Source of the DNA: Candidatus Omnitrophota bacterium
GTDB taxonomy: Bacteria; Omnitrophota; Gorgyraeia; Gygaellales; Profunditerraquicolaceae
Length of the DNA stretch: 64,000 nucleotides
Direction: 5' to 3'
Assembly (NCBI GenBank): GCA_035402765.1
Contig: DAONDX010000002.1
Coordinates: 65,173 to 129,172 of the forward strand
Shown here: positions 1-64,000 of the stretch, one piece after another
How the letters are laid out: each line of letters opens with the position of its first letter
How positions within the stretch are numbered: position 1 is the first letter of the stretch
Position numbers and translations under genes: made by a program
The notes under the pieces: model-generated
Told to the model about the DNA's origin: nothing
What the model saw: the letters and a program-made list of their open reading frames with translations, nothing else
Databases searched by the model: none

Positions 1-321
1 AAAAGAAGCGATACTGCTACGGACATTGCGGATAACAATCGCCGGCCAATTTCTTTGCGTGAATATACTCACCCGGAACCTGCGGTTAAATTCCGCCAGG
101 TAGACGGCAAAATCCACATCCAGTTTGCTTCTGAAAGCCTCGCATTGTTTAGTATTGGCCAGCTGTTCCATAGCCAACATTACATCCTCAATGCTCAAAA
201 TCCTGGTATCCATCGGCAGGACCTTGCCATCGATACGCAAACGGGGTATGCCGCCGGCGCGGAAAAAAAGATCAGAGGCGTCTCTTTTAACCATTTCCTG
301 GATTAATTTTTTAATATCCAT
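1..321 (-). CDS. pilT: Twitching-motility ATPase PilT, N-terminal 107 codons; gene runs off the window start
   Basis: Manual minus-strand translation from ATG at 321 gives MDIKKLIQEMVKRDASDLFFRAGGIPRLRIDGKVLPMDTRILS...NRRFRVSIFTQRNWPAIVIRNV, the PilT/PilU N-terminal signature. GGAGG Shine-Dalgarno 8 nt upstream (revcomp of 326-335). No stop before position 1, so it is absent from the ORF track. Confidence 0.8.
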   Translation of the reverse strand, partial: MDIKKLIQEMVKRDASDLFFRAGGIPRLRIDGKVLPMDTRILSIEDVMLAMEQLANTKQCEAFRSKLDVDFAVYLAEFNRRFRVSIFTQRNWPAIVIRNVRSSIASF

Positions 322-388
322 GTTTTCCTCCAGCGAATAAATATTATAATCACGCTACCTGGAATAATTAATTTAAATGTGTTTTTAA

Positions 389-1882
389 TTATAACACTTT
401 ATTGCCTTTTAACGTAGGATTAAATTCCATGTATTTAGCCAGCATCAGCCGGGTTTGAGCGTCAAGCGCCGGAACCGAACCGATTACCAGGATGATGAAC
501 GGCACAAAGACCCATTCCAAAATCAAGAGTATGTGCTTAAACCAGCTGATCCCCTTAGGCCGGGGAGGCAAAATTGTCCAACTCAAAAAAATCCAAGTCA
601 AGCTGGTTAATAAAGTAAACTTGAACAATAAACCGGTAATCTTCGGCAAATTATAAGCAATGGCCATTTGGCTGAAAAAAGCCCCCCCGAACAGTATCGG
701 CAGAGGGCCGACCACCACCAAAATTACCGCCCAGACTGCCCAAGTGACATGACTTTCCAAAAGATGAAAAGATCTTCTCAATTTATTAAACAGGGAGATG
801 CTCTTATTCTTGAAAAAACCGTCTACCACAAAAGGGAAATTCTCCACTCCCCAGGCCCATCTTCTCTTCTGCTTATACTGCACAACCATCGTGCGCCAAA
901 TATTGCTGGAATAGGCCACATCCAAAGAAACCGTGACATATAACGGAATGACCCGGTAATCTCCATTATAATACAGATAACTTTTCCAATAAATCACCGA
1001 ATCATCTGAGATCATATTCGTCGGCCAATAATCAATTTCGACTAAAGTTTTAAAACTCATACTATGGCTGGAGAAAGTAACAAATTTTTCCAGCCGCATA
1101 CTTTCGATCATCTGGCAGAATGAACTGCTGATTTCGACCAGCCTGGCAAAAGAGGGGGCCTGCCAGATATTATTATTATAAACCGGCATCGGCTGATAAC
1201 TAGATTGATGCCTCTTCTGTGAAGTCAGGAAATGATAACTTAAGCAGCCAAAATATTCCCCGGCAACGCAGGTATCGGCGTCAAAACAAGAAACAACCAC
1301 CTGCTCATAAGCAATAAAACGGCTGTCCAGGAATCTCCTGGCGGCTTTGGCTGCCCAGGTAGCATTAGCCCCTTTAGTCCGGCTCTCTCCGGGCAGGCCA
1401 TCAGGGTGGAAGGTTGATAAATAAACGCCGAATTTATTCTTAAATTCTTCCTCTAAGATTGCGGCATTACCGCGCGCATGGGCGTTTCTTTCTTCAAAAG
1501 CCATCACCACAATAAATTTTTCCAGAGGATAATGGCTGGCGGCTAAAGCCGACAAGGACGGCCGTAAAACTTCCAGCCCTTCATTATAAACCGGAAAGAT
1601 AATTACCTGGTATAATTCCGAAAAACCCAATTCCGAAGGCAGGCTAAAACATTGTTTAAGCCAATCTTCATTTCTTTGCTGGAAAAGCCTTTGATGCGCC
1701 ATCACTAAAAGAGTAGTTAAATAGACCGTCCGGATAATCCAATAAAAATCAAAAGAAATAATAATTACCGCGCTGGATACCGGATGCAAAAAAGACAGCA
1801 GGATCAGTAAAATAATTATGCTCCAGGATAAGGCTCCGGGGATAATTTCAAGAATACGTTTTAAGAGCGGGGTTTTATTCAC
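389..1882 (-). CDS. Membrane-embedded family-2 glycosyltransferase, processive type (cellulose/chitin-synthase-like)
   Basis: 497 aa. Hydrophobic N- and C-terminal segments. DxD-like CFDADT and QxxRW motif (QYKQKRRWAWG) typical of processive GT2 synthases. Confidence 0.7.
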   Translation of the reverse strand: MNKTPLLKRILEIIPGALSWSIIILLILLSFLHPVSSAVIIISFDFYWIIRTVYLTTLLVMAHQRLFQQRNEDWLKQCFSLPSELGFSELYQVIIFPVYNEGLEVLRPSLSALAASHYPLEKFIVVMAFEERNAHARGNAAILEEEFKNKFGVYLSTFHPDGLPGESRTKGANATWAAKAARRFLDSRFIAYEQVVVSCFDADTCVAGEYFGCLSYHFLTSQKRHQSSYQPMPVYNNNIWQAPSFARLVEISSSFCQMIESMRLEKFVTFSSHSMSFKTLVEIDYWPTNMISDDSVIYWKSYLYYNGDYRVIPLYVTVSLDVAYSSNIWRTMVVQYKQKRRWAWGVENFPFVVDGFFKNKSISLFNKLRRSFHLLESHVTWAVWAVILVVVGPLPILFGGAFFSQMAIAYNLPKITGLLFKFTLLTSLTWIFLSWTILPPRPKGISWFKHILLILEWVFVPFIILVIGSVPALDAQTRLMLAKYMEFNPTLKGNKVL

Positions 1883-2846
1883 CGGGCTCCTCTTCTGGCT
1901 TAGAGTTAGCTGCCCCGAAAGGCTGGATCATTAATCTTTCTAGGGGATAAAGGTTGGTGCTCAACTCCAATTTATACAGATTATTATAGAAACTTCCCTC
2001 CGGGCTTCTCTGTCCATCGCTAAAATAAAGCCGGTCTTCTTTAGTATCATAAAAAGCAACCGCATCCCGGTTATTCAATTCCACCAGATTAATCGGCCAG
2101 GCGCCGGCGCGGGATTCAATTACCTGAACGTATTTATCCGTTAATACCACTAAATGGTAGCTATCCGAATGCCAGAAAACATTAATAATTCTGGCCTGCG
2201 GGTAATCCAGGAATACCGGGGAAGTAGGATATTCATAATCCATTTGATTATCAAAAAAAATTACGCTAATTTGATGCAGATTAAAAATAAAAAACTTCTT
2301 TTTATCCGGGGAAACTTCCCAGCCGCTAATTTGAGCGAACTTATCCGGAAGACTGGCGATGTCTTCAAAGTTACCGGCGTCTAAATTCGACCGGTACAGG
2401 ATTTTTTTATCTTGATCCAAATAATAGGCTATTTTCTTTTCCGCATCGATACGAAAAGAAGAAAATTTTTCCTGGTTTAACTGCACTAGATGCGGCCGCT
2501 CCGGAAAAAGGATCACCTTGTCTACCCGGCTGACCTTACCGGCTCCCACCTCCACCTCCGCTTTCCAGGGATAGTGCTGCGCTAATTCCAAAACCACTTT
2601 ATAAACCCCGGGGAGCAGCTCTTGCATGCTGGCCGGGCTTTTTTCCGGAACCAGCTTTCCGTTAAGATAAATTTTAGCACCGGCCGGCTGGGTTTTTATA
2701 AAAATTATCCCGGTCTTTTCGAATTTTAAAGTATTGCGGTTAAATTTATAACCTAAAGCAAAAGAAAGGATAAAAGGCAGCCCGATAAAAAATAGCAGCA
2801 GGCTTAAGCTGAATAACAGGCTTCTTATCTTTTGGAATCCATGCAT
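1875..2846 (-). CDS. PEGA-domain protein with N-terminal TM/signal anchor
   Basis: 323 aa. N-terminal hydrophobic stretch. PEGA-like segment TQPAGAKIYLNGKLVPEKSP...GVYKVVLE. 8-bp overlap with the upstream GT2 gene suggests co-transcription. Confidence 0.55.
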   Translation of the reverse strand: MHGFQKIRSLLFSLSLLLFFIGLPFILSFALGYKFNRNTLKFEKTGIIFIKTQPAGAKIYLNGKLVPEKSPASMQELLPGVYKVVLELAQHYPWKAEVEVGAGKVSRVDKVILFPERPHLVQLNQEKFSSFRIDAEKKIAYYLDQDKKILYRSNLDAGNFEDIASLPDKFAQISGWEVSPDKKKFFIFNLHQISVIFFDNQMDYEYPTSPVFLDYPQARIINVFWHSDSYHLVVLTDKYVQVIESRAGAWPINLVELNNRDAVAFYDTKEDRLYFSDGQRSPEGSFYNNLYKLELSTNLYPLERLMIQPFGAANSKPEEEPGE

Positions 2847-3103
2847 TTTTTTAATTCCTTTTCCAATTTCAATAAAAATAACTTGCGTTTAACCCCGAAA
2901 ACATACCCCCCGGGTTTCCGGTTGTTATTGATCACCCGGTGGCAGGGAATAATTAAAGGATACGGATTGCGTTTTAAGATTTGCCCGACCGCCCGGGCGG
3001 CCCCGGGAGAACCGGCTCGCCGGGCTACCCATTTATAACTCCGCACCTCTCCCCAGGGGATAGTTAAAACCGCCCGGTAAACTTTAGCCGTGAATTCTCT
3101 CAT
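2825..3103 (-). CDS. Mini methylated-DNA-protein-cysteine methyltransferase (MGMT/Ogt DNA-binding methyl-acceptor domain only)
   Basis: 92 aa with PCHRV active-site motif (IIPCHRVINN) and the preceding WGEV..Y..VA helix-turn-helix region. 4-bp overlap with the uvrC-like stop. Confidence 0.7.
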   Translation of the reverse strand: MREFTAKVYRAVLTIPWGEVRSYKWVARRAGSPGAARAVGQILKRNPYPLIIPCHRVINNNRKPGGYVFGVKRKLFLLKLEKELKKCMDSKR

Positions 3104-4377
3104 CCGGGAATGAACGCTTTCTTACGCAACAGGTGATGATAACCCAAAGCAAACCTATGAGCCTCATCGCGGATGCGGCGAATCAAATTTAAAGCCGTCT
3201 TCTTTCTAAGTAAAACCGCAGAATGAACACCGGGTTGCACACTGTAAATATTTTCTTTTTCCTTAGCGATACTCACCAGCGGAATATGTAAATTTAAGGC
3301 TTCCAGCTCCTGCGCCGCCGTTAAAATATGCCCTCTGCCTCCATCAATCAGCAATAGATCCGGCAAGGCTTTCTGCTCTGCTAATAGTCGAGTATAGCGC
3401 CGGCGCACCACCTCAGCAAGCATTTTGTAATCATCGATCCCGGAGAAACTTTTTATGCGGAACCGGCGGTAATTATTCTTATCCGGCTGGCCGTTATAAA
3501 AGCTGACCATCGACCCGACCGCCTGTTTACCCGCCAGGTTAGAGATATCAAACCCTTCGATTCTGACCGGCAGTGTTTTTAAATTTAAACTCGCCTTAAG
3601 CAGCTCTAACTCATTTTTATAATTAGCCTGATCCGGGGGGCCGGACATTTTAGACAAAATATTAATTTGATCGCGGATTCTGGCTGCCGCTTCAAAATCA
3701 CCGGCGGCGGATTTTTCCTGCATGGATCTGGCCAGCTTGCGCATCAACAAATCCTGCTTGCCTTCTAAAATTAAAATAACATTATCGATAATCTGCCGGT
3801 AGTCATGGCTGTTGATGCGGCCGATACAAGGCGCCGGGCAAAGGTTGATCTTATGGTAAATACAGCTTTGTTTGGGCAGGCGCAGACATGAGCGGTAAGG
3901 AAAATAGCGGCGGATAATGACCAGGGCATTTTTCAAAAGTTTGCTGTTGGTGTAAGGACCCAGGTATTTGGCGCCGGGGCGGTTTTTCTTACGCGTTATT
4001 TGAATTACAGGAAATTCTTCCTGCCAGATACTGACTAAAGGATAGCTCTTATCATCTTTGAGAGAAATATTATATTGGGGGTTAAACTCATGGATAAGCT
4101 TAAACTCCAGCAATAAAGCCATCGCCTCATTAGGAGCCAGCCTGAATTCCACATCCGCCACCTTGGCCATCAAGGCTTGAGTTTTACTGGGCAAGTCGGG
4201 CCCCAGATAATTAAGCAGGCGCTTCTTTAATGAATTAGCTTTGCCGACATAAAGCACCCGGCGCAGGGAATCGCGCATTAAATAAACACCCGGCGCCTCT
4301 GGAAAAGATAAGATTTTTTTTCTTAATTCCGGCAGTTGTTCCATAGGGATGGTTTTGCATTTCTCCGACCTAACCAT
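3100..4377 (-). CDS. uvrC: UvrC-like excinuclease: GIY-YIG plus UvrC endonuclease core, no C-terminal (HhH)2 domain
   Basis: 425 aa. GIY-YIG block GVYLMRDSLRRVLYVGKANSLKKRLLNYL. Central UvrC-family region and DEAHRFA near the C-terminus, then stop. The real start may be the internal MEQLPELRKK. Confidence 0.7.
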   Translation of the reverse strand: MVRSEKCKTIPMEQLPELRKKILSFPEAPGVYLMRDSLRRVLYVGKANSLKKRLLNYLGPDLPSKTQALMAKVADVEFRLAPNEAMALLLEFKLIHEFNPQYNISLKDDKSYPLVSIWQEEFPVIQITRKKNRPGAKYLGPYTNSKLLKNALVIIRRYFPYRSCLRLPKQSCIYHKINLCPAPCIGRINSHDYRQIIDNVILILEGKQDLLMRKLARSMQEKSAAGDFEAAARIRDQINILSKMSGPPDQANYKNELELLKASLNLKTLPVRIEGFDISNLAGKQAVGSMVSFYNGQPDKNNYRRFRIKSFSGIDDYKMLAEVVRRRYTRLLAEQKALPDLLLIDGGRGHILTAAQELEALNLHIPLVSIAKEKENIYSVQPGVHSAVLLRKKTALNLIRRIRDEAHRFALGYHHLLRKKAFIPG

Positions 4378-5897
4378 TGTAAAAGCTCCGTAAGCTCGGT
4401 TACCCTAAAAACGAAAGAAAAGAAAATATAGGCGATGGCGGCACAAAACAGCGCCCAGACAAAATTTAGCGCCTGATTCACTAAGTAGCATACCGCCGAC
4501 ATGCATAAAGTAACCGCCAGAATACGTAAAAACGACTTTAATACTTTACGCTCGTAAAAACCGCCTAAACGGCAACGCAAAATAAAAAATAAACAGAAAA
4601 AGGAAACGATACCGGAAATTGAAGTAGCTAAAGCCAGGCCGCCGATTTTAAGCGGGAACATTAACAAAGCATTCAGAATAACATTCATCAGCAAAGCCAA
4701 ACCGGCTATTTTAGTAGGAGTGACCGTATCTTTAAGGGCAAAAAAACAGGATTGTAAAATTTTGCTGCCTCCGTAAGCCGTCAGGCCGATGCTGTAAAAA
4801 AATAAAGCATCGGCGGTTAATAAACTGGAATGGGAATCAAATTTACCGCCGCCAAAAAGGGCAGACACTAGAGGATAGGCCAGGAGCATAAACAGCGCAG
4901 TAGTCGGCAACATCACAAAATTTACGATACGCAAACCCCAGCACAGTGTATTTTTAAGGTTTTCCTGGTTTGCTTCAAATACCTGAGTAGAAAAAGTAGG
5001 CAAAATAGCCTGCGCGATAGCATTACTAAAAATACCGATCGGGAATTGGATAAGCCGGTAAGCAAAATAAAGTACCGCTACCCCGCCCTCCCCCACGATC
5101 GCCGCCAGCGAACCAAAAATAGAATCGAAAAAATTGTTCAGCTGGTAAATACTAGAACTGAGTATGCGGGGTAAAATTAAATTCTTAATCTGGATCACCC
5201 CGGGATGTTTAAAAACCAAAGAAAATTTCGGCCGAAACCCTTTTTTATATAAAACCGGCACTTGTACCGCTAATTGCGAGAGCCCTCCCAGCAAAACCCC
5301 GGCGGCCAGGCCGGTAGTTCCCTCCCCCAAAAGAACGGCGCAGACAATTATTGCAATATTTAAAAAACAGGGTGCAAAAGCTGAAATCGCGAAATTTTTG
5401 AGTGAATTGAGCACCGCCATAGCGTAAGCCGCCAGCCCGATTAGCAGGATATAAGGGAAAATAATCCGGTTTAAATTAATCGTTGCTTGTAATTTCTCCG
5501 GGGAGGCGATAAAACCGGGAGCAATCATGCGCACGATCAAGGGGGAAAGAATAATCCCCAATAACGTAATCAGGCTTAAAATCACCGCCAATAGATTAAG
5601 CAGGATATTGGCCAATTCCCAGAATTCTTCTTTAGAACGCTTGAGATTATATTCGCTTAAAACCGGCACAATTGCCGCATTGGAGGCGCCTTCTCCCACT
5701 AAATCGCGGAAAAGATTAGGAATACGGAAAGCAATCACAAAAGCCTGGGCATAAATATAAACTCCAAATAAGCGGGCAATAATTACATCCCTGACAAAAC
5801 CCAGGATGCGCGAGGTAAGCGTAGCCAGGCTGATAATGGAAGCCGAGCGGGCAACCGCCTGATTGTGGTTGGCAAAAGGATATTTGTTTATTGACAT
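4323..5897 (-). CDS. murJ: Lipid II flippase MurJ (MviN)
   Basis: 524 aa polytopic membrane protein. N-terminus LTSRILGFVRDVIIARLFG and overall MurJ/MOP-superfamily pattern. Confidence 0.85.
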   Translation of the reverse strand: MSINKYPFANHNQAVARSASIISLATLTSRILGFVRDVIIARLFGVYIYAQAFVIAFRIPNLFRDLVGEGASNAAIVPVLSEYNLKRSKEEFWELANILLNLLAVILSLITLLGIILSPLIVRMIAPGFIASPEKLQATINLNRIIFPYILLIGLAAYAMAVLNSLKNFAISAFAPCFLNIAIIVCAVLLGEGTTGLAAGVLLGGLSQLAVQVPVLYKKGFRPKFSLVFKHPGVIQIKNLILPRILSSSIYQLNNFFDSIFGSLAAIVGEGGVAVLYFAYRLIQFPIGIFSNAIAQAILPTFSTQVFEANQENLKNTLCWGLRIVNFVMLPTTALFMLLAYPLVSALFGGGKFDSHSSLLTADALFFYSIGLTAYGGSKILQSCFFALKDTVTPTKIAGLALLMNVILNALLMFPLKIGGLALATSISGIVSFFCLFFILRCRLGGFYERKVLKSFLRILAVTLCMSAVCYLVNQALNFVWALFCAAIAYIFFSFVFRVTELTELLQWLGRRNAKPSLWNNCRN

Positions 5898-5998
5898 AGG
5901 GGGTTAATTATGCTAATAATATTAACTCATAAAGCTAACATAACAGCCGGCGCTTATTTGAATTGCGCCGGTGTCGTTTACGTAAACCAGGAGAATAA

Positions 5999-6262
5999 AT
6001 GCCTAGACGCAGAACATCATTAAAAAGTAACCGAGTAAGCAAGAGAAAACATACCCGCAATCTTAAAGTCAAAGGTCAACTTAAAAAAGCAATCAAGAAA
6101 TTCCAGGAATTACTGGCTAAAAAAGATACCGCGGAAGCCAAAACCTTCATTTCCAAGGTTTTTTCTCAGTTGGATAAAGCCGCTAAAAAGAATATCATCC
6201 ACCCGGCTACCGCCAACCGCCGCAAATCGCGCTTGATGCGGCGCTTAAGCAAAACCGCATAA
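5999..6262 (+). CDS. rpsT: 30S ribosomal protein S20
   Basis: 87 aa, very basic. C-terminal KNIIHPATANRRKSRLMRRL matches the S20 signature. Followed by an intrinsic terminator. Confidence 0.85.
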   Translation: MPRRRTSLKSNRVSKRKHTRNLKVKGQLKKAIKKFQELLAKKDTAEAKTFISKVFSQLDKAAKKNIIHPATANRRKSRLMRRLSKTA

Positions 6263-6910
6263 ACTTATCACTAATTTTTCCAAAGCAAAGGCAGGCTTCA
6301 GCCTGCCTGTTTTTATTTCCAGATCCGCCCCTAAAAGCAGCTTCAATTTCCTTCTGGCAGTTACGCTCTGAATATCCTGTTTTTCCCAGGCATAACGCAA
6401 ACCGCCAAGAATGCGCTCAGGAGGCTCTCCGTTTTTAAGCAGCTGGTCCAAGATACGCAAAGCCGGGCCGGCTTGCTTCAACTCAATTTGCCGGTTCAAA
6501 GTAAAAGTGTCGATCTTGGCGGTTTCCTTAAAACGCAATAAATGCGCCTGCGCACTCAAAGCCTTGATAAATTCATCCTTATAATCATATTGATCTAGAT
6601 CTAAAACCAGGACTAATTGTTTTTGCGGTTTTTTCGCAAAAGCCAGCAAGAAATCCCGGCAGGGCTGATCTAACAAATGCGCCTCTTTGATTACAATGAT
6701 TCTTCTGGCGCTTTTAAGCGGCAGAGAGAGAAACCGTTCTTGGATGTCTTTTAAAATTATTTCCTTGGCGTATAATGTATCCAGGTTGAAATCCTGCAGT
6801 TGTGAAGGGAGAAATTCCTGCTTTATTTTCTTGAGCTGAATTTCTTTGGCCGTGATATCCTGGCCGATAAGTAGATAAACCATATTACCATTGCTCAACT
6901 GTACGTTCAA
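6245..6910 (-). CDS. holA: DNA polymerase III delta subunit (HolA)-like, compact
   Basis: 221 aa. N-terminal HolA-like pattern (VYLLIGQD...RRIIVIKEAHLL). Conserved leuS-lptE-holA neighbourhood. Shorter than canonical HolA (~330 aa). Confidence 0.5.
   Translation of the reverse strand: MNVQLSNGNMVYLLIGQDITAKEIQLKKIKQEFLPSQLQDFNLDTLYAKEIILKDIQERFLSLPLKSARRIIVIKEAHLLDQPCRDFLLAFAKKPQKQLVLVLDLDQYDYKDEFIKALSAQAHLLRFKETAKIDTFTLNRQIELKQAGPALRILDQLLKNGEPPERILGGLRYAWEKQDIQSVTARRKLKLLLGADLEIKTGRLKPAFALEKLVISLCGFA
6287..6315. terminator. Bidirectional rho-independent terminator between convergent rpsT (+) and holA-like (-)
   Basis: Hairpin aaaGGCAGGCttcaGCCTGCCtgttttta: GC stem, then T-run on + strand and A-run on the other. 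Confidence 0.6.
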
Positions 6911-7526
6911 CGATCCGCCGAGCTAAATCTTCAATGGCGTTATTTACCGCGGTAGCCTCAGAGACCCTGACGCTAGCTTGGTTAAGATTCTCACTGGTAA
7001 AATAAGAATAATTTCCGTTAAAATTATTCTCCTGCCAAAGCAGCTTATTCTCTTTAGTATCCCAAAGGCTTAAATTTACATAAATATTTATGCGATATTC
7101 GGTCACATTATCAGTATCATTAGTGTAACTTAACGGATCTTTACGGTATTCGATCAATTCACCCTTAAGCACTAAATCCGCGGTGGGTTCTTTGGCGGGT
7201 TTTAGATTGCCGTCAAAAAGATAACGGTTGACTACCTTTTTAGTAATATCTGTTTCCAGCATCGGCCGGTAGATGCGGTATTTATTCGCAGAAAATGATT
7301 CTTCCGCGATATCCACTTTATTCAGGAAAGGCGTAATGTAAATCGTATTATATTTACCATAAAGCATCGAGCGGGTGGTATAACCGCATCCGGTTAAACC
7401 GGCAGTCAGCAGGAAACCCGCGGCAAACAGGAATAAAAATAAGCTAATTCTTTTTTTCATTTTTCTGCTCCATAATCTGTAATTTGGCCGCGGCCTTCGC
7501 CGCCCAGGGGCTTTGCGTATACTCAT
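6885..7526 (-). CDS. LptE-like outer-membrane lipoprotein
   Basis: 213 aa. Lipobox LTGCGY after a signal peptide. Position between holA and the leuS side mirrors enterobacterial leuS-lptE-holA synteny. Confidence 0.45.
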   Translation of the reverse strand: MSIRKAPGRRRPRPNYRLWSRKMKKRISLFLFLFAAGFLLTAGLTGCGYTTRSMLYGKYNTIYITPFLNKVDIAEESFSANKYRIYRPMLETDITKKVVNRYLFDGNLKPAKEPTADLVLKGELIEYRKDPLSYTNDTDNVTEYRINIYVNLSLWDTKENKLLWQENNFNGNYSYFTSENLNQASVRVSEATAVNNAIEDLARRIVERTVEQW

Positions 7527-8397
7527 TAATTATATTATTATAATAAATTTTGGCTGAATCAAAAGCTTTTTGTTTTTCATAAAAAACCGCGATATTGTAG
7601 CTGGCCTCAGCTTCTTTTTCCCGGATTTGGCTGATATTTTTTTCCGCGTCTAAAGAAAGCACGGCATCCGGATGTTCTTTAACAAAAGCCTCAAACTTCT
7701 CCTTAGCTTCCTGCGCAGATCCCTGGTCATAAGCAAAACCTTTGGATAAATTTGCCCGGCAGGAAGCGATCTGGAATTTAGCTGCCGCTGACCATTCGCT
7801 ATCCGGATAGCGGGAAACCACCTTATTAAACTCCTCCTCCGCTTCGTAATAACGCATTAACCCTTTTAAAACCAGGCCTAGTTTATACTGCGCTTTGGGA
7901 GCCAGAGGCCCGTAAGTAGAATTTTCTACCACCTTGCCGAAAATCTCGATCGCCGGGTTCTCCACCGGTAAAGTTACCCCCAAGGTTTTTCGTTTCTCTC
8001 CGGACATAAACCTCTCGGCAATTTTATATTCCAATTCGATGATCTCCTGGATACGTTCGCTAAAGGGATATTTATCAACCACCATCTGATAAGCCTGATA
8101 GGCCTCGTATAGTTTGCCTTGTTTTTCTTCAGTTAAGCCCAAATAATACTGGCTTTCAGCTGCCTCGGCAGATTTAGGAAAAGCTTTAAGCAGCTTACGC
8201 AACTCCCGCTTGGCCTCTTCATATTGATTATTGTCAAAAAAAGATTTGGCGTAGGCAAACTGCTCCTTGGGATTATCCTTGGGCAGGTTTTTAGGATTAA
8301 CCCACTTGCCGCTTTTAGGAGTCCAGATCCAATAAGCCTGAGCCGGTTGAATAGCTAAAAAAGAAATTATTAACAAACTTAAGATTATGCGTTTCAT
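7444..8397 (-). CDS. TPR-repeat secreted/lipoprotein (BamD/YbgF-like)
   Basis: 317 aa. Signal peptide. Repeated TPR-like A-x-Y-x-L-G helices. Confidence 0.45.
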   Translation of the reverse strand: MKRIILSLLIISFLAIQPAQAYWIWTPKSGKWVNPKNLPKDNPKEQFAYAKSFFDNNQYEEAKRELRKLLKAFPKSAEAAESQYYLGLTEEKQGKLYEAYQAYQMVVDKYPFSERIQEIIELEYKIAERFMSGEKRKTLGVTLPVENPAIEIFGKVVENSTYGPLAPKAQYKLGLVLKGLMRYYEAEEEFNKVVSRYPDSEWSAAAKFQIASCRANLSKGFAYDQGSAQEAKEKFEAFVKEHPDAVLSLDAEKNISQIREKEAEASYNIAVFYEKQKAFDSAKIYYNNIINEYTQSPWAAKAAAKLQIMEQKNEKKN

Positions 8398-8459
8398 AAT
8401 ATTATGAATTTACCATAGCCGGGTGGCTTTGTCAAAGATAAATTGGGCGCTTTTCTCCG

Positions 8460-9875
8460 CTAGAAATAAATATAAGCCAGCGGAAGCTTGACTAAGGCCT
8501 GATTTATATTTAAAAGCAGATTGATCAACACGCTGGTGGGCTGGCTAAAGAAATAAGCTAAATCCGGATAAAGCAATCCCGATAAAACCAGGGTAAACCC
8601 GCATAAAGTAATCAAGGTAGCCAGCGGGACAATGATCATATTAGCTAAAACCGTAACCGGAGCGATGATGCGGAAATTTAAAGCGATAATTAATACCGTG
8701 CCTAGCCAGGCGGAGAAGGAAACTAAACAGCCTGCAATGATAAATTTTAATACCTTGATTCTACAATTCTTCAGGCAGATGAGAGCCTCAAACTTAGGGT
8801 AAAAATATACAATCGCCAATACGCTGATAAAAGAAAGCTGAAAACCGATATCAAAAAGCTGAAGCGGATCAAAGGCCAGGATAAATAATGCCGCAGCCAT
8901 CAGGGAATTATAGATATCCGGATCCCTTTTTAAAAAATATGCCGATAAAAAGATTATCCCCATAACCGTCGCGCGGATCACCGGGTTAGTTGCTCCGGTA
9001 ACTAAACAATAAACCAGAAGGCAGGAGGCGGTCAAAATAAAACGCAGCTTACGCCGGAGGCGCAGGATTTTGAGTAATAGATCGGCGATGAAAGCCACAA
9101 TCCCTACATTAAAGCCGCTCACTACCAAAATATGTACCGTGCCGGATTTAACCATATTTTCGTTTACCAGCCGGGGGAGGTTGCGTTTTTGGCCCAAAAC
9201 CATCGCCGAGAGTATGCTCGCCGGCAGCGGAGGAAGATACCGGCTGATGATCTGCTCCAGATGAACACGCAACCGGAAACAATTCCGGATCAAGGCGCTC
9301 CCGCTTGCGCCGCTCCGCAGAATAATCTGCCGGGAATCCTTAACCGGCATGATTAAATAAATGCCTTTGCGGGCTAAAAAATCCCGGTAACTGCGGCTGG
9401 AACTATTAAACCCAGGCAGGCGTTTTAAACTGCCGGTCAGCGTTAAATTATCTCCGTAATTTAGCGCTTGTTCAAAATCCATTTTAATCAACAGCTTGCC
9501 GCAGCAGTTGTATTTTAACTTATCGGCCTGGACTTCCTGAGTTTGCAGAGTAAACCATTGCTGGCCATTTTTAAGCTCCGGCATACTGGCGATAAAACCG
9601 CTGACCCGGTAAACCGGATTATTTTTATAAATCATGAAGTTACGAATATGGCATTTGGATAATCTGGCGGAATTGGCCAGGTTCAGGCATCCGCTAAGCA
9701 ATGCTAAAAATAATATTAAAATCAGAGAGAGATATTTATTCCGAAAAACCAGGCCGGCCCAGACCAAAACGGCAATCGCCGCTCCTAAAATTAACCAAAA
9801 GTTCAGGCGGAAGAAACCGTTTAAAATAATGCCTAAACCGTAGCATACCGCCAGGCCCGTTAATAATCTTTTCAT
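8460..9875 (-). CDS. comEC: ComEC/Rec2 competence channel (DUF4131 + competence domain, no metallo-beta-lactamase domain)
   Basis: 471 aa polytopic. Central Competence-domain pattern (HILVVSGFNVG...). 4-bp overlap with comEA. Confidence 0.7.
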   Translation of the reverse strand: MKRLLTGLAVCYGLGIILNGFFRLNFWLILGAAIAVLVWAGLVFRNKYLSLILILFLALLSGCLNLANSARLSKCHIRNFMIYKNNPVYRVSGFIASMPELKNGQQWFTLQTQEVQADKLKYNCCGKLLIKMDFEQALNYGDNLTLTGSLKRLPGFNSSSRSYRDFLARKGIYLIMPVKDSRQIILRSGASGSALIRNCFRLRVHLEQIISRYLPPLPASILSAMVLGQKRNLPRLVNENMVKSGTVHILVVSGFNVGIVAFIADLLLKILRLRRKLRFILTASCLLVYCLVTGATNPVIRATVMGIIFLSAYFLKRDPDIYNSLMAAALFILAFDPLQLFDIGFQLSFISVLAIVYFYPKFEALICLKNCRIKVLKFIIAGCLVSFSAWLGTVLIIALNFRIIAPVTVLANMIIVPLATLITLCGFTLVLSGLLYPDLAYFFSQPTSVLINLLLNINQALVKLPLAYIYF

Positions 9876-10216
9876 TCGATAAAAAAGATTTCCTTGAGCT
9901 TCTCAAAACGCTTCCGGCCCACCCCTTTAACCTCTTTTAATTCATCTAAACTGACAAATTCATGCTGAAGATTGCGGTATTCAATAATCCGCTGGGCTAA
10001 TTTCTCCGGGACACATTTTGTCCTGGTTAACTCGGCTAAAGTCACCTGATTAATATTTAGCCGGGCCAATTGAATTTGAGGATAAACTATCCCACTGATC
10101 CGGCAGTTAAGTTTAGCTAGGCTGTTTAAAATCAGCCCGGCCAGCCCTAAACTTAAGACAAATAACGCAACCTTCCTTTCCTCGGGAGTAAAATTAAGCA
10201 TAATTTTAACCGCCAT
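9872..10216 (-). CDS. comEA: ComEA-like helix-hairpin-helix DNA-binding protein
   Basis: 114 aa. TM anchor then tandem HhH (INQVTLAELTRTKCVPEKLAQRII...LKEVKGVGRKRFEKLKE). Confidence 0.7.
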   Translation of the reverse strand: MAVKIMLNFTPEERKVALFVLSLGLAGLILNSLAKLNCRISGIVYPQIQLARLNINQVTLAELTRTKCVPEKLAQRIIEYRNLQHEFVSLDELKEVKGVGRKRFEKLKEIFFIE

Positions 10217-10346
10217 GATTATATTTATCTAAATAAATAGACGTAAGCGGCTCTTTCATCTAACAAAAAATAGGCCTTGGACCGGCCGGGCAAAGAGAAA
10301 CAGCCGCTTTTTGAGCAGTTTCTGAATTGTAATCGCCGGGATTTTA

Positions 10347-10733
10347 GTGTATACTTGCTTTATGCCTAAAAAAATCCTGGTGATTGACGATGATTATAAC
10401 ATCGCCAAAAAAAGCAAGGAAGAATTAGTCAAGGCAGGTTATGCGGTAGTCGTTGCCTACAGCGCTAAAGAAGGAATGGAGAAACTTGCGGCGGAAAAGC
10501 CGGATTGCGTACTCCTGGATCTGGTTTTGCCGGATGAAAGCGGATTTAAAGTAGCTCAAGATATCAAAGCCCTGCCGGAATTTTTAAATACTCCGATTAT
10601 CGCCGCCTCCTTAAAACACGAAGAAGTCGACAAACATATCGCCGCCAAAAGCGGAATTACCGTATATGTCGAAAAACCCATTGATTATTCCAGATTGCTT
10701 TTTGATATTAAGGATGTCTTAAACGGGCAATAA
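10347..10733 (+). CDS. Stand-alone response-regulator receiver domain (CheY-like)
   Basis: 128 aa. DD pair (VIDDDYN), phospho-acceptor Asp in VLLDLVLPD, conserved Lys (VEKP). Confidence 0.8.
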   Translation: MYTCFMPKKILVIDDDYNIAKKSKEELVKAGYAVVVAYSAKEGMEKLAAEKPDCVLLDLVLPDESGFKVAQDIKALPEFLNTPIIAASLKHEEVDKHIAAKSGITVYVEKPIDYSRLLFDIKDVLNGQ

Positions 10734-10742
10734 TGCGGATAT

Positions 10743-13145
10743 TTAGATCACGATATTGACCAGCTTCTGCGGGACAACAATAAATTTCTTCGGAGTTTTT
10801 CCTTCCAGCCAGGGAATTATTTTTTGATCTGCCAAAATTAATTCTTTCAGTTTATCCTCGGAGACATCCCGGGTAACTTCAATTTTACTGCGTAATTTCC
10901 CGTTAATCTGGATCGGCATTTGGATACTTTCTTCTACCAATAGCTGAGGGTCATATTCAGGCCAAGCGGATTTAAAAATGCTTTCCTTGTTCCCTAGTAT
11001 CTGCCAAAGTTCCTCGGCAAAATGCGGGATAATCGGGCTTAGCATAATCACCAGACTGGAAAACACTTTTTTATCCGCGCCCAGCTGATAAATCGCGTTG
11101 GTCAATTCCATGAGGCTGGCAATCGCGGTATTAAATTTAAATTCGGCGAAATCCAGGCTTACTTTCTTGATCGTTCTATGTAAAATCTTGAGCATCTGGG
11201 GGCTGGCGCAGCCGGCTAAATTATCCTGAATTCTCCAGACCCGGTTTAAAAATTTAAATGCTCCTTCCAACCCCCGTTGATCCCACTCCAGCTCTGTCTC
11301 CGGCGGAGCCGCAAACAGAATAAACAGGCGTAAACTATCTGCGCCATACTCTTTGATCATAGAATCCGGGTCGACAATATTGCCCCGGGATTTTGACATT
11401 ACCTCGCCGTCTTTTAAAACCATGCCCTGAGTAAGCAGCTTCTCAAAAGGCTCGCCAAAAGAAACCATTTTTAGATCCTGAAAAAACTTGGTAAAAAATC
11501 GCGAATATAATAAATGCAGGATCGCATGTTCAATGCCGCCGATATATTGGTCTACTACCATCCAGTACTTAGCTTCCTGCACATCAAAAGGAGCGGTATT
11601 AAATTTAGGGGAACAAAACCTTAAAAAATACCAGGAGGAATCAAAGAAAGTAGCCATGGTATCGGTTTCCCTCCTGGCTTCTCCGCCGCACTGAGGACAA
11701 TTGACCCGCACAAATTCGCCTACTTTACCCAGCGGGCTTCCGCCCTCTCCGGTAAACGGCGCTTCGGCTGGCAATGCTACCGGCAAATCTTTCTCGGCCG
11801 CCGGGACGGTGCCGCATTTAGGGCAATAGATGATCGGGATCGGTGTCCCCCAATAACGCTGCCGCGAAATAAGCCAATCCCGCAGCCGCCAATGTGTCTG
11901 GATCTTTCCAAAATCTTTTTGCTCCATCCATTGCGCAATTTTAACTTTGGCTTCAGAATTAGGCAAGCCGTCAAACTCTCCGGAATTAACCTGAACTCCG
12001 TCCCCTTCATATGCCTCTGTCATCGCCTCAGCTGATAGCTGACGGCTGACGGCTGACGGCTGAATAACCACCCGCATCGGCAGCTTATGCTCGCCAGCAA
12101 ACAGAAAATCTCTTTGGTCATGCGTAGGCACCGCCATGATCGCGCCCGTGCCATACTCCATCAATACATAATCCGCTACCCAGATCGGCACCTCTTCCCG
12201 GTTTACCGGATTTACCGCGAAAGCTCCCGTGAAAACTCCCTCTTTTTTCACATCAGAAGATGTCCGCACAATCTTGCTTTGGCCGGCGGCCCGTTCAATA
12301 AAACGCAAAACCTCTTTTTCTTCCGGTTTTCCTTTAATTAGCTCCTTAACCAGGGGATGCTCCGGGGCCAGAACAATATAAGTTGCTCCAAAAATAGTAT
12401 CTACCCGGGTAGTAAACACCGGTATAATTTTACCGCTGCCCTTAAGTTTAAAATAAATATCCACCCCGCTGCTTTTGCCGATCCAATTATTCTGCATGGC
12501 CAAAACCCGTGGCGGCCAGGATTTCAATTTATCTAAATCCTCCAGCAGCTTTTCCTTATAGTCGGTAATCTTTAAATACCACTGTTCCAGGTCTTTTTGT
12601 TCCACCGGGGTATGGCATCTCCAACAACCGCCGTTGACCACCTCTTCATTAGCTAAAGTCGTTGAGCAGCTGGAGCACCAATTAACCGGTGAAGCCTTTT
12701 TATATGCCAGGCCGCGCTCAAACATCTTCAGAAATATCCATTGGTTCCACTTATAATAATCGCTATCGCAGGTAGAGATCTCTCTTTCCCAATCATAAGA
12801 AAAACCCATCTTTTTTAATTCCACTTCCATTTCTTTAATACATTTATGCGTCCAGATATCCGGCTTGGTTTTATTCTTAATTGCCGCGTTTTCCGCGGGC
12901 TGGCCAAAAGCGTCAAAGCCCATCGGATGCATGACATTAAACCCTTGCAGGGTTTTAAAACGGCTGGCCACATCCCCGATCGTATAATTACGGACATGCC
13001 CCATATGGATTTTACCGGAGGGATAGGGAAACATCTCCAGTAAATAGTATTTTTTCTTGGCCGGGTCAGCTACGGCGGAAAAAGTACGCTCCGCTGCCCA
13101 TTTTTTCTGCCATTTTTCTTCGATTGCTTTAAAATTATAATGCAT
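10743..13145 (-). CDS. leuS: Leucyl-tRNA synthetase
   Basis: 800 aa. HMGH (class [18 protein letters not shown]) and KMSKS (VMSKSRGN). CP1 editing domain and zinc Cys clusters. Confidence 0.95.
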
Positions 13146-13146
13146 A

Positions 13147-13995
13147 TTATTTCCTGCGTAATTTTCTGACCAAAGCTAAATTTTCCTGGTCACTGGTTGC
13201 CGTGCTTTTAGGCGTTTCTAAGATCATCGGGATATCTTTTAATTTAGGGTGGTTAATAATTCTCTTCATGCCGGCCAAACCGATATGCCCTTTGCCGATA
13301 TGGTCATGCCGGTCGTGATGGCAGCCCAATTCTCCGGCGGCATCATTAAGGTGGATCAATTTGATCAATTTCGTCCCCACCATCTCCTGGATCTCTTCGA
13401 TCATTTTTTCCAGGCCCTCCTTGGTGGATAAATCATATCCGGCTAAATAAGCATGCGCCGTATCTAAACATAAACCTACGCGGGATTTTTCTTTTAGGCC
13501 TTTTAAGATCTTCTGCTGGTGATAAAACCTGTAACCCAGCCAGGACCCGGAACCGGAAGTATTTTCCAGTAAAATGCCTACTTTGGAACCCTGGGTTTTG
13601 GCGAGGATCCTATTTAATGCCTCCACCAGCCGCTTGATCCCGGCATCCTCAGAGGTTTCCTTATGGCTGCCCATATGCGTCACGATATAATCGGCTCCCA
13701 GTTTATCCGCTTCCTGAATATCTTCAATATAGGCCTGAATAGAACCGTTATAAAGCCGAAGGTCAGGAGAAGCTAAATTGATCAAATAGGAGATATGAAT
13801 AAAAACCGGATCAATTTTAAATTTTTTACGCCGGAGGTTAAATTCTTTAATATCCTCGGAAGCAAGCTGGAAGCCGTTGCGCCAAGACTGCGGCGAACGG
13901 GCAAAAATCTGCATGGTATCAGCGCCCAAACTGCTGGCCACATCTAATGATTGGTAGATCTTCCCTGCTCCGGAAACATGCACGCCTAGAATCAT
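13147..13995 (-). CDS. nfo: Endonuclease IV (AP endonuclease family 2)
   Basis: 282 aa. HLND...HHDRHDHIG metal-binding signature of Nfo. Confidence 0.9.
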
Positions 13996-14096
13996 AATGT
14001 TTAGATTATACCCCCGACTAAAATGAGCGTCAAGGTTATAGTTGACAATACTTTTTCGGGGTGATATATTTAAAGCACTAATTTAGCTAAATCTTT

Positions 14097-14172
14097 GGGG
14101 CTGTAGCTCAGCTGGGAGAGCACTTGCATGGCATGCAAGGGGTCAGGAGTTCAATCCTCCTCAGCTCCACCA
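14097..14172 (+). tRNA. tRNA-Ala (anticodon GGC), 3' CCA encoded
   Basis: Hand-folded cloverleaf. Acceptor GGGGCTG/CAGCTCC with G3:U70 Ala identity pair. D arm GCTC/GAGC. Anticodon loop AT-GGC-AT. T arm AGGAG-TTCAATC-CTCCT. Terminal CCA. Confidence 0.9.
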
Positions 14173-14262
14173 TTTTTTAAGTTCAGGAATTTTGCGCACA
14201 TATAATCGCTGGCGCAATTGCCTTTAGTCATATCCTAATAGTAAATCATTTATCCCAAACTT

Positions 14263-14345
14263 GCTGGAGTGGTGGAATGGCATACACGTCGGTCTCAAAA
14301 ACCGATGGGGGCAACTCCGTGAGGGTTCAACTCCCTCCTCCAGCA
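14263..14345 (+). tRNA. tRNA-Leu (anticodon CAA), class II long variable arm, CCA not encoded
   Basis: Acceptor GCTGGAG/CTCCAGC, discriminator A. Anticodon stem TCGGT/ACCGA, loop CT-CAA-AA. 15-nt variable arm. T arm GAGGG-TTCAACT-CCCTC. Confidence 0.85.
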
Positions 14346-14446
14346 CTAAATATTGAAGCCTAATCTGCCGAAGCTTTAATGACGGCAGCTGCCTTCTTGG
14401 GAGTTATTTTTTAAACTTAACCCGCCGAATCTTAACGGCGGGTAAT

Positions 14447-15073
14447 TTATTGGGAACCGGTTTTATTCAAATACGGGACAATGACCTGGTATACACGCTT
14501 GGCGATCATCTGATAACCGCGGGCATTCGGATGGAAAAAATCGCTTTTCATGGCGGGATTAGTAATAATTTTATTCAACAGCACCGGGATAAATATTGCT
14601 TTTTTCTGGGCAGCCAGCTTTTTAAAAGCCTGGCGATACTCCTGAAAAAATGCTCCCGCGCTGATATCGACCAAAGCCACCATCGCGCCGGCCTGCTGAA
14701 TCCGGTCAATAATGATCCCTAAATTTTCAACCGTATTCTTCTTGGAAATTTTTCTAAGAAAATCATTTCCGCAAAATTCTACGATTACCAGCTTCGGATC
14801 CTTGCTTAAAACATCGTTTTCCAGGCGCTCTAAAGCCTCAAAAGTAGTATCCCCGTCCACCCCGGCATTAATGACCGGAAAACTGAGTAATTTACTCAAA
14901 CCCGCAGGATAATCTTCGCCGGGATTAGCGCCATATCCGAAAGTGATACTGTCTCCGAAACAAATAATATTTTCTCCCTTAGCGGCCAAGTTGGCTATTT
15001 CGGGTTTAGCGCCGCAACCGTTTAAGATAAACAAAAACAGGATAAAAAATAAACCGCTTTTAATTTTGCTCAT
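14447..15073 (-). CDS. SGNH/GDSL-family hydrolase lipoprotein
   Basis: 208 aa. Lipobox LNGCG. GDSL block ICFGDSITFGYG. Catalytic His near C-terminus (DFFHPN). Confidence 0.75.
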   Translation of the reverse strand: MSKIKSGLFFILFLFILNGCGAKPEIANLAAKGENIICFGDSITFGYGANPGEDYPAGLSKLLSFPVINAGVDGDTTFEALERLENDVLSKDPKLVIVEFCGNDFLRKISKKNTVENLGIIIDRIQQAGAMVALVDISAGAFFQEYRQAFKKLAAQKKAIFIPVLLNKIITNPAMKSDFFHPNARGYQMIAKRVYQVIVPYLNKTGSQ

Positions 15074-16091
15074 ATTTTAACCTTAATTGGCCGCAAGCCG
15101 CATCAATATCCTGCCCGCGCTTGCGCCTTAATGTCACATTCAATCCGGCATTAAATAAGTAATCTTTAAAAGCATCTATTTGCGCCTCATCCGGCGGTAA
15201 AATTTTTGCTTCCGGTACGCAGTTTGCCGGAATTAAATTTACTTTAGCTAATCTTAAATCTTTTAACAGCCTGACTAAATTTTCTGCCGCAGCAAGCTGC
15301 GCATTAACCCCTTTGATCAAAATATACTCAAAGGTGATCTGCCGGTTCGTGCGGGCAATATATTCCCGGCAGCATTTGATTAATGCCGGCAGCGGATATT
15401 TATTATTTACGGGCATAAGTTTGCTGCGGGTTAAATCATCAGCCGCATGCAAAGATATGGAGAGTTCAATTTGTAAATCCTCTTGCGGCAGCCTTTCTAT
15501 CCCCGGAATGATCCCGCAGGTAGAAATGGTAATTCTTCTGGCCCCGATATTAAAAGCCGCCGGCAAATTAATTACCCGGATCGCCTTGAGCACATTATCA
15601 TAGTTATCTAAAGGCTCCCCCGTGCCCATAAATACAACGTGCGTTAAAGGCTGGACTTGCTCCTGATGCTTTAAATAAAGCACCTCATCTAAAATTTCAC
15701 CGCTCGTTAAATTGCGTTTAAATCCTTTAATTCCGCTGGCGCAGAAATTACAACCGAACTTACAGCCTGCCTGCGAGGAGATGCAGCCCGTGCTATAACC
15801 GGACATCGGGATATTTACCGCTTCCACCAGGTTTTGATCAGTTAATTCAAAAAGAAATTTCGCTGTTCCGTCGCTAGAGGACTGTAAATCCGCCAGAGCC
15901 AAGTTTAAAATACTGAATTCTTCGCTTAAACGCTCTCTTAAAGATGCCGGCAGGTTGCTCATCCGGTTAAATTCATAAACGCCTTTTTGATAAATCCAGC
16001 CCAAAATCACCTTGGCATAGTACTTGGGGCCGCCCAGGGAAAGCAATTTGGCTTCCAGCTCTTTTTGGGTTAATTCCTTAATATCCTGCAT
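15060..16091 (-). CDS. rlmN: 23S rRNA/tRNA A2503/A37 C2-methyltransferase RlmN (radical SAM)
   Basis: 343 aa. CxxxCxxC (GCKFGCNFC). Second conserved Cys in ISTCG region. RlmN-family order of motifs. Confidence 0.85.
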   Translation of the reverse strand: MQDIKELTQKELEAKLLSLGGPKYYAKVILGWIYQKGVYEFNRMSNLPASLRERLSEEFSILNLALADLQSSSDGTAKFLFELTDQNLVEAVNIPMSGYSTGCISSQAGCKFGCNFCASGIKGFKRNLTSGEILDEVLYLKHQEQVQPLTHVVFMGTGEPLDNYDNVLKAIRVINLPAAFNIGARRITISTCGIIPGIERLPQEDLQIELSISLHAADDLTRSKLMPVNNKYPLPALIKCCREYIARTNRQITFEYILIKGVNAQLAAAENLVRLLKDLRLAKVNLIPANCVPEAKILPPDEAQIDAFKDYLFNAGLNVTLRRKRGQDIDAACGQLRLKYEQN

Positions 16092-16102
16092 CGGTTAAAT
16101 TC

Positions 16103-17605
16103 CTACTTTCTTAACTGCTCTTTATCAATTTTACCGACACGATTTTTAGGAAGCGCAAGACAAAATTCGAAATAATGCGGGATCTTAAAATGCGCCAGAT
16201 GCTGACGCAGGAAATAGCGCAGATCTTCGGTAGAAATACTTTTTCCTTCTTTGACCACTACAAAAGCTTTGGGGACTTCTCCTCTTAATTTATCGGTTAT
16301 GCCGATTACGGCGGCCTCAGCGATATCCGGATGTTTAAGTAAGCTTGCTTCTACTTCCGGCTCAAAAACAATCTCTCCGCCAACCTTAAGCATTTCTTTT
16401 TTTCTGCCTACAATATAAAGAAAACCCTCGGCATCAAATTTACCTAAATCGCCGCTATAAAACCAGCCTCCGCGGATAGTCGAGCGGGTTAACGGCTCAT
16501 CTTTAAAATATCCGGCCGTGACTACCCAGCTTTTAACTACTACTTCGCCGATTTCTCCGGCGGGCAGCTCCTGTCCATCCTCTGAAAATATTTTGACCTG
16601 GATCCAGGGAGCAGGACGGCCCACGCTTTCGATATTTTTAGAACCCATCGGCAAGACTACCGTAGGGGCATTGGTTTCGGTAAGGCCCCAGCCATTTAAC
16701 AGATAAGTGCGCGGGCAGAATTGCTGAAACCGGCGCAAAGCCTCCGGTGAATTTGACGCCCCGAAAGTAACGATCCAGCGCAAACTCGACAGATCAAAAG
16801 TCTCAAATTCTTTTAATTGCAAAAGCGCATAATACATCGAGGGGACAATCCAGAAGAAATTAACTTTATAATTCTGGATATTTCTTAAAAAATCCAGCGG
16901 CATAAAGCGTTCCATTAACACCAGGGTCAGCCCGAAAACAATGGTATTCTGGATATAGATCAGCCCCCCTAAATGCGAGAAGGGCAAAGCGCATAAAGTT
17001 GTGTCAGCCGGGCTAAGATCCGAATTCACAAAAAAAGCCATGGATTTCGGCGGGGCATCCAGCTGGGCATAACTGATCAAAACTCCTTTAGGTTTACCGG
17101 TAGTTCCGGAGGTATAAAAAATTATGGCGCAATCCTGCTCACGGACGGCTACCGCGGGGCTTAAGCTAGCTTGCGCAGATACTAACTCCTCAAAACTTAA
17201 TGCGCCTTCAGCTGGAGACTGGCAGGAAATAATATTCTCCAATAAAGGCAATTCAGACTTAAGCCTGGCGAATGAAATGTTGGCCTTGTGTTTAGTAATC
17301 AGAATTTTAGCTTCGCAATGGCTAAGACAGGAAAGGATTTCATCTTCGGTGAGCATAAAATCCAAAGGCACGCTGCAAGCCCCGATCGACCAGGTCGCTA
17401 AATAACTTAAAATATATTCCGGCCAACTGGGCAGGTAAATTGCTACTTTATCGCCGGGCTTTACTCCCAGTTTAAGCAGACTCTGGCTAAGCGCAAAAAC
17501 TTTATTCTTTAGCTGAGCAAAAGAAATTTGCTCCTGGCGAAAGATAATTGCTGTTTTATGCGCGTAGTTTTTGGCGCTTGCTTCTAAAACCTTAACAATA
17601 TCCAT
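16103..17605 (-). CDS. AMP-dependent acyl-CoA synthetase/ligase
   Basis: 500 aa. AMP-binding box YTSGTTGKPKGV. Downstream GWGLTE, YSGDLG and hinge K (KNRVGKIDK). Confidence 0.85.
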   Translation of the reverse strand: MDIVKVLEASAKNYAHKTAIIFRQEQISFAQLKNKVFALSQSLLKLGVKPGDKVAIYLPSWPEYILSYLATWSIGACSVPLDFMLTEDEILSCLSHCEAKILITKHKANISFARLKSELPLLENIISCQSPAEGALSFEELVSAQASLSPAVAVREQDCAIIFYTSGTTGKPKGVLISYAQLDAPPKSMAFFVNSDLSPADTTLCALPFSHLGGLIYIQNTIVFGLTLVLMERFMPLDFLRNIQNYKVNFFWIVPSMYYALLQLKEFETFDLSSLRWIVTFGASNSPEALRRFQQFCPRTYLLNGWGLTETNAPTVVLPMGSKNIESVGRPAPWIQVKIFSEDGQELPAGEIGEVVVKSWVVTAGYFKDEPLTRSTIRGGWFYSGDLGKFDAEGFLYIVGRKKEMLKVGGEIVFEPEVEASLLKHPDIAEAAVIGITDKLRGEVPKAFVVVKEGKSISTEDLRYFLRQHLAHFKIPHYFEFCLALPKNRVGKIDKEQLRK

Positions 17606-19092
17606 TAGAATCCATACCAGTAATTAACCAACGGTTTATTTTCGGCAGACTGATCGATAATTACGCTTTTAACCCGGGAATATTCCAGGAAACCCTGCCG
17701 GCCCAGCTCTTTGCCAAATCCGCTTTGTTTAAATCCCCCGTAAGGCAGTTCGTTATAAAACGCGCCATAGGTATTGATCCAAACCGTGCCGGCGTTTAGA
17801 TTGCCGGCTAACTCTTGCGCCAAATATAAATCCTTGCTCCAGATACAGGCGGCCAAACCAAAATCTACGCTGTTGGCTAAACTCGCCGCTTCATCTGAAC
17901 CTGAAAATTTGTGGATTAAAACTACCGGCCCGAAAACTTCCTCTTTAAAAATGTGTGAATGGACTCCCACATCCACTAATACCGTCGGTTCAAAAAAATA
18001 ACCGTTCTTTAATTCCGGGTTTTCCGGTATTTTCCCGCCGCAGATCACTTTAGCGCCTTCAGCTTTAGCTTTATCGATATAGGCAATCACTTTTTTGCGC
18101 TGGGCATCACTGATCAAAGGCCCCATTTGCGTCTCAGGATTATCAGCTAAACCTAATTTTATGCGTTTGGCCTTTTGCACGAAACTATCCAGAAAACTGT
18201 CGTAAATGGCCTCCTGAACAAAAATCCGGGACATGGCTGTACACATTTGGCCTTGATTAAGAAAAATGGAGGTCAGCGAACTGTTGACCGCCACATCTAA
18301 ATCTACATCATTAAATATCAAGCTGGCAGATTTACCTCCCAGCTCCATAATCATCTTTTTCACATTTTTCGAAGCATATGTCAGGATCTGTTTGCCTATT
18401 TCACTGCTGCCGGTGAAAGAAATCATATCCGCCCGCTTATCCTCACAAAGCGCCTGGCCGATTTTTACTCCGCTTCCGTTAATTACATTCACTACCCCGG
18501 GCGGCAAGCCGGCGGCATGGATAATCTTGGCCAACTCTAAAGCCGACAGCGGAGTCAGGCTGGAAGGTTTTAAGATCACGGTATTGCCGGCGGCCAGAGC
18601 CGAAGCCATTTTCCAGCAGGCCATTAAAAGCGGATAGTTCCAAGGCACAATTAAAACCACTACCCCCATCGGCTCGCGGATTATTTTTCCTTTGGCGTCG
18701 GAGGAGACATTGACCTCTTCCTGGCTTAAATAATCAATAAAATTATTCGCGATAAACTCGAAAGTTTTAGCGCAGGAGGGAATATCCATAAAAGTAGTTT
18801 CTTTGATCGGCTTTCCGGTGTTCTGCATTTCCAATTCCGCAAGCATCCCGGCATTGTCTAAAATTCCCTGGGCGATCCGGAAAATAAAATTTTTACGCTC
18901 GATTAAAGAAAACTGCGGCCAGGGACCCCGGTCAAAAGCTTCCCGGGCAGAAGCCAGCGCCAGGTCTACTTCTTTATCAGAAGCCAAAGAAGCTTCGGCA
19001 ATGACTTTGCCGGTCGAAGGATTGATAATATTTTGTTTCTCGGCCGTTTCGATAAATTGTCCGTTGATATAAAGCGGGCATTTAGAATTCAT
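17605..19092 (-). CDS. NAD(P)+ aldehyde dehydrogenase
   Basis: 495 aa. ALDH Glu/Cys sites (MELGGKSA; NQGQMCTAMSR). Confidence 0.9.
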   Translation of the reverse strand: MNSKCPLYINGQFIETAEKQNIINPSTGKVIAEASLASDKEVDLALASAREAFDRGPWPQFSLIERKNFIFRIAQGILDNAGMLAELEMQNTGKPIKETTFMDIPSCAKTFEFIANNFIDYLSQEEVNVSSDAKGKIIREPMGVVVLIVPWNYPLLMACWKMASALAAGNTVILKPSSLTPLSALELAKIIHAAGLPPGVVNVINGSGVKIGQALCEDKRADMISFTGSSEIGKQILTYASKNVKKMIMELGGKSASLIFNDVDLDVAVNSSLTSIFLNQGQMCTAMSRIFVQEAIYDSFLDSFVQKAKRIKLGLADNPETQMGPLISDAQRKKVIAYIDKAKAEGAKVICGGKIPENPELKNGYFFEPTVLVDVGVHSHIFKEEVFGPVVLIHKFSGSDEAASLANSVDFGLAACIWSKDLYLAQELAGNLNAGTVWINTYGAFYNELPYGGFKQSGFGKELGRQGFLEYSRVKSVIIDQSAENKPLVNYWYGF

Positions 19093-20087
19093 TAGCTGAT
19101 CCTCACTTCTTTAAATAACGCAAACAGCCGGGTAAAAGGGACATACCACTTGGAAAGCTGGCCTAATTGTCCGCTTAATTTCATCTTGCCTTGGGTAACC
19201 GCGACAAATGAATCCAGCTTGCCTAAAAATACCTGCTCCCATACGGGGCTCGGCGCAGAAATTACAAAAGGAGCATCGCTATCGGTATCTAATTTTATAA
19301 TTTTCCCTTCTTCAAAATTAAATTTAAAAACCGCTTCGCTGTTATCCAGCTTGATGGCTAATTTTACCGTCAGGCCCAGCTCTTTGCCTTTCTGGGCGAT
19401 AAAGGCATCCTGATTGACTAAATCCACAATCGCCTGGATATGTTCCCGGCTAAACATGCGGTATACCGGCTGGGTGCGCTTTAAATCCTCTTTCAGCGCG
19501 CTATCTAAATCATCTAAAATATCTTTATCCCATAGCCGGGCGATGGAAGCGCTTTTTACCGCCTCCTCCAAAGCCTCGGTAATACTTAAAGCATCCTGAA
19601 ATTTATCTCCCATTGCCACCGTCCCGTGATTCTTTAAAACTACCAGATTATTGGTTTTTAAGGCGGCAATTACAGGCTCGGTGTCGGTTACCGTGGGCGT
19701 TTCCTGCGGAATGACGGGAATATCCCCAAGATAAAACTTAGTTTCAAAGCTCATGGCTTTCAGGGCCTTGGCCACGGCAAAATATCCGTTAATTAACGGC
19801 GGATGACAATGCACCAGGACTTTAGCCGCAAAATTTTTATAAACCAAACTATGCAAAGGTAATTCCGAACTGGGCTTTAATTCTCCTTCAAATTTTGCGC
19901 TCGCCAAATTCACCTTAACAATATCGCTTTCTTTTAATTGGCCTAAGAATGTCCCGGTGCCGGTGATCAAAATATTTTCCTGGTCAATCCGGCAGCTTAA
20001 ATTCCCGGATTTAGCTACAGCCAAACCTGCGGCATAAAGCCTTTTACCGACCTCAATAATTTCTAACCGCAACGCTTGATCAGACAT
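19092..20087 (-). CDS. Class II aldolase/adducin-domain protein (MtnB/Ald2/FucA-like) fused to a C-terminal SCP2 sterol-carrier-like domain
   Basis: 331 aa. N-terminal ~210 aa with class II aldolase metal-binding His (LVHCHPP, KNHGTV). C-terminal ~110 aa SCP2-like (FVAVTQGKMKLSGQLGQL). Confidence 0.65.
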   Translation of the reverse strand: MSDQALRLEIIEVGKRLYAAGLAVAKSGNLSCRIDQENILITGTGTFLGQLKESDIVKVNLASAKFEGELKPSSELPLHSLVYKNFAAKVLVHCHPPLINGYFAVAKALKAMSFETKFYLGDIPVIPQETPTVTDTEPVIAALKTNNLVVLKNHGTVAMGDKFQDALSITEALEEAVKSASIARLWDKDILDDLDSALKEDLKRTQPVYRMFSREHIQAIVDLVNQDAFIAQKGKELGLTVKLAIKLDNSEAVFKFNFEEGKIIKLDTDSDAPFVISAPSPVWEQVFLGKLDSFVAVTQGKMKLSGQLGQLSKWYVPFTRLFALFKEVRIS

Positions 20088-21002
20088 TTAAACTCCCAGA
20101 TAAATATGCTTGGTAATTAATTCTGCCGGAGTAACATCAAAAGCCGGATAATACGCTTTAACTTCTTTGGGCGCCAGACGTAAACCCTGGTAAATCTTTA
20201 ATTCATCATCCGGCCGGATCTCAATTCTAATTTCTTGGCCGGTTTTTAATTTTGAGGCCGGCGGGCAAATCACATAAAAAGGAATCTTAAAATATTTGGC
20301 TACCACCGCGATCTGATAAGTGCCGATTTTATTGGCAATGTCACCGTTTTGGGTTAAGTGATCGGCGCCGACGATGATTTTAGTGACTTTACCTAATGAT
20401 AATAAATAAGCCACCATATTATCCGTAATAATCGTCACTTCAAACCCGGCGCGCATGATCTCCCAGGCAGTCAGGCGCGAACCCTGCAAATACGGACGCG
20501 TTTCCGTAGTATAGAAACTGATCTTTTTACCCTGCTCTTTGGCCAGTTGAGCGATTAACGGCATTAACCCGCTGATGTTACAATGTGTGAGAATTACGTC
20601 GCCGTCTTTAAGCAAATCCGCGGTTGCCTGTGCCTGTTGGATTCTTTTACCTTTAAGCATCTCCAAGAAACCCAGGATACTTTTTTCTAAAGGTGCGCCG
20701 CTTTTTTCCATTCCCAAAACCATATCGGTTAAGAACTTAAAAGACAGCGTTGGCCGGGTAGCATTGATCGCCTCAGCCACCTTGGCTAAATCTTTATTCT
20801 GGCGATGGCTTAAGATAAAGGTATACATGACTAAAAGCACCTGGCCCACGGCGCGGGTCTTCATCTCCTTAATCGCCCGGCAAGCCTGGAGATAATTCTT
20901 AGCCTTAATATAGGTAAGCTTCTGGGGGAGTTTAGTCTCATCCAGAATATAAATGGTATTGCCTTTTAATTGTATCGGCCAAAATAATGGAGAAAAGTTC
21001 AT
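20088..21002 (-). CDS. mtnA: eIF-2B alpha/beta/delta family protein, probable 5-methylthioribose-1-phosphate / 5-deoxyribose-1-phosphate isomerase (MtnA-like)
   Basis: 304 aa. eIF2B/MtnA fold signature (ILTHCN...GADHLTQNGD, TAWEIMRAGFEVTIITDN). Directly abuts the aldolase gene; stop and start are adjacent. Confidence 0.7.
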   Translation of the reverse strand: MNFSPLFWPIQLKGNTIYILDETKLPQKLTYIKAKNYLQACRAIKEMKTRAVGQVLLVMYTFILSHRQNKDLAKVAEAINATRPTLSFKFLTDMVLGMEKSGAPLEKSILGFLEMLKGKRIQQAQATADLLKDGDVILTHCNISGLMPLIAQLAKEQGKKISFYTTETRPYLQGSRLTAWEIMRAGFEVTIITDNMVAYLLSLGKVTKIIVGADHLTQNGDIANKIGTYQIAVVAKYFKIPFYVICPPASKLKTGQEIRIEIRPDDELKIYQGLRLAPKEVKAYYPAFDVTPAELITKHIYLGV

Positions 21003-21013
21003 GGTTTTGTTAT

Positions 21014-21082
21014 TTGCGGGCGGCTTGGGTGTTTTCGCAGCGCGTCAGCGCTAGAAAATACCCAGGACAGGACCCGCAAAAT
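21014..21082. repeat. Structured intergenic repeat, copy 1 (imperfect long inverted repeat around GCAGCGCGTCAGCGCTAG core)
   Basis: GCGGGCGGCTTGGGTGTTTTC-gcagcgcgtcagcgctag-GAAAATACCCAGGACAGGACCCGC. Near-identical copies at 22113-22182 and 28013-28090. Confidence 0.8.
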
Positions 21083-21086
21083 TGAT

Positions 21087-21881
21087 CTATTTACCCTCTA
21101 GCTTCTTTACCAACGCCAGCGCAATTTTAATTAAATTGCCTTCGGCCATATAATAAAGCGGATTCATAAAACCCATTTCACCGGTAACCACATTATCACT
21201 AACGGCCAGTATTGAACAAGCCTTGATATTATAGGTCTGACAAATCGTCAAAAGCGTTGAAGAAACCATGTCCACGGCTCTGGCGCCTTCCTTGCGCTTA
21301 GCTTCCACAATTTCGCGGGTCTCCCGCAGTAAAGCATCCGTAGTCCAGGCTTTGCCCCGGTGCACCCTTAAACCCATGCCGGTGGCAATCTCAAATAAAA
21401 GATCAGAGAGATTTTTATTACTCGCCGTCTTAAAATCTTTATCCACATAATACGGAGTAACTCCGTCGCCGCGGATAATTTCATCCACGATAAATAAATC
21501 CCCGATTTTAATATCCTCATCCAATGATCCGCAGGTACCCACGCGGACAATGTTCTGAATTCCGGCATTACACATTACTTCGGTAGTAATTGATGTATCC
21601 GTAGAGAATCTTCCGCCGTTAATCCCGGTGACCTTAATCCCTTCATAAGTTCCGGTGTACATAGTATATTCCATAAAGGAAAAATTCTTCATGGGATTTT
21701 CCAGTTTTTTCATTAAAACATCCAGGCGGTCGCGCGGCCCCGGTACAATCGCATACTTGCCTACATCCTGCGGCCTAAGCTGGACCATTGCCGTTAAATC
21801 TTTCCCTGTCAAATGAACTGCTTTTTGCATTTCCATATTAACTATTCCTCTCCTTAAATGAGCGGACAACTTACGGAGCAA
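21087..21881 (-). CDS. Purine/5'-methylthioadenosine/5'-deoxyadenosine nucleoside phosphorylase (PNP/UDP family 1)
   Basis: 264 aa. DeoD-like blocks (YTGTYEGIKVTGINGG; VRVGTCGSL; phosphate-binding region). True start may be an internal Met (MEMQK/MQKAV). Confidence 0.75.
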   Translation of the reverse strand: MLRKLSAHLRRGIVNMEMQKAVHLTGKDLTAMVQLRPQDVGKYAIVPGPRDRLDVLMKKLENPMKNFSFMEYTMYTGTYEGIKVTGINGGRFSTDTSITTEVMCNAGIQNIVRVGTCGSLDEDIKIGDLFIVDEIIRGDGVTPYYVDKDFKTASNKNLSDLLFEIATGMGLRVHRGKAWTTDALLRETREIVEAKRKEGARAVDMVSSTLLTICQTYNIKACSILAVSDNVVTGEMGFMNPLYYMAEGNLIKIALALVKKLEGK

Positions 21882-22112
21882 CGCAGTTGCGACGTAAGTT
21901 GTAGCCCGCCAGGTTTTATTGGCGGACGTCCGCGAATTTATCCCGCCGAAATACCAAAACTCTAGAGAGTTTTGGTATTGCTTCTGAGGCGGGACCTTCC
22001 CTATTTGTTATTTAGCGGGCTCTACCACTGTCCCCGCCGTTCCACCGATAATCAAATTTAAAAATTTTACCATAACTTAAAATAAAAACGTCCCTTAGTA
22101 ATTATTAAGATT
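21882..22112 (-). promoter_or_regulatory. Long structured leader / intergenic region upstream of the nucleoside phosphorylase gene
   Basis: 230 bp with no credible ORF. Contains perfect palindrome CCAAAACTCTAGAGAGTTTTGG. Hairpin CAACTTACGgagcaacgcagttgcgaCGTAAGTTG. GC-rich paired segments (CCCGCCAGG...CGGACGTCCGCG). Confidence 0.3.
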
Positions 22113-22182
22113 TTTGCGGGTGGCTTGGGTGTTTTCGCAGCGCGTCAGCGCTAGAAAATACCCAAGACAGGCCCCGCAAAAA
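22113..22182. repeat. Structured intergenic repeat, copy 2
   Basis: GATTTTTGCGGGTGGCTTGGGTGTTTTC-gcagcgcgtcagcgctag-GAAAATACCCAAGACAGGCCCCGCAAAAATC. Outer 12-bp arms are perfect reverse complements. Confidence 0.8.
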
Positions 22183-22184
22183 TC

Positions 22185-23096
22185 TTAAAGAGCAAACAGC
22201 TTTGCTAAATTCCCCCCCAGAATATTCTCCTTCTCCTCCTGGGTCAAATCCAAATCCTTAACCGCCTTAATACCTGCGGCAATATCCTGCTTAGCCGGCC
22301 AATCGCTGCCCCACAGAATACGCCGGGGCCCCATTAAATCTAAACTTAATAAAAAGTTAGCGCGGGTGGTGTCTCCGCTGGTATCCACATAAATATTTTT
22401 AAAATAATCCGACGGCAAACCTTGCAGATCTTTGACAAAATTCATCTTGCGCAGCATCTGATAGGTCGCATCAAAGCGCTGTTTTAGATAACAGATCGCC
22501 CCGCCGAAATAGGCAAAGATAAATCTGGTCCTGGGGAACTGCCTCAACACATCCGACATTAAAAGCTTGCCGGCTGAAATCGTAGTATCAAAAATATATT
22601 CAACTACCGGGGTAAGCAGCGGGTCCTTAACCCGTTCATAACCAATCGGGTTAACAATCTGGGAGTGCACAAAAATCGGCAGGCCTTTTTCTTCCGCCAG
22701 TTTATACACCGGTAAAAACATCTTATCATCTAAATATATCCCGTTATAGCTGGAAGCCAGAGAGACCGCTTTAAAACCTAATTCTTCGGTTACGCGTTTT
22801 ATTTCATCTACCACATCAATAGAATTATCAAAAGGAAGGATCGCAGCTCCGATAAATCTTTCCGGATAAGCCTTTAAAATCTTTCCCACATTATCATTAA
22901 ACAGATGGGCCACCTGGCTGATACTGCCTAATTTTAAATGCGCATCAGAAGTCGGATAGCTTAATACCGCCCGGTCAATACCGGCCTCATCCATCATCTT
23001 AAGCTGGGCCTCAATATCCCCCCAACCCTTATGGAAAAAGTGGGCATTAGAAATTATTTCATCCGGAAGCCAGTGGGAATGTGCGTCAATTAACAT
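22185..23096 (-). CDS. Amidohydrolase-2 family metal-dependent hydrolase/decarboxylase (ACMSD-like)
   Basis: 303 aa. N-terminal MLIDAHSHW metal-binding His pair. Later HS..V and D..W motifs typical of PF04909. Confidence 0.7.
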   Translation of the reverse strand: MLIDAHSHWLPDEIISNAHFFHKGWGDIEAQLKMMDEAGIDRAVLSYPTSDAHLKLGSISQVAHLFNDNVGKILKAYPERFIGAAILPFDNSIDVVDEIKRVTEELGFKAVSLASSYNGIYLDDKMFLPVYKLAEEKGLPIFVHSQIVNPIGYERVKDPLLTPVVEYIFDTTISAGKLLMSDVLRQFPRTRFIFAYFGGAICYLKQRFDATYQMLRKMNFVKDLQGLPSDYFKNIYVDTSGDTTRANFLLSLDLMGPRRILWGSDWPAKQDIAAGIKAVKDLDLTQEEKENILGGNLAKLFAL

Positions 23097-23527
23097 TAAT
23101 GCTCCGTGCTCTTTAGTATACGCTGGGTCATCTCTTGTTCATACATCGCCTTGATCCTAAAAAATTCTTTACGGCCAAGCTCTTTGACGATGGATTTCTC
23201 AATTGCCCGCAGCTTAACATCCAGAAAAATAAACTCGGTATTTTTCCTTAAACCTTGGCACTTTAGATCCGAACAAGCCTTTTCTTTAACGGCAATATAA
23301 GCCTGAAAATCACCTACCATCTTCTCAAGCTGGGCTTTTTCATGCGGCAGATACGCGCCCATCAGCTCATTTTTAATTTCCCTTAAGATATCTTGATCAA
23401 TGTCAACTTGGGTAAACTTGCGTTCAAACTTATCAAACGCCTCTTTGGTGGTTTTGTACAGCCAGATAAGATAACGTTTCTTTAGGTTCTTAATATCCTG
23501 ATTATCCATATTTACCTCCTTGCCCAC
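23096..23527 (-). CDS. Hypothetical cytoplasmic protein
   Basis: 143 aa ORF, charged/helical. No recognisable motif. Start overlaps the stop of the upstream gene. Confidence 0.35.
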   Translation of the reverse strand: MGKEVNMDNQDIKNLKKRYLIWLYKTTKEAFDKFERKFTQVDIDQDILREIKNELMGAYLPHEKAQLEKMVGDFQAYIAVKEKACSDLKCQGLRKNTEFIFLDVKLRAIEKSIVKELGRKEFFRIKAMYEQEMTQRILKSTEH

Positions 23528-23602
23528 GGGGGCAACACCGACGCAATACCGCTTAGCGTCGGGTGATTCCGATTAGCGCCAGGCGTTAAACTACAATTGT
23601 AT

Positions 23603-24214
23603 TTATTTCTTTACCAATTCCACCGTATCAAAATAAAGGGTACCTTTGGTTCCGGGAAGCGGCTCAAATTGAAACATCCTGATCGGAAAATCCATTACTC
23701 CGTTTTGATCGGCATCCTGCGGCTGCCAATCATCACGCACGATGAATTTATCAAAACTAACCACTACTTTTTTCCAGCCGGCAAAATCGTCATCGGCGAT
23801 AAACCGCCAAATCTCACCCCCGGTATCTTTGATATCAAAAGCGATCTTAGCTTTTGAATTTGTCCCGTAGACATAAAAAGATACCGCGCTGTATTCTTCC
23901 CATTTGATATCGGAAGGCTTGACCGCCCAGTTAGCATTCTTGGCATCTAACCCGGCGCCGCGGGCAATATACATATAACCACCGCTGACCGCATCATAAT
24001 CAACCTTCAAAGCCTGTTTACCGCTATTTTTAATATCGCTGGCTCCGATCACCTGGATACTTGAACCATTGCCGGCGCCAAAATCCACGGTGCCGTCAGC
24101 GCCGCCGGAAACCACAATTTCAAAATCATCAAGCAAGACATTGCTCTCGGCTGCCCAACCGGCGCCCGAGATTAATAAAACTAAAGCTGCAGTTAAAAAT
24201 CCTGTTTTTTTCAT
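23603..24214 (-). CDS. Secreted protein of unknown function
   Basis: 203 aa. Clear signal peptide (MKKTGFLTAALVLLISGAGWA). Beta-rich composition. Confidence 0.45.
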   Translation of the reverse strand: MKKTGFLTAALVLLISGAGWAAESNVLLDDFEIVVSGGADGTVDFGAGNGSSIQVIGASDIKNSGKQALKVDYDAVSGGYMYIARGAGLDAKNANWAVKPSDIKWEEYSAVSFYVYGTNSKAKIAFDIKDTGGEIWRFIADDDFAGWKKVVVSFDKFIVRDDWQPQDADQNGVMDFPIRMFQFEPLPGTKGTLYFDTVELVKK

Positions 24215-24264
24215 TCCAATTTTCCCTTTCTAATATTTAACTTCTTTCCAGTTGCAATTTAGGC

Positions 24265-25071
24265 TTATTTTCCCGGATGCTGCTGTTTATAAGGTATCAC
24301 CGGAGCAACCCAGGGCGTTTGCTGGTTAATTACCGCGATCTCTAAAGGGCAGACATTAGCCGGGACGGTTAAAGCAAAACGCACCGCGTCTTCAATGGCC
24401 TGCGTGCTCATCAAACGCGAGGTATCCGTACTGATATTCTGAAGTTTACCGGTTAAGTCCGTATCGGTAACCCCGGGTAATATCGAAGTAACTTTAATCC
24501 CGTGGTCGCGCAATTCCCAAAACAAACCCTTGGAAAATGCCCTTAAGCCTACCTTAAGCGAGCTGTAAACGATAAAGGTCCTGGGCAGCGGGTCACATAA
24601 GGTCGAACCGGAGACCATATTAATGATCGCTCCGCTTTTATTCTTGATCATATCATTAATCACCAGGCGGATCATCCGCACATAGCCCAAATAATTAGTA
24701 TGCGCTAATTTCTCGAAATCCTCGATCGGCTGATCCTGAAAAGGATATTGGCTGGATACCCCGGCATTATTGATCAGGATATCGATCTGGCCAAACTTCT
24801 CTTTGGCGCTTTTGACTAAATTTTCCAGATCTTCTAATTTTGTCACATCGCAAGCTACCGGCAAAACCTGGACTTTAAATTTTTTGGCGATCTCATCGGC
24901 AGTCTCTTTTAAAGGGCCCAGATTACGCGCCCCGATCACTAAATTAACCCCAAGACTGGCGGCGGTACAGGCCAAGGCTTTGCCAATTCCACGGCTGGCA
25001 CCGGTAACAATTGCTGTTTTTCCTTTTAATTCTAAACTCATACCTCTCCTCCTTATGTACGTACATAACAC
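24265..25071 (-). CDS. Short-chain dehydrogenase/reductase (candidate polyketide ketoreductase)
   Basis: 268 aa. TGASRGIG Rossmann motif, NNAG, catalytic YxxxK (YSSLK). First gene-distal member of the PKS operon. Confidence 0.85.
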   Translation of the reverse strand: MLCTYIRRRGMSLELKGKTAIVTGASRGIGKALACTAASLGVNLVIGARNLGPLKETADEIAKKFKVQVLPVACDVTKLEDLENLVKSAKEKFGQIDILINNAGVSSQYPFQDQPIEDFEKLAHTNYLGYVRMIRLVINDMIKNKSGAIINMVSGSTLCDPLPRTFIVYSSLKVGLRAFSKGLFWELRDHGIKVTSILPGVTDTDLTGKLQNISTDTSRLMSTQAIEDAVRFALTVPANVCPLEIAVINQQTPWVAPVIPYKQQHPGK

Positions 25072-25108
25072 CGGCGCAGATCAAATAGGCGCCGGGTGAC
25101 TCTACCAA

Positions 25109-26242
25109 TTAGCCCCGGGTGTATATTTTATTTCCGACTACCCGGCTAAACATTAATAAAATCAGCAGCCCCGAACCAAACACTAAAAATCCTAAACCAA
25201 AACTTTTCTGCATGATCAAACCGCCCAAGCTCACTCCTATGCCGCCGGCAATAAAACGCACGGCGCTGTTTAGGCTTGCGGCTTCATTGAGAAGCTCCGC
25301 CGGCAGATCCGTAAGCATAGTGGATAAACCCACATGATTAAAAGTCCAGCCCATGCCCCAAACAATCATCACGACAGCCAATAACCCCACCGGCAACTTG
25401 ATCAAGAGCAGAAAAACACAGACGATCATCGAAAGAATGCCTAAATTTACCACTTTTAACCGGCCCAGGGAATCTGCCAGATGGCCTCCCCAAACTTCCC
25501 CGAATATCCCGGCTAAGCTGGTCAGAGTGATCAGCATGCTGATTAAAAACTGGTTTAAATTTAATTGCGTCGAGAAATAAACTCCCAGCCATTGCTGCAC
25601 AGCATGATAAATCAAACTTATCAGGAAAATATAGCCGAAAATTTTAATGACTTTTTTATTTTTAAACGCCTCGAAATAACCCAGGCGGAAATTTCCGGCA
25701 TCCGCTTTAAAACTGGGCAAATAAAAATACATAAAAATCCAAAGTATAAATCCACAGAGCGCCGGAATGAGAAAAATCAACCTCCAGGAAATTATCCCGC
25801 TTAAAAACAGGCCCAATAAAGAAGCTATGAATGTCGAGCCAAAAAATAAACCAAGATAACGGCCGCGCTTAGCCGGCTTTAGGTGTTTGGCAATCACGAT
25901 CAAGCCCAGAGGAATAACCGAGGCTCCAAAAAATCCCATCATAAACCGGGCCGCAAAAAGCACAGAGATATTACCCGCTGCGGCTGCCAAAAGATTAGCC
26001 AGGGAAAACAAGAAGATGCAGAATAATTCAACCTTGCGGGCATCAAATAAGCGTACCAACGGACCATACAGCAGCGCCGCCAGCCCGTAAGGAAGCATAT
26101 ACAACCAGATAATTTTGCCGACCACAAATTGAGAAAGAGCAAAATCCGCGGCAATTGAAGGAACCAGCGCAGCAGAGGCTGCCACATTAAACGATAGAAC
26201 CGCTCCTTCTAAACAAAGGATAATAAAGGTAAGTGCGCTCAC
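25109..26242 (-). CDS. MFS transporter (candidate product exporter)
   Basis: 377 aa, ~12 predicted TM helices. MFS loop motif (LFDARKV). 4-bp overlap with the upstream aromatase/cyclase gene. Confidence 0.8.
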   Translation of the reverse strand: MSALTFIILCLEGAVLSFNVAASAALVPSIAADFALSQFVVGKIIWLYMLPYGLAALLYGPLVRLFDARKVELFCIFLFSLANLLAAAAGNISVLFAARFMMGFFGASVIPLGLIVIAKHLKPAKRGRYLGLFFGSTFIASLLGLFLSGIISWRLIFLIPALCGFILWIFMYFYLPSFKADAGNFRLGYFEAFKNKKVIKIFGYIFLISLIYHAVQQWLGVYFSTQLNLNQFLISMLITLTSLAGIFGEVWGGHLADSLGRLKVVNLGILSMIVCVFLLLIKLPVGLLAVVMIVWGMGWTFNHVGLSTMLTDLPAELLNEAASLNSAVRFIAGGIGVSLGGLIMQKSFGLGFLVFGSGLLILLMFSRVVGNKIYTRG

Positions 26243-26679
26243 TTAGCCGCTTCTTTTTCAATAATCGCTTTAAAGATCTTCAGGTTATGCTGCGAGCCTT
26301 CGTTAATAAAACCTTCGATCTGTTGGTCATTAAATTTGGCTTTGGCATCCATATGAAAATGCTGAATCCAAGTTAATTCAATGCCCCCGGTAACCGGCGT
26401 GTAGAGCCAAATAATCTTCATATACTCAAAAGGAAACAGCGGATCTTCACGCTGCGAATAAGTAAAAAACTTATCTTTAAACAAAAGCCTCCAGGATTGC
26501 CAGGTTTTATCATCCTCATCGGTTAGACGAAAAGTAATTTTATTCGCCTCTTTCTTGACCAGCTCGGCTTTTTTATATTCCGTGCCGAATAATTCCGTCC
26601 AGCGCGGGATATCATTGGAAATATCAAAAACTAAATCGTAAGGCGCCTTAATCACTATCGAATTACAGGTATGTCCCAT
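26239..26679 (-). CDS. Type II PKS aromatase/cyclase of the SRPBCC family (TcmN N-terminal / WhiE-ORFVI / ZhuI-like)
   Basis: Track ORF 26239-26886 trimmed to the internal start MGHTCNSIVIKAPYDLVFDISND (ATG 26679-26677), preceded by GGGGGGATTAA Shine-Dalgarno. Pattern NSIVI.AP.DLV.D..ND...W..LF.EY..AE......FRL..DED..W.SW......Y..W.Y....GG..L.W.Q.F.M is the ARO/CYC polyketide_cyc2 signature as I recall it. Confidence 0.7.
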   Translation of the reverse strand: MGHTCNSIVIKAPYDLVFDISNDIPRWTELFGTEYKKAELVKKEANKITFRLTDEDDKTWQSWRLLFKDKFFTYSQREDPLFPFEYMKIIWLYTPVTGGIELTWIQHFHMDAKAKFNDQQIEGFINEGSQHNLKIFKAIIEKEAAK

Positions 26680-26892
26680 TTTAATCCCCCCAGTATTTTG
26701 CTCTTTTAAAATTAGCTGTTTACGCGGGATGACTTGGCTTGATTCTGAGCGGGGCGTGGAGGCAAGGAGTGGGCATGGTTCCGTCACTTTTATGTCAGAG
26801 AGCGACGCCAGCCGACCCGAGCGAAGTTTTGCCACGCTGGGGTAAAACGAGCGCCCCCGCGAAGAACAAGACAAGACAGACCGCAATAATTA
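26680..26892 (-). promoter_or_regulatory. About 210-bp GC-rich structured intercistronic leader inside the PKS operon
   Basis: No conserved coding signal (the track's N-terminal extension MRSVLSCSSRGRS... is low-complexity). Several local hairpins (e.g. AGTTTTGCCacgctgGGGTAAAACg). GC content visibly above the flanking genes. Confidence 0.3.
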
Positions 26893-27693
26893 TTAATCTA
26901 AAAGAGCAACTACCCTTGCCCAAGCCGCTCCGGTATTTTTGATGCGGATAGGCATACAAAGCACCTTAAATCCAAAATCCGGCAAGCTTTCTAAATTTGC
27001 CAACCGCTCGATATGGATAAATTCTTTTTTTCTTCCGTAGAAATGCGCCGGATAAAATGTTTTAGGGTCTTTGGTCTTTAAGAATTCACTGAGCATAAAT
27101 CTGTAGGGCCGGTCAATCCCCATCGTATCTACGCCAAAGATCTTGACCCCCTGGCCTAATAAATATTCGATGGCGCAAGGGCTGACTCCGGGATAATCGG
27201 CAAAATATTTAGGGCCGCCGTATAACTTATCGGCTCCGGTCTGCAGTAATACGATATCTAAAGGTTTAAGCTGGTAATTGATCTTGGTTAAAGCTTCGCA
27301 AAGGTCCTGTTCCTTGATTACTTCATTTGGTTTTTTATGCCGCAGGTCTAATTTTACTCCGGGCTGATAACAATATTCCAGGGGTATCTCATCGGCGGTT
27401 TTAGAGGCGCGATTTTCAGATTGAGAACCGTAATGGAAGGAATAATCCAGGTGCGTACCGATGTGCACCGGAGCATGGACAATCTCCAAAGAGAGAAATT
27501 CTTCATCGGGCAGCTCTTCTTTTTTCACGATGCGGCCGCCCAATGCGTATTTAATCTTGCCCAAAAGAGTTTTGCCCATGATTACCCGGTTAAACTTTTC
27601 TACCCCGGCTTTATGGGTTACTCTTTCGATAGCCACTTTGTGTACCTCAAAAGCGGTCTCATCAATGGGTAAGCTTAAATCTACTATCTTCAC
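26893..27693 (-). CDS. Cyclase-family protein (PF04199, kynurenine-formamidase fold)
   Basis: 266 aa. Diagnostic HxGTHxDxxxH motif (VHIGTHLDYSFH). Confidence 0.7.
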   Translation of the reverse strand: MKIVDLSLPIDETAFEVHKVAIERVTHKAGVEKFNRVIMGKTLLGKIKYALGGRIVKKEELPDEEFLSLEIVHAPVHIGTHLDYSFHYGSQSENRASKTADEIPLEYCYQPGVKLDLRHKKPNEVIKEQDLCEALTKINYQLKPLDIVLLQTGADKLYGGPKYFADYPGVSPCAIEYLLGQGVKIFGVDTMGIDRPYRFMLSEFLKTKDPKTFYPAHFYGRKKEFIHIERLANLESLPDFGFKVLCMPIRIKNTGAAWARVVALLD

Positions 27694-27761
27694 CCCGCAC
27701 CTTCTCCTTTTTTTATGCTACCCCCTACCTTCTAATATTTAAATTATAGAAGGTGCGGGGT

Positions 27762-27998
27762 TCATTTTGCTAATTTGCTCTCAATATTAGCGGTGATATC
27801 ATTAATTGTGGAATTTTTGGTAATCTCTTTAGGGCTCAGCTTGACCCCGAAAGATTTCTCTAAAGCAATTACCGATTCCACCATCTCCGTAGAATCTACG
27901 CCGATACTGTCGATCAGAGTAGAACCATCTTTTAATTCCTCGATCTTTACTTTTAAGAGGTTGCTTAACACTTCTTTTACTTTTGTTTTTGTATCCAT
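27762..27998 (-). CDS. Acyl carrier protein
   Basis: 78 aa, acidic. Phosphopantetheine-attachment DS motif in GVDSTEMVESVIALE. Confidence 0.8.
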   Translation of the reverse strand: MDTKTKVKEVLSNLLKVKIEELKDGSTLIDSIGVDSTEMVESVIALEKSFGVKLSPKEITKNSTINDITANIESKLAK

Positions 27999-28012
27999 CT
28001 ATCCTCCAACAT

Positions 28013-28090
28013 TATTATTTACGGGTGGCTTGGGTGTTTTCGTAGCGCGTCAGCGCAAGAAAATACCCAAGACAGGACCCGTAAATTTTA
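28013..28090. repeat. Structured intergenic repeat, copy 3
   Basis: TTATTTACGGGTGGCTTGGGTGTTTTC-gtagcgcgtcagcgcaag-GAAAATACCCAAGACAGGACCCGTAAATT. Outer arm TTTACGGG/CCCGTAAA carries G>A and C>T changes that preserve pairing relative to copies 1 and 2. Confidence 0.8.
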
Positions 28091-29548
28091 TATCTGTACT
28101 TCCCCTTTAGTCGCCGCCGCTTCCCACTTATTCAATCCGTCAATAACATCTTGAATACAAAGCTTGGCCAGCGGATCAAAATCGCTTTCCATGATCCGGT
28201 TGATCCGGCCGGGCTTTGAGAAAAATTCACGCATACACCAGGAACCTAAACGGCCCAGGTCTTCGGTGGTCAAATGATCCGTAGGGATTACCGGATGCAG
28301 AAAATCCCAAGTGCTAAAATCAACTTTTTTCGGATCAATCCACCCCTTCTTTAAAGCAATCCTCCACATCGGTGAATTGGGAGCCGGAGTGACATAACCT
28401 ACCCACAGGATATCCGGGTCCACCATGTCGGTGAACTCAAAACGCTGTTTGACGATCTCTTCGGTATCGTAATCAAACCCCATCATAATATCGGCAACAA
28501 TAGCAATATCATTTTTACGCAAGATCTCGATAGTCTTCTTAATCTGCTCGATGGTTGTGCCTTTAGCGATTCTTTTGAGCTCAGATTGTGTCGTTACTTC
28601 AATTCCAAAAACTCCCATAAACAGGCCTGCCTCTTTCATCAGCGGCAGAATTGATTCACAGTTAACCCAATCCACAGCCCTGCCTAAAGCCACCCATTTC
28701 GTTTCGATCTTTTTAGCCAACTTTAATTCACAGAACTTTTTAACCCTGGCAGCATCAACAATGAAATTATCATCCTGGATTACCACTACCTTGACTTTGT
28801 ATTTATTCTGCAAAAGTTCCAGCTCCTCAATTACCCGCTCCGGGCTTTTAGCGCGCCATTTTAAAAAATCTGACGGAGAACGCGGGTCAAATTGATCCCA
28901 TTCATAACAAAAAGTACAGGCCGAAGGACAACCCCGGGAGGTAACCATATCGACAAACGGCTTCCAATAAGTATGCCCGGAATATTTATCCATGGGGAAC
29001 AAGTCATAGGCCGGTAAAGGAAGCTTATCCAAATCTGTCATCAAGGGCTTATGCGGCCCCATCACGATCTGCCCATTAATGCGCGAGGTGACTCCGCCGA
29101 CATCTTTGAGCGGTTTATTTTTATCGATCGCTTCAATTAAATCCCCAAAAGATTCCTCTTCCCCCATCACGATAAAATCAACTTCCGGAATTTCTTCTAA
29201 GGTCGGAATGGGCATGGCGGAATACCAAAGCCCGCCCAAAATGATCTTTATTTTAGGCAGCGCTTTTTTAATTCCGATCGCCGCATCTTTAAAATGACGC
29301 AAAACTCCGTATCCGCCGTAGCCGTGCAGCTGCTCACCCATCACCACAATATCAGGGTTTATATTTTTTACCTGTTGGATCAGCTGCTCCATGGGTATCT
29401 GTTCGGCTTTAGCGTCGATTACCGCTACATCTTTATAACCTTTCTCCCGGATATAAGCAGCCCAATGCGCATATAACTGATTCGGAGACCGGTGAATTCC
29501 ATGCGTGGCCCAGGCGCCGACTTTAGGCATCACAAATAGTATTTTCAT
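28088..29548 (-). CDS. Class B (cobalamin-binding) radical SAM enzyme
   Basis: 486 aa. N-terminal B12-binding Rossmann-like domain (MKILFVMPKVGAWATHG...). Radical SAM CxxxCxxC (RGCPSACTFCYE). Confidence 0.85.
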   Translation of the reverse strand: MKILFVMPKVGAWATHGIHRSPNQLYAHWAAYIREKGYKDVAVIDAKAEQIPMEQLIQQVKNINPDIVVMGEQLHGYGGYGVLRHFKDAAIGIKKALPKIKIILGGLWYSAMPIPTLEEIPEVDFIVMGEEESFGDLIEAIDKNKPLKDVGGVTSRINGQIVMGPHKPLMTDLDKLPLPAYDLFPMDKYSGHTYWKPFVDMVTSRGCPSACTFCYEWDQFDPRSPSDFLKWRAKSPERVIEELELLQNKYKVKVVVIQDDNFIVDAARVKKFCELKLAKKIETKWVALGRAVDWVNCESILPLMKEAGLFMGVFGIEVTTQSELKRIAKGTTIEQIKKTIEILRKNDIAIVADIMMGFDYDTEEIVKQRFEFTDMVDPDILWVGYVTPAPNSPMWRIALKKGWIDPKKVDFSTWDFLHPVIPTDHLTTEDLGRLGSWCMREFFSKPGRINRIMESDFDPLAKLCIQDVIDGLNKWEAAATKGEVQI

Positions 29549-29583
29549 TTAAAACCCTCCATTAGTTTAAAATATAATTAGCT

Positions 29584-30816
29584 TTAAGCTGCTTTTTCAA
29601 CTACGAGCACGGAATTAATTCCGCCGCGGCCGCGTGAAATAATTAAAGATTTGTTTACCTTATATTCTTTGGCCTCGCCAGCCACATAATTTAAGCTGTT
29701 TTGAGCCGGCTTTTCTAAATTTAATGTCGGAGCAACTAAACTATGTTCCATGGTTAAAAGCGCAATGATCATATCTAAGGCGCCGGAAGCGCCCAGTAAA
29801 TTCCCAAACATCGACTTTGGACAGCTGGCCGGGATTTTCTTCAAGTTTTTGCCAAAGACTAACTCCAGGGCTTTTACCTCGGAATTATCCCAAAGTTCAA
29901 CTGCCAAGCCGTCTAAACTAATGTAACCGATCTCCTCAGGCAACGCTTTAGCATCATCCAGGGCCATTTTAATTGCCCGGGCTAATTCTTTTCCGTCGCT
30001 GGCGCAATTAATCCGATCTACTCCGTCACAGGCAGTACCATAGCCGGAAATTAACCCTAAAATGTTGGCGTTACGGCTCCGGGCGCGCTGAATACTCTCC
30101 ATCACTACGATCCCGGCGCCTTCACCGATTACAAAACCGTTGCGCTCCCGGTCAAAGGGCCGATAAGCTCCGGCCGGATCATGATTATTTTTAGAAAGCG
30201 CCCCGTAAGTATTACAACACAATAAAGCATACGGAGAAACCGGCGCTTCCATCCCTCCGCCTAAGATCATATTAAGTTTATTCTTCGCTAAAACTTTTCG
30301 GGCATAACCCAGCGCCATAAGCGAACTGGCCCGGTCACTGACCACGGTCTTGCTGAAACCTTTAATCCCGTAATAAATTGAAACCTGGCCTTGGGGAGCC
30401 GCCGGGAACCAGGCGCTGGCCATATAAGGCGAAACACCTTCCCGGCCTTCCAGGTATAAATCCCTTAATTCCGTCTCAGCGTAAAGCCAGCCGCCGATAG
30501 CATTACCTAAAAAAATCCCCACCAGATTCGGATCTTCGTTCTTGATATCGATCCCGGCATCCTGCAGCGCTAACTCCGCGGCCACCAGCGCCATATGCGA
30601 AAATGCGTCAATTTTCTTAAGCAGTCTTTCGGAGATGTGGCTATACTTTTCTAAATCATCTATTTGGCCGGCAATATGAGAAGGATAAAGGCTGGCATCA
30701 AAACGCCTGATCTCTTTAATAAAAGAACGGCCGCTTTTAATGTTGGCCCAAAACTGCCGCTTACCGATTCCCGACGGGCTGACTACGCCGATACCTGTAA
30801 TTGCAATCTTTTCCAT
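29584..30816 (-). CDS. Ketosynthase-beta / chain-length-factor-like protein (KS fold, catalytic triad absent)
   Basis: Start reassigned to MEKIAITGIGVVSPSG: ATG 30816-30814 overlaps KS-alpha stop as TAATG. Thiolase/KS fold throughout. Active-site Cys position reads VVSDRASSL (no Cys, no Gln). Both His positions replaced (YISLDGLAV; MFGNLLGASG). Confidence 0.75.
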   Translation of the reverse strand: MEKIAITGIGVVSPSGIGKRQFWANIKSGRSFIKEIRRFDASLYPSHIAGQIDDLEKYSHISERLLKKIDAFSHMALVAAELALQDAGIDIKNEDPNLVGIFLGNAIGGWLYAETELRDLYLEGREGVSPYMASAWFPAAPQGQVSIYYGIKGFSKTVVSDRASSLMALGYARKVLAKNKLNMILGGGMEAPVSPYALLCCNTYGALSKNNHDPAGAYRPFDRERNGFVIGEGAGIVVMESIQRARSRNANILGLISGYGTACDGVDRINCASDGKELARAIKMALDDAKALPEEIGYISLDGLAVELWDNSEVKALELVFGKNLKKIPASCPKSMFGNLLGASGALDMIIALLTMEHSLVAPTLNLEKPAQNSLNYVAGEAKEYKVNKSLIISRGRGGINSVLVVEKAA

Positions 30817-32096
30817 TATCCACCAAACCTTTTTAAAATAAGGGAAGAGTGTATCCCTGAAAAACCGCTGCTGGTTTTTAAAATAATATCGACCTTTTTT
30901 TGAATGGCCTGATTGGGAATATAATACAGATCGCACTGGGGGTCTTTTTCCTCCTGGTTGATCGTCGGAGGAAGAATATTTTTTTCAAAAATCAGACTAG
31001 CCATCGTCAGCTCAATGGCATTGGCCGCCGCCAGAGGATGGCCGATCATGGATTTAAAAGAACTGATCGGCAGCTTATAGGCATATTGGCCAAAAATTGT
31101 TTTATAAGCGCTGGTTTCAAAAATATCATTCATTTTCGTGCTTGAGCCGTGCGCATTAATATAATCAATTTCCGATGGTTTAACCTGGGCATCTTTTAAA
31201 GCCAAACTAATGCAAATTTCCATGGCCCGGCCGTCAGAAGGCAAATCCGTCATATGAAAAGCATTGCAGCTGGTGCCAAAACCTAAAACCTCGCAGTAAA
31301 TCGGAGCATTGCGTTTTAAGGCGTGATTTAATTCTTCCAGCACCAGAAGCCCGGCCCCTTCCCCTAAAACAAAACCATCCCTTTTATTATCAAAGGGCCG
31401 GGAGGCTTTTTGCGGTTCGTCATTATGCACGGATAAAACATTGACCACATCAAAAGCCCCGAAGGTAATCGGAGTAAGCGGGGCTTCCGCAGCACCGCAA
31501 ATCATTACATCCATCTCCGCATCCTGAATGCTCTCTAAACCAAAACCTAAAGAATCGGTACCGGCGGTACATCCGGTCGAAATAGTATTACAGTTTCCTT
31601 TTAATCCATAACGGGCGCTTAACTCAATGGAAGGAGTATTAAACATCGCCGCGTCATAAAGATCCGGGCGCACCAAAGCCGGGTTAATCGGCCGCTTGCC
31701 GTCATCGGTAACCAAAGCAAATTCTTCCTCCATATATTTTGTCCCGCAGATAGCATTAGCCAAACAAACACCCACCCGCGTTACATCTTCTTTCGAAAAA
31801 TCCAGCTGACTGTCTTCTATCGCCATTTTTCCGGCGGCTACGCCAAACTGCACGTAACGGTCCATGCGCATAGCCTCTTCATGAGTTAGACCCAATTTAA
31901 AAGGATCAAAATCCCTGACCTCGGCGGCAATCTTAGTATTAAAAACCGAAACATCAAAACCATCCACTAAACGGATCCCGGATTTACCGCTGGAAAAACC
32001 TTCCCAGGCATTCTTTTTCCCGATACCGTTGGGGGAAATTACTCCCACACCGGTAATGACTACTCTACGTTTAACCACTTTTGTTATTCCTTTCAT
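30816..32096 (-). CDS. Ketosynthase-alpha (FabF/KAS II-like, intact Cys-His-His)
   Basis: 426 aa. Active-site Cys (TISTGCTAGTDSLG). His pair (YINAHGSST; KSMIGHPLAAA). N-terminal RVVITGVGVISPNG. Confidence 0.85.
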   Translation of the reverse strand: MKGITKVVKRRVVITGVGVISPNGIGKKNAWEGFSSGKSGIRLVDGFDVSVFNTKIAAEVRDFDPFKLGLTHEEAMRMDRYVQFGVAAGKMAIEDSQLDFSKEDVTRVGVCLANAICGTKYMEEEFALVTDDGKRPINPALVRPDLYDAAMFNTPSIELSARYGLKGNCNTISTGCTAGTDSLGFGLESIQDAEMDVMICGAAEAPLTPITFGAFDVVNVLSVHNDEPQKASRPFDNKRDGFVLGEGAGLLVLEELNHALKRNAPIYCEVLGFGTSCNAFHMTDLPSDGRAMEICISLALKDAQVKPSEIDYINAHGSSTKMNDIFETSAYKTIFGQYAYKLPISSFKSMIGHPLAAANAIELTMASLIFEKNILPPTINQEEKDPQCDLYYIPNQAIQKKVDIILKTSSGFSGIHSSLILKRFGG

Positions 32097-32151
32097 TATT
32101 ACCTAAAACGGAATTCTTTTTTGCCAAGACGCAAGATTTTGCGTCTCTACG

Positions 32152-32745
32152 TTATGTTTGGTTCTTTCGCGTAATCTTGAAAACAATATTTCCCCCGTCC
32201 GGACAGGTAACTGTATCAATCGTATCCGGATCAGGCATAAAGAAAAATTTAGCGCCGAAATTTAAAGCAAATAAAGCCGGAAAAGCGGTATGAAATGCCG
32301 CTCCGCAAAACCCCGGGATACATTTCAACCCTTGAGTTTCCCATTTGTCCCCTACTTTATACCCAAAAGAACATTTGCCTTTTGATTGCACTACCTCCAG
32401 GATCATTTTCTTGGGGCGGGGGCCTTGATACTCCGGATCGCGCGGGATAACTTCCAGTTTGCCGTCTTTATCCAAAATTTCAACTTTAAACTCCAGTTTG
32501 CCGCCGTCAGGACAAGTAGTCAATAACGAACGCTGATTATCGCGAAACCCGAATTTGGCGCCGAAACTTAAAGCATAAATGGTGGGAAATAAAGCATGCG
32601 CCAGGCCTAAACAAAAGTGTTTTGGCGCATGTGTAAAATCCTCCAGAATAATCACATCCCCGGCTTTATACCCGTGGTAACAGACCCCCAGAACCTGGGT
32701 CACGGTAAGTTTAAGCTTCGGGAAAGGTGTTTTTACTTCATCCAT
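32152..32745 (-). CDS. Tandem-duplicated Cys-containing domain protein of unknown function
   Basis: 197 aa of two ~95-aa repeats sharing C..GYK.GD, C.G.A..FP...AL.FGAKF.F and TCPDGG.(L/I).FK(V/I) blocks. No catalytic motif I can name. Confidence 0.5.
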   Translation of the reverse strand: MDEVKTPFPKLKLTVTQVLGVCYHGYKAGDVIILEDFTHAPKHFCLGLAHALFPTIYALSFGAKFGFRDNQRSLLTTCPDGGKLEFKVEILDKDGKLEVIPRDPEYQGPRPKKMILEVVQSKGKCSFGYKVGDKWETQGLKCIPGFCGAAFHTAFPALFALNFGAKFFFMPDPDTIDTVTCPDGGNIVFKITRKNQT

Positions 32746-32746
32746 G

Positions 32747-33751
32747 TTAAACCAGCTCCTTAGTTCTGTGGATAAGATCTTCTTTGCTAAAAAATTTATG
32801 GCTAACCTCTACTTGATGCACCATCTCTACTAAAGTTTTATTCAGGGGCGCGGTAAGATTATTTTCTTCGGCCAAACGCACAAATTCTCCGTTAATATAA
32901 TCAATCTCTGAAAGTTTACCGCGCAGGATACTCTGCAATATCGAGCCATATAACGGGTCCTTGCTTAAATTTCTCATCATCCCCGAGAAAATCTCAGCGG
33001 CATGAGCGCTGGGCAGGCTGGTAAATTTAGTGAGGTTTTCGATCGGAAATCCGGGGAGAGAAACTAAATCTATCCCGATTTTATCAAATATCTCAAAAGC
33101 CTCTTTCCAAATAGCGATACTGATCCGGCTAACGGTTAAATCTCCGAAAACATCCTGTATGCTTCTGCCCAGAATTGCCGGCAGACAATTGTTAGCATTA
33201 ACAAAGATCTTTAAATATTTCATCCCCCGCATATTTTGGCTGATGATCGCCGGGAAAGCCTTATCCAAAACCAAGCTTAAATCGAGCAGCCCTTGAGTAG
33301 GGTTAGGGTTAAAAATGCTTCCCACAATCCAGCTGCCCTCGAAATTATGCACCACTATGCCGGGTTCCAAATTAGTCGCCCCGAACATGATAATACTTGA
33401 GATAATTTGCTCAACCGGTAAATATTTGGCGGCGATCTTATCTGCCTGCACACCGTTTTGCGTAGTGAGCAATAAAGAATTCTGGATTAAATGGCGGCTG
33501 GCCGATAAAGCTGAATCAATATCCTGTGTTTTAGTCGTTAAAATTACTAAATCCGGAGCGTAGTGTAATTTATCGGAGATCTCCACATGCACCGTTTGAT
33601 TCCCCCGGACTCCGGAGATGACCAGCCCCTGCCGGCTGATCACTTCAACCCCCGGACCGCGGCCGACTAAAGTTACCTCTTCGCCTTGCTTTTTAAGGTA
33701 ACCAGCAACTAAACAACCTATAGCCCCGGGGCCGATAACTGCAATACGCAT
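32747..33751 (-). CDS. ApbA/PanE-family 2-dehydropantoate-2-reductase-like NAD(P)H oxidoreductase
   Basis: 334 aa. N-terminal Rossmann MRIAVIGPGAIGCLVAGYL. ApbA_C-type C-terminal domain. Confidence 0.75.
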   Translation of the reverse strand: MRIAVIGPGAIGCLVAGYLKKQGEEVTLVGRGPGVEVISRQGLVISGVRGNQTVHVEISDKLHYAPDLVILTTKTQDIDSALSASRHLIQNSLLLTTQNGVQADKIAAKYLPVEQIISSIIMFGATNLEPGIVVHNFEGSWIVGSIFNPNPTQGLLDLSLVLDKAFPAIISQNMRGMKYLKIFVNANNCLPAILGRSIQDVFGDLTVSRISIAIWKEAFEIFDKIGIDLVSLPGFPIENLTKFTSLPSAHAAEIFSGMMRNLSKDPLYGSILQSILRGKLSEIDYINGEFVRLAEENNLTAPLNKTLVEMVHQVEVSHKFFSKEDLIHRTKELV

Positions 33752-34020
33752 TATGGTTTAACGTTTTTTGGAAAACCGTACTTTTTATAATCAAACCCGT
33801 TTTGTCCCAACAGGCGCACCATCATACTGTAAAAAGGCGAGGGCACATCGGAAAAAAAAGCCGCTACCACATCCTGGTCGCTGACTCCGGTAGAGGAGCG
33901 TTTAGCAGCAAGCTCTTCGGCTCGGCGGCGGACTACTGATTCCGTAATTCTCCGGTGGAATACCGGGATCTTGGAAATTAATACTTTAAATTTATTTTCT
34001 GTTTCCGTTTCCCAAAACAT
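33751..34020 (-). CDS. Small hypothetical protein (first ORF of the PKS operon)
   Basis: 89 aa. 1-bp overlap with the reductase gene. Faint resemblance to stand-alone PCP_red-like small domains (KIP.F.RR...E..A...G); not reliable. Confidence 0.3.
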   Translation of the reverse strand: MFWETETENKFKVLISKIPVFHRRITESVVRRRAEELAAKRSSTGVSDQDVVAAFFSDVPSPFYSMMVRLLGQNGFDYKKYGFPKNVKP

Positions 34021-34055
34021 AGTGGTTGGCTAAAATTAGCTGCGTTGGCCTTCTT

Positions 34056-34081
34056 TTATATAGTAAAATTTTACTATATAA
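34056..34081. promoter_or_regulatory. Perfect 26-bp palindrome, candidate PadR operator in the PKS operon promoter
   Basis: TTATATAGTAAAATTTTACTATATAA, perfect dyad. 36 bp upstream of the first operon ORF (start 34020) and 78 bp downstream of the PadR stop. AT-rich promoter-like context. Confidence 0.45.
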
Positions 34082-34158
34082 TTTTAGTTAAGCTGGCTGC
34101 CTTTGTCAAGATAATTAATCTAATTTTAGAAATTTCAAAACCGGATTGTAGAATAAAG

Positions 34159-34674
34159 TTATATTTTTTTAAGGAGCGCGCTCAAGAAAGCAGATTCTGC
34201 TTTCAGCAGGCAAAGATTATGCTCCATTATCCGCCGTAAGGGCAGGGAATTTTCCAGTTCTTTAGAATCGCACATTTTCTTTAATCCGGAGGAAATTTTG
34301 TCCAGGATTTCTGACCTTTTCTTGAGCCGGCGGCAAGCTAAAGCCGGTTGAGCAAAACCCAGGAAAAATAAACTTAAATCCAGATTGAACTGCGGGCGTT
34401 TAAAATCCAAAAGATTTTTATTGAGCAGCATCTCAAAACGCGCTTTACCCCGGGGGGTAAGACAATAAACCAGCCTCGCCGGCCGCTTGCTTTTTTTTAC
34501 TATCTGCTTGGTAAGGAAACCTTTTTTTTCTAAAATTCTTAGAGGATAATATATGGATTTTAATTGCACGCCGGCAAATAAAGAAAGGATTTCGCGTACT
34601 TTGACTTTAATTTCATAACCATGCTTAGGCCCCTGGCGCAGGAGGCCTAAAAGAATCAGTTCCTGATCAATCAT
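34159..34674 (-). CDS. PadR-family transcriptional regulator
   Basis: 171 aa. N-terminal winged HTH LILLGLLRQGPKHGYEIKVKVREI...IYYPLRILEKKGFL. 4-bp overlap with accA stop. Confidence 0.7.
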   Translation of the reverse strand: MIDQELILLGLLRQGPKHGYEIKVKVREILSLFAGVQLKSIYYPLRILEKKGFLTKQIVKKSKRPARLVYCLTPRGKARFEMLLNKNLLDFKRPQFNLDLSLFFLGFAQPALACRRLKKRSEILDKISSGLKKMCDSKELENSLPLRRIMEHNLCLLKAESAFLSALLKKI

Positions 34675-35618
34675 CCGGTAACACCCATGGCCCTAAACTT
34701 CTTATATCTTAATTTCAGCAGCGCATCTTTATCTAATGCTTCTAATTCCTTAAGATTATTTAAAATTGCCTGCTTAACACTCCCGGCGATCTTCTGCGGG
34801 TCACGATGCGCTCCCCCCAATGGTTCAGGGATGACCTCATCAATCAAACCCATCTTTAAAAGATCCGGGCCGGTGAGTTTTAAAGCCTCCGCGGCTAAAG
34901 GAGCCTTGGCGCCATCCTTCCAAAGAATGGCCGCACAACCTTCCGGAGAGATTACGGAATAATATGAATTCTCTAAAACTGCCAGCCGGTCTGCCACCCC
35001 GACCCCCAGGGCGCCCCCGGAACCGCCTTCACCGATGACAATCGCGACGATCGGCACCGCACAACTCATCATTTCCCGCAAATTAAGCGCGATGGCGTGG
35101 GATTGCCCGCGTTCTTCCGCTCCCACACCCGGATACGCCCCGGGTGTATCAATAAAAACGACCACCGGCAGATCAAATTCCTCAGCCATCTGCATTAAGC
35201 GCAAGGCTTTGCGGTACCCTTCGGGATGCGCGCAGCCAAAATTACGTTTCAAATTTTCTTTGGTGTCCCGGCCTTTTTGATGCCCGATCACCATAACTTT
35301 CTTTTTATCGATTTTACCCAAACCGCAGATCATCGCTTTATCGTCACTAAACAGCCGGTCACCGTGCAATTCCATGAAATCCGACATAATCAAACTGATA
35401 TAATCCAAGGTATAAGGCCGCAAAGGATGCCGGGCCAGCTGCACTCTCTGCCAAGCGGAAAGATTAACGTAGGTATCTTTCTTAAGATGCTCCAGCTTAT
35501 CATCCAGCTTCTTGATCTCGGAGGATAAATCGATTTTTTTCTCCGTCATAAAAGATTTAAGCTCCTGAATCTTTTTTTCTAACTCTACAATCGGTTTTTC
35601 GAAATCTAGTCCGGCCAT
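34671..35618 (-). CDS. accA: Acetyl-CoA carboxylase carboxyltransferase alpha subunit
   Basis: 315 aa. AccA signature (FIDTPGAYPG; GEGGSGGAL). Confidence 0.9.
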   Translation of the reverse strand: MAGLDFEKPIVELEKKIQELKSFMTEKKIDLSSEIKKLDDKLEHLKKDTYVNLSAWQRVQLARHPLRPYTLDYISLIMSDFMELHGDRLFSDDKAMICGLGKIDKKKVMVIGHQKGRDTKENLKRNFGCAHPEGYRKALRLMQMAEEFDLPVVVFIDTPGAYPGVGAEERGQSHAIALNLREMMSCAVPIVAIVIGEGGSGGALGVGVADRLAVLENSYYSVISPEGCAAILWKDGAKAPLAAEALKLTGPDLLKMGLIDEVIPEPLGGAHRDPQKIAGSVKQAILNNLKELEALDKDALLKLRYKKFRAMGVTG

Positions 35619-35623
35619 AATGA

Positions 35624-36439
35624 TTACTCGATTATCGTAACTTCGGTTCCTACAGGAATAATAGTATAAAGCTCTTCCACCTCAGCGTTACTCATGCGCA
35701 CACACCCCTGGGTAACTTGCTTGCCCAATTGGTTCGGTTCAGTCGTCCCGTGAATTCCGTAACCGGCCAGGTCAAACCCCATCCACCGGGTACCTAAAAC
35801 ATTTTCCGGACTCTGCGCAGGCACCACCGCGCCGGCTTTAAACCAGGTCGGATTAGCCAGCTTATTCACGATCTTAAATGTACCCACCGGAGAACAATTA
35901 TTTTTTCCCGTAGATACAATATAAGTTTTAATAACCTCTTCATTATTTTTTAACAGTAATATATTTTGGGATTTATCTACCAGGATATTGAAAGGCAGCG
36001 CCCAAATTTTGATTTTACGGCCGGGGATGATCAATGAATCATTAAGATTATTGCTCTTCATAATCAATTCCGTGGTCGTTTTATGCTCGCGGGCGATCTT
36101 ATTTAAGGTATCTCCCGGACGGATCTGATAGATGATCGAATTGGGCGTAAGCACCGGCGAAAACAGCAATCTGATATTGATATCTTCGGTTCTCTTCTGC
36201 CAATCCATTACTTCCGATGATTCCGGAAAATCATTAACCAGTTTCTGATACAATAACTTAGCTTCCAACAAGCTGCCTTTAGCTTCCAACTTACGCGCCT
36301 GAGCAGACAATGAGCGTGCCGATGAATTACCGGTAATCCTAACCGCCGGGCTTATTTTTTTACTACTGAACAAAACAATCAAACCTGACAATACTAATGC
36401 CGCGATAATGATCATCAAAATTATTCTTTTCACTTCCAA
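35624..36439 (-). CDS. LysM-domain L,D-transpeptidase (YkuD family)
   Basis: 271 aa. Signal/TM. LysM (YQIRPGDTLNKIA). Catalytic HGT...GCVRM. Confidence 0.8.
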   Translation of the reverse strand: MEVKRIILMIIIAALVLSGLIVLFSSKKISPAVRITGNSSARSLSAQARKLEAKGSLLEAKLLYQKLVNDFPESSEVMDWQKRTEDINIRLLFSPVLTPNSIIYQIRPGDTLNKIAREHKTTTELIMKSNNLNDSLIIPGRKIKIWALPFNILVDKSQNILLLKNNEEVIKTYIVSTGKNNCSPVGTFKIVNKLANPTWFKAGAVVPAQSPENVLGTRWMGFDLAGYGIHGTTEPNQLGKQVTQGCVRMSNAEVEELYTIIPVGTEVTIIE

Positions 36440-36454
36440 CCCCCGTTGTTCGAT

Positions 36455-36904
36455 CTAAATCTGTGCGGTTAAGGCAATCGCGATCCCCAGCAACAGCCCC
36501 ATAATTACTTCTACCGGAGTATGGCCGATCAGTTCACGCAAACGTGTCTGCTGAATCTTACCCCGCCAGTAGATATCATCCATGATCGTATTTAGAATTC
36601 CGGCTTGTTTTCCTGTCGAACGGCGTACCCCCTGGGCGTCAAACATCACCACGATCGCAAAAGCAAAAGCCAAAGCGAAATAGACACTGTCAAATCCGCA
36701 CTCCAAGCCGATGCTCGTGCCTAAACAAGCCGCCCCGGCGGCATGCGCTGAAGGCATCCCGCCGCTGCCGATAAATAAACGGAAATCAAACTTCTTCTTA
36801 CGGAATACTCCGATGATCACTTTAATCGTCTGGGCAATCAGCCAAGCCGAAATAGTAGTCATCAGAATTTTGTTACGGTAGACTTCTACAATAAAATCAT
36901 TCAT
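36455..36904 (-). CDS. Divergent PAP2/acid-phosphatase-related membrane protein (DUF212/YuiD-like)
   Basis: 149 aa, 3-4 TM. GGMPSAHAAG motif. Confidence 0.6.
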   Translation of the reverse strand: MNDFIVEVYRNKILMTTISAWLIAQTIKVIIGVFRKKKFDFRLFIGSGGMPSAHAAGAACLGTSIGLECGFDSVYFALAFAFAIVVMFDAQGVRRSTGKQAGILNTIMDDIYWRGKIQQTRLRELIGHTPVEVIMGLLLGIAIALTAQI

Positions 36905-37479
36905 TATTCTTTAGTTTTTGCGGGATTTACTTCGATCCTGATTGTTCCGGATGTCGGATTCCCATCTTTGATTAAAAATCCCTGGTTGCCCTTAATTCCT
37001 GAATCCGAAGCGTTACGTTTTTTAGCTTTCAATTCTTTTATCGCCTTCTTTAATTCCTGCAGCGATCCCAACCTGAATTTAAACTGTTCATTCTCAACAT
37101 AGATACGTTTATGAATATCAATTAACGCTCTATTCTCCGCCTTTAAAACGGCAAATTTAGCGCTTGTATCTTCAAGTTCTGACTGGGTTTGAGAGCTATC
37201 CCGAAAAAGGCGCTTCAGCCTGATTTGGCTTGCCTTTAAATTAGCCTTAAGCTTTAGGTTCTTGACCGCTAAGGCCGCATTAAGCTCTTTTTCTTTCCCT
37301 ATCTCCTGCAATAAGTTTTGTTTCTCTTGCGTCAACGCCACAACTTCGCCTTGTGACCGGGTCAAACTATCCTGAAGCCTGAATCTTGCTTTTAATTCAC
37401 TAACGTATCTTACCATGCTAAAAGCAGCAATCCCTAGCAGTAAAATGAACGCTAGATTCTTAATCGCCTCTTTATTCAT
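36904..37479 (-). CDS. Membrane-anchored coiled-coil protein (cell-division FtsB/DivIC-like?)
   Basis: 191 aa. N-terminal TM then heptad-rich coiled coil. No enzymatic motif. Confidence 0.35.
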   Translation of the reverse strand: MNKEAIKNLAFILLLGIAAFSMVRYVSELKARFRLQDSLTRSQGEVVALTQEKQNLLQEIGKEKELNAALAVKNLKLKANLKASQIRLKRLFRDSSQTQSELEDTSAKFAVLKAENRALIDIHKRIYVENEQFKFRLGSLQELKKAIKELKAKKRNASDSGIKGNQGFLIKDGNPTSGTIRIEVNPAKTKE

Positions 37480-37574
37480 AAGCTTATATTATATAATCCT
37501 CGCTTTAAAAAGCAAGGTATTTTAATAAACGGCATCCGGATGCCTTCCTATAAAAAACGGTTAGATTATTACCT

Positions 37575-39128
37575 TTGGCACGTCTATTGGGCCGGAAGGA
37601 AAAAATGACCTCTAAAACATACAGCTTTGGCATTCTTGGTCTGGAAGCTTATCCGGTGGAGATAGAAATTGATGTTGCCAACGGGCTTCCCGCGGTAAAC
37701 CTGGTTGGCTTGGCGGATGCCGCGATCAAAGAGAGCAAAGAGAGAGTGCGTTCAGCGATTAAAAATTCAGGATTTCAGTGGCCGGCCCAAAGAATAACCA
37801 TTAACCTGGCCCCTTCTGATATCAAGAAAGAAGGCGCCTGTTTTGATCTAGCCATTGCCCTGGGTATTCTAGGGGCTACCGGACAAATCAATAAAGAATC
37901 TCTTAAAGATTACTCTTTTCTGGGCGAATTATCCTTAGATGGGCAACTGCGCCCGGTACATGGCGTCCTAACGATAAGTTTAACCCTGGCTAAATTACCT
38001 GTAAAAACCCTGGTCCTACCCGAAGAAAACGCCCAAGAAGCGGCAATCGTCCCGGAGGTCTCTGCCTGGGCCTTAAAAAGTTTAAAAGAGGTAGTGCAAT
38101 TCTTAACTGACCCCGCCAGCCGGCAGCCGCTCAAATTAGATATTCATCAAACCCTCAAGAACAGCGCAAATTATACTTTAGATTTTTCAGAAGTAAAAGG
38201 GCAATATTTTGCCAAAAGAGCGCTGGAAGTAGCGGTATCCGGAGGCCATAACATTATTTTAATCGGCCCGCCCGGTAGCGGCAAAACCATGCTGGCCAAA
38301 AGAATTCCAACTATTATGCCAAGCCTTTCTTTAGAAGAAGCTCTGGAAATAACTAAAATTCACTCCGTAGCCGGCACACTGTTAAACCGGGATGGCCTTA
38401 TCAAAACCCGGCCTTTCCGTTCCCCGCATCATAGCATTTCAGATGTCTCCTTGATTGGCGGAGGAAACATGCCTAAGCCCGGGGAGATCAGCTTATCTCA
38501 TTACGGAGTTTTATTCCTGGATGAATTGCCGGAATTTAACCGTAAAGCTCTGGAAGCATTAAGGCAGCCCTTAGAGGACCGTTTAATATGTGTCAGCCGC
38601 ATAAAAAGAACATTGGTTTTTCCCGCTTGTTTCATTTTAGCGGCAGCGCTTAACCCTTGTCCCTGCGGCAACTATTTTAGCCCGCAAAAAACCTGCCACT
38701 GCAGCCAAACAAAAATAAGAAATTATTTAGGGAGGATCTCCGGGCCGCTGTTGGATAGAATCGATTTGCATATCGAGGTTCCGCAGGTAAAATACCAGGA
38801 GTTAACCGATACTTGCCAGGCAGAATCCTCTGCAGCCATCAGGCAGCGCGTAGAGCGCGCCCGGGAAATTCAGCTCCTGAGATTCAAATCTCAAGGAATA
38901 TTATGCAACGCGCAAATGTCTCATAAGCTAATCCGGGAATATTGTGTTTTGGACAAAGAAGGCAGGGAGTTAATCCGGATGGCGATTGCAGAACTGGCTT
39001 TATCGGCAAGAGCTTATGATAAGATCCTTAAAGTTAGCCGGACAATCAGCGATTTAGCGGGAAGCGCGGACATAAAAACCGAGCATCTTTCGGAGGCAAT
39101 TCAATACCGCAGTTTAGACCGGCTGTAA
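37575..39128 (+). CDS. YifB/ComM Mg-chelatase-like AAA+ ATPase
   Basis: 517 aa. N-terminal Lon-protease-like domain (GIPAVNLVGLADAAIKESKERV). Walker A GPPGSGKT. ChlI-type C-terminus. Confidence 0.9.
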   Translation: MARLLGRKEKMTSKTYSFGILGLEAYPVEIEIDVANGLPAVNLVGLADAAIKESKERVRSAIKNSGFQWPAQRITINLAPSDIKKEGACFDLAIALGILGATGQINKESLKDYSFLGELSLDGQLRPVHGVLTISLTLAKLPVKTLVLPEENAQEAAIVPEVSAWALKSLKEVVQFLTDPASRQPLKLDIHQTLKNSANYTLDFSEVKGQYFAKRALEVAVSGGHNIILIGPPGSGKTMLAKRIPTIMPSLSLEEALEITKIHSVAGTLLNRDGLIKTRPFRSPHHSISDVSLIGGGNMPKPGEISLSHYGVLFLDELPEFNRKALEALRQPLEDRLICVSRIKRTLVFPACFILAAALNPCPCGNYFSPQKTCHCSQTKIRNYLGRISGPLLDRIDLHIEVPQVKYQELTDTCQAESSAAIRQRVERAREIQLLRFKSQGILCNAQMSHKLIREYCVLDKEGRELIRMAIAELALSARAYDKILKVSRTISDLAGSADIKTEHLSEAIQYRSLDRL

Positions 39129-39183
39129 TAGCTGGCGGTCTGCATAAACTTGCTAAAAATATCTGCAAGAGCTTATGGCTTGC

Positions 39184-39984
39184 TTAACTGCCCTTACATT
39201 TTTTGCATAACTCTAATTCCAACACGCCTTTTTTGATGTTTTTTCTTAACCGCCGGTAATTGGGCTTTCTCCAGATATCTATTAATCTGTCATTCTCAAG
39301 ATTGCCGAATTTAACCGAACTGAAATAATCCTGGCAACAGAGAATAAGATCACCGTTATAGTCGATCGCTACTTCCGGCAATAAAATTCTGCAGCGTGAT
39401 TTTTTAAACTCACAATCAATCAGGCCGCCGCGGTTGACAATATTTTTTATGCGATCATAGCTTAAGGAGGCGCCCTCATCACCGTGTATCTTTCTATATT
39501 CCAGCACCTTGCCCATATTAACCGAACGCTCTTCTGAATGCTGGGTAATCATAAAAGTATTAACGCCGCAGGCAAGCAGGCTTTTGTATAACTCAACCGT
39601 TAGAAAATCTCCGTTTGAAAAAATGCAGATTTTTGCCAAAGGTAATTTAGACCTGGTATATGCCATGAATTGCACCAGCCGTTCATCCAGAAGCGGTTCC
39701 CCGTATAAACAAGGAGAAACAATCCCGCTGAATTCAAGCTCGCTGAGCTCATCCACCAGCTTGTAAAATAGCTCTGTTTTTAAAAATTTCTTATTTTCCG
39801 CCAGCCCCCGGTCAAATTTTGAATTCGGGCAGTAAGCGCACCTTCTATTACAGACAGTTATAGTTTCGATGCTGACAAATTTAAAAAGACCACCGGGGCC
39901 GTACTCAAGCAGATGCAATAACGCTATCCTTATTCTGGTTAATTTATCGAGGATTTTCATGACCAACTGTCTTACAATTCTCAT
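39184..39984 (-). CDS. Radical SAM protein with C-terminal SPASM-like Cys cluster
   Basis: 266 aa. CNRRCAYC (CxxxCxxC). C-terminal CCQDYF...CKKCKG. Confidence 0.65.
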   Translation of the reverse strand: MRIVRQLVMKILDKLTRIRIALLHLLEYGPGGLFKFVSIETITVCNRRCAYCPNSKFDRGLAENKKFLKTELFYKLVDELSELEFSGIVSPCLYGEPLLDERLVQFMAYTRSKLPLAKICIFSNGDFLTVELYKSLLACGVNTFMITQHSEERSVNMGKVLEYRKIHGDEGASLSYDRIKNIVNRGGLIDCEFKKSRCRILLPEVAIDYNGDLILCCQDYFSSVKFGNLENDRLIDIWRKPNYRRLRKNIKKGVLELELCKKCKGS

Positions 39985-40028
39985 CGCTTACTAGTATGTT
40001 CGCCGGATACTGATAGCAGGCGTATATT

Positions 40029-41747
40029 CTATTTGGATTTAATTAGATTTTGCAGCACTTCCTTATTGTCGGGATCGATCGCCAAGGCTTTTTGCCAATA
40101 TTTTTCAGCTGTTTGGCGGTCATCCATCTTGGCATAGATAACCCCCAAACCGTTATATGCCTTAACTAAATCGGGATCAAGCTCTATCGCGCGCAGAAAA
40201 TAATCAATCGCTTTGGTGTAAGAACCTTGATCTTTAAATACCGATCCGAGATAAAAGTATAGCTGCCCTGAACCGGGGTTTGATTCCAACGCTTTATTAA
40301 ACGCCTCCAGCGCCTGAACCGGCATGCCTTGAGCATAATAACACAGGCCCAAATACATATAATCTTCGGTAATAAATCCCGGCGGGGTCAGATTTATCGC
40401 CGTGTTATATTCTTGTATCGCCTTATCATATAAATTACTGCTGAAAAACCCATAGGCCAGGTAACTGTGGGCTTCGAAACTATCCGGATAGATATCCGTC
40501 ATTTCCGACCACAAAGAAATACTGTCCCGGTAGCTGCGGTTTCTAATCAGCGAGAACATAGAATAAAATATCAGCAATATAATAATCGCATTTTTCGATA
40601 TCTTCAGCAGCGTTTCCTTCCGGAGCGAAAAAATATGAAAAGACGGCAATTTCAACAAAAATACCGCCAGAAAAAAACAGAAACCAATAATAGGAATATA
40701 AAGATACCGATTGGCGACAAAATTATTTATCAGTACGATATTCGACACCGGGAGTAAAGCGATAAAGAACCAGTAGATCGAAAATGACATTTCTTTGGAA
40801 AACCGTTTAATTTTATAGCCGGCAAAAAAACTGATTATAATCAACAAAGTGCAGAAAAATACCGGCGGGGTAAAAAAAGAATGGGAAATAAAATTATTTC
40901 CGTGCAGTATAAGATGGGTGTAAATAGGGAAAAAGGCCAGATAAATATAATGCACCAGGACCCTGGACATGGTCAGAAGATTGGTATAAAAACTCCCCCC
41001 GGGATACACCAATTCCGGGGCGGCGCTGTTTTTCATCAGAAAAAATTCCACCCAGAGATAGAATAAACCTACCAAAACAAATCCCAAATAACGGGATTTA
41101 AAACTGCCGAGTAATTTGCGCCGGTCCTCCTGAAAAACAAAAAAATAATCATAGGCGATTAACATTAAGGGCAGGGTAACCGCCATTTCTTTGGAGAATA
41201 AAGCCAGGGCGAATGAAAACAGCCCTGCGCCATAAAGATAGTTTATTTTTTGCTTAAGGAGCCTTGCGGATTGAATATATAAAATAAATGAAAGCAGGTA
41301 AAAAAAACAGGCCCACAGGTCTTCCCGGAAAGAAACAACGCTTATTGCTTCCGAGTTAACCGGATGAAGAGAAAATAACAGGGCAGTTAGTAATGCCAGC
41401 TTGACGTTAGCAGAGATTAAATTTACCAGAAGATAAAGCAGGCTGGCATTAAAAATATGCAGTAGCAAATTGCTAAGATGAAATCCAAAAGCCCTGTCTC
41501 CCCAGATAGAATAATCAATAAAATAGGAAAGCGTGGCAACCGGCCGGTAAGTTATTTCCCCGAAAGAAACCAGATAGGCTTTAGAAAAAATAAGGGGTAA
41601 ATTATTAAAGGACTTGATAAAATTATTGCTTGTTATATTCCAAATATCATCCCAGACAAATCCGTTCAACAATGAATTTGCGTAGGCGATGGTCGTCATG
41701 AAAATAATTATTAAAATAGCATACTTAGAAAAAAAGTTGTTTTTCAT
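40029..41747 (-). CDS. Polytopic membrane protein with C-terminal TPR repeats (PMT/ArnT-like glycosyltransferase-TPR architecture)
   Basis: 572 aa. ~10 TM N-terminal body. C-terminal TPRs (AYNGLGVIYAKMDD..AEKYWQKALAIDP). Confidence 0.55.
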   Translation of the reverse strand: MKNNFFSKYAILIIIFMTTIAYANSLLNGFVWDDIWNITSNNFIKSFNNLPLIFSKAYLVSFGEITYRPVATLSYFIDYSIWGDRAFGFHLSNLLLHIFNASLLYLLVNLISANVKLALLTALLFSLHPVNSEAISVVSFREDLWACFFYLLSFILYIQSARLLKQKINYLYGAGLFSFALALFSKEMAVTLPLMLIAYDYFFVFQEDRRKLLGSFKSRYLGFVLVGLFYLWVEFFLMKNSAAPELVYPGGSFYTNLLTMSRVLVHYIYLAFFPIYTHLILHGNNFISHSFFTPPVFFCTLLIIISFFAGYKIKRFSKEMSFSIYWFFIALLPVSNIVLINNFVANRYLYIPIIGFCFFLAVFLLKLPSFHIFSLRKETLLKISKNAIIILLIFYSMFSLIRNRSYRDSISLWSEMTDIYPDSFEAHSYLAYGFFSSNLYDKAIQEYNTAINLTPPGFITEDYMYLGLCYYAQGMPVQALEAFNKALESNPGSGQLYFYLGSVFKDQGSYTKAIDYFLRAIELDPDLVKAYNGLGVIYAKMDDRQTAEKYWQKALAIDPDNKEVLQNLIKSK

Positions 41748-41917
41748 GGCTAGACCTTAAATGTTTTATTGGCGCTGGGTTAGTTTTATATTTTTAAAAC
41801 AGGCGCTCCCTAAGCGGATTTAAGCCGTTTAGTAAAAAACCTGCTGGAACTTTCCGGCGAATAATTAATTTTACCTGCTTTTTTTAATCTTTATGCTGAT
41901 TTGGCCGCTTAAATATT

Positions 41918-44158
41918 CTATTTTTTATAAGGCTTAAGCAGTTCCAGGAATTTCGGGTTAACAGTATAGCCTAACGCCGCAGCCTGATCGCTATGTCCAA
42001 CGGCCAAATCATATTCTTGCGCATAATAATAAGCTGCGGCAAGATTATTGTGCGCCACCGCCAAGCGGGGGTCAAGTTTTAACGCTTTTTTAAACCAGGT
42101 AATCGCTGCTTTATTCCTGCCGGTAGTTAAATAGGCATTACCCAGGCTGACATAGGCTGCTTTGAAACTCGGGTCAAGCTCGATCACCTTGCGGTAGAAT
42201 GGAATTGCCTGCCTATCTTGCTGAGCATCCACAAATAAATTACCGAAATAATAGTAAGCTTCAAGTAAATCCACATGGTTAACCACGGCTTTTTTATATA
42301 ACGCTTCCAGCTCTTTTTTCCGCCCGGAAGCTTTATAAATTCCAGCCAATGCGCTATAGGCCGGTTCATAAGCAGGGTCTATGGCCATAGCTTTGAAAAA
42401 CATATTTTGAGCTTCTTGCTCCCTGCCCTGCTGGGCGTATAAAATGCCCAGAGCATCGTAGGCATATAATTTTGTTTTAACGGTCGCCAAGGCGAATGAA
42501 CTCAAGGAACCGGTTCTTTCTTGAATACCGGTATTGCTCCACCGGTTTCCTAATTCGGTTACTTTGGTATATAACGCCGCGGCCTGATTTTTGTTACCCA
42601 GCGAATCTTCGATATTAGCCAGAGCAAGATATGCCCCGGCTTCAACGGCCAAACGGTTAAAGATCATTACGCTATTCTTCTGCTTGTTTGACTTTCCCAG
42701 ATCGACCCGGTTGAAGTAATCCTCTTCCTCTTTGATAAGCTGCGTAAATATGGCGATTGCTTCCTGATTTTTTCCCAAAGCCCGCAGTGAATCTCCCAAA
42801 TTAAGATAGTAATACTTATATGTAGGATTATAAAGCGGCTTGACAGCTACCTGCATGGCCAGTTTAAAATCAGCATAGGCCTCCTGGAACTGCCCGCGGC
42901 CCATCAAGGCTTCTCCCCGGTTATTATAGGCGGCGGCAATATTAGGATAATTTGCTAAAACATTATTCCACAAACTCACGCTATCTTTCCAAACCCGGCT
43001 TCTTTGCCGGGTAGAAAACGTCAAAAAAATTACGGCCAAGACTAATCCCGATACTAAAATACCCCTGGCCAGGCGGATATATCTTGCCGGACGGCAGTAC
43101 AGCCAAAACAGACCTTCGGCGGCTAAATAGAATATCCCGATCACCGGCAAATAAACATAGCGGTCAGCTACCAATACATCATCCAGCGGTAAAAACCGCA
43201 AAGCAGGAAAAATGGTTAAGCAAAAAAACCCCACACCAAAAATTATTTTTCTGGAATACCGCATAGAGATAGCCGCAATCACAAATAAAATAATAACCAG
43301 CGCAAAAGAATATAAATAGAGCGGATTATTTTTTATTTCGGTATACGGATATAATACGGAAAACTTAACCGGCAAAAATATTTTACCCAGATAAAAAATA
43401 ATATCGTAAGCTGCGCCCGTCAGCCTGGTAAACAAACTGTATGAGTTTTCATCAAAAAAAACCTTCGCTAAACGCCCGCCGGCCAGCGCGATCAACCCGA
43501 AGAGCAGTGATAAAACAAAAAAAGGTATTTTTTCCATAAACAATTTTCGATCTATCTTCCTGGCCAATAGATAGTCTAAACTTAATAAAACCAACGGCAA
43601 GGTAAGGGCCATCGATTTGGAGAGCAGGGACAAACTAAACAGCGCTAAACAGGAATAGTAATATTTTAATTTTTCTTCTTTCCCAAGATAATTAAGATAA
43701 CTGATGATTGCGCCCAAGTAGAAGAAAGCATATAACAAATTTTTCCTCTCGCTGATCCAAGCTACCGATTCTGCCTGTATCGGATGTATTCCAAAACCAA
43801 GAGCCACCAGGCAGGCAATCGCGATCTTCCCGGTGAGCATATAGATTAACCAAAAAACCAGCAGGCAGTTTAATAAATGCAGGATGAGGTTGGTGAGATG
43901 GTAGCCAAAAGGGTTAAGCTTAAAAAAATGATAATCCAATAAATAAGAGAAGATTGTTACCGGCTGGTAATGCGTGATAAAAAATGAAACGGAGATGTGT
44001 TTTAAATTTTCTAAAGAAACCGAGCGGATAGCTTTATTTTCCGTGACATATAAATTGTCATCCCAATTGGTGAAATTGTTTTTAAGACAAGGGTAAAAAG
44101 AAAACAGGGTAATCAGGAGGATTAAAAAAACGGGGATAACTATTTTTAAGTTTTTCAC
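41918..44158 (-). CDS. Paralogous polytopic membrane + TPR-repeat protein (larger)
   Basis: 746 aa. Same architecture as the neighbour. Similar N-terminus (W.D. ..Y.TEN / ITSNNF). >6 TPR units. Confidence 0.55.
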   Translation of the reverse strand: MKNLKIVIPVFLILLITLFSFYPCLKNNFTNWDDNLYVTENKAIRSVSLENLKHISVSFFITHYQPVTIFSYLLDYHFFKLNPFGYHLTNLILHLLNCLLVFWLIYMLTGKIAIACLVALGFGIHPIQAESVAWISERKNLLYAFFYLGAIISYLNYLGKEEKLKYYYSCLALFSLSLLSKSMALTLPLVLLSLDYLLARKIDRKLFMEKIPFFVLSLLFGLIALAGGRLAKVFFDENSYSLFTRLTGAAYDIIFYLGKIFLPVKFSVLYPYTEIKNNPLYLYSFALVIILFVIAAISMRYSRKIIFGVGFFCLTIFPALRFLPLDDVLVADRYVYLPVIGIFYLAAEGLFWLYCRPARYIRLARGILVSGLVLAVIFLTFSTRQRSRVWKDSVSLWNNVLANYPNIAAAYNNRGEALMGRGQFQEAYADFKLAMQVAVKPLYNPTYKYYYLNLGDSLRALGKNQEAIAIFTQLIKEEEDYFNRVDLGKSNKQKNSVMIFNRLAVEAGAYLALANIEDSLGNKNQAAALYTKVTELGNRWSNTGIQERTGSLSSFALATVKTKLYAYDALGILYAQQGREQEAQNMFFKAMAIDPAYEPAYSALAGIYKASGRKKELEALYKKAVVNHVDLLEAYYYFGNLFVDAQQDRQAIPFYRKVIELDPSFKAAYVSLGNAYLTTGRNKAAITWFKKALKLDPRLAVAHNNLAAAYYYAQEYDLAVGHSDQAAALGYTVNPKFLELLKPYKK

Positions 44159-44248
44159 GATTAAAATATTTGTCCCGGGGAGCTGCTAAAATTTCGTTTT
44201 AATTGCCCTAAATTAAATAAGCTTTCTATAATCGATGCGATCGACAAA

Positions 44249-45262
44249 TTAACGCGTGACGACTTCGATTACGGAGGTAGCGCTGGAAACGGAGCCTTCC
44301 TGGTCCCTGACGGTGAGGGTAACCGTGAAATTACGCGAACCAAAAGTGGTGCTCCAGTAGGTATTCTCGGGATTTTTCTTGGTAGAGGTATCTCCATCGC
44401 CGAAATCCCACAGATAAGAAACAATTTTACCGGACTGAGAATATGACTTCTGCCCGGAGAAATTCACTTTTAAAGGAGAATAACCTTTGAGGGGCCGAGC
44501 AACAATCACGGCCGTGGGCGGAGCTGACATCTTTTTGGCCGCCGGCACTTCTTCAATAGCGGCGGATTTAATTTCCGCCGGACTTTGAGGGGAGGTAACG
44601 GGCTCAACCGCCAATACCGCAGCGGGCGCTTCTTGGATTACCGGCGGCTGCGGAGTAACCTGAACAGCCGGCTCTAAAACAAGCGCGGGAGCTTCTGTCT
44701 TAACTACTGTTGCATCTTGAATCTGCGGGGCAACTTGACCAACCACCTGAGCTTGAGAAAGCGCCGCCTCAACTACTCCCTGGCCACCTGACTCTTCAGC
44801 CAAATCCTTAGCGATATAGGCATCGAGCTCTTTCCTTAAATTAGCTACCCGCTCCATGGATAAGGTTTCTTTTTCTTCCTCATCTTTGTCCACTTTAGCT
44901 TTATATTTAGAATTATGGTTATATTTATAATCGGCCACGGCGATGAACGGCCAGCGCAGGAGGCCGCCGATAAAACCCGCAACCATCGCCGGCGGTTCCC
45001 AAAGATATGCTTTCAGGCGCGATTCAATCTGATCCATCTTTTTATAATAATATTCCACTTTAGATTTACGGCGCTTAAACCGTTCCTTGGCTAAAGTTAA
45101 ATCCGGAAGGGATTTATCTTTCCCTACCGTATACTCTGCCAGAGGATAACCGTCATAATAAGCTAAATAACCCTGGCTATCGGAATTAGGTTTTTGAAAT
45201 TTATATGTAGCGCAACCCGATAAAAGAAATGCCAAAATTAACAAAACCGGTATTTTTTTCAA
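44249..45262 (-). CDS. Lipoprotein with C-terminal PKD domain
   Basis: 337 aa. Lipobox LSGCAT. PKD signature (KVNFSG...YLWDFGDGDTS...FTVTLTVRD). Confidence 0.6.
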   Translation of the reverse strand: MKKIPVLLILAFLLSGCATYKFQKPNSDSQGYLAYYDGYPLAEYTVGKDKSLPDLTLAKERFKRRKSKVEYYYKKMDQIESRLKAYLWEPPAMVAGFIGGLLRWPFIAVADYKYNHNSKYKAKVDKDEEEKETLSMERVANLRKELDAYIAKDLAEESGGQGVVEAALSQAQVVGQVAPQIQDATVVKTEAPALVLEPAVQVTPQPPVIQEAPAAVLAVEPVTSPQSPAEIKSAAIEEVPAAKKMSAPPTAVIVARPLKGYSPLKVNFSGQKSYSQSGKIVSYLWDFGDGDTSTKKNPENTYWSTTFGSRNFTVTLTVRDQEGSVSSATSVIEVVTR

Positions 45263-45314
45263 AGCGATTACCCTTTCGTGGTTTAACCCAGCAGCGCCCG
45301 GTGAGACCCTCTTT

Positions 45315-45872
45315 TTACTGGCGCATTAAAGCTAAAGCCTCAGAACGCGTCTTTTCGTTCTCTTTAAAAATTCCCCGCACGGCGGAGGTTACCGTCATCG
45401 TACCCGGTTTTCTTACTCCGCGCATAGACATACATAAATGCTCTGCCTCAATAACAACCATCACTCCCAAAGGCTTTAATTTATTCATCACAATCTCGGC
45501 AATCTGCGTAGTCAATCTTTCTTGAACCTGCGGCCGGTGCGCTAAGATATCTACTACCCGGGCCAGCTTACTTAACCCGGTAACCCGGCCATTCTTAGGA
45601 ATATAGGCAATATTGGCTTTGCCGAAAAAGGGCACCAGATGGTGCTCGCAGATAGAATATAACGGTATACCCCGCAGCAAGATAATTTCATGGTGTTTTT
45701 GCTCTAAAATAACCTCCAGCTCTTTTTCCGGATTCTGTTTAATGCCCGAAAATATCTCTTCGCACATTTGAGCGTAGCGCCGGGGTGTCTCCAGGAGGTC
45801 CTTTCTTTGCGGATCTTCACCGATCGCCTCTAAAATTTGGCGTACGGCTTTTTCGATTTTAGCTTTATTCAT
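45315..45872 (-). CDS. folE: GTP cyclohydrolase I
   Basis: 185 aa. CEHHLVPF zinc-binding motif and FolE C-terminal pattern. Confidence 0.9.
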
Positions 45873-46048
45873 TTTAAAAGTTCCTTTATTAAACCCTAAA
45901 ATTACTTCAGGTATTATCTAATGAAAAACACCTTTGCGCAAGCCGTTTTTTAAATGCCGGCTGGATGGGGAACCGGTAACGGCAAATCAACCCCTGTTGG
46001 AATTTAAACCCCTAATCTCAGAAACCGGGCAGCAATAACAGCCTGCTC

Positions 46049-47431
46049 TTACTTTCCGATACAAAAATCCGAAAAGATCCTGTCCAGAAGATCCTCGGAA
46101 AAACTTTTGCCCAGGATTTTATCCAGATAGACACAGGCATCTTTTAAATTTTGCGTAATTAATTCCAAGGGCGGTTGATCCGACAAAATAACCCGGGTTT
46201 GGTTGATCAGCTTCTGAGCATCCCGCAGGGCATGAATATGCCTTAAATTGCTTACCAGCATAAATTCCGGGTTGGGCAACTTCCCCTGGTAAACAAAATC
46301 ATAGAGCGCATCCTCCAGATGATTTAAATTTTTTCCGGATTTAGCCGCCAGTAAAACCACCTTAGAAAATGCGCTAAGGATAACTTTTTTCTCAATTTCT
46401 GCTTTCAAATCAATTTTATTAATTACCGCGATGGTCTTTTTATGCTTAATTTCTTTAATCAACTTTAAATCTTGGCCGTCCAGATTATGACTGGCATCAA
46501 ATAGAATGATTACCAGGTCTGCGGCTTTAATTTCATTCCGCGCCAATTTTACCGCTTTTCTTTCGATGAGATTACGCGGCGCCAGAATCCCGGCCGTATC
46601 CACGATCCTCACCGGAATGCCTTTAATATCCATCAGCTCTTCAATGGTATCCCGGGTAGTCCCGGCCACCGGAGTAACAATAGAGCGTTCTTTTTTAAGT
46701 AAAGCGTTTAGAAGCGAAGATTTACCGACATTGGGTTTGCCGCAAATAACCACGTGAAGACCTTCACGCAGGATCCTTCCGCCGGAAGCATTGTTTAACA
46801 GCAGATTTAATTGAGCATCGGCTGAGGCCAGCGACCGGGAGGTTTTTTCTAGATCCTGCGCCTGGATCTCTTCTTCGGGAAAATCTATATTTGCTTCCAA
46901 GATCACCAGGATATCCAAAAGCCTGCGGCGGATTTTATTAATCTCCCGGGAGAGGCTGCCATTTAGTTGTCCTAAGCTGATTTTAAGCGCAGAATCTGTT
47001 TTGGCACGGATAATATCAATCACCGCTTCAGCCTGGGCCAGGTCAATCCGTCCATTTAAGAATGCCCGCCGGGTAAATTCACCCGGGCTGGCTAACCGGC
47101 AACCCTGCTCCAGCACCAAATCCAGGATTTTACGCAAAGCCAGACGGCCACCGTGGCAGTTTATTTCGACAACATCCTGGCGGGTATAAGAGTTCGGCCG
47201 GCGCATAACGGTAAGAATAACCTCATCAATGATCTTATGCTGATCGACAATCTTGCCATAATGCATCGTGTAACTTTTAAAACTTGTCGGTTTATTTTTA
47301 TCTAGACCCACAAAAATTTTATCTGCCACCTTAAGCGAATCTTTACCGCTTAAGCGCACAATACCGATTCCGCCTTCTCCGTTAGCTGTAGAAATTGCCG
47401 CAATAGTATCCTGTAGATTATCTTCCCACAT
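46049..47431 (-). CDS. mnmE: tRNA modification GTPase MnmE
   Basis: 460 aa. G1 GKPNVGKSS, G3 DTAG. C-terminal CIGK tetrapeptide. Confidence 0.9.
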   Translation of the reverse strand: MWEDNLQDTIAAISTANGEGGIGIVRLSGKDSLKVADKIFVGLDKNKPTSFKSYTMHYGKIVDQHKIIDEVILTVMRRPNSYTRQDVVEINCHGGRLALRKILDLVLEQGCRLASPGEFTRRAFLNGRIDLAQAEAVIDIIRAKTDSALKISLGQLNGSLSREINKIRRRLLDILVILEANIDFPEEEIQAQDLEKTSRSLASADAQLNLLLNNASGGRILREGLHVVICGKPNVGKSSLLNALLKKERSIVTPVAGTTRDTIEELMDIKGIPVRIVDTAGILAPRNLIERKAVKLARNEIKAADLVIILFDASHNLDGQDLKLIKEIKHKKTIAVINKIDLKAEIEKKVILSAFSKVVLLAAKSGKNLNHLEDALYDFVYQGKLPNPEFMLVSNLRHIHALRDAQKLINQTRVILSDQPPLELITQNLKDACVYLDKILGKSFSEDLLDRIFSDFCIGK

Positions 47432-48752
47432 CTCTGAATTCTCCGACTACAAATAAAGATCCCGTAACTAAAATTAAATCGTTTTGACCGGCCAGCCTTC
47501 CGGCTAGAATTTTAGCTTCTTTTACCCCCGAGGTCAAATATAGTTTTTGTTTAAAATAACCGGATAACTTAACCGGATCAGCCGCCCGGGGGGTTTGCGC
47601 CCGAGTAAGGATGACTTCATCAGCTAAAGGACCCAATTCCTTACAAATCCCCGGAAGATCCTTATCGGAAGAAATTCCTAAAACTAAAATGAGCCTTTGA
47701 TATTTAAAATTATCTTTTATCGCTCTTGTTAAAACCTGCGCCGAAGCCAAATTTTGCGCTCCGTCTAAAACAATGCGCGGATGGTTTTGGATCACCTCAC
47801 ATCTTCCCGGCCAAACCGCATGCTCAAGCCCCCGGCGGATAGCGCCGGCTTTAAGTTTGACCCCGTAAGCACTTAAACTTTCAACCAATCCGGCAGCCAA
47901 GGCGGCATTGCCAAACTGATGCCTGCCTAAAAGACGCAAATGTAAATTTTGATAATTATTGTTCAAGCCTTTGATCACTAAACCTTTTTGCGTAATAGAA
48001 TATTTGATCTGCTTGCCTATTTCATAAAGCCTGGCTTGAAATTTTTTACACCGCAGAGCAATTACTTCCCGGGCCGGTTTAACCTGAAAAGCCGAAACTA
48101 CGATCGCCCCTTTTTTCTTGATAATCCCGGCTTTTTCCCCGGCGATTTTAACTAAAGTATTGCCTAATTTCTGCACGTGCTCAAAACTAAGCGGAGTGAT
48201 TCCGCAAACCAGGGAATCGGCAGCATTGGTCGCATCTAATCTGCCGCCCATACCTGTTTCTAAAACTACAAAATCAACTTGCTTGCGTTTAAAATACAAA
48301 AAAGCCAGGGCGGTATAAACCTCAAAAAATGAAAGCTGGCCATACTTTGAATAACAGTTGTATTTATTGATGAGCGGTTTTAATTCCCGCACTAATCCGG
48401 ACAGTTCTTTTCTGGAAATCATCCCCTCAAAATCTTTACCCGCCTTTTTATAACCGCCGGCGGGCATCCGGAGAATCCTGATTCTTTCCCTAAAATCCTT
48501 AAGGTGCGGCGAAGTATAGAGCCCCACGCGAAAACCCGCTTCCCTAAGAATATAAGCCGTCAAAGCACAGGTTGACCCCTTGCCTTTGGTTCCGGCAACA
48601 TGGATTACCCGCAGACCTTTTTGAGGATCGCCGATAAGGGCAAGGAAATTTTGGATACGTTGGAGTTTGATTGTTTTTTGATAAGGATAATTAAGTTCTT
48701 TTTCGTAGTTAGCGAGGGAATTAAGATAGCGCAAAACTTCCGGGTAGGTCAT
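47418..48752 (-). CDS. folC: Folylpolyglutamate synthase / dihydrofolate synthase
   Basis: 444 aa. Mur-ligase P-loop HVAGTKGKGST. FolC middle/C-terminal domains. Confidence 0.85.
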   Translation of the reverse strand: MTYPEVLRYLNSLANYEKELNYPYQKTIKLQRIQNFLALIGDPQKGLRVIHVAGTKGKGSTCALTAYILREAGFRVGLYTSPHLKDFRERIRILRMPAGGYKKAGKDFEGMISRKELSGLVRELKPLINKYNCYSKYGQLSFFEVYTALAFLYFKRKQVDFVVLETGMGGRLDATNAADSLVCGITPLSFEHVQKLGNTLVKIAGEKAGIIKKKGAIVVSAFQVKPAREVIALRCKKFQARLYEIGKQIKYSITQKGLVIKGLNNNYQNLHLRLLGRHQFGNAALAAGLVESLSAYGVKLKAGAIRRGLEHAVWPGRCEVIQNHPRIVLDGAQNLASAQVLTRAIKDNFKYQRLILVLGISSDKDLPGICKELGPLADEVILTRAQTPRAADPVKLSGYFKQKLYLTSGVKEAKILAGRLAGQNDLILVTGSLFVVGEFRDVGR

Positions 48753-48755
48753 ACA

Positions 48756-50312
48756 TTAATGCTTAAAATGCCTGATGCCTGTAGTCACCATCGCAATTTT
48801 ATATTTGTCACAAGCCGCGATGATCTCCTGGTCGGCAATTGAGCCTCCGGGTTGAATTATGGCCTTGGCTGCGGCTTTATGGGCCCAGGATATCGCATCC
48901 GCTTTAGGGAAAAAAGCATCCGAAGCCAAACAACAGCCCTGAGTGGATCTGGCCGATTTATTTTTTGCGATCATTACCGAATCTACGCGGGACATTTGCC
49001 CGGCGCCGATCCCCACGGTCGAGGTACCTTGGGCTAAAACAATCGCGTTGGATTTTACATGTTTGGCTACCTTCCAGGCAAAAATCAAACTTTGCATTTG
49101 AGCTTTGCTGGGTTTTTTCTTAGTTACCACTTTGAGCTGATTAAAGTCTAACGTCAACGCATCAGCAGTTTCTAAAAGTATGCCGCCGGTAATCCGTTTC
49201 ATCTGCAGGTCGCTGACAACACTCCAATCGTTCAATTCCAACAAACGCAGATTCTTCTTTTCTTTAAATAGATTTTGGGCTGCCTGCTCAAACCCCGGGG
49301 CAATAATACATTCTAAAAATCCGCTTTTGGCAATCAGTTTAGCTGTCTTAAGATCCATTTTCCGGTTTAAAGCGATAATCCCGCCAAACGCAGAAAGCTT
49401 ATCAGTTTTCCAGGCATTTAAATACGCCTGGCTTAACGTTTTATTTTCCGCCACCCCGCAGGGATTATTATGTTTGACAATTACCGCGGCCGGATTTTTA
49501 AACTCTTTGGCTAATTCCACCGCGGAATTAAGATCAAGAATATTATTGAAGGAAAGCTCTTTGCCTTGCAATTGTTTAAGATTAATTAAACCTGAAAACT
49601 TGCCCTTTTCTTTATAAAAAGCACCTGCCTGATGGGGATTTTCCCCATAGCGCAGAGCCTGGATCTTTTCAAAAGCCAAAGTTAATTCCTGCGGGAAGTT
49701 TTCCGCGGTTTTGTTGATTTTAAAATAATCGCTCAAATAATTATAAATTGCCGCGTCATATCCGGCGGTATGCCGGTAAACTTCTACCCCTAATTTACAC
49801 ATTAAATCTTCGCCTAGACAGCCTTGATTTTCTTTTAACTGAGAAATTACTTGGGGGTAACTCCGGGGATTACAGATTACCGCTACCGATTGAAAATTTT
49901 TAGCCGCTGAACGCAGCATCGCCGGACCGCCGATATCAATATTCTCAATTACCTCGGTAATTTTTGCGCCTGGCTTGCGGATAACTTTCTCAAAAGGATA
50001 CAAATTCACCACGAGCATATCAATGAAACCGATATTATGCTCGGCTAATACCTGCAGGTGCTCCGGATTATTGCGCAAGGCCAGTAAGCCGCCGTGAATC
50101 TTCGGATGCAGGGTTTTTACTCTTCCGTCAAGCATCTCCGGAAATCCGGTATAGGCGGAAACTTCAGTAACCTTAATATTATTTTCACGCAACAGTCTGG
50201 CGGTACCGCCCGTAGAAATTATTTCTACTTTCAAATTCTCCAACTCTTTGGCCAGCTCAACAATACCGATCTTGTCGGAAACGCTAATTAATGCCCGCTT
50301 AATCTTAACCAT
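48756..50312 (-). CDS. purH: Bifunctional AICAR transformylase / IMP cyclohydrolase
   Basis: 518 aa. MGS-like N-terminus (ALISVSDK...ISTGGTA). PurH C-terminus ending GIRHFKH. Confidence 0.95.
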
Positions 50313-50323
50313 TATTTTAAAGT

Positions 50324-51028
50324 TTACTTATTGAACCGGAAATTGACCAGATCCGCATCTTGCATAATATAATCTTTTTGCTCCAGGCGCATTTTTCCCG
50401 CCTGTTTACTTTGAGTTTCTCCGCCGCAAGAAATAAAATCGGCGAAACTTATAATTTCAGCACGGATAAAACCTTGCTGTATATCAGAATGGATGACGCC
50501 GGCGGCCTCCCAGGCAGTTGTCCCTTTTTTAATTAACCAGGCGCGGTTCTCTTTATCCCCAACGGTTAAAAAACAGATATAGCCGCTTTGGGAAACGACT
50601 TTAGCCAGCAAGGCGCCCAGGTCGGATAATTCTTCTTTATCGATCACCACCACCGGCTTAAGAGTAAATAAACCATACCCGGAAATAACTTCTTTTTCCT
50701 GCTCCGTTAAACCCAGCGTCGAAATAAGTTCCTCTTTTTCTAAAGCCCCTTTGATCTTATCCAAGATTATTTTTTCATTCTCCGCCGGAGCTTTAGATAA
50801 ACGTGTCTCTACAAAATCCAGGTCCTTAAGGATCAAATCCATCTTGGCATCGGCCTGAAGGATAATCACATCCGCCTCGCAAGCCTCCTCAGGCCCGACT
50901 AATTCCACCTGGGGATAAGTTTTCTTTTTCGCCTTAACCAGTTTATCCGCCTGGTCCAGACGGGTATCCTTGATATTCTGTTTACCCAAAGTAATCTCGC
51001 CAACCGCAAACGCGCTTATTTTCATCAA
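50324..51028 (-). CDS. YchF-like protein lacking the N-terminal P-loop G domain (helical insert + YchF C-terminal/TGS domain only)
   Basis: 234 aa. C-terminus FLTVGDKENRAWLIKKGTTAWEAAGVIHSDIQQGFIRAEII matches the YchF TGS-like domain. LFTLKPVVVI matches the YchF LLT.KP motif. No GxxxxGKS P-loop. Only 58 bp separate it from the upstream kamA stop. Confidence 0.55.
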   Translation of the reverse strand: MMKISAFAVGEITLGKQNIKDTRLDQADKLVKAKKKTYPQVELVGPEEACEADVIILQADAKMDLILKDLDFVETRLSKAPAENEKIILDKIKGALEKEELISTLGLTEQEKEVISGYGLFTLKPVVVIDKEELSDLGALLAKVVSQSGYICFLTVGDKENRAWLIKKGTTAWEAAGVIHSDIQQGFIRAEIISFADFISCGGETQSKQAGKMRLEQKDYIMQDADLVNFRFNK

Positions 51029-51086
51029 TAGCTCCTAAAAGCAGAAACGCAGAATTTTGCGTATCTGCAGAATGATTAATTGAAAT

Positions 51087-52274
51087 TTATTCCAGGTAGG
51101 TATAAATCTTGCCTTTATAATTACGCAATACATATTTACCCTTGGCCTGGGAAAGAATATAATTCGGCCCCACGGGGATTTTACCGCCGCCGCCCGGCCC
51201 ATCGATAACATAGGTGGGAACCGCATAACCGGAGGTATGGCCGCGTAACTTCTCGATAATATTTATTCCGGTAGCAACCGGAGTACGGAAATGCTGTGTG
51301 CCCCTGACCGGGTCACACTGATAAATATAGTACGGCCTGACCCTGATCTGCAAAAGGTCATGCACCAGGCGTTTCATGATAAATGGCCGGTCATTGATCC
51401 CTTTAAGCAATACTGATTGGCTGCCTAAAGGGATGCCGCTCTCCGCCAGCATATCACAGGCATTTTTACAACGCTTAGTAATCTCTTTAGGATGATTAAA
51501 ATGGATACTCATCCAAATCGGCGAATATTTTTTAAGCGTCTGGACCAATTTTTCCGTGATCCGTTGTGGCAGGGTTACCGGGATCCGCGTGCCGATTCTA
51601 AGTAATTCCACATGCGATATCGCGCGGATTTTCGAAACTAAAGACTCCAATGCTTCATCTTCCAAAGTAAGCGGATCGCCTCCGGAGATTAATACATCCC
51701 GGATTTTACGGTTAGTCTTAATATATTCTATCGCGGCGTCAAATTTAGTTTCCGGATCAATATCCTTCTCCTCATGATCTCCTACCAGACGCCGGCGGGT
51801 GCAATGCCGGCAATACATGGCACAATGGTCGGTTGCCAATAACAAAACCCTGTCCGGATAACGGTGGACTAAATGCGGCGCCGGAGAATCACGGTCTTCG
51901 GCGCAAGGATCCGCCATTTCATGCGGAGAAACAAAAAATTCATCATTAACCGGAACGGCTTGCCTTCTAATCGGGCAATTCGGGTCTTCGGCGTCAATCT
52001 GGCTGGCCCAGTAAGGAGTAATCGCCATCGCTAATCTGCCTTTGGCCTTATCAATACCTTTTTCTTCTTCGGGAGTAAGCTTAATAATCTGCACCAGTTC
52101 TTCTTTACTTCGGATCCGGTGTTTTAGCTGCCAATGCCAATCTTCCCAATCCAGAGGGTTGACATCTTTATAAAGAGCAAGCTGCTGATAATCTTTAGAA
52201 CGTTTAGGTTGCCGAGAAATAACGGGTGTTTCCAACTGTACTTTCTGGTTCTCTAAACTTACGGGATTGCTCAA
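51087..52274 (-). CDS. kamA: Lysine 2,3-aminomutase (radical SAM, KamA family)
   Basis: 395 aa. CAMYCRHCTRRR radical SAM cluster motif. PLP-binding region and KamA C-terminal domain. 4-bp overlap with the upstream ATP-grasp gene. Confidence 0.85.
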   Translation of the reverse strand: MSNPVSLENQKVQLETPVISRQPKRSKDYQQLALYKDVNPLDWEDWHWQLKHRIRSKEELVQIIKLTPEEEKGIDKAKGRLAMAITPYWASQIDAEDPNCPIRRQAVPVNDEFFVSPHEMADPCAEDRDSPAPHLVHRYPDRVLLLATDHCAMYCRHCTRRRLVGDHEEKDIDPETKFDAAIEYIKTNRKIRDVLISGGDPLTLEDEALESLVSKIRAISHVELLRIGTRIPVTLPQRITEKLVQTLKKYSPIWMSIHFNHPKEITKRCKNACDMLAESGIPLGSQSVLLKGINDRPFIMKRLVHDLLQIRVRPYYIYQCDPVRGTQHFRTPVATGINIIEKLRGHTSGYAVPTYVIDGPGGGGKIPVGPNYILSQAKGKYVLRNYKGKIYTYLE

Positions 52275-53272
52275 TTCAGCCTTTTCCTTTCCGAGGCGCT
52301 TAAAAGTATGGCCTCAATAAGATCTTCATATTTCATCCCGGCGGCATAAGCCATAATTGGGAAGTTAGATTCTTTAGGATCTAGCCCCGGTAAAGGATTA
52401 ATTTCTAGAACATAAGGTACATTGAATTTATCCAAACGGATATCCGTGCGCGAAATATCCAAACACCCGACTGCCCGGTGAGTACGCAAAGCGACATCTT
52501 TTACTTTTTCTTCCGTTTCCTTATCCAGTCTGGCCGGGCAATAGAATTCCGGCACCAGTCCCAGATCGCTATTGCCCTGGAACTCTTTCATCTTCCAGGA
52601 ATAAAAATATTCACCGCTTTTTTTACAATTCGAAAAATCGATTTCCAGGATCGGTAACACCCGGGTCTTGCCATTTTCTAAAATCCCGACCGTCAGTTCT
52701 TTACCTTCGATAAATTCTTCAACCAAAGCTTCCTGCCGGTAGATATTAATGCATTCCTTAACTTTAAGCTGCAGGTCCTGGGGATTATTAACAACATTTG
52801 TTTTGTTAATCCCTTTGGCCGATCCTTCACAGTTAGGCTTAACAATCAGCGGAAATTTTAAACCCGGATCCAGGATTTCATCTCCTTTTGCAAAAAGCTG
52901 AAAATTAGGAGTAGGGATATTCTCTGCTTTGAGGATCTTTTTAGTCAGCGTCTTATTCAATGCTAGCGCTAAAGAAAAAGTATCGCTGCCGGTATAGGGT
53001 ATATGTAAATAATCCAATACCGCCGGAACTTCACTTTCACGGAAACGGCCATGCTTTCCTTCGGCAATATTAAATACCATATCTACGCGATTTTTCCTGA
53101 AATAGGAAAATAATGCCGGGTATTCTACATCTATCGGTTCCACGGAATGCCCTTTAGTCTTAAGCGCCCTGACCACGGAATTAATTGTTTCCTCAGAGTC
53201 ACATTCGGAAAAATAATCCGCCGGCTTTAGCGGATCTTTCTTTTTTAAATTATAAGTCAGCGCAACACGCAT
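52271..53272 (-). CDS. D-alanine-D-alanine-ligase-family ATP-grasp enzyme (paralog 1)
   Basis: 333 aa. Ddl-like blocks (LIVKPNCEGSAKGI; LVEEFIEGKELTVGIL; DISRTDIRLD..PYVLEINPLPGL). Confidence 0.75.
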   Translation of the reverse strand: MRVALTYNLKKKDPLKPADYFSECDSEETINSVVRALKTKGHSVEPIDVEYPALFSYFRKNRVDMVFNIAEGKHGRFRESEVPAVLDYLHIPYTGSDTFSLALALNKTLTKKILKAENIPTPNFQLFAKGDEILDPGLKFPLIVKPNCEGSAKGINKTNVVNNPQDLQLKVKECINIYRQEALVEEFIEGKELTVGILENGKTRVLPILEIDFSNCKKSGEYFYSWKMKEFQGNSDLGLVPEFYCPARLDKETEEKVKDVALRTHRAVGCLDISRTDIRLDKFNVPYVLEINPLPGLDPKESNFPIMAYAAGMKYEDLIEAILLSASERKRLN

Positions 53273-54262
53273 TTAATTTACTCCATTTCTAACCAACGCA
53301 CTGTTTAAGATCTTGCCCACCATTTGTTCATAAGTAATGCCGATGTTTTTAGCCACGAGCATGAAGACATCTTCCGTGGATAAAGACGGCAGGGGATTGA
53401 TCTCTAAAACATAAGGATTGCCGTTGTTATCAACGCGGAAATCGACCCGCCCAAAATCCCGGCAATCGACCGCCCGATAAACTTTTAAAGATAGCTCATC
53501 TAACTTTTTCTTTAAATCGCTGGTAATTTTAGCCGGGCAAATATACTCTAGACGGTCAGAAGTGATCCGGGCAAAAGTATAAAATTTATCATTTAACTTT
53601 AATTTTCCGTCGATCTTTATTTGCACGACCGGCATGACCTGGGGATTTTCATTGCCCACAATCGCCACGGTAAATTCCTGCCCGGAAATAAATTCTTCCA
53701 CCAGGGCCGGCTGCTTGTAGGTTTTAACGATAAACTCTACCTGTTTCTTAAGTTCATCTGCGTTTTCTACACGCGAACTCTCGCTTAACCCTTTAGATGA
53801 ACCTTCAAAACGCGGCTTAACGATAAGCGGAAATTGGCAATGGTCCTGGTTAATTAAACCTTCTATGGATCTGACTTCAAAAAATTTAGGTGTAGGAATT
53901 TTTTCGGCAATAAAAATTTTCTTGGCCATCACTTTGTCTAAAGTCAGCCCCAAAGTCAAAGCGTCAGCTCCTACAAAAGGCACCCCGGCCATCTCCAGTA
54001 AAATAGGCACTTGCGACTCCCGGTTCCTGCCGCTTAGCCCCTCGGATATGTTAAAAACAATATCCACTCCCAGATTATCGATTTTCTCTAACAAATTGGA
54101 AGCGTTGCCGATCTTTTTAACCTTAAAACCGTTGGCGGCGATCGCCTCGGCGATCACATCCACGGTCGATAAAGAATCGAATTCCGCGTTAGCGTCCAAC
54201 GGATCGCCTTCTTTAAATTTGTAATCTGTTTTTAAATCGTAAGTTAATCCGACGGTTTTCAT
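53273..54262 (-). CDS. D-alanine-D-alanine-ligase-family ATP-grasp enzyme (paralog 2)
   Basis: 329 aa. Same blocks (LIVKPRFEGSSKGL; LVEEFISGQEFTVAIV; DFGRVDFRVDNNGNPYVLEINPLPSL). Abuts paralog 1. Confidence 0.75.
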   Translation of the reverse strand: MKTVGLTYDLKTDYKFKEGDPLDANAEFDSLSTVDVIAEAIAANGFKVKKIGNASNLLEKIDNLGVDIVFNISEGLSGRNRESQVPILLEMAGVPFVGADALTLGLTLDKVMAKKIFIAEKIPTPKFFEVRSIEGLINQDHCQFPLIVKPRFEGSSKGLSESSRVENADELKKQVEFIVKTYKQPALVEEFISGQEFTVAIVGNENPQVMPVVQIKIDGKLKLNDKFYTFARITSDRLEYICPAKITSDLKKKLDELSLKVYRAVDCRDFGRVDFRVDNNGNPYVLEINPLPSLSTEDVFMLVAKNIGITYEQMVGKILNSALVRNGVN

Positions 54263-54540
54263 TTTATGCTTATTTATGCTTATTTATTCCGGTTTTTAAG
54301 CCCTAAATAAAAAAATAAGGGCCCCTTTCAAATACTTTATCCTGAGCCCTCAAAACTTCTATCCAATTTTTTCCAACTTCAGTTTAATCCCCCGATAATT
54401 TGCCCGCAAAATGTAGTAGCTATGTTTATTTTTTACCACAATATGTTGAGATTGTCAAGTATTTTTTGCCTAAATTCCGGATAAAAAATTTTGATTTTGC
54501 CGTCGGAGGATTGATTTTTTAAAGATTGCGGCTGGTAATT

Positions 54541-55194
54541 TTATAAAACTAAAATGGGATGATTTTTATTTGCGGCAAAAACAATTCCGTTTTTCTTAAG
54601 GTCGCTGATTAATTGGTTAAAACTGCCAAAAACACAGGCGCAAATACCTAAAGCTCTTGCACTTTCCACTAATTCCGGCCGGTCATCGGTGTAAAATATT
54701 TCTTCCGGGTTAACTCCTAAATCCCGGATCACTAAATCATAGATCGCTTTCTCCGGTTTGATCAATCCCAACTGGTAAGAAAGGAAAATCTTATCAAAAG
54801 CCCCGAAGACCGGAAAATTCTTTTTCAGATATTCATGGTGCAGAATATTGATATTAGAAAGCAGCACGGTTTTATAATTGGCGCGTAATGAATTCGCTAA
54901 ACCAAAAACCGAGCGGTTTTTCGCGCTTAAAAAGAATATATCATTCCAGATCGGCTCAAATGAATTATAGCTGAGCTTTAAATCCAGCATCTGCTTAACT
55001 TTAAAATAAAAATCCTCAGGAGTAATCTTCCCGGCTTCAAAAGCGTTGGTTAATTCGGATCCCAGAAAAAGGTCAAAGATCTCCTGAGGAGTTTTAGGAC
55101 AAAACTCCGCTATCCGGCGGGCCGCCCTTAAAGGATCAAAATCCACGAGCACTCTGCCCAAATCAAAAAGAACGACTTTAATTTCTTTGGCCAT
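54541..55194 (-). CDS. HAD-superfamily hydrolase
   Basis: 217 aa. Motif I VVLFDLGRVLVD. Motif III/IV region (LLSNINI; YTDD). Confidence 0.75.
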   Translation of the reverse strand: MAKEIKVVLFDLGRVLVDFDPLRAARRIAEFCPKTPQEIFDLFLGSELTNAFEAGKITPEDFYFKVKQMLDLKLSYNSFEPIWNDIFFLSAKNRSVFGLANSLRANYKTVLLSNINILHHEYLKKNFPVFGAFDKIFLSYQLGLIKPEKAIYDLVIRDLGVNPEEIFYTDDRPELVESARALGICACVFGSFNQLISDLKKNGIVFAANKNHPILVL

Positions 55195-56183
55195 TAATTC
55201 CCCTTATCCGTATTCTTCCTGAAAAGATCCAGAAACTTATCTTCATATTCCTTATAAACATTCCACTTGTCCAATTCCACTTTTAACTCTTTAGCCTTGG
55301 AAATATCGCGGCGGCTTTCCTCAAAAAGCTTTTCGATTTTCTCTTTAATAGAAACCGGAAGATTGGTGAGCTGGCTTAAAGTTTTTTTAATCAATTCCAC
55401 TTCTTCCTCGCCGATCGGAGCAGATACTCCGGGGTTACCTAATTTTAAATATTCCAGCAATTTATTAATTTCGCTTTCCATGGCGGCGGCCTGCTCTTTG
55501 AGCGGCGCGACATTAATCGGCAGATTCAATATTTTCCCTAAAGCTTCTAACACGGCGGCGGAAGCTTTGGGATTCTCGATCTGAATAGTATAAAGCGGGA
55601 TCTCCCCCAGCAGACAAAATCCTTTTAACCCGGATTTTTTAGCAATCCCCAGGAATAATCCGTTCATCCCGCTGATCTGCCCGTCAACTAAAGCCGCAAA
55701 ATTAAATTTCTTTAAACTTTCTTTTATTTTCTGGTCGGTAGCGGCAAACCAAACCCCGGAATCCTGGGTATGATCAGTGGGCTGGGGCATAGAAGCAAAA
55801 CTTACGATCGTGCCTACGCCTAAATCGCTTGCCAGAGAGATAATCGTCTTGGCGTAACTATCCGCTTTAGAAAGATCCGGCTGGGCGTTGCTTAAAAAAA
55901 TGATCAGATCATTTTTACCGGAAGAGGCGCCTTTGGCCGCGGGATTTTTCCAATAATAAAACTTCCCCTGCGGAAGCTGCGGGACTTCCAATATTCCGGC
56001 GGAAATTACACTGCCGGACAAGTAAAAAAAATCATCCGGAATGATCCGGGCAAATTCCACGGCTTTTAATTCCTGGACCAAATATTCTGCGGCTTTAAAA
56101 GCAACTTCCCCCATCCCGGGCCAAGCGACAATCAAATAAGGTTTTTTAAGTTTTGGTTTTTTGGTAATAACTAAAGCGCCCAT
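55194..56183 (-). CDS. PAC2-family (proteasome-assembly-chaperone-like fold) protein with C-terminal coiled coil
   Basis: 329 aa. N-terminal LIVAWPGMGEVAFKAAEYLVQEL resembles the PAC2 family signature. Assignment tentative. Confidence 0.4.
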   Translation of the reverse strand: MGALVITKKPKLKKPYLIVAWPGMGEVAFKAAEYLVQELKAVEFARIIPDDFFYLSGSVISAGILEVPQLPQGKFYYWKNPAAKGASSGKNDLIIFLSNAQPDLSKADSYAKTIISLASDLGVGTIVSFASMPQPTDHTQDSGVWFAATDQKIKESLKKFNFAALVDGQISGMNGLFLGIAKKSGLKGFCLLGEIPLYTIQIENPKASAAVLEALGKILNLPINVAPLKEQAAAMESEINKLLEYLKLGNPGVSAPIGEEEVELIKKTLSQLTNLPVSIKEKIEKLFEESRRDISKAKELKVELDKWNVYKEYEDKFLDLFRKNTDKGN

Positions 56184-56279
56184 TTTATCTCCTTGCGTAC
56201 GAACGCGACACCGGAGCGATACTACTTTAGCCCCGGGAGCATTCCCTGATTTGCTTAAATAAGATTTAAGATCAAAACT

Positions 56280-57416
56280 TTAATTAAATTTATATTTTTT
56301 TAAAAATTCGACCAATACTTTTGCGCCATTATATAAATTATCCAGACAGGCGTATTCATCAGCGATATGCGCGCAGCCTTCCGTGCCAAAACCAGTGGCA
56401 ATTGCCGGGATCTTCAGGGCTTTAAAGAAAGTAATCACCGTTGCCCCTTCAGAACCGCTGATGCGCCCCTTAAGGCGCAAACTTTTCATCGCCGCGACCA
56501 AGCTGCTGACTAAAGGATGAGACGGATCAATATAATAAGGATCCTGGATCCCCTGAATCGTAATTTTATATTTTCTGGCATGCCGAATGATCGTTTCTTT
56601 TAAAAAACGTAATATTTCTTTTTCCGAGTAACCGGGGAGAAATCTAAAATCCAGTTCAAATTCGCACCAATCACTGACGACGTTGACTTTATCTCCGCCT
56701 TTAATTGTCCCCACATTAACCGTGGGAGGGTGTAAATATTTATTTTTTGCGTAAGATTTGTGTTTACTTTTAAGATCCGTAATTATCTTGGCGGCCAAAT
56801 CAATAGCATTAATTCCCAGCCAGGGATAAGCGCCGTGGGCCTTTTTACCTTCCACCTTCACGGTTAAATGCATCAGGCCTTTTTGGGTGATGACAATTTC
56901 AAAATCATCGGCATCCAAAACCACCGCCGCATCGGCTTTGAGGAGTTTACGCTCAAGCAGCGGTATTAAACCCAGAGCTGAACCACTTTCCTCATCAGCA
57001 GTAGCCGCAAAAATCAAATCATACTCCAGTTTAACCCCGTCTTCGACGAGCGAATTAATGGCTTCCAGCGCGCTGGCTAAATTTCCTTTGCAGTCTGTCG
57101 CGCCTAAACCGTAAATCCGGTTACCGACGATCTTCGCCGAAAGCGCCGGTGTTTTCCAGCTGATTCCAGCCGGAACCGTATCTAAATGCGGAGTAAGCAG
57201 GAGCGATTTATGGCGTTTTCCGCCGGGCAATCTGGCAATAACATTATCCCTTTTTTTACTAAAAGTGTAGATTTTTATTTCTAAGCCTAAATCCGCCAGG
57301 TATTTACTTACGAAGGCGGCAATTTTATGCTCGTTCCCCGGGGGATTCTGGGAATCCAGGGAAATTAATTTTTGCAGAGTTTGGATCAGGCGTTTTTTAT
57401 TGACCATAGCGGGCAA
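56280..57416 (-). CDS. M20-family metallopeptidase (ArgE/DapE-like deacylase)
   Basis: 378 aa. Metal-binding His/Asp/Glu blocks (LLTPHLDTVP; GATDCKG; ADEESG). Confidence 0.8.
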   Translation of the reverse strand: MPAMVNKKRLIQTLQKLISLDSQNPPGNEHKIAAFVSKYLADLGLEIKIYTFSKKRDNVIARLPGGKRHKSLLLTPHLDTVPAGISWKTPALSAKIVGNRIYGLGATDCKGNLASALEAINSLVEDGVKLEYDLIFAATADEESGSALGLIPLLERKLLKADAAVVLDADDFEIVITQKGLMHLTVKVEGKKAHGAYPWLGINAIDLAAKIITDLKSKHKSYAKNKYLHPPTVNVGTIKGGDKVNVVSDWCEFELDFRFLPGYSEKEILRFLKETIIRHARKYKITIQGIQDPYYIDPSHPLVSSLVAAMKSLRLKGRISGSEGATVITFFKALKIPAIATGFGTEGCAHIADEYACLDNLYNGAKVLVEFLKKYKFN

Positions 57417-58033
57417 ATCTTACATTTAGGATTACGCTTACGACAATAATCCTTACCTAGTTTTACTAACAAAGCGTGATATTCCCCGAATAACTGCACG
57501 TCATGCTTGAGATTATCCGTAAAAAGATCCTGCAGTTGCGCGTAATCGGCCTGGGCCTTAATTAATCCATGCCGCGACAATATTCTTTTGGTATATGCAT
57601 CCACCACAAATACCGGCTTATTTAAAGCGTAAAGCAGTATCGAATCGGCAGTTTCCGGACCGATGCCTTTGACCGCTAAAAGTTGCCGGCGCAAAACCCC
57701 TTGATCGCCAGCAACCATTCGTCCAATCTTTGCGGCGTAAACTTCAAAGAAAAATTTTAAAAAACACTTAAGGCGCCCGGCTTTAACATTATAGTATCCA
57801 GTATTTCTGATCAAAGCGGCCAGTTGTTTTTCCGGCAGCCGATAAAGTTTCCGGGCATTTAAAAGTTTACGGCTGCTCAGCAGCGCAATCGCTTTCTCCA
57901 CATTAGACCAGCTGGTATTCTGAGTAAGGATCGCTCCGACGATTACTTCAAATCGGCTTTGCGCCGGCCACCAATTTTGTCGCCCGAAAGCCGAAGATAA
58001 CCGTTTGTAAATCAGCTTTAAGGGGCGCTTCAT
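57386..58033 (-). CDS. HhH-GPD superfamily base-excision DNA glycosylase-like protein (endonuclease III-related)
   Basis: 215 aa. HhH-GPD LKAVKGIGPETADSILLYAL...VDAY. C-terminal Cys cluster (CRKRNPKCKICP). Confidence 0.7.
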   Translation of the reverse strand: MKRPLKLIYKRLSSAFGRQNWWPAQSRFEVIVGAILTQNTSWSNVEKAIALLSSRKLLNARKLYRLPEKQLAALIRNTGYYNVKAGRLKCFLKFFFEVYAAKIGRMVAGDQGVLRRQLLAVKGIGPETADSILLYALNKPVFVVDAYTKRILSRHGLIKAQADYAQLQDLFTDNLKHDVQLFGEYHALLVKLGKDYCRKRNPKCKICPLWSIKNA

Positions 58034-59967
58034 TCCTTAAGTTCTAAAGGATTAAACCCATAATAAGCAAACAAGGTATAGGTCGTACCCGATACCGAAC
58101 CCGTATGGCTGCCTTTAGGAGTAGACCAGCCATGACCGGTATCTACCTGGTCAAGCGTGGCATAAGGCAGACAACCTTGGCCTTGACCGGAAGGAGAAGC
58201 GCTGGAAATAATCATATTGCCTAATTCACTCAAATACATTTGAGCTTTCTGGCCATAACGGGCGGCTTTACTTTTATTATTCCTTTTCAAATAAAAATCT
58301 TCCATAATTTTATAGGAAACCACCATTTGCGCTGTCCATTCCGAAGACACCACTCCGCCGCGGGAAGTGTGGCGTTGCGGGGCAAAATCAAATCCTTTTA
58401 TTTTTACGCGCTGGTCGCCAGCGCGCATAAAATCAACCTGAACGCTGCAATTTTCTTCCACAAATTCCAAGATCTTATCCGGATCCATGCCTAAAGTTAA
58501 CAATTTTTCCGGACCGACCGCGGCAATACTCCAAGCATAAGTATCGGTAGCAATCGTTGAATCTCCCTTGCCGCGTTTAACCGGTAAATCCGGGCGGTCA
58601 TAAGTATTATTTACCATCCAGTTTAGGGCTTTTTGCGCGGCCTGGGCATAAACGGCTTTCCCCGTCACTTGAGCTAACATATTAAAAAAAGCGTAGGCAT
58701 CAAGGTTATGTTCCGTAGAATACCATTCTACCGTCGGACCTCCGCGGATGCCTTCTCCGGGATCCTGGTTCTGCAGATTAATGATCGTATCAGCGATGCT
58801 TTCCGCCAGATCTAAATAACGCGAATCTTTAGTAAACTGCATATACTGCATAACCGCCAAACCCACCCAAAGATTCGGCCCGCTGTGCATAATAAACTCC
58901 GCCGGAGCCCCATCATCAACATAATAAGCATTTAAAAACCAGCCGTTTTCTCTTTTGGCATCCCGGGCGAAAAAATCTAATATTTTCCGGGCGCGGTCAA
59001 AATCTGAAAACCGGCTATAGGCCTGGATTAATAAAGCCAGATCATAAGTAAAAGACCAATTAGCGATTTCTTTGTCGCCTTCGAAACTAGCGACCAAGCC
59101 GGTACGATTATTCTGATGAATCTTAAGCCATTGATACATCTTATCAAAATTGGCTTTTTCCAAGACCAGCTTCTTTTCATCCAACTGGGTTAGTTCTTGG
59201 GTGGCCAGGTTCTCATTGCGTTTGGCCGCTGACAGCTTGGCTTCTAAATCTTGCTTCTCCCGGGATAAACTTTCGATCAGATCATTTAGTTGTTTAATTT
59301 GAATTAAATCACCGGACTGAATCTTAGTTTTTTGAGCCTCTACGGATCTAATCTGCGCCTGGAGAATCCTTAATTTCGATTGAAAATTTTTACGCTCGGC
59401 AGTAACCTCCTCAATTCTTTGCTTGGCAAGATTAGAATCTTTTAAAACATTGGCTAACCTTTCGATCAGCAGCTTATTGCCCTGGGTGAGTTTAAAATTT
59501 AAATAACTATTTACGCCTAAAGCGCAGCCCAAAATTATCACCAAAGCCAAAACCGCCGGGACGAAAAGTTTCTTAAACCAGGCATAACGCATCAACTTGC
59601 TATTTTGCTCTGCCGGTATACGTTCATAATTTAATCCCACTAAATATTGATGTTTATTACCGAAGATATCTTTGACCCAGACAATGGTTGCGGAAGCTAA
59701 AATAGGTTTTAGGCTGATCGGAATATCAATTTCTAATGCTAATTTAATCTTTTTTTCTTTCAGAGTTTTTAATAACTCCGCATTAAGATTGTTGATGGCC
59801 AGGCAAAGACCACCCCGGCTGATATTATTAGTAAAACCCTGCAGCCAGTCGGAAAGAAAAACCCCGGTTTCCGGATTAACCAGGCGGAATTGCACCGGAA
59901 AAACCGTATCCAGACGCAGATATTTTCTTTGCTCCAGAGAAATTGTTTTTTTATGGCCAAATAACAT
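58030..59967 (-). CDS. PilZ (c-di-GMP-binding) domain - TM - coiled coil - (alpha/alpha)6-type glycoside-hydrolase-like domain fusion
   Basis: 645 aa. N-terminal PilZ motifs (RKYLRLDT; NNISRGG). One TM (LFVPAVLALVIILG). ~130-aa coiled coil. C-terminal ~350 aa W/Y-rich helical-toroid-like domain; tentative. Confidence 0.55.
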   Translation of the reverse strand: MLFGHKKTISLEQRKYLRLDTVFPVQFRLVNPETGVFLSDWLQGFTNNISRGGLCLAINNLNAELLKTLKEKKIKLALEIDIPISLKPILASATIVWVKDIFGNKHQYLVGLNYERIPAEQNSKLMRYAWFKKLFVPAVLALVIILGCALGVNSYLNFKLTQGNKLLIERLANVLKDSNLAKQRIEEVTAERKNFQSKLRILQAQIRSVEAQKTKIQSGDLIQIKQLNDLIESLSREKQDLEAKLSAAKRNENLATQELTQLDEKKLVLEKANFDKMYQWLKIHQNNRTGLVASFEGDKEIANWSFTYDLALLIQAYSRFSDFDRARKILDFFARDAKRENGWFLNAYYVDDGAPAEFIMHSGPNLWVGLAVMQYMQFTKDSRYLDLAESIADTIINLQNQDPGEGIRGGPTVEWYSTEHNLDAYAFFNMLAQVTGKAVYAQAAQKALNWMVNNTYDRPDLPVKRGKGDSTIATDTYAWSIAAVGPEKLLTLGMDPDKILEFVEENCSVQVDFMRAGDQRVKIKGFDFAPQRHTSRGGVVSSEWTAQMVVSYKIMEDFYLKRNNKSKAARYGQKAQMYLSELGNMIISSASPSGQGQGCLPYATLDQVDTGHGWSTPKGSHTGSVSGTTYTLFAYYGFNPLELKE

Positions 59968-60039
59968 TTTCTTTCCTTAAAAACAGTAGACTTTGAATTC
60001 TATTTTATAACAAATAACCGCTAACGCAAACTTATAATT

Positions 60040-60888
60040 TTATTCGCAGGCTTTTAGGTTTAAAATATTATCCAGACGGAAAATGCGCTGCTCCTTTTTT
60101 AGGCAACAATAGCCAACCAGATATTTATATTTATTATCCTGGCGGATCTCCTGCGGGATAACTTCCCGCTGGGAGATCTCTCCATTATGGCTGGAAATAT
60201 AATTAAATTTAAGCACCGAGCCGCTGCGGATATATTTGTTGATCAAAACGGTTTTCTCGATATTCGAACTTTCAAGCAGCGCCGGATTATAGGCAAAAAG
60301 ATTGGAAAAATCAGTAAAACCGGTTATGCCTTTTTGCCGGCAAATTACCTTCAGCCTGCTAAAAACCTCCCAGGTCATCTCGACATCGGCCAACGCCCGG
60401 TGCTTCTGTTTTAAATTAATTTCTAATTTCTCCGCGACAAACCACAGGGGATAACGCGGCAGTCCCGGCAGGAGTTTTTTCGCCATGGTTAATACATCAA
60501 AAACTGCCAAACCCGTAAGCGGCCCGGCGCCTAACAACTGCAATTCATGATTTAAAAAACCCAGGTCAAACTCAGCATTATAAGAACAAAGACAGCTTCC
60601 CTGAACAAATTCTAAAAATTTGGGAATGACCGTTTCGATACCGGGGGCGCCTTGTAACATTTCCGGAGTAATTTTATTTACCGCAAAAGCTCCCGGAGAA
60701 ATCAAACGCCCCGGATTAACCAATACATCAAATTCCGCCAGCCGTCTTTGCCCTTTGACTCTTAATCCGGCTAACTCCACAATGCGGTCTCCGGAAAACG
60801 GGTTAAGCCCGGTAGTCTCGGTATCAAAAATGGTAAATTCCAGCTCTTCAATATTTTCGTTCATCTCGAGTGGCAATGTAAGCGGCAA
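60040..60888 (-). CDS. DEDDh 3'-5' exonuclease (DnaQ/epsilon-like) with C-terminal extension
   Basis: 282 aa. Exo I FDTETTGL, Exo II region, Exo III HRALADVEMT. Confidence 0.75.
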   Translation of the reverse strand: MPLTLPLEMNENIEELEFTIFDTETTGLNPFSGDRIVELAGLRVKGQRRLAEFDVLVNPGRLISPGAFAVNKITPEMLQGAPGIETVIPKFLEFVQGSCLCSYNAEFDLGFLNHELQLLGAGPLTGLAVFDVLTMAKKLLPGLPRYPLWFVAEKLEINLKQKHRALADVEMTWEVFSRLKVICRQKGITGFTDFSNLFAYNPALLESSNIEKTVLINKYIRSGSVLKFNYISSHNGEISQREVIPQEIRQDNKYKYLVGYCCLKKEQRIFRLDNILNLKACE

Positions 60889-61753
60889 CTAAACGCGCCG
60901 GTTTATAAGCCAGCTTGGTTTTGCGCAAATTCTCCAGGCCCGAATCATCCATAATATTAATATATTGATAGCCTGTTAACTCCTGGCTAAACTGACGAAA
61001 AATAAACTGCGCCAATCCCTTAATGGTCAGGTCAGTAATTTCATAAAGTATACAGAATATTTCTTTATTGAGCCGGTAGCCAAAACTAAAAGCCTTGATC
61101 TGTTTATCTATTTTAACCACAATACCCTCTAATCCCAGCTTTTGATAATTCGCGAATGCCTCTTTGATAAGCTGACGGTTATCCTCAAGCATCCCGCAAT
61201 AAACAGTATCTTGGCATTGAGACTTACGCTGGAGTATCCAGGAATCGAACAGATCCAGACAACCCGGCCGATCCGTTAATTTAAGTATGCTTGCGGCAAA
61301 ATCATAATGTTTGGTAAAATAATTATACGCGGCACGCTGAGATTTAAATTTATTTCCTTTCAGGAGCGCTAAATCCCGGCGCCGGCAAAGATAATCCGGG
61401 TATTTTTCATTACACAGATAACCCAAAGAACGGTATCCGGCTAAATCTTCCTGCGGGATATTCTCAATGCGTGAGATATCCTTGTTTTGATTAAACTGGT
61501 CCATGATTGAGAAAGCCTGAGGGATAACTTCCGGCTGCACACGCAGCGACAGCGGCGGCAAATACATAAAACAACCCAAAGCATCCCGGAAGAAGATACA
61601 CAGGCATCCTTTAATAATTACCCATTCAATATTATAAAAAACGCGCCAGAAATAGATATTCGCAAACGAGAAAGCCGCCAGTTCATGCGGGGAAAAAGCC
61701 AGGTACCGGGCAAATAATCTTTGGTCTTTTAAAGTTAATTTATTTAACTTCAT
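60848..61753 (-). CDS. DUF2156-domain protein (MprF C-terminal / aminoacyl-tRNA-dependent transferase-like GNAT fold)
   Basis: 301 aa. N-terminal LKDQRLFARYLAFSPHELAAFSFANIYFWRVFYNIEWVIIKGCLCIF matches the DUF2156 signature as I recall it. Confidence 0.5.
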   Translation of the reverse strand: MKLNKLTLKDQRLFARYLAFSPHELAAFSFANIYFWRVFYNIEWVIIKGCLCIFFRDALGCFMYLPPLSLRVQPEVIPQAFSIMDQFNQNKDISRIENIPQEDLAGYRSLGYLCNEKYPDYLCRRRDLALLKGNKFKSQRAAYNYFTKHYDFAASILKLTDRPGCLDLFDSWILQRKSQCQDTVYCGMLEDNRQLIKEAFANYQKLGLEGIVVKIDKQIKAFSFGYRLNKEIFCILYEITDLTIKGLAQFIFRQFSQELTGYQYINIMDDSGLENLRKTKLAYKPARLVAAYIATRDERKY

Positions 61754-62249
61754 GGGACAGGTTTAATTCCGCTACTTCCCGGACCTCTTCATAAGCCTGG
61801 ATAATTTGAGGATTATCCTTAAGCATCGAACGCAGCGGACGGGAATTAAGATAACCGGTCAAATAAACAATATAATCTTTGGCCGCCGGGCTGTTGATTT
61901 GTTCATAGACATAAGGGCAATTTAAATCTACCGTTAATAAAACTTTGCCCTTGCGAAGATTAATCAGAAATGGATAGAGCTGGCATTCAAACGGACGGGT
62001 ATCGTAAATTTTACATTTATTATCCTGCACCCCTAAAAACGGGCAGATAAAATCTGCGCCGGAGGGGTTGGCAACCACCTTGATGCGGTGGTCAATAGAC
62101 ATGGCCACTGCTGGAATTCCCGGTTTATCCAGTAAACCCTGGACCTCTTCATCCAAAAGACAGGGGCTCCACACCGAATCTTCTTCCTTAAACCGGCAGC
62201 AGCCCCGGCATTTAATACAAAAATCCTGGGGAACAAATTGTTTGATCAC
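61740..62249 (-). CDS. YkgJ-family Cys-cluster (putative Zn/Fe-binding) protein
   Basis: 169 aa. CIKCRGCCRF plus further Cys (CPFL..CKIY..C). Confidence 0.55.
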   Translation of the reverse strand: MIKQFVPQDFCIKCRGCCRFKEEDSVWSPCLLDEEVQGLLDKPGIPAVAMSIDHRIKVVANPSGADFICPFLGVQDNKCKIYDTRPFECQLYPFLINLRKGKVLLTVDLNCPYVYEQINSPAAKDYIVYLTGYLNSRPLRSMLKDNPQIIQAYEEVREVAELNLSHEVK

Positions 62250-62566
62250 TTTACCACGCTCCCCAATTTCAGGTTTTTTTCCGGGGTAACGACGGCCAAC
62301 AAATTTTCATCTGAACCGGCTAAAATCATCCCCTGGCTTTCAACTCCCCGCAAAATCACCGGATCTAAATTATCCACCACAACCACCTGTTTACCGATTA
62401 ATTCTTCCCGGGTGTAGAATTTTTTAATTCCCGCCACCACCTGTTTTTGCCGGTCACCTAAATCTAAAGTTAAAACTACCAGCTTATCGGCATTCGGATG
62501 GTCAGCAACCTCTTTAATCTGAGCAATCTTAAATTCTAATTTTCTAAAATCATCAATCGTGGCCAT
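62246..62566 (-). CDS. Stand-alone tRNA-binding OB-fold protein (CsaA/Trbp111/Myf domain)
   Basis: 106 aa. FKIAQIKEVADHPNADKLVVLTLDLGD...RGVESQGMILA matches the tRNA-binding domain found at the MetRS/PheT C-terminus and in CsaA. Confidence 0.75.
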   Translation of the reverse strand: MATIDDFRKLEFKIAQIKEVADHPNADKLVVLTLDLGDRQKQVVAGIKKFYTREELIGKQVVVVDNLDPVILRGVESQGMILAGSDENLLAVVTPEKNLKLGSVVK

Positions 62567-62614
62567 TTTAAATCACTCTCTTTCTTTTAAACCGCTGTTT
62601 AATAAAAATTTTAA

Positions 62615-64000
62615 TTAAAACGTTAACTCCACATAAAACTCAAACTGATAAGCATTATTGGCTGAACCATCCCCGCGCAGGTAAGGGCTAAATGTGCTTC
62701 CGTCGACATCATCGCGTTTTTCTTTATAATATTTTCCGGGAATAAAACAACCCCCGAGCACACCGACATTAATGTGTTCGGTTAATTTATAATCAACAAA
62801 TAAATCCGCCTCCCAGCCTAAATCCCGGGAAAGGTATTTACTTTCTCCGTCTAAAGTCCCTACCGGACGGGAAAAAGCCCTTAAATAATACCCGTATAGC
62901 CCCACGCAAAGCTTATCGGTAAAATTATAGTCAAAACCAACCGAAGGCATAATCAGGTTTTCAAAATCACCGGGTGCAAATGTACCCGGCCGGGGTACTC
63001 CGTAATTTAAACCGAACCCTCCTCCCATCGCGATAATCGGAAGCATATCGGCATTACTGCTGCATACCGCATCGCCAAGGTTAGTGTTAGTCGGAGAATA
63101 GTAACTAAAAGCCCGGTTCTTACCGGAAACATAAGGCGCATCCGGCTGTCCTGCCATATCTAAAGTCGCTTTATTTCCGGAACAGAATAAAAATTGCAGC
63201 TCCGGAACAAATTTACCTAAAGTATAATCAAAAGCGGAATAAAACATATAACCGGTATGTTCAATATCTTTATATGCGCTATCCTCACTTTGAGCGTAGC
63301 CGAAATTACGCGCCGCTTCTAGTTTTAAAGTAAAATTATCAGCCGCATATTCCCAGGCCGTTCCAAAAGTTCCCAAGAGGTCCCTTTTAACCGGAGTGGC
63401 ATATAGATTATAGCGCTTGCCGCTAGAAGTATAATCTGCCAGCATCCCGACATAAGGCCAAAAAGTCTGTTTGCCGGAGGTAATTTTTACGTCCGTTGAG
63501 AAAAAATTAGCCGCATTCGGCTCATAATCCTGCCCCTCTTGCTCCTCTTGTTTTACATGCGGGCCCAAAATATTTTTATAAACTAAATCCGGCCGGCAAT
63601 AATAAAAGCGCCAAAAAATATCCGGCGTCTGATAATAAAAAGTGGCTCCGTAATTTTCGTAGCTGCCGTTTAAACTAAAACCGTTACCGACTTCATATAT
63701 ATACAACCCGGCCTTCAGGCCAAAATTGCCCCAGAGTTTATTATCCAGCCAGAATTCTTCGACTTGCGGCAATAATTCTGAATTTCGGTATTCTTCTATT
63801 TGGCCGCCGGCGGTCATCAGTTTATTATGAATAAAAAGCGGAGCATCATAATCATAAGGACCGTTGCGTTCAAATTTTAGGTAAACTTTGCTCCCGGAAC
63901 CTTTAAACTCCGCATCAAAAGCCAGACTATAATCAATACCCAAATAGGTAGTGCGGTCATCCCGGTTATGGCTGTCTAAACCCACCACATTTTTCCAGGT
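62615..64000 (-). CDS. Outer-membrane beta-barrel protein, 5'-partial (continues past window end)
   Basis: C-terminal ...FEFYVELTF (terminal Phe, alternating aromatic/hydrophobic beta-strand pattern). Reading frame stays open upstream of the GTG at 63988 to position 64000. Confidence 0.5.
   Translation of the reverse strand, partial: TWKNVVGLDSHNRDDRTTYLGIDYSLAFDAEFKGSGSKVYLKFERNGPYDYDAPLFIHNKLMTAGGQIEEYRNSELLPQVEEFWLDNKLWGNFGLKAGLYIYEVGNGFSLNGSYENYGATFYYQTPDIFWRFYYCRPDLVYKNILGPHVKQEEQEGQDYEPNAANFFSTDVKITSGKQTFWPYVGMLADYTSSGKRYNLYATPVKRDLLGTFGTAWEYAADNFTLKLEAARNFGYAQSEDSAYKDIEHTGYMFYSAFDYTLGKFVPELQFLFCSGNKATLDMAGQPDAPYVSGKNRAFSYYSPTNTNLGDAVCSSNADMLPIIAMGGGFGLNYGVPRPGTFAPGDFENLIMPSVGFDYNFTDKLCVGLYGYYLRAFSRPVGTLDGESKYLSRDLGWEADLFVDYKLTEHINVGVLGGCFIPGKYYKEKRDDVDGSTFSPYLRGDGSANNAYQFEFYVELTF

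What the first reader, a model, noticed from the sequence alone, without database searches (positions are those of the whole stretch)
16103..21881. DHAP-shunt-like 5'-deoxynucleoside/MTA salvage cluster with an unusual aldolase-SCP2 fusion and an oxidative tail (ALDH + CoA ligase)
In order, the cluster carries:
- a family-1 nucleoside phosphorylase
- an MtnA-like (eIF2B-family) isomerase
- a class II aldolase (MtnB/Ald2-like)
- an aldehyde dehydrogenase
- an AMP-dependent CoA ligase

The first three match the established 'DHAP shunt' described for Rhodospirillum rubrum and extraintestinal E. coli. That shunt cleaves 5-methylthioribulose-1-P or 5-deoxyribulose-1-P to DHAP plus (2-methylthio)acetaldehyde or acetaldehyde. 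In those organisms the aldehyde is reduced. Here an ALDH and a ligase follow, which suggests oxidation to the acid and CoA activation instead. The aldolase also carries a C-terminal SCP2 domain that I have not seen on MtnB/Ald2. The window holds four radical SAM enzymes (RlmN, the B12-binding radical SAM enzyme, the SPASM-type radical SAM protein and KamA), all 5'-deoxyadenosine producers, so a dAdo salvage route is plausible.
Basis: partly seen in the sequence, partly recalled or inferred. Interest (0 to 1): 0.55.

Follow-up and report, generated by a model that had tools for sequence, protein, structure and literature searches.

The report
Deoxynucleoside-splitting operon inside a polyketide cluster
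Five tightly coupled genes that should split an adenosine-type nucleoside into a sugar phosphate and a small acid, one of them an undescribed fusion of an aldolase to a lipid-binding domain, form the tail of a strongly conserved, uncharacterised polyketide and radical-SAM gene cluster typical of Omnitrophota bacteria.

Summary
On the minus strand lie a family-1 nucleoside phosphorylase, an MtnA-like isomerase, a class II aldolase fused to a true SCP2 domain, a hydrolytic aldehyde dehydrogenase and an adenylate-forming ligase. The last four are joined by TAAATG or TAATG junctions.

- The first three genes carry the catalytic residues needed for DHAP-shunt chemistry.
- The ALDH and ligase tail recurs in several different gene orders.
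- It is not a free-standing salvage cluster. In 80 Omnitrophota species genomes, and in distant relatives (33-41% identical aldolase) with reshuffled gene order, the module is joined to a KS/CLF-ACP-cyclase-ketoreductase-B12-radical-SAM cluster. In one case a phosphopantetheinyl transferase sits between the phosphorylase and the isomerase.
- One lineage keeps only B12-radical-SAM plus the module. Another keeps the module plus the ligase.

Best reading: a DHAP-shunt variant that processes the adenosyl-derived nucleoside made by radical SAM enzymes into DHAP plus an acid or thioester. Substrate identity, the role of SCP2 and the polyketide product are unknown.

It is a new variant of a known kind and worth biochemical follow-up.

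The parts
21087..21836 (-). Family-1 (PNP_UDP_1) nucleoside phosphorylase, 249 aa. It is a divergent DeoD/UP-like subfamily: it keeps Arg24, Arg87 and Asp204 (SDN) of DeoD and a UP-like N-terminal His, but has Val at the ribose-binding Glu181 position (AVDMVSS).
   Evidence: Start chosen from the RBS seen and the 249-aa orthologues.
20088..21002 (-). MtnA-like (eIF2B-related) aldose-1-P/ketose-1-P isomerase, 304 aa. The catalytic Cys (THCN) and Asp (GAD) are kept. The loop after the Cys and loops of the N-terminal domain are shorter than in solved MtnA structures.
   Evidence: (TIGR00524 210 bits, above its 185.85 cutoff; TIGR00512 224 bits, below its 279 cutoff).
19518..20087 (-). Class II (metal-dependent, DHAP-type) aldolase domain, residues 1-190. 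Across 26 family members G28, N29, S31, E75, H93, H95 and H154 are invariant.
19095..19472 (-). SCP2 (sterol carrier protein 2) fold domain, residues 206-331, joined to the aldolase by a low-confidence linker (residues 193-203).
17605..19092 (-). NAD(P)+ aldehyde dehydrogenase of the hydrolytic type, 495 aa (ELGGKS Glu, QMCTA Cys). Its start overlaps the aldolase stop (TAATG).
16103..17605 (-). Adenylate-forming acyl-CoA (or acyl-ACP) ligase, 500 aa, of the medium/long-chain or aryl type. Its start overlaps the ALDH stop.
   Evidence: (PRK06187 431 bits, below its 476 cutoff).
14447..16091 (-). RlmN (radical SAM rRNA/tRNA methyltransferase) and an overlapping GDSL/TesA-like esterase, 11 nt downstream of the ligase. 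They are probably co-transcribed. The ligase-RlmN-GDSL block moves as a unit in relatives.
22185..33751 (-). Upstream conserved type II PKS-like cluster. In transcription order: ApbA/KPR-like reductase, TIGR04076 protein, KS-alpha (Cys present), KS-beta/CLF (no Cys), BchE/HpnJ-like B12-binding radical SAM, ACP (27762-27998), PF04199 cyclase, SRPBCC cyclase, MFS, SDR ketoreductase, CBM11-like protein, 143-aa protein, Amidohydro_2.
   Evidence: Conserved linkage.
34159..35618 (-). PadR regulator and AccA (acetyl-CoA carboxylase carboxyltransferase alpha) at the head of the cluster. In L086 the same pair directly precedes the ligase-phosphorylase module.
21022..21063 (-). Core of a hairpin repeat (REP/MITE-like) in the phosphorylase-isomerase gap. 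Further copies lie at 22122-22163 and 28027-28068.

Best explanation
The five genes form one translationally coupled operon that performs DHAP-shunt-type chemistry with an oxidative, activating tail.

Proposed steps:
1. The phosphorylase cleaves a purine (adenine-type) nucleoside to a pentose-1-phosphate.
2. The MtnA-like isomerase makes the ketose-1-phosphate.
3. The class II aldolase splits it into DHAP and an aldehyde that carries C4'-C5' of the sugar.
4. The ALDH oxidises the aldehyde to the acid.
5. The ligase adenylates the acid and transfers it to CoA or an ACP.

The operon is not free-standing. It is a conserved part of a type II PKS-like / B12-radical-SAM cluster that is a hallmark of Omnitrophota and also occurs in Deltaproteobacteria-labelled MAGs.

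The most likely substrate is the adenosyl-derived nucleoside released by radical SAM enzymes, that is 5'-deoxyadenosine. This would yield DHAP plus an acetyl-level unit that can return to the cluster's KS/CLF-ACP machinery.

Shown: domain identities, catalytic residues, the fusion, gene coupling and conserved linkage.

Inferred: substrate, direction of flux, the fate of the acid, and any role of the SCP2 domain, which this model does not explain.
For: Domains and residues:
- Domain calls.
- The isomerase keeps the catalytic Cys and Asp, aligned to MtnA structures 1t9k and 2yrf.
- The aldolase keeps the Zn His triad, the catalytic Glu and the phosphate-binding G28/N29, invariant in 26 family members. 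Its fold matches FucA, DrdA and YgbL.
- The phosphorylase keeps the phosphate-binding Arg residues and the purine-specific Asp.

Coupling in the window:
- TAAATG/TAATG junctions link isomerase, aldolase, ALDH and ligase.

Linkage among 80 Omnitrophota species representatives:
- isomerase 72/73
- phosphorylase 54/60
- ALDH 65/65
- amidohydrolase 46/46
- SDR 43/43
- cyclase 37/38
- ligase 37/43 within 9 kb

Linkage in distant relatives:
- The same gene set appears in different orders in L084, L086 and L088. In L088 a PPTase sits between phosphorylase and isomerase.
- L089 keeps only B12-rSAM, phosphorylase, isomerase, aldolase-SCP2 and ALDH.
- L092 keeps phosphorylase, isomerase, aldolase-SCP2 and ligase.
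- A radical SAM gene lies within three genes of the fusion in 7 of 11 distinct context types: B12-rSAM, RlmN or MoaA-like.

Precedent:
Against: - The SCP2 lipid-binding domain, conserved in every family member, has no role with a small polar substrate.
- The ligase has Gly where acetyl-CoA synthetase has the pocket-closing Trp (GWGLTE; the Trp rule is my own knowledge). It best matches FadD5, anthranilate-CoA and feruloyl-CoA ligases.
- The phosphorylase is not MTAP-like. It keeps a UP-like His that in uridine phosphorylase contacts the 5'-OH (own knowledge), and it lacks the ribose-binding Glu.
- A subgroup of Omnitrophota has a class IV aminotransferase in place of the phosphorylase.
- Some fusion homologues stand with no radical SAM gene nearby (L085, L087, L092, L093).
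- No enzyme activity has been measured.
Confidence: 0.45

Rival explanations
1. Biosynthetic trimming of an adenosylated lipophilic intermediate. A radical SAM enzyme attaches the 5'-deoxyadenosyl group to a hydrophobic polyketide or lipid R, as MqnE does for aminofutalosine and HpnH does for adenosylhopane. The module then removes adenine and C1'-C3' (as DHAP), leaving R-CH2-CHO. This is oxidised to R-CH2-COOH and activated by the ligase. The net effect is a two-carbon carboxymethyl extension taken from the ribose of SAM. The SCP2 domain holds R.
For: - A conserved SCP2 fold sits on the aldolase, and UbiJ-SCP2 is among its structural matches.
- The ligase is of the medium/long-chain or aryl type.
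- The B12-rSAM and the module stay together even without PKS genes (L089).
- The cluster proteins are under stronger constraint than LeuS, as expected for a core product.
- The phosphorylase has an altered sugar pocket.
- The precedents of the futalosine and hopanoid side-chain pathways are my own knowledge.
Against: - The radical SAM enzyme is a B12-binding BchE/HpnJ-like protein, a class known for methylation and rearrangement, not adenosylation.
- No MqnE or HpnH homologue lies in the cluster.
- The phosphorylase scores far below HpnG (47 bits against a 187 cutoff) and the futalosine hydrolase model (26 against 125).
- RlmN and MoaA-like neighbours do not adenosylate substrates.
- The module also occurs with no radical SAM gene (L085, L092).
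Confidence: 0.2
2. Ordinary ribonucleoside catabolism. The phosphorylase makes ribose-1-phosphate from adenosine, inosine or guanosine. The isomerase converts it directly to ribulose-1-phosphate. The aldolase gives DHAP plus glycolaldehyde, and the ALDH gives glycolate. This would be a short-cut version of the haloarchaeal non-carboxylating pentose bisphosphate pathway. It could serve nucleoside scavenging by small, host-dependent Omnitrophota, or disposal of adenosine derived from SAH.
For: - The phosphorylase is closest to uridine and DeoD phosphorylases and keeps the N-terminal His.
- All 26 fusion-family members hit the ribulose-1-phosphate aldolase model (best E 8.9e-26), though below its cutoff.
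- The ALDH is generic.
Against: - To my knowledge no MtnA-family enzyme is known to isomerise ribose-1-phosphate efficiently.
- The Glu that binds the ribose 2'/3'-OH groups is replaced by Val.
- This reading explains neither the linkage to radical SAM and PKS genes, nor SCP2, nor the ligase.
Confidence: 0.12
3. A housekeeping, free-standing 5'-deoxyadenosine/MTA salvage operon. Its position next to the PKS cluster would be inherited gene order without functional meaning.
For: - The module occurs without PKS genes in L085, L089, L091 and L092.
- In the window it is followed by the housekeeping gene rlmN.
- The phosphorylase is highly conserved, at a median 85% identity.
Against: - Linkage to KS/CLF-ACP-cyclase-rSAM genes survives at least three different gene orders and two phylum labels, with a PPTase gene inserted inside the module in L088.
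- In many Omnitrophota the amidohydrolase of the PKS part ends less than 30 nt from the phosphorylase start.
Confidence: 0.13
4. The aldolase-fold domain is not an aldolase here. It would be a decarboxylase or dehydratase of the same fold (OtnC/YgbL-like, PhtC-like or MtnB-like) acting on a polyketide-derived or sugar-acid substrate, and the neighbouring genes would serve another pathway.
For: - The best solved-structure match is YgbL/OtnC.
- No NCBIfam equivalog cutoff is reached by any of the 26 family members.
Against: - A phosphorylase and an MtnA-like isomerase are constant partners upstream, and an ALDH or ADH lies downstream. This points to a ketose-1-phosphate substrate and an aldehyde product.
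- The phosphate-binding and metal-binding residues of FucA are invariant.
Confidence: 0.07

Closest known systems
DHAP shunt / 5-deoxyribose disposal (Rhodospirillum rubrum MtnP-MtnA-Ald2; ExPEC E. coli Pfs-MtnK-MtnA-Ald2; Bacillus thuringiensis DrdK-DrdI-DrdA)
   Same: - The reaction logic and enzyme families match: a nucleoside is converted to a pentose-1-P, an MtnA-type isomerase acts on it, and a class II aldolase gives DHAP plus an aldehyde (PMC6079011, PMC10986504).
- DrdA (6btd) is among the best structural matches.
   Different: - The phosphorylase is DeoD/UP-like, not MTAP-like.
- The aldolase carries an SCP2 domain.
- The aldehyde is oxidised by a coupled ALDH, and a ligase follows. 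Published systems reduce the aldehyde or leave it to general metabolism.
- The module is embedded in a PKS / radical-SAM cluster.
Fluoroacetate pathway of Streptomyces cattleya (FlB phosphorylase, 5-FDRP isomerase, fuculose-type aldolase, fluoroacetaldehyde dehydrogenase)
   Same: The four-step order is identical: phosphorylase, isomerase, aldolase, aldehyde dehydrogenase. It acts on a SAM-derived 5'-substituted 5'-deoxyadenosine within secondary metabolism (mentioned in PMC6079011; the details are my own knowledge).
   Different: - No fluorinase- or chlorinase-type gene (SAM_adeno_trans family) was found in the window or in the related clusters.
- The CrcB gene next to the module in L001 is a variable insertion.
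Futalosine (MqnE/MqnB) and hopanoid side-chain (HpnH/HpnG) pathways
   Same: A radical SAM enzyme is paired with a PNP_UDP_1-family adenine-removing enzyme, and carbons of the ribose of SAM are retained in a lipophilic product (own knowledge).
   Different: - No MqnE or HpnH homologue is present.
- The phosphorylase scores far below the HpnG and futalosine hydrolase models.
- Those pathways use no isomerase or aldolase.
Gram-negative type II PKS clusters such as the Photorhabdus anthraquinone (ant) cluster
   Same: The accessory set is the same: KS, CLF, ACP, ketoreductase, SRPBCC aromatase/cyclase, PF04199 cyclase, CoA ligase and PPTase (the composition of the ant cluster is my own knowledge). 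KS-CLF pairs in Candidatus Omnitrophica are listed in a catalogue without a product (PMC10132072).
   Different: The cluster here additionally carries a B12-radical SAM enzyme, an Amidohydro_2 protein, a KPR-like reductase and the nucleoside-processing module. Its KS-alpha is FabF-like.
SCP2-domain fusion enzymes (alkylsulfatases SdsA1/Pisa1, MFE-2, UbiJ/UbiT)
   Same: An SCP2 fold is appended to, or works alongside, an enzyme to recruit a hydrophobic substrate. These proteins are the structural matches of the C-terminal domain.
   Different: The catalytic partner here is a sugar-phosphate aldolase. I found no record of such a fusion.

Membership tests
DHAP shunt (5'-deoxynucleoside to DHAP plus aldehyde) | An enzyme that makes 5-deoxy- or 5-methylthio-ribose-1-phosphate (an MtnP/MTAP-type phosphorylase, or a nucleosidase plus MtnK/DrdK kinase) | tested here: inconclusive
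   A family-1 phosphorylase is present. It scores 21 bits on the MTAP model TIGR01694 (cutoff 275), and 100 and 88 bits on the uridine and DeoD models, all below cutoff. Specificity for the 5' group cannot be read from the sequence.
DHAP shunt | An MtnA/DrdI-type pentose-1-phosphate isomerase with catalytic Cys and Asp | tested here: met
   TIGR00524 scores 210 bits, above its 185.85 cutoff. THCN and GAD align with 1t9k, 1t5o and 2yrf. The equivalog TIGR00512 is not reached (224 against 279).
DHAP shunt | A class II metal-dependent aldolase that binds DHAP (His triad, catalytic Glu, phosphate-binding Gly-Asn and Ser) | tested here: met
   G28, N29, S31, E75, H93, H95 and H154 are invariant in 26 members. 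The fold matches FucA, DrdA and YgbL at TMt 0.77-0.83. Aldolase activity itself was not tested.
DHAP shunt | Substrates are 5'-deoxyadenosine and/or MTA, and products are DHAP plus acetaldehyde or (2-methylthio)acetaldehyde | not testable with these tools
   This needs enzyme assays. Only indirect support is available, from the linkage to radical SAM genes.
MtnB (methylthioribulose-1-P dehydratase, methionine salvage) | Membership of the MtnB equivalog, with downstream MtnC/MtnD-type genes present | tested here: not met
   TIGR03328 scores 64.6 bits against a 137 cutoff, and NF006672 scores 68.9 against 226. No enolase-phosphatase or acireductone dioxygenase domain appears among the annotated window genes.
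   TIGR01086 scores 45 bits against a 400 cutoff, and RhaD NF002963 scores 39 against 170. All 26 family members are nearest to PRK08660, methanogen-type FucA and OtnC, but below every cutoff. The fusion family forms a clade of its own.
SCP2 (sterol carrier protein 2) fold | An alpha/beta SCP2 fold and the C-terminal (A/V)xxQGK(L/M)K(L/I)xG motif | tested here: met
   Pfam SCP2 is above cutoff. The profile hits only SCP2-fold chains. Foldseek gives TM 0.86 to 2cx7, and all of the best 46 matches are SCP2-type. The motif VTQGKMKLSGQ is present. Ligand binding was not tested.
Acetyl-CoA synthetase (the step needed for acetaldehyde to acetate to acetyl-CoA) | Acs equivalog membership and the Trp that closes the acyl pocket | tested here: not met
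   The acetate-CoA ligase model NF003313 scores 243 bits against a 729 cutoff. The best solved relatives are FadD5, anthranilate-CoA and feruloyl-CoA ligases. The sequence GWGLTE has Gly at the Trp position (the rule is my own knowledge).
Type II polyketide synthase (minimal PKS) | KS-alpha with the active-site Cys, a CLF lacking it, a discrete ACP, and aromatase/cyclase accessory genes | tested here: met
   KS-alpha has STGCTAG, KS-beta has VSDRASS with no Cys, and the ACP has GVDSTE. PF04199 and SRPBCC cyclases and an SDR are present. The product and chain length are unknown.
Fluorometabolite-type pathway | A fluorinase or chlorinase that makes the 5'-halo-5'-deoxyadenosine | tested here: not met
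   No such domain appears in any annotated gene of the window or of loci L084-L093.

The most novel reading that the evidence does not exclude
The cluster would encode a new biosynthetic logic. A radical SAM enzyme adenosylates a hydrophobic polyketide or lipid intermediate. The phosphorylase, isomerase and aldolase-SCP2 then cut away adenine and DHAP. The ALDH and ligase convert what remains into an activated carboxymethyl-extended acid for the KS/CLF system. SAM's ribose would serve as a two-carbon building block, and the product (a lipid or quinone-like core metabolite) would be a phylum-wide trait of Omnitrophota.
Probability: 0.17. Interest if true: 0.9.

Novelty: new variant of a known kind. 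Interest (0 to 1): 0.62.

Why it matters
- The DHAP shunt is known as a stand-alone detoxification or carbon-salvage route. Here the same chemistry has a built-in oxidation and activation tail, a lipid-binding domain on the aldolase, and a fixed place inside a polyketide / radical-SAM cluster.
- That cluster is better conserved than leucyl-tRNA synthetase across Omnitrophota, a large uncultured phylum of very small, possibly host-dependent bacteria.
- If the module only recycles 5'-deoxyadenosine, it is the first case of by-product salvage being built into a biosynthetic cluster.
- If it trims an adenosylated intermediate, it is a new way of using SAM as a carbon donor.
- Either way it gives a defined, testable handle (five soluble enzymes) on the unknown product of a phylum-wide gene cluster.

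Tried and rejected
- **Fluorinated or halogenated starter unit.** The enzyme order matches the fluoroacetate pathway, and CrcB sits next to the module in L001. I rejected the idea. No fluorinase- or chlorinase-type gene occurs in the window or in any related locus, and the CrcB-MazG-DUF190 block is a variable insertion.
- **Riboswitch upstream of the phosphorylase.** No Rfam family was found at gathering threshold in the whole window, nor at E up to 10 in 21780-22200. The structured leader is absent from relatives, where the gap is under 30 nt.
- **Promoter and terminator scan of 14000-23500.** Counts were no higher than in shuffled sequence, so it is uninformative.
- **Search of genomes with the 26-sequence alignment.** The 7-sequence alignment returned only Omnitrophota at 67% identity or more.
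- **Literature.** Searches found nothing for SCP2 with class II aldolase, MtnA with PKS and radical SAM, Omnitrophota with methionine salvage, or sterol carrier protein with fuculose and fusion.
- **Placing the aldolase domain with Ald2, MtnB or FucA.** No curated model is reached. I had no Ald2 sequences for a tree.
- **Solved relatives of the B12-rSAM.** The hits (AprD4, TokK, CysS) are too distant to assign a reaction.

Full report
**1. What is in the sequence**

All genes of the finding lie on the minus strand. The window comes from a Candidatus Omnitrophota genome: the aldolase protein is 100% identical to one from an Omnitrophota MAG.

Pfam and NCBIfam results, in transcription order:

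| Gene | Coordinates | Result |
|---|---|---|
| Phosphorylase | 21836..21087 | PNP_UDP_1; ORF could extend to TTG 21881, but an ATG behind GGAGAGG gives the 249 aa seen in orthologues |
| Isomerase | 21002..20088 | eIF2B-related; TIGR00524 210 bits, above cutoff; MtnA equivalog 224 against 279 |
| Aldolase-SCP2 | 20087..19092 | Class II aldolase plus SCP2 |
| ALDH | 19092..17605 | Aldehyde dehydrogenase with the hydrolytic Glu and Cys motifs |
| Ligase | 17605..16103 | Adenylate-forming ligase |

The isomerase stop is followed at once by the aldolase ATG (TAAATG). The aldolase/ALDH and ALDH/ligase junctions are TAATG overlaps. RlmN follows 11 nt after the ligase, and a GDSL esterase overlaps RlmN.

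**2. The fusion is real and widespread**

- An AlphaFold model of the 331-aa protein has mean pLDDT 90.5, with only the linker (residues 193-203) at low confidence.
- Residues 1-190 match YgbL/OtnC, FucA and the 5-deoxyribulose-1-P aldolase DrdA.
- A profile of the last 125 residues finds only SCP2-fold chains in the PDB.
- A separate model of that domain (pLDDT 95.3) superposes on Thermus SCP2 at TM 0.86. Its other matches are UbiJ-SCP2, MFE-2 SCP2 and the SCP2 domains of alkylsulfatases.
- An exhaustive search of 1.84 billion cluster representatives gave 47 hits below E 1e-30. About 25 of them are full-length fusions at 25-57% identity.
- Across these fusions G28, N29, S31, E75, H93, H95 and H154 are invariant. 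They are the FucA-type phosphate, catalytic Glu and metal ligands.
- 319 species-level genomes encode a relative.
- No member reaches any curated NCBIfam cutoff. The family is nearest to PRK08660 'aldolase', methanogen-type FucA and OtnC, and is clearly not MtnB, FucA or RhaD.
- I found no paper describing such a fusion.

**3. The context changes the interpretation**

Directly upstream, on the same strand, lies a type II PKS-like cluster. Reading in the direction of transcription it contains:
- PadR and AccA
- a KPR-like reductase and a TIGR04076 protein
- KS-alpha, with the active Cys
- a CLF-like KS-beta, without the Cys
- a BchE/HpnJ-like B12-binding radical SAM enzyme
- an ACP
- a PF04199 cyclase and an SRPBCC cyclase
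- an MFS transporter and an SDR ketoreductase
- a CBM11-like protein and a 143-aa protein
- an Amidohydro_2 protein

Presence of each gene next to the fusion, among 80 Omnitrophota species representatives:

| Gene | Present / evaluable loci |
|---|---|
| ALDH | 65/65 |
| Isomerase | 72/73 |
| Phosphorylase | 54/60 |
| Amidohydrolase | 46/46 |
| SDR | 43/43 |
| Cyclase | 37/38 |
| B12-rSAM | 33/37 within the available flank |
| Ligase | 37/43 within 9 kb |

In many of these genomes the amidohydrolase ends less than 30 nt before the phosphorylase. Median identities to the window are 88% for the rSAM, 85% for the phosphorylase and SDR, and 80% for LeuS. The cluster is therefore under housekeeping-level constraint.

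**4. Distant relatives test whether the linkage is more than inherited order**

| Locus | Aldolase identity | Gene order |
|---|---|---|
| L084, L086 | 39-40% | PadR, ligase, phosphorylase, isomerase, small IF-2B-like ORF, aldolase-SCP2, ALDH, B12-rSAM, KPR, KS, CLF, ACP, cyclases, MFS |
| L088 | 38% | KS, CLF, ACP, cyclases, SDR, 137-aa protein, rSAM, amidohydrolase, phosphorylase, PPTase, isomerase, small IF-2B, aldolase-SCP2, ALDH |
| L089 | 37% | B12-rSAM, phosphorylase, isomerase, small ORF, aldolase-SCP2, ALDH; no PKS genes within 10 kb |
| L092 | 36% | MarR, Fe-S/CCG protein, phosphorylase, isomerase (508 aa), aldolase-SCP2, ligase; genes overlap |
| L085 | 35% | LpxL-like acyltransferase, phosphorylase, isomerase, small IF-2B, aldolase-SCP2 |
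| L091 | 35% | Phosphorylase, aldolase-SCP2, unknown protein, RlmN |
| L090 | 35% | Small IF-2B, aldolase-SCP2, with a MoaA-type rSAM two genes upstream |
| L093 | 33% | Aldolase-SCP2, DeoC, Zn-ADH |
| L087 | 32% | Fusion alone |

- In L084 and L086 the ligases are 51-54% identical to the window's ligase. These loci probably come from other Omnitrophota lineages, because L086 shares the window's upstream genes.
- L088 comes from a lineage whose rSAM cluster includes a protein labelled 'Deltaproteobacteria bacterium'.
- L085 is labelled Syntrophaceae.

Taken together:
- The phosphorylase, isomerase and aldolase-SCP2 form the stable core.
- ALDH, ligase and a radical SAM gene are recurrent partners in several independent arrangements.
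- The PKS genes are linked in four arrangement types.

**5. How it most likely works**

- The isomerase keeps the catalytic Cys and Asp of solved MtnA enzymes.
- The coupled ALDH implies an aldehyde product that is oxidised rather than reduced.
- The ligase implies that the acid is activated.
- Radical SAM enzymes of different families are recurrent neighbours. What they have in common is 5'-deoxyadenosine, so this is the most economical substrate.
- On that reading the module returns the by-product as DHAP plus a C2 acid or thioester, next to an acetyl-CoA carboxylase subunit and a KS/CLF-ACP system.
- I give this reading 0.45.

**6. What does not fit**

- The SCP2 domain is a lipid or hydrophobic-ligand binder and is conserved throughout the family. 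A 5-deoxyribulose-1-phosphate substrate gives it nothing to do.
- The ligase best matches FadD5, anthranilate-CoA and feruloyl-CoA ligases. It has Gly at the position where acetyl-CoA synthetases have the pocket-closing Trp (the rule is my own knowledge).
- All five cluster-type phosphorylases examined carry AVDM(V)SS where DeoD has GVEMEAA. The Glu that binds the ribose hydroxyls is Val. They keep the purine-specific Asp and a uridine-phosphorylase-like N-terminal His.

These points keep a more unusual reading alive, at 0.2: the substrate is a 5'-adenosylated hydrophobic intermediate, trimmed to R-CH2-COOH. This would be analogous in logic to the futalosine and hopanoid side-chain pathways. 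Against it, the rSAM is a B12-binding BchE/HpnJ-like enzyme, and no MqnE- or HpnH-type gene is present.

The remaining readings are:
- plain ribonucleoside catabolism to glycolaldehyde (0.12)
- a free-standing housekeeping operon with meaningless adjacency (0.13)
- a non-aldolase function of the fold (0.07)

**7. Comparison with known systems, and novelty**

- The module works like a DHAP shunt and meets the isomerase and aldolase criteria. Its phosphorylase is not the MTAP type, and substrate identity could not be tested.
- It has the same four-enzyme order as the fluoroacetate pathway but lacks a fluorinase.
- The surrounding cluster resembles Gram-negative type II PKS clusters. A catalogue lists KS-CLF pairs in Candidatus Omnitrophica without any product or mention of this module (PMC10132072).
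- I rate it a new variant of a known kind: known chemistry in a new architecture (aldolase-SCP2 fusion, oxidative and activating tail) and a new setting (integral part of a conserved PKS / radical-SAM cluster).
- Interest is 0.62. A specialist would be surprised by the fusion and by the embedding, and the five soluble enzymes make the unknown phylum-wide cluster experimentally approachable.

Noticed in passing
window 21022-21063, 22122-22163, 28027-28068 (minus strand); full hairpin about 22105-22188: An ~85-nt near-perfect hairpin repeat (REP/MITE-like) occurs three times, always in intergenic gaps of this cluster. No occurrences are expected by chance. The RNA fold has dG -48.5 kcal/mol and z -9.65. 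It accounts for the unusually long gaps on either side of the phosphorylase gene.
   Followed up: partly
window 21837-22100 (minus strand): A structured 270-nt leader with several hairpins lies upstream of the phosphorylase (z -4.7). It matches no Rfam family. It is not conserved: in many relatives the amidohydrolase and phosphorylase genes are less than 30 nt apart.
   Followed up: partly
window 22185-35618 (minus strand): A type II PKS-like cluster (KS/CLF, ACP, two cyclases, KR, B12-rSAM, Amidohydro_2, KPR-like reductase, TIGR04076 protein, MFS, PadR, AccA) is conserved across Omnitrophota more strongly than LeuS: rSAM median 88% identity against LeuS 80%. Its product is unknown and it merits a finding of its own.
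   Followed up: partly
L084 9583-10008; L085 9361-9879; L086 9306-9785; L088 9534-10004; L089 9568-10008; L090 9528-10028; L092 6478-8004: A small IF-2B-like ORF of 141-172 aa carries the motif PExRPxLxG...TDNM but has no GAD catalytic motif. It sits between the isomerase and the aldolase-SCP2 in distant relatives and overlaps the aldolase start. In L092 it is fused to the isomerase (508 aa). It is absent from the window-type Omnitrophota. It may be a non-catalytic partner subunit.
   Followed up: partly
L069 8201-9013; L053 6926-7813: In a subgroup of Omnitrophota (at least L053 and L069) a class IV aminotransferase gene occupies the place of the phosphorylase, between the amidohydrolase and the isomerase. 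L063 and L066 share the rearranged layout and also lack a phosphorylase hit.
   Followed up: partly
window 21087-21836 and orthologues in L084, L085, L086, L088: All cluster-type phosphorylases have Val where E. coli DeoD has the ribose-binding Glu181 (AVDMVSS against GVEMEAA), and Asp at the Glu179 position. This suggests an altered sugar pocket.
   Followed up: partly
L001 6313-7408: A MazG-CrcB (fluoride exporter)-DUF190 block is inserted between the amidohydrolase and the phosphorylase in some relatives, and a response-regulator gene in others (L002). This is a variable insertion hot spot at the same place as the hairpin repeats in the window.
   Followed up: no
window 51087-54262 (minus strand): A KamA-like lysine 2,3-aminomutase-type radical SAM gene is followed by two D-Ala-D-Ala-ligase-like ATP-grasp genes. 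This may be a beta-amino-acid ligation operon.
   Followed up: no
window 14097-14169 and 14263-14345 (plus strand): Two tRNA genes lie on the opposite strand, between the GDSL esterase and nfo. They mark the downstream end of the operon block.
   Followed up: no
L091 8008-9405: A 465-aa protein with no Pfam match, a signal-peptide-like N-terminus and a Tyr/Gly/Ser-rich C-terminal half ending in F (outer-membrane beta-barrel-like) sits between the aldolase-SCP2 and RlmN in one distant lineage.
   Followed up: no

Follow-up and report, generated by a model that had tools for sequence, protein, structure and literature searches.

A dispersed family of hairpin elements in Candidatus Omnitrophota that looks like non-autonomous mobile palindromic DNA

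Introduction

Why should nearly the same hairpin of about 76 nt stand in three intergenic spacers of one 64,000-nucleotide stretch of Candidatus Omnitrophota DNA (the window, hereafter)? The original prediction described three copies of a structured element and proposed three options for its nature: a REP-like element, an RNase processing or mRNA stability site, or a regulator-binding site. The element belongs to a family that had not been catalogued before, and it looks like selfish DNA rather than a gene-control signal. The REP-like option was the closest of the three, and we assign a probability of about 0.6 to the reading that the family is a new non-autonomous mobile palindromic DNA element of the REP/REPIN/RPE kind.

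Results

Three copies in the window

All three predicted copies were recovered at their places (21009-21084, 22109-22184, and 28014-28089). A 50-nt core matched at 21022-21071, 22122-22171, and 28027-28076 with 1, 0, and 2 mismatches, respectively, where the chance expectation for the window is 0 matches. The copies are the sole sizeable repeat family in the window, and a full covariance-model scan of the window with filters off gave no fourth copy.

21009..21084, + strand: copy 1 (hairpin proper 21014-21082); covariance model R1, 87.2 bits, E = 1.6e-19
22105..22188, + strand: copy 2 with extended outer stem; R1, 100.4 bits over 22109-22184
28014..28089, + strand: copy 3, the A:T outer-stem variant; R1, 95.5 bits
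20088..21002, - strand: MtnA-like gene (IF-2B family), downstream of copy 1; PF01008, E = 1e-57
21087..21881, - strand: purine/MTA phosphorylase-family gene (PNP_UDP_1), between copies 1 and 2; PF01048
22185..23096, - strand: amidohydrolase gene (Amidohydro_2), stop codon adjoining copy 2; PF04909
27762..27998, - strand: acyl-carrier-protein (ACP) gene (PP-binding), downstream of copy 3; PF00550
28088..29548, - strand: B12-binding radical SAM gene, stop codon (28088-28090) adjoining copy 3; PF04055 and PF02310

The neighbouring genes are co-directional, all on the - strand, and the Pfam matches bear out the identities first given to them; the start of the phosphorylase-family gene is called at about 21836 in a 99.75%-identical public contig (L230). 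Each copy begins 2-5 nt past the stop codon of the upstream gene (stops at 21087, 22185, and 28088). Copy 1 occupies the 84-nt spacer between the PNP-family and MtnA-like genes, its written form being antisense to both, and was identical across four population samples of the window's species, in which no strain-level polymorphism of the element was seen, a point against mobility. Copy 3 lies between the B12-radical SAM and ACP genes, and its orthologues are present in L034, L037, and L078.

Every copy folds into the long hairpin that had been proposed (z = -5.5 to -10.2 relative to shuffles), with -42.0 kcal/mol and z = -6.4 for copy 1 and -52.5 kcal/mol and z = -10.2 for copy 2, and this hairpin can form on either strand. 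The outer arms agree letter for letter with those first quoted, namely TTTGCGGG / CCCGCAAA in copy 1, TTTTTGCGGG / CCCGCAAAAA in copy 2, and TTTACGGG / CCCGTAAA in copy 3. The arms of copy 2 reach further than had been noted (TTAAGATTTTTGCGGG / CCCGCAAAAATCTTAA, 22105-22188, a 16-bp outer stem), and the TAA stop codon of the amidohydrolase gene (- strand) forms the last triplet of this stem. The double change from G:C to A:T is genuine and is located in the outer stem of copy 3.

A constant asymmetric loop between covarying helices

The element measures about 65-80 nt, rarely about 185 nt. The strand written CGGG-UGR-C...G-RCAGGA-CCCG folds as a three-helix hairpin composed, in order, of a locus-specific outer stem, a constant asymmetric internal loop, a middle stem, and a variable top, as laid out here for copy 2.

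22111..22120, + strand: outer stem, 5' arm, TTTTTGCGGG; pairs with 22173-22182
22121..22123, + strand: internal loop, 5' side, TGG (TGA in some copies); retained in diverged and high-GC metagenome members
22124..22166, + strand: middle stem and variable apical stem-loop, from the fold and pair counts; 22124-22136 pairs with 22154-22166 (13 bp, one fixed G.T) around the apical stem-loop 22137-22153
22167..22172, + strand: internal loop, 3' side, ACAGGC (family consensus RCAGGA), from the family alignment with diverged and metagenome members
22173..22182, + strand: outer stem, 3' arm, CCCGCAAAAA, from pair counts

The argument from compensatory changes, first made on three copies, was borne out by strong covariation over 82-115 copies, with a score of 0.162 against 0.076 for shuffles and at most 0.057 for slid controls. 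All three helices covary, and the asymmetric internal loop alone is constant. The inner CGGG of the outer stem does not vary, and the remainder changes yet stays complementary (pair 8-79 is GC in 49 copies and AU in 31, with 2 unpaired; pair 7-80 is AU in 39, UA in 22, and CG in 8). The middle stem is swapped for other paired sequences in variants, and diverged copies retain the loop with middle stems that are entirely different but paired. The apex differs in length and sequence, its terminal structure ranging from 16 to about 120 nt and being branched when expanded, and the 3' loop of some copies carries an optional extra hairpin. In all copies, G-TGG-C or G-TGA-C stands before the middle stem, inside the larger hairpin. 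Neither half folds on itself in any computed fold, and GGGTGGCTTGGGTGTTTTCG and GAAAATACCCAAGACAGGACCC are not self-complementary by eye.

The conserved halves repeat each other in inverted orientation, and within Omnitrophota the sequence varies little, as would be expected of an operator or nucleoid site in double-stranded DNA with a dimeric protein on two half-sites. However, the halves differ by a fixed 3-nt asymmetry, the stems change freely provided that pairing holds, G.T is tolerated on one strand only, and the copies have no common target genes; this explanation is already disfavoured, and we regard it as highly improbable.

Family size and distribution

The size and structure of the family, its covariation, and its strand asymmetry were observed directly. 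The core search that had been suggested as a check returned far more than three copies, conserved in relatives. The exact core occurs in 86 genomic stretches, nearly all of them Candidatus Omnitrophota MAGs from at least 25 species, and the copies in the fetched DNA, almost all of them intergenic, number at least 96, from at least 25 Omnitrophota genomes. The covariance model found 90 full and nine diverged copies in 610 kb, and one MAG (JAPLLY01) holds at least 16 exact-core copies.

A wider form with the loop CGGG-UGR-C / G-RCAGGA-CCCG was found in soil contigs of 62-76% GC, one of which was assigned to Solirubrobacterales. Of 124 metagenome hits to the pattern of the loop alone, 64 were long hairpins; viral contigs gave 21 chance hits, and none of these (0 of 21) was one. 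The loop motif is common to two distant phyla, Omnitrophota and soil actinobacteria.

In the suggested Rfam check, no Rfam 15 family matched the element: the window gave two tRNAs only at the gathering threshold, the element yielded generic hairpin and miRNA noise at a relaxed E-value, and 16 metagenome loci gave nothing but a c-di-AMP riboswitch away from the element.

Gain, loss, and inversion at orthologous sites

Gain, loss, and inversion at orthologous sites, insertion in frame, and the lack of gene association were also observed directly. Orthologous sites may carry the element, carry a decayed form of it, or lack it, and one site that is empty in the window is filled in four relatives (main form in L037, L084, and L051; diverged form in L058).

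26887..26892, no strand: empty site, a 6-nt spacer between the cyclase gene and the next gene; from side-by-side sequences

A truncated remnant lies at the copy 2 site in L082. In 21 of the 81 orthologous pairs, at no fewer than five sites (at least 5), the interior is exactly reverse-complemented while the outer stems are unchanged. Contig L176 carries two 100%-identical copies in opposite orientation, in frame, at the homologous position of two paralogues (PMT_2-like, 35% identical to each other) that read through the element. The tail of the rpsA (S1) gene also contains the element in frame in three contigs (L088, L090, and L150), and it is missing from one relative. No in-frame copy inside coding sequence was seen among the Omnitrophota copies.

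The neighbours are unrelated housekeeping genes, with 115 Pfam families over 69 neighbouring proteins, none of them enriched, and both orientations relative to genes occur. The regulator-binding option thus fared poorly, since the element has no preferred neighbours and flips, appears, and disappears at orthologous sites.

About half of 78 cases have a stop codon within 0-11 nt of the conserved CGGG. At orthologous sites, the element has changed less than its mostly coding flanks (conservation of 90% versus 81%), so that purely selfish DNA would need extra assumptions, such as recognition constraints or inter-copy conversion. Where the stem is extended, it includes the stop and final codons of the gene upstream and stops just short of the following ribosome-binding site. 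In the arm farther from the upstream gene, the last 15-30 coding nucleotides of that gene recur in inverted form, and this arm tracks the gene's substitutions between species; such copying of a gene end fits no known transposition chemistry and counts against a mobile element.

The folded strand is mostly antisense

On the loop-bearing strand, G.U pairs outnumber A.C pairs 58 to 9 under a strand-symmetric selection, and this strand was the more stable in 56 of 62 cases. Relative to the adjacent gene, it runs antisense in about 70% of the Omnitrophota copies and in 24 of 28 high-GC cases. An excess of G.U on a mostly antisense strand argues against an mRNA signal and for the folding of one DNA strand. 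Local GC skew merely reflects the coding strand.

These data bear on the possibility that a cis-acting hairpin is selected by the host in the mRNA after the stop codon, for protection from 3' exonucleases, for RNase III-type processing, or for tuning of termination-reinitiation. The almost exclusively intergenic position in Omnitrophota, the proximity of stops to CGGG, and the retention and conservation at orthologous sites would all suit such a hairpin, as would its ability to form on either strand and the extended stems that hold the stop and last codons and covary with the coding arm. Nevertheless, we consider it unlikely: in about 70% of the copies, the mRNA carries the complementary strand, with A.C in place of the conserved G.U, and the family-wide pair counts favour the non-mRNA strand. 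Moreover, orientation differs at the same site between species, close relatives do with the empty 6-nt spacer, the element lies inside coding sequence in Solirubrobacterales, a stabiliser needs no loop sequence conserved across phyla, and no Rfam family matches. The RNase-processing or stability site of the original prediction is likewise not favoured, given the antisense pairing strand, the flips, gains, and losses, and the copies inside coding sequence elsewhere. The hairpin may still affect mRNA as a side effect.

The earlier statement that the element is not an intrinsic terminator holds, as no T-run follows it on either strand. In Omnitrophota, a T-run precedes and an A-run follows the element on both strands, and the scan placed no promoter or terminator consensus on the window copies; a Rho-independent terminator was rejected on these grounds. 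The strand-specific G.U pattern could also be produced by an independently transcribed small or antisense RNA whose conserved loop binds a protein, and constant loop nucleotides, covarying helices, an optional 3'-loop hairpin, and a branched form are typical of structured RNAs. The copies are without promoter or terminator signal, however, and are followed by an A-run rather than a U-run; many occur per genome in unrelated contexts, including the inside of rpsA and membrane-protein genes, and Rfam holds no match, which makes an RNA gene very unlikely.

A proposed mobile element acting as single-stranded DNA

Single-stranded-DNA transposition and the type of enzyme are what we infer for the favoured mobile element. 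The constant loop and its bordering G-C pairs would be read by a trans-acting enzyme able to cut and rejoin folded single-stranded DNA, most likely an HUH Y1 transposase like those accompanying two further palindromic repeat families of these genomes. Copies may persist where they are least harmful, which in Omnitrophota is directly behind the stop codons of tightly packed operons and in Solirubrobacterales in protein segments that tolerate an in-frame insertion. A settled copy can then be flipped, exchanged for a variant, shortened by deletion, or lost altogether.

All ORFs of 86 genome loci (some 4 kb to either side of the match, at least 25 genomes) and 120 metagenome loci were searched by phmmer and a motif scan, and no transposase of any kind was found beside the element. 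The only two Y1 (RAYT-like) transposase genes seen lie in L037 and L070, and each has a different palindromic repeat family of its own on its flanks. Neither target-site duplications nor conserved termini were found, the outermost 4-12 bp varying even among loci of one genome; the flanks are inverted, not direct, repeats, and 1.4 Mb contained no longer parent with the same ends. A DDE-type MITE was rejected for these reasons, and the case that the original prediction had named as evidence against itself, a larger IS or MITE bounded by terminal inverted repeats and with duplicated target sites, did not appear. In IS200/IS605 elements, the active strand is on the lagging-strand template; if genes follow replication here, the orientation of the element to genes is opposite to this rule and would count against mobility.

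The folded "bottom" strand might instead be the substrate of a single-stranded recombination or replication site, comparable to attC or single-strand origins, and serve as a landing pad or signal, not a parasite. Its layout is attC-like (basal stem, unpaired asymmetric spacer, second stem, and a variable end 16 to about 120 nt long), it lies directly after stop codons with the folding strand complementary to the upstream ORF, and the interior is replaced or inverted with the outer stems kept. Against this, R boxes (RYYYAAC / GTTRRRY) are missing except by chance in one subfamily, the neighbours are housekeeping operon genes and not cassette arrays, no integrase or recombinase gene recurs nearby, both orientations are found, and in-frame copies inside genes are ill-suited to a cassette boundary; we therefore think such a site quite unlikely.

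A further possibility, which we consider doubtful, is an undescribed class of strand-specific structured DNA hairpins in two distant phyla, defined by the loop that some enzyme would read and moving in a way of its own. The interior would be exchanged or flipped while the locus-specific outer stems stay fixed, and the stem would grow by inverted copying of the end of the neighbouring gene. If true, movement of this kind would resemble hairpin transfer more than cut-and-paste transposition.

Comparison with known systems

The RNase III hairpins of phage T7 early mRNA, which stand between polycistronic genes, share with the element a lower stem, an asymmetric internal loop, and an upper stem. 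They work on the mRNA in a single orientation and do not recur as a dispersed family, whereas the element is dispersed and the mRNA usually carries its complement.

MITEs such as the Correia elements of Neisseria are small, non-autonomous, and hairpin-folding, as is the present family, and are co-transcribed with their neighbours. Their terminal inverted repeats are conserved and their target sites duplicated (TA for Correia), in contrast to the variable termini found here and to flanks that are inverted, not direct, repeats.

Integron attC sites are alike in the folded single-strand layout, the post-stop position, and the use of the strand complementary to the ORF. They differ in their R-box consensus (missing from most copies of the element and from all high-GC copies), cassette arrays, and nearby integrase, and the element occurs in both orientations and inside genes; an attC site was rejected because the boxes are missing in most copies and the neighbours are housekeeping genes.

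Rickettsia palindromic elements (RPE; Ogata et al. 2000) are reportedly dispersed palindromes of about 100 nt found in frame in protein-coding genes. They lack a transposase of their own and clear target duplications, and they stay at orthologous sites. The in-frame palindromic insertions in L176 and the rpsA tail resemble them in form, whereas the Omnitrophota element is almost always intergenic; it also has a conserved loop and is inverted in place, neither of which, to our knowledge, has been described for RPE.

The REP/REPIN-RAYT systems (E. coli REP/BIME, Pseudomonas fluorescens GI-GIII REPINs) differ in several respects. They include a cognate RAYT (REP-associated tyrosine transposase) gene, usually single-copy, with copies of the family on its flanks; no RAYT flanked by the element was found in the scanned loci of about 25 genomes. 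A REPIN consists of two inverted REPs, each a small palindrome in itself, whereas neither half of the element is palindromic, which sets it apart from a REP doublet. Its constant feature is an asymmetric internal loop that persists while all stems change, its outermost stem differs from locus to locus and can derive from the adjoining gene by copying, and its loop motif is common to two phyla. The conserved REP head is a GTAG or GTGG tetranucleotide immediately 5' of the palindrome; the GTGG/GTGA of the element stands 5' of its main stem but inside a larger hairpin, and might be a counterpart. REPs and the element are both short imperfect palindromes, extragenic, present in tens of copies per genome, and vertically retained at orthologous places. 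REPINs consist of two conserved halves around a spacer and form a hairpin, as single-stranded DNA or RNA, with frequent compensatory changes (PMC3116915). The element likewise has two conserved halves, a less conserved spacer, and a hairpin with compensatory changes, and the same genomes hold two classical-looking pairs of a repeat and a Y1 transposase.

Copies in the window

Exactly three copies of the element were located in the window, as originally predicted, both by matching the 50-nt core at ≤2 mismatches, for which no chance match is expected, and with a covariance model, a full scan with which detected no fourth copy. The element was the sole real repeat family within the 64 kb.

Features of the window
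21009-21084, written on the + strand: element copy 1, ~76 nt
22109-22184, written on the + strand: element copy 2, ~76 nt, with a 16-bp stem spanning 22105-22188
28014-28089, written on the + strand: element copy 3, ~76 nt, with a G:C to A:T double change in the stem
14097-14169 and 14263-14345, + strand: two tRNA genes, with no other Rfam match in the window

Each copy starts 2-5 nt past the upstream gene's stop codon and forms a long hairpin (z = -5.5 to -10.2). The neighbouring genes had been correctly named, and all of them lie on the - strand. The complementary outer arms described for the three copies were recovered together with the double change in copy 3, but the stem of copy 2, 16 bp, is longer than had been noted. 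The view that the element is not a simple intrinsic terminator was also upheld, as the copies have no U-run and a consensus scan detected no promoter or terminator signal on them. Rfam scans of the window, the element and its high-GC members (copies on 62-76% GC soil contigs), at both gathering and relaxed thresholds, gave no match to the element.

A contig of GCA_964598445.1 matches the window at 99.75% identity, and the copies are identical across four samples of the window's species, with no strain-level polymorphism. A Logan contig of this species (L233) begins, at its position 1, in the middle of copy 1, and this edge suggests that the element breaks short-read assemblies, accounting for some contig breaks. 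An untranslated leader of ~270 nt (21837-22104, - strand) separates copy 2 from the phosphorylase gene in the methionine-salvage operon; it has several perfect hairpins, a fold of z = -4.9 and no Rfam match, and could be an undescribed leader or riboswitch.

Distribution of the family

All element loci were retrieved with patterns that fix part of the sequence, and gene calls outside the window, except in L229-L233, come from our own ORF heuristics (L-numbers denote stretches retrieved from other genomes or metagenome contigs). An exact search with both halves of the middle stem, limited to one genome per species, returned 86 stretches, all from Omnitrophota MAGs (some labelled 'uncultured Planctomycetales') except six chance matches in coding DNA. 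The element is thus not confined to the three copies of the window: it is carried by at least 25 Omnitrophota species, with at least 16 copies in one MAG. The covariance model, built from 82 copies, recovered 90 full and 9 diverged copies in 610 kb. The main family was absent from viral contigs, a plasmid collection queried with a high-GC member gave no match, and literature searches for Omnitrophota palindromes or the motif sequence itself returned only irrelevant or primer matches. With ~150 members and a covariance model, this is a well-defined repeat family for a phylum known only from metagenomes.

Metagenomes were searched with a pattern restricted to the loop and the pairs that close it (CGGGTGRC, 36-56 nt, GRCAGGACCCG), which yielded at least 120 stretches. 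By a strand-symmetric criterion, 64 of the 124 distinct matches listed were long hairpins of the same layout, and 53 of these 64 were found on 62-76% GC contigs from soil and rhizosphere. The same pattern gave 21 matches and 0 hairpins in viral contigs, which serve as a chance calibration. Among the metagenome members, the unselected outer positions 2-3 were paired in 88% of cases, versus 41-49% after shuffling, with both CG and GC common. One high-GC contig, on which the taxonomy of the whole set is based, is from Solirubrobacterales, its S1 protein being 91-94% identical to proteins so named. Since the loop motif is common to Omnitrophota and Solirubrobacterales and lies in frame in essential genes such as rpsA, its distribution would imply that a recognition machinery is conserved, and the element offers a handle for finding it.

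An unpaired TC dinucleotide was conserved 3-4 nt 5' of CGGG in most Solirubrobacterales-type copies (e.g., L091, L111, L136, L147, L176, and L195). This recalls the CT dinucleotide reported as the cleavage site of the E. coli REP transposase.

Structure and covariation

The outer stem (5-16 bp) is conserved only at its inner YGGG/CCCR. Further in come an internal loop that is asymmetric (5'-TGR / 3'-RCAGGA), a middle stem of 13 bp in which one G.T is fixed, a small internal loop rich in G and A, and a variable apical stem-loop; some copies have an extra hairpin within the 3' loop. Because the search pattern fixed the sequence of the middle stem, its constancy is uninformative by itself. The outer stem covaries heavily: pair 8-79 is GC in 49 and AU in 31 copies, with 2 unpaired, pair 7-80 is AU in 39, UA in 22 and CG in 8, and the covariation score is 0.162, versus 0.076 for shuffled and ≤0.057 for slid controls. 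In the diverged copies that the model detected, the loop and the GGG/CCC pairs persist, and the middle stems are entirely different yet paired. The pairing energy of the flanks differed only modestly from that of mismatched flanks, because all flanks are T-rich 5' and A-rich 3'. An expanded form with the same base and internal loop was present as two orthologous copies in two species:

L008, 3509-3693: expanded 185-nt form
L010, 4525-4709: expanded 185-nt form

Its branched top of ~120 nt contains repeated UCGAG motifs and shows compensatory changes between the species.

Several known motifs were considered by eye and rejected. A kink-turn would have G instead of A at position 2b, a CsrA site would have its GGA on the wrong strand in most copies, and an internal promoter would have a spacing of 21; loop E, the hammerhead and other small ribozymes were also dropped on inspection. 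A target-site duplication was fit only by palindromic flanks such as TTAA or CGCG.

Strand preference

The loop-bearing strand, written CGGG-UGR-C...G-RCAGGA-CCCG, is the one on which pairing is preserved. By the strand-symmetric criterion, its middle stem has 58 G.U pairs against 9 A.C mismatches; in the Omnitrophota alignment alone, this comparison did not distinguish the strands except by the one fixed G.T. In 56 of 62 cases this strand also had the stabler fold, and of the mean difference of 5.3 kcal/mol the fixed loops account for only ~1.5. Known deamination biases would, if anything, place G.T on the other strand. In ~70% of Omnitrophota copies the loop-bearing strand runs antisense to the genes on either side, and in the high-GC members 24 of 28 confident cases have the gene 3' of the element on the other strand. 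The strand that keeps its pairing is thus usually not that of the mRNA, which argues against mRNA stability, processing or coupling as the primary role, although a processing or stability site had been among the options of the original prediction. These results point to folding of one DNA strand. They also warn those who search for motifs: strong covariation, loops that are conserved and an extra, optional hairpin resemble a functional RNA, while the folding strand is mostly non-transcribed.

The orientation bias may reflect host tolerance. Within coding DNA, the complement encodes Pro/Ser/acidic peptides and the loop strand Arg-rich peptides. Nothing on how REPs affect translation was found in the collection of papers searched. 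GC skew matched the coding strand in 92% of ORFs and was therefore unusable as a proxy for replication direction.

Gain, loss and inversion

The element behaves as mobile DNA rather than as a signal tied to particular genes. At 26887-26892 of the window lies an empty spacer of 6 nt, a place filled by the main form in three relatives and by a diverged form in a fourth. L082 retains just a 5' remnant where the window has copy 2, and L030 carries another repeat in place of copy 1. Of 81 orthologous pairs, 21, spread over no fewer than five sites, had the interior exactly reverse-complemented with the outer stems unchanged. Two 100% identical in-frame copies occupy, in opposite orientations, the homologous position of tandem PMT_2-like paralogues in L176 that are just 35% identical to each other. 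The C-terminal tail of rpsA contains the element in frame in L088, L090 and L150, and a related genome had no element in 21.5 kb. The 69 neighbouring proteins fell into 115 Pfam families, with no enriched family and no transposase among them.

Copy 3 and the empty site sit within a lipid/polyketide-type gene cluster (24265-32096, - strand) encoding two ketosynthases, a B12-binding radical SAM enzyme, an ACP, a cyclase, a polyketide-cyclase-like protein, an MFS transporter and a short-chain dehydrogenase. The L030 repeat (1800-1900), a hairpin of the CGTCATTC...GAATGACG type, occupies the PNP-to-mtnA spacer that holds copy 1 in the window, making this spacer a hot spot for palindromic insertions. 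One MAG contains three paralogous genes for small membrane proteins (137-217 aa, no Pfam match) at unrelated places (L080 2406-3014, L057 834-1740, and L064 5178-5791), each bracketed by an inverted element pair, one main-type and one diverged; gene and elements may duplicate together as a unit.

Conservation is higher in orthologous copies (90%) than in their flanking DNA (81%). Each locus has its own outer stem, stable across species, and the interiors are common across loci. At two or more sites, the stem arm farther from the upstream gene repeats in inverted form the last 15-30 coding nt of that gene, stop codon included, and tracks its substitutions between species. We speculate that template switching within palindromes, or copying of a hairpin-transfer type, could yield both the flips and the coding-derived arms, which are concrete, testable puzzles on palindrome evolution in bacterial genomes.

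Candidate mobilising enzymes

Two other palindromic repeat families were found in the Omnitrophota carrier genomes, each adjoining its own Y1 (IS200-like) transposase gene:

L037, 3409-4092: gene for a 227-aa Y1 transposase, with GTAGACC-N5-GGTCTAC inverted doublets at 3340-3400 and 4095-4120
L070, 2238-2834: gene for a 198-aa Y1 transposase, with GGGGACGGTTCT...AGAACCGTCCCC hairpins at 2120-2170 and 2815-2835

For both proteins, the best NCBIfam match was the REP-associated tyrosine transposase (E ~1e-17, below the curated cut-off). The first repeat also occurs at L049 3467-3510 and L082 2524-5271, and the second has 61 half-sites at 22 loci. By analogy, the most economical guess is that a Y1-like enzyme acting on folded single strands would move the element. 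Apart from the two genes above, which are flanked by other repeats, no gene for such an enzyme was found, either in the ~4 kb on each side of the copies in at least 25 genomes or in the metagenome loci. The 1.4 Mb searched for a longer autonomous parent with the element's ends contained only pairs of separate copies and the 185-nt form.

In an Omnitrophota MAG, the L037 repeat and its Y1 gene make up what looks like a classical REPIN-RAYT unit, inserted between ACP and cyclase genes that are adjacent in the window. The GGGGACGGTTCT...AGAACCGTCCCC repeat, of which a decayed trace remains at ~22088-22097 of the window, is usually followed by terminator-like T-runs on both strands and often adjoins the element studied here.

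Comparison with known classes

The element differs from the REPIN-RAYT system in having no flanking RAYT and halves that are not palindromic, from attC sites in lacking R boxes and cassettes, and from intrinsic terminators in lacking a U-run. Nor is it part of a larger DDE MITE, as no conserved termini, target duplications or longer parent were found. We therefore file it under the interspersed-palindromic-repeat kind, distinct from the classes tested. In high-GC hosts, it resembles the in-frame palindromic elements of the RPE type. REP/REPIN elements have conserved halves around a spacer, form a hairpin and show frequent compensatory changes (PMC3116915); the element works most like these, in line with the REP-like option of the original prediction.

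What the first reader, a model, noticed from the sequence alone, without database searches (positions are those of the whole stretch)
24265..34674. Complete type II (aromatic) polyketide synthase operon in a non-actinobacterial, apparently uncultivated diderm genome
Eleven co-directional, tightly packed or overlapping genes form the operon. Running from SDR (24265) to PadR (34674), they are:
- SDR ketoreductase
- MFS exporter
- TcmN-type aromatase/cyclase
- PF04199 cyclase
- ACP
- class-B B12 radical SAM enzyme
- KS-beta/CLF without catalytic triad
- KS-alpha with Cys-His-His
- tandem-duplicated Cys protein
- ApbA-family reductase
- small ORF

This is the canonical minimal PKS (KS-alpha/CLF/ACP) plus ARO/CYC and KR, the hallmark of aromatic polyketide pathways. 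Those are classically actinomycete; outside Actinobacteria they are rare and mostly uncharacterised. The radical SAM enzyme, the second cyclase and the duplicated Cys protein have no counterpart in textbook clusters, so the product is probably new chemistry.
Basis: partly seen in the sequence, partly recalled or inferred. Interest (0 to 1): 0.9.

Follow-up and report, generated by a model that had tools for sequence, protein, structure and literature searches.

The report
Conserved anaerobic type II polyketide operon
This is a real type II (aromatic) polyketide synthase operon in an uncultivated Omnitrophota bacterium; it is kept almost unchanged in hundreds of species of that phylum, has oxygen-independent helper enzymes, and stays linked to a nucleoside-salvage gene set, so it looks more like core physiology than an occasional antibiotic cluster.

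Summary

**Type II PKS identity**
- KS-alpha (Cys-His-His) sits in the type II PKS KS-alpha clade, apart from FabF in 100/100 bootstraps.
- The CLF groups with Streptomyces, Priestia and Azospirillum CLFs (99/100).
- The SRPBCC protein matches TcmN ARO/CYC (E=3e-24) and keeps Tyr35, Arg69 and Arg82.

- The SDR is not an ActIII-type C9 ketoreductase.
- The PF04199 cyclase does have counterparts in type II PKS clusters (44% identity to one in Priestia).
- PadR and the MFS gene are variable.
- The conserved unit is larger, roughly 16103-34109. It adds a LigW-like decarboxylase and a module of phosphorylase, MtnA-like isomerase, aldolase-SCP2, aldehyde dehydrogenase and acyl-CoA ligase.

**New findings**
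- The signature B12 radical SAM gene occurs in 401 stretches of species-representative genomes; the best 80 are all Omnitrophota.
- The core genes are as conserved as AccA or more.
- No oxygenase is present.
- A conserved operator palindrome precedes the operon.

The product is unknown. Omnitrophica KS-CLF pairs were already catalogued in 2023. I rate this a new variant of a known kind.

The parts
34081..34109 (-). Promoter-like site, TTGACA-17-TAAAAT (11 of 12 matches), in the PadR/small-ORF gap
   Evidence: It is the best consensus match in 19000-36000. The scan as a whole is not enriched over shuffles, so its position is the argument.
34057..34080 (.). 24-bp perfect palindrome TATATAGTAAAATTTTACTATATA directly after the -10 hexamer; a likely operator
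   Evidence: Sequence read. The core ATAGTAAAATTTTACTAT, or at least its 16-nt centre TAGTAAAATTTTACTA, lies within 200 nt upstream of the small ORF in about 47 of 59 related loci, with or without an adjacent PadR.
34159..34674 (-). PadR-family regulator; a variable neighbour
   Evidence: PF03551, E=1e-13. It is adjacent in 11 of 30 fully flanked loci. One locus (L007) has MarR+MMPL instead.
33751..34020 (-). 89-aa protein with weak DUF2621/PCP_red similarity; first gene of the conserved block
   Evidence: below cut-offs. The ortholog in L009 hits DUF2621. It is present in all 30 fully flanked loci.
32747..33751 (-). ApbA/PanE-family NAD(P)H oxidoreductase
   Evidence: PF02558 plus PF08546; TIGR00745 at 168 bits, above the 141 cut-off. 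Conserved in the block.
32152..32745 (-). Tandem TIGR04076 protein with 7 invariant Cys and 4 invariant His; function unknown
30816..32096 (-). KS-alpha (Cys176-His316-His353)
29584..30816 (-). Chain-length factor (KS-beta), with Arg at the Cys/Gln161 position
   Evidence: Arg in 84 and Lys in 3 of 94 family loci; 7 gave no match to the search motif.
28088..29548 (-). B12-binding radical SAM enzyme, BchE/HpnJ-like
   Evidence: BchE 216 bits against a cut-off of 481; HpnJ 157. The most conserved gene of the cluster.
27762..27998 (-). Acyl carrier protein
   Evidence: PF00550, E=4e-10; GVDS motif.
26893..27693 (-). PF04199 metal-dependent cyclase
   Evidence: 44% identity to the cyclase of the Priestia type II PKS cluster.
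26239..26676 (-). Monodomain TcmN-type aromatase/cyclase (146 aa from the internal Met)
25109..26242 (-). MFS exporter; present or absent among relatives
   Evidence: Present in 19 of 30 fully flanked loci and absent from the contigs that carry P0007.
24265..25071 (-). Classical SDR reductase, not of the ActIII C9-KR clade
   Evidence: Median 84% identity among relatives.
23603..24214 (-). Secreted CBM11-like protein (signal peptide); a variable insert
23096..23527 (-). 143-aa helical protein of unknown function; usually present
22185..23096 (-). Amidohydro_2 enzyme, closest to non-oxidative aromatic-acid decarboxylases
   Evidence: LigW E=6e-29, ACMSD, gamma-resorcylate decarboxylase. Follows the PKS genes in all 30 fully flanked loci and in the divergent versions.
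21087..21881 (-). Nucleoside phosphorylase (PNP_UDP_1)
   Evidence: It lies 16 nt upstream of the small ORF in L009.
20088..21002 (-). MtnA-type sugar-1-phosphate isomerase
   Evidence: TIGR00524 at 210 bits, above the 186 cut-off.
19092..20087 (-). Class II aldolase fused to a C-terminal SCP2 domain
   Evidence: The fusion is kept in L007, L009 and L095.
17605..19092 (-). Aldehyde dehydrogenase
16103..17605 (-). AMP-forming acyl-CoA/ACP ligase
   Evidence: Linked to the cluster in L009, L011, L076, L087, L094-L097 and L114.
28012..28099 (-). Intergenic hairpin element, copy 3 (rSAM/ACP gap)
22107..22194 (-). Intergenic hairpin element, copy 2 (Amidohydro_2/PNP gap)
21007..21094 (-). Intergenic hairpin element, copy 1 (PNP/MtnA gap)

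Best explanation
An Omnitrophota chromosomal operon encodes a type II polyketide synthase that most likely builds an aromatic, multi-ring polyketide without any oxygen-dependent step.

**Shown**
- A KS-alpha/CLF heterodimer pair and a dedicated ACP.
- A TcmN-type ARO/CYC with intact catalytic residues.
- A PF04199 cyclase of the kind found in another Gram-positive type II PKS cluster.

**Inferred pathway**
1. The ACP is malonylated by the housekeeping FabD and activated by a PPTase encoded elsewhere.
2. KS/CLF makes an unreduced poly-beta-keto chain. Its length is unknown; octa- to decaketide is my guess.
3. The ARO/CYC closes the first ring(s) in TcmN fashion.
4. The PF04199 enzyme closes a further ring and/or releases the chain.
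5. The LigW-like Amidohydro_2 enzyme removes the terminal aromatic carboxylate.
6. The SDR and the ApbA-like reductase reduce carbonyls.
7. The BchE/HpnJ-like B12 radical SAM enzyme does what oxygenases do in aerobic clusters (methylene-to-carbonyl oxidation or hydroxylation with water), or else a C-methylation. The TIGR04076 Cys/His protein and the small DUF2621-like protein would be its helpers.
8. The product leaves through the MFS pump where one is present.

The operon starts at its own promoter, guarded by a conserved palindromic operator.

The always-linked module (phosphorylase, MtnA-like isomerase, aldolase-SCP2, aldehyde dehydrogenase, ligase) most likely turns the radical SAM by-product 5'-deoxyadenosine into DHAP plus an acyl thioester. 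That would remove an inhibitor and perhaps supply the starter unit, since the CLF lacks the Gln used for decarboxylative priming.
For: **Type II PKS identity**
-.
- Phylogeny with bootstraps.
- Named neighbours include a representative (P0148) whose cluster holds a Streptomyces glaucescens protein named by UniRef as putative tetracenomycin C beta-ketoacyl synthase 1, and Laceyella 'minimal PKS ketosynthase'.
- The nearest plasmid hits are type II PKS clusters.

**ARO/CYC:**; residue roles from PMC9014085.

**Cyclase:**. In Photorhabdus, KR AntA, aromatase AntH and cyclase AntC act in this order (PMC6601290).

**Decarboxylase-like enzyme:**

**No oxygenase:** no oxygenase domain appears in any ORF of 120 aa or more between 389 and 63988. 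The Azospirillum cluster, by contrast, carries four ABM monooxygenases.

**Conservation and vertical inheritance**
- 401 stretches in species-representative genomes.
- Identical gene order in 30/30 fully flanked loci.
- In 12 matched loci, median identity to the window is rSAM 88%, SDR 85%, KS-alpha 83%, CLF 81%, against AccA 80%.
- Host GC ranges from 32% to 62%.

**Linkage of the five-gene module:** it survives rearrangement, lying downstream in the window's lineage, upstream in L095-L097 and L114, and split in L009.

**DHAP-shunt enzymology:** PMC10986504 and PMC6079011.

**Promoter and operator:**
Against: - No product, transcript or enzyme activity was observed; everything beyond domain identity is inference.
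- The SDR is not a recognised polyketide KR.
- The CLF gate residues (Trp/Ala/Leu at act positions 109/112/116; read by eye against the act CLF alignment) give no clear chain length.
- The rSAM is far below the BchE and HpnJ cut-offs and has no close solved relative. Its reaction is a guess, and plain C-methylation is equally possible.
- TIGR04076 has no fold or function assignment.
- The phosphorylase is closer to uridine/purine phosphorylases than to MTAP, so the nucleoside substrate is uncertain.
- The SCP2 fusion on the aldolase is not explained by simple 5-deoxyribulose-1-phosphate cleavage.
- Linkage of the salvage-like module could be inherited synteny within one phylum.
- The tree is neighbour-joining on 101 sequences, without aryl-polyene references.
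Confidence: 0.75

Rival explanations
1. The five downstream genes (phosphorylase, MtnA-like isomerase, aldolase-SCP2, aldehyde dehydrogenase, ligase) are an independent housekeeping salvage operon. They merely sit next to the PKS genes by inherited synteny, and the polyketide pathway ends at the Amidohydro_2 gene.
For: - The three central enzymes match the known DHAP shunt for MTA and 5'-deoxyadenosine.
- A 303-nt gap with a strong hairpin separates Amidohydro_2 from the phosphorylase gene in the window.
- Nearly all loci examined are labelled Omnitrophota (a few carry other labels), so shared ancestry can keep neighbours together.
Against: - Upstream neighbours vary (AccA/PadR, MarR/MMPL, others), while this module stays attached in 30/30 loci.
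- It remains attached after being moved to the other side of the PKS genes in divergent lineages (KS-alpha 70-71% identity, GC up to 62%).
- In L009 the phosphorylase gene lies 16 nt upstream of the first PKS-block gene.
- The aldolase carries a conserved SCP2 domain that, as far as I know, the described DHAP-shunt aldolases lack.
Confidence: 0.35
2. The radical SAM enzyme attaches a 5'-deoxyadenosyl group to a hydrophobic intermediate, as MqnE and HpnH do. The phosphorylase, isomerase, SCP2-aldolase, aldehyde dehydrogenase and ligase then trim that adduct to a two-carbon acid side chain. On this reading the 'salvage' genes are biosynthetic steps acting on the polyketide itself.
For: - The phosphorylase has weak similarity to HpnG and futalosine hydrolase, both of which process adenosyl adducts.
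- The rSAM's second-best family is hopanoid HpnJ.
- The SCP2 domain on the aldolase suggests a lipophilic substrate.
- The module is tightly linked to the cluster.
Against: - From my own knowledge, known adenosylating radical SAM enzymes are not B12-binding class B enzymes.
- The similarity to HpnG and MqnB is far below cut-offs, and uridine/purine phosphorylase models score higher.
- No precedent in polyketide pathways was found in the literature searched.
Confidence: 0.1
3. The genes make a specialised lipid rather than an aromatic polyketide: a ladderane-like, polyene or otherwise modified fatty acid. This is what an antiSMASH 'ladderane' call on KS plus B12 radical SAM would suggest.
For: - Ladderane-type clusters have been reported by antiSMASH in Omnitrophota MAGs (PMC9902471).
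- The rSAM has a weak hit to the lipid-associated TIGR04072 model.
- The CLF's best PDB hits by score are FabF enzymes.
Against: - TIGR04072 scores 73 bits against a cut-off of 360.
- KS-alpha is separated from FabF in 100/100 bootstraps, and the CLF groups with CLFs.
- The polyene-type ketosynthase Iga11 scores much lower than act KS.
- A TcmN-type ARO/CYC with its catalytic residues, a type II PKS-type cyclase and an aromatic-acid-decarboxylase-like enzyme are present.
- No dehydratase or enoyl reductase is present.
Confidence: 0.05
4. It is an ordinary, horizontally acquired antibiotic cluster of the accessory genome.
For: - An MFS exporter and a PadR regulator are typical of antibiotic clusters.
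- One 1.6-3.3 Mb contig carrying the cluster is labelled Thermodesulfobacteriota by its source, and one homologue is labelled Pseudomonadota. This could mean transfer.
Against: - GC content matches the surroundings.
- Flanks are housekeeping genes in conserved order.
- 401 stretches in species-representative genomes carry the signature gene.
- Core genes are as conserved as AccA.
- MFS and PadR are the variable parts, not the core.
Confidence: 0.1

Closest known systems
Photorhabdus anthraquinone (ant) type II PKS, AntA-I
   Same: A type II PKS in a Gram-negative bacterium. KS-alpha scores nearly as high against AntD as against actinorhodin KS (367 vs 370 bits) and shares their insertion relative to FabF. 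The enzyme logic of aromatase plus separate cyclase is the same (PMC6601290).
   Different: There is no AntI-type lyase, no PPTase or CoA-ligase helper pair, and no ActIII/AntA-type C9 ketoreductase. Quinone formation in Photorhabdus is by spontaneous oxidation with O2. Here the host lineage is reported from anoxic habitats (abstract of PMC8542988) and a B12 radical SAM enzyme is present instead.
Tetracenomycin / WhiE-type systems with a monodomain ARO/CYC (TcmN, WhiE-ORFVI)
   Same: The ARO/CYC is the same kind (E=3e-24 and 6e-21). It keeps Tyr35, Arg69 and Arg82, plus pocket residues W28, F32, E34, W65, S67, M91, W95, W108, Q110 and N136. This implies cyclisation of an unreduced chain.
   Different: The host is Omnitrophota, not an actinomycete. 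There is no TcmI/TcmJ-type cyclase and no oxygenases or O-methyltransferases. The CLF has Arg, not Gln.
Plasmid-borne type II PKS clusters of Priestia/Bacillus and Azospirillum (uncharacterised)
   Same: They are among the nearest annotated KS-alpha relatives (46-48% identity). Their CLFs also carry Arg at the active-site position. Priestia has a 44%-identical PF04199 cyclase and a similar monodomain SRPBCC protein.
   Different: Those clusters carry cupins, SAM methyltransferases, an alpha/beta hydrolase or four ABM monooxygenases, and a PPTase. None has the B12 radical SAM, TIGR04076, ApbA or Amidohydro_2 genes or the nucleoside module.
BchE (anaerobic Mg-protoporphyrin IX monomethyl ester cyclase) and HpnJ, B12-binding radical SAM enzymes
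   Same: They are the best-scoring curated families for the rSAM, over almost its full length (216 and 157 bits). From my own knowledge, both perform oxygen-independent transformations other than simple methylation.
   Different: The scores are far below the family cut-offs (481 and 578), so this enzyme is not an equivalog. The genomic context is a PKS, not tetrapyrrole or hopanoid genes.
DHAP shunt for 5'-deoxyadenosine / MTA (MtnP or MtnK, MtnA, Ald2)
   Same: The order of activities is the same: phosphorylase, sugar-1-phosphate isomerase, class II aldolase.
   Different: The aldolase is fused to SCP2. The module is extended by an aldehyde dehydrogenase and an acyl-CoA ligase. The phosphorylase is not MTAP-like. 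The whole module is embedded in a PKS operon.
Catalogue entry: Candidatus Omnitrophica KS-CLF pairs in McBride et al. 2023 (PMC10132072)
   Same: The same phylum is listed among 14 phyla with curated KS-CLF pairs, so the bare existence of such pairs is already on record.
   Different: The catalogue's text, searched for 'Omnitrophica' and 'radical SAM', names the phylum only once, in its list of phyla, and never mentions radical SAM. So it gives no account of the cluster's content, its conservation across the phylum, or its anaerobic accessory set.

Membership tests
Type II (aromatic) polyketide synthase | KS-alpha with the Cys-His-His catalytic triad | tested here: met
   Cys176, His316 and His353, in alignment with act KS, AntD and FabF.
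Type II (aromatic) polyketide synthase | An adjacent paralogous CLF that lacks the active-site Cys | tested here: met
   33% identical to KS-alpha. It has Arg/Asp/Asn at the triad columns and a 1-nt stop/start overlap with KS-alpha.
Type II (aromatic) polyketide synthase | KS-alpha and CLF fall in the type II PKS clades rather than with FabF/FabB | tested here: met
   NJ tree of 101 sequences. The KS-alpha clade excludes FabF in 100/100 bootstraps and the CLF clade is supported in 99/100. Aryl-polyene references were not included; the polyene-type Iga11 scores 245 bits against 370 for act KS.
Type II (aromatic) polyketide synthase | A discrete ACP encoded in the cluster | tested here: met
   78 aa, PF00550, GVDS motif.
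Type II (aromatic) polyketide synthase | A dedicated aromatase/cyclase of the SRPBCC type with catalytic residues | tested here: met
   TcmN E=3e-24. Tyr35, Arg69 and Arg82 are conserved in the window and in 8 orthologues.
Type II (aromatic) polyketide synthase | CLF Gln161 for decarboxylative acetate priming (classical acetate-primed systems) | tested here: not met
   Arg in the window. Arg in 84 and Lys in 3 of 94 family loci; 7 gave no match to the search motif. This is a feature of the classical subgroup, not of the family as a whole.
Type II (aromatic) polyketide synthase | An aromatic polycyclic product | not testable with these tools
   This needs expression and chemistry.
ActIII-type C9 ketoreductase | Close similarity to polyketide C9 KRs | tested here: not met
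   About 30% identity to the Streptomyces and Azospirillum KRs, which are 56% identical to each other. The window SDR is closer to E. coli FabG by score.
BchE anaerobic cyclase (TIGR02026) | Score above the curated equivalog cut-off | tested here: not met
   216 bits against a cut-off of 481.
Ladderane/lipid-associated B12 radical SAM (TIGR04072) | Score above the curated cut-off | tested here: not met
   73 bits against a cut-off of 360.
Class B (B12-binding) radical SAM superfamily | An N-terminal B12-binding domain plus a CxxxCxxC radical SAM core | tested here: met
   PF02310 and PF04055; C207-PSA-C211-TF-C214, invariant in 14 homologues.
TIGR04076 family | Score above the curated cut-off | tested here: met
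   96.6 bits against a cut-off of 33, as two repeats.
DHAP shunt (MtnP/MtnA/Ald2) | Adjacent genes for a phosphorylase, an MtnA-type isomerase and a class II aldolase | tested here: met
   PF01048. TIGR00524 at 210 bits, above the 186 cut-off. PF00596.
DHAP shunt (MtnP/MtnA/Ald2) | Activity on 5'-deoxyadenosine- or MTA-derived substrates | not testable with these tools
   The phosphorylase scores higher against uridine/purine phosphorylase models than against MTAP.

The most novel reading that the evidence does not exclude
The operon is a core trait of much of the Omnitrophota phylum. It makes an aromatic polyketide entirely without oxygen for a physiological job, such as a soluble or membrane redox carrier, rather than as an occasional antibiotic. 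A BchE-like B12 radical SAM enzyme stands in for oxygenases. A dedicated branch (phosphorylase, isomerase, SCP2-aldolase, aldehyde dehydrogenase, ligase) recycles the enzyme's own 5'-deoxyadenosine by-product, or an adenosylated intermediate, into the acyl starter for a CLF that cannot prime by decarboxylation. That would be a self-feeding coupling of radical SAM chemistry and polyketide assembly, which I have not seen described.
Probability: 0.2. Interest if true: 0.9.

Novelty: new variant of a known kind. Interest (0 to 1): 0.7.

Why it matters
Type II PKSs are studied almost entirely in aerobic actinomycetes, where ring oxidation and tailoring depend on O2.

Here the same assembly machinery sits in an uncultivated, mostly anaerobic candidate phylum. 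It is conserved as strongly as acetyl-CoA carboxylase across hundreds of species and carries only oxygen-independent partner enzymes.

Three consequences follow:
- It offers a testable route to anaerobic aromatic polyketide tailoring. The rSAM, TIGR04076 and LigW-like enzymes all lack a known role in polyketide chemistry.
- It suggests a physiological function for a polyketide in Omnitrophota.
- It gives a first functional context for the orphan TIGR04076 family and for an SCP2-fused DHAP-shunt-type aldolase.

It also gives natural-product mining a compact operon of about 12 kb (core) to 18 kb (full), with a defined promoter and operator, for heterologous expression.

Tried and rejected
- **Literature.** Searches for TIGR04076, for type II PKS with B12 radical SAM, and for polyketides in Omnitrophota found nothing specific to this cluster.
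- **Chain length from CLF gate residues.** Trp/Ala/Leu at act positions 109/112/116 do not map onto the known octa-, deca- or dodecaketide patterns (read by eye against the act CLF alignment).
- **Solved-structure relatives of the rSAM.** Only distant hits were found (AprD4 9e-13, TokK, OxsB).
- **The intergenic hairpins as a known RNA.** There was no Rfam match at E<=0.1.
- **Housekeeping FabF pair.** Considered and rejected on phylogeny and on the ARO/CYC.
- **Ladderane-type lipid cluster.** Considered and rejected because the model score is far below cut-off and there is no DH or ER.
- **SDR as C9-KR.** Rejected.
- **Sister groups outside Omnitrophota.** The nearest 50%-cluster representatives are unnamed metagenomic proteins whose contigs could not be looked up. 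Among 80 metagenome loci, the eight other KS-CLF loci lacked every accessory gene.

Full report
**1. Observation**

The region 24265-34674 holds twelve ORFs, all on the minus strand, so transcription runs from PadR toward the SDR.
- PadR, 34159-34674.
- An 89-aa ORF, 33751-34020, with weak DUF2621/PCP_red similarity.
- An ApbA/PanE-type reductase, 32747-33751.
- A tandem TIGR04076 protein, 32152-32745.
- KS-alpha, 30816-32096.
- The CLF. The ORF begins at 30936, but the conserved start is Met41 at 30816, overlapping the KS-alpha stop by one base.
- A B12-binding radical SAM enzyme, 28088-29548.
- An ACP, 27762-27998.
- A PF04199 cyclase, 26893-27693.
- An SRPBCC protein. The ORF runs to 26886; orthologues are 128-146 aa, which points to the Met at 26676.
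- An MFS transporter, 25109-26242.
- An SDR, 24265-25071.

GC content is flat across the region. The flanks are housekeeping genes: accA, an L,D-transpeptidase, leuS, mnmE, purH and others. LptE, MurJ and a BamD-like gene fit a diderm. Homologues of KS-alpha, the rSAM and the TIGR04076 protein at 71-93% identity that carry a source name come almost all from Candidatus Omnitrophota/Omnitrophica MAGs.

**2. Is it a type II PKS?**

KS-alpha has Cys176/His316/His353. The CLF has Arg/Asp/Asn at the same columns and is 33% identical to KS-alpha.

Against the PDB, KS-alpha scores highest with actinorhodin KS (370 bits) and Photorhabdus AntD (367). FabF enzymes follow at 354 bits or less, and the polyene-type Iga11 reaches only 245. 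KS-alpha shares with act KS and AntD a five-residue segment that FabF lacks.

I searched 1.84 billion cluster representatives. I then built a neighbour-joining tree of the 84 single-domain representatives, four Omnitrophota homologues, and references taken from PDB alignments, E. coli K-12 and three annotated plasmid clusters. The results were:
- The window's KS-alpha lies in a clade with act KS, a Streptomyces KS-alpha, AntD, the Priestia and Azospirillum type II PKS ketosynthases, and a representative (P0148) whose cluster holds a Streptomyces glaucescens protein that UniRef names putative tetracenomycin C beta-ketoacyl synthase 1.
- That clade excludes E. coli and B. subtilis FabF in 100 of 100 bootstraps.
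- The four CLFs are monophyletic in 99 of 100.

The SRPBCC protein matches TcmN ARO/CYC (E=3e-24) and WhiE-ORFVI (6e-21). With a careful alignment it keeps Tyr35, Arg69 and Arg82, the residues that mediate cyclisation/aromatisation in TcmN (PMC9014085), together with most pocket residues.

The PF04199 protein has the HxGTHxDxxxH motif. It is 44% identical (E=5e-90) to the 'cyclase family protein' of the Priestia type II PKS cluster.

**3. Corrections**

- The SDR is about 30% identical to ActIII-type ketoreductases. Those are 56% identical to each other across Streptomyces and Azospirillum, and the window SDR scores higher with E. coli FabG. It is a tailoring reductase of unknown specificity. 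With a TcmN-type monodomain ARO/CYC, the chain is more likely unreduced.
- The CLF carries Arg where act CLF has Gln161. Of 94 family loci, 84 have Arg and 3 have Lys; 7 gave no match to the search motif. Priestia and Azospirillum CLFs also have Arg.
- No PPTase or malonyl transferase is encoded anywhere in the window. This is usual for type II PKS clusters.

**4. Distribution and conservation**

A scan of one genome per GTDB species, using an alignment of the rSAM, found 401 stretches encoding a relative. The best 80 (84-94% identity) all come from Omnitrophota MAGs, some under placeholder 'Planctomycetales' or other labels.

I ran tblastn of 25 window proteins against 85 related loci. In the 12 loci that contain all genes, median identity to the window is:

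| Gene | Median identity |
|---|---|
| rSAM | 88% |
| SDR | 85% |
| KS-alpha | 83% |
| TIGR04076 | 82% |
| CLF | 81% |
| AccA | 80% |
| PF04199 cyclase | 79% |
| ARO/CYC | 76% |
| MtnA-like | 73% |
| ApbA | 61% |
| PadR | 60% |

In all 30 loci with full 10-kb flanks the order is: small ORF, ApbA, TIGR04076, KS, CLF, rSAM, ACP, cyclase, ARO/CYC, (MFS in 19), SDR, (CBM11-like), (orf143), Amidohydro_2, phosphorylase, MtnA-like, aldolase, then often aldehyde dehydrogenase and ligase. In two of the 30 (L009/L010) the rSAM sits after the SDR and the phosphorylase and ligase sit upstream. Upstream neighbours vary: AccA/PadR in 11 loci, MarR plus an MMPL transporter in L007.

A metagenome scan seeded with the nearest non-family ketosynthases recovered more divergent versions, with KS-alpha 65-71% identical and GC from 43% to 62%. 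These keep the PKS genes, the rSAM, ApbA and Amidohydro_2. They also keep the five-gene module, but in four of them (L095-L097, L114) it lies upstream of the PKS genes. In Candidatus Susulua the module is split across the cluster, with the phosphorylase 16 nt from the first PKS-block gene.

Eight unrelated KS-CLF loci in the same scan had none of these accessory genes.

**5. The extended unit**

Amidohydro_2 (22185-23096) is closest to non-oxidative aromatic-acid decarboxylases: LigW at 6e-29, then ACMSD, gamma-resorcylate decarboxylase and 2,3-dihydroxybenzoate decarboxylase. That fits removal of the terminal carboxylate of an aromatic polyketide.

The five-gene module comprises:
- a phosphorylase (21087-21881);
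- an MtnA-type isomerase (20088-21002; TIGR00524 above cut-off);
- a class II aldolase (19092-20087);
- an aldehyde dehydrogenase (17605-19092);
- an AMP-forming ligase (16103-17605).

The genes are tightly packed or overlapping. The first three reproduce the DHAP shunt, which converts 5'-deoxyadenosine or MTA to DHAP plus an aldehyde (PMC10986504; PMC6079011). The last two would carry the aldehyde on to an acyl thioester.

The aldolase carries a C-terminal SCP2 domain in the window and in three divergent lineages. The simple salvage reading does not explain this.

**6. Regulation and RNA features**

The best sigma-70-like match in 19000-36000 is TTGACA-17-TAAAAT at 34109-34081, in the gap between PadR and the small ORF. 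It is followed at once by a 24-bp perfect palindrome at 34080-34057. The core ATAGTAAAATTTTACTAT, or at least its 16-nt centre TAGTAAAATTTTACTA, lies upstream of the small ORF in about 47 of 59 related loci, whether or not PadR is adjacent. The operon thus has its own conserved operator.

Three copies of a roughly 65-nt hairpin occur only in this operon within the 64-kb window. They fold at -34 to -46 kcal/mol, with z-scores of -5 to -7. They sit in the rSAM/ACP, Amidohydro_2/phosphorylase and phosphorylase/MtnA gaps. They recur at equivalent places in eight related loci and match no Rfam family.

**7. Mechanism**

Shown:
- A minimal type II PKS with a competent ARO/CYC and a type II PKS-type cyclase.
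- No oxygenase domain in any ORF of 120 aa or more in the window. The aerobic Azospirillum cluster, by contrast, has four ABM monooxygenases.

Inferred:
- An unreduced poly-beta-keto chain is cyclised in TcmN fashion.
- It is further cyclised or released by the PF04199 enzyme.
- It is decarboxylated by the LigW-like enzyme.
- It is reduced by the SDR and the ApbA-like enzyme.
- It is modified by the B12 radical SAM enzyme.

The rSAM's best curated relatives are BchE and HpnJ, not the methyltransferase families, but its scores are far below their cut-offs. I therefore hold oxygen-independent oxidation and C-methylation as about equally likely.

The TIGR04076 protein has 7 invariant Cys and 4 invariant His and is probably metal-binding, but its fold could not be assigned.

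I read the linked module as by-product removal, and possibly as starter supply to a CLF that lacks the priming Gln. The rival view that it is only a syntenic neighbour keeps substantial weight.

**8. Comparison and novelty**

Omnitrophica appears in the 2023 catalogue of KS-CLF pairs (PMC10132072). A search of that paper's text found no term for radical SAM and only a single mention of the phylum. The papers I searched on Omnitrophota and polyketides or on Candidatus Susulua say nothing on this cluster.

The assembly core belongs to a known family. Four things are new:
- the anaerobic accessory set;
- the Arg-type CLF;
- conservation across much of a phylum, at the level of a core gene;
- the persistent linkage to a DHAP-shunt-like module.

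I rate it a new variant of a known kind, with interest 0.7.

Noticed in passing
window 16103-21881: A five-gene module on the same strand, directly downstream of the PKS genes: nucleoside phosphorylase, MtnA-like isomerase, class II aldolase, aldehyde dehydrogenase and AMP-forming ligase. It resembles the DHAP shunt for 5'-deoxyadenosine/MTA, extended to an acyl thioester. It stays linked to the PKS genes even where it has moved to the other side of them (L095-L097, L114) or been split (L009).
   Followed up: partly
window 19092-20087; L007 17869-18873; L009 13385-14383; L095 3317-4315: The class II aldolase of that module carries a C-terminal SCP2 (lipid-binding) domain, conserved across divergent lineages. 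As far as I know this is not a feature of the described DHAP-shunt aldolases. It hints at a hydrophobic substrate.
   Followed up: partly
window 21007-21094, 22107-22194, 28012-28099: Three copies (81-86% identical to the reference copy) of a roughly 65-nt stable hairpin, all in intergenic gaps of this operon and nowhere else in the 64 kb. Their folding z-scores are -5 to -7. Similar copies occur at equivalent gaps in L012, L015, L027, L029, L042, L045 (three copies), L058 and L064. There is no Rfam match.
   Followed up: partly
window 34057-34080: A 24-bp perfect palindrome, TATATAGTAAAATTTTACTATATA, directly after a near-consensus promoter. Its core (at least the 16-nt centre TAGTAAAATTTTACTA) is conserved upstream of the first operon gene in about 47 of 59 related loci, including loci without an adjacent PadR.
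   Followed up: partly
window 26677-26892: About 216 nt lie between the cyclase gene and the conserved start of the ARO/CYC gene, where relatives have 14-22 nt. The ORF extends in frame through it from a TTG start, giving a low-complexity 69-aa N-terminal extension that called orthologues (128-146 aa) lack. It may be an insertion or a degenerate remnant.
   Followed up: no
window 25109-26242: The MFS transporter gene is present in 19 of 30 fully flanked relatives and absent from others that otherwise have the same order, such as the contigs carrying P0007. The exporter is therefore a dispensable or repeatedly lost part.
   Followed up: yes
window 23603-24214: A CBM11-like protein with a clear signal peptide (MKKTGFLTAALVLLISGAGWAAES) sits in the middle of an otherwise cytoplasmic biosynthetic operon. 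It is present in 17 of the 30 fully flanked relatives.
   Followed up: no
L095 6008-7516 and 17659-20279: A high-GC (62%) divergent version of the cluster has two B12 radical SAM genes. The second is followed by a 4Fe-4S dicluster protein (Fer4_22). A 148-aa ORF with weak Polyketide_cyc2 similarity lies next to the ApbA gene.
   Followed up: no
L007 (JGI contig of 1.6 Mb); protein P0335: An identical rSAM protein is recorded by NCBI under 'Thermodesulfobacteriota bacterium', on a contig of up to 3.3 Mb. The cluster there is flanked by MarR, an MMPL transporter and DUF1329/DUF1302 genes. This is either horizontal transfer out of Omnitrophota or a taxonomic label problem.
   Followed up: no
window 39184-39984 and 51087-52274, 15060-16091: The window holds three further radical SAM genes: a SPASM-domain enzyme, a lysine-2,3-aminomutase-like enzyme next to two D-Ala-D-Ala-ligase-like ATP-grasp genes, and RlmN. 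This is a radical-SAM-rich genome, and 5'-deoxyadenosine disposal would matter in it.
   Followed up: no
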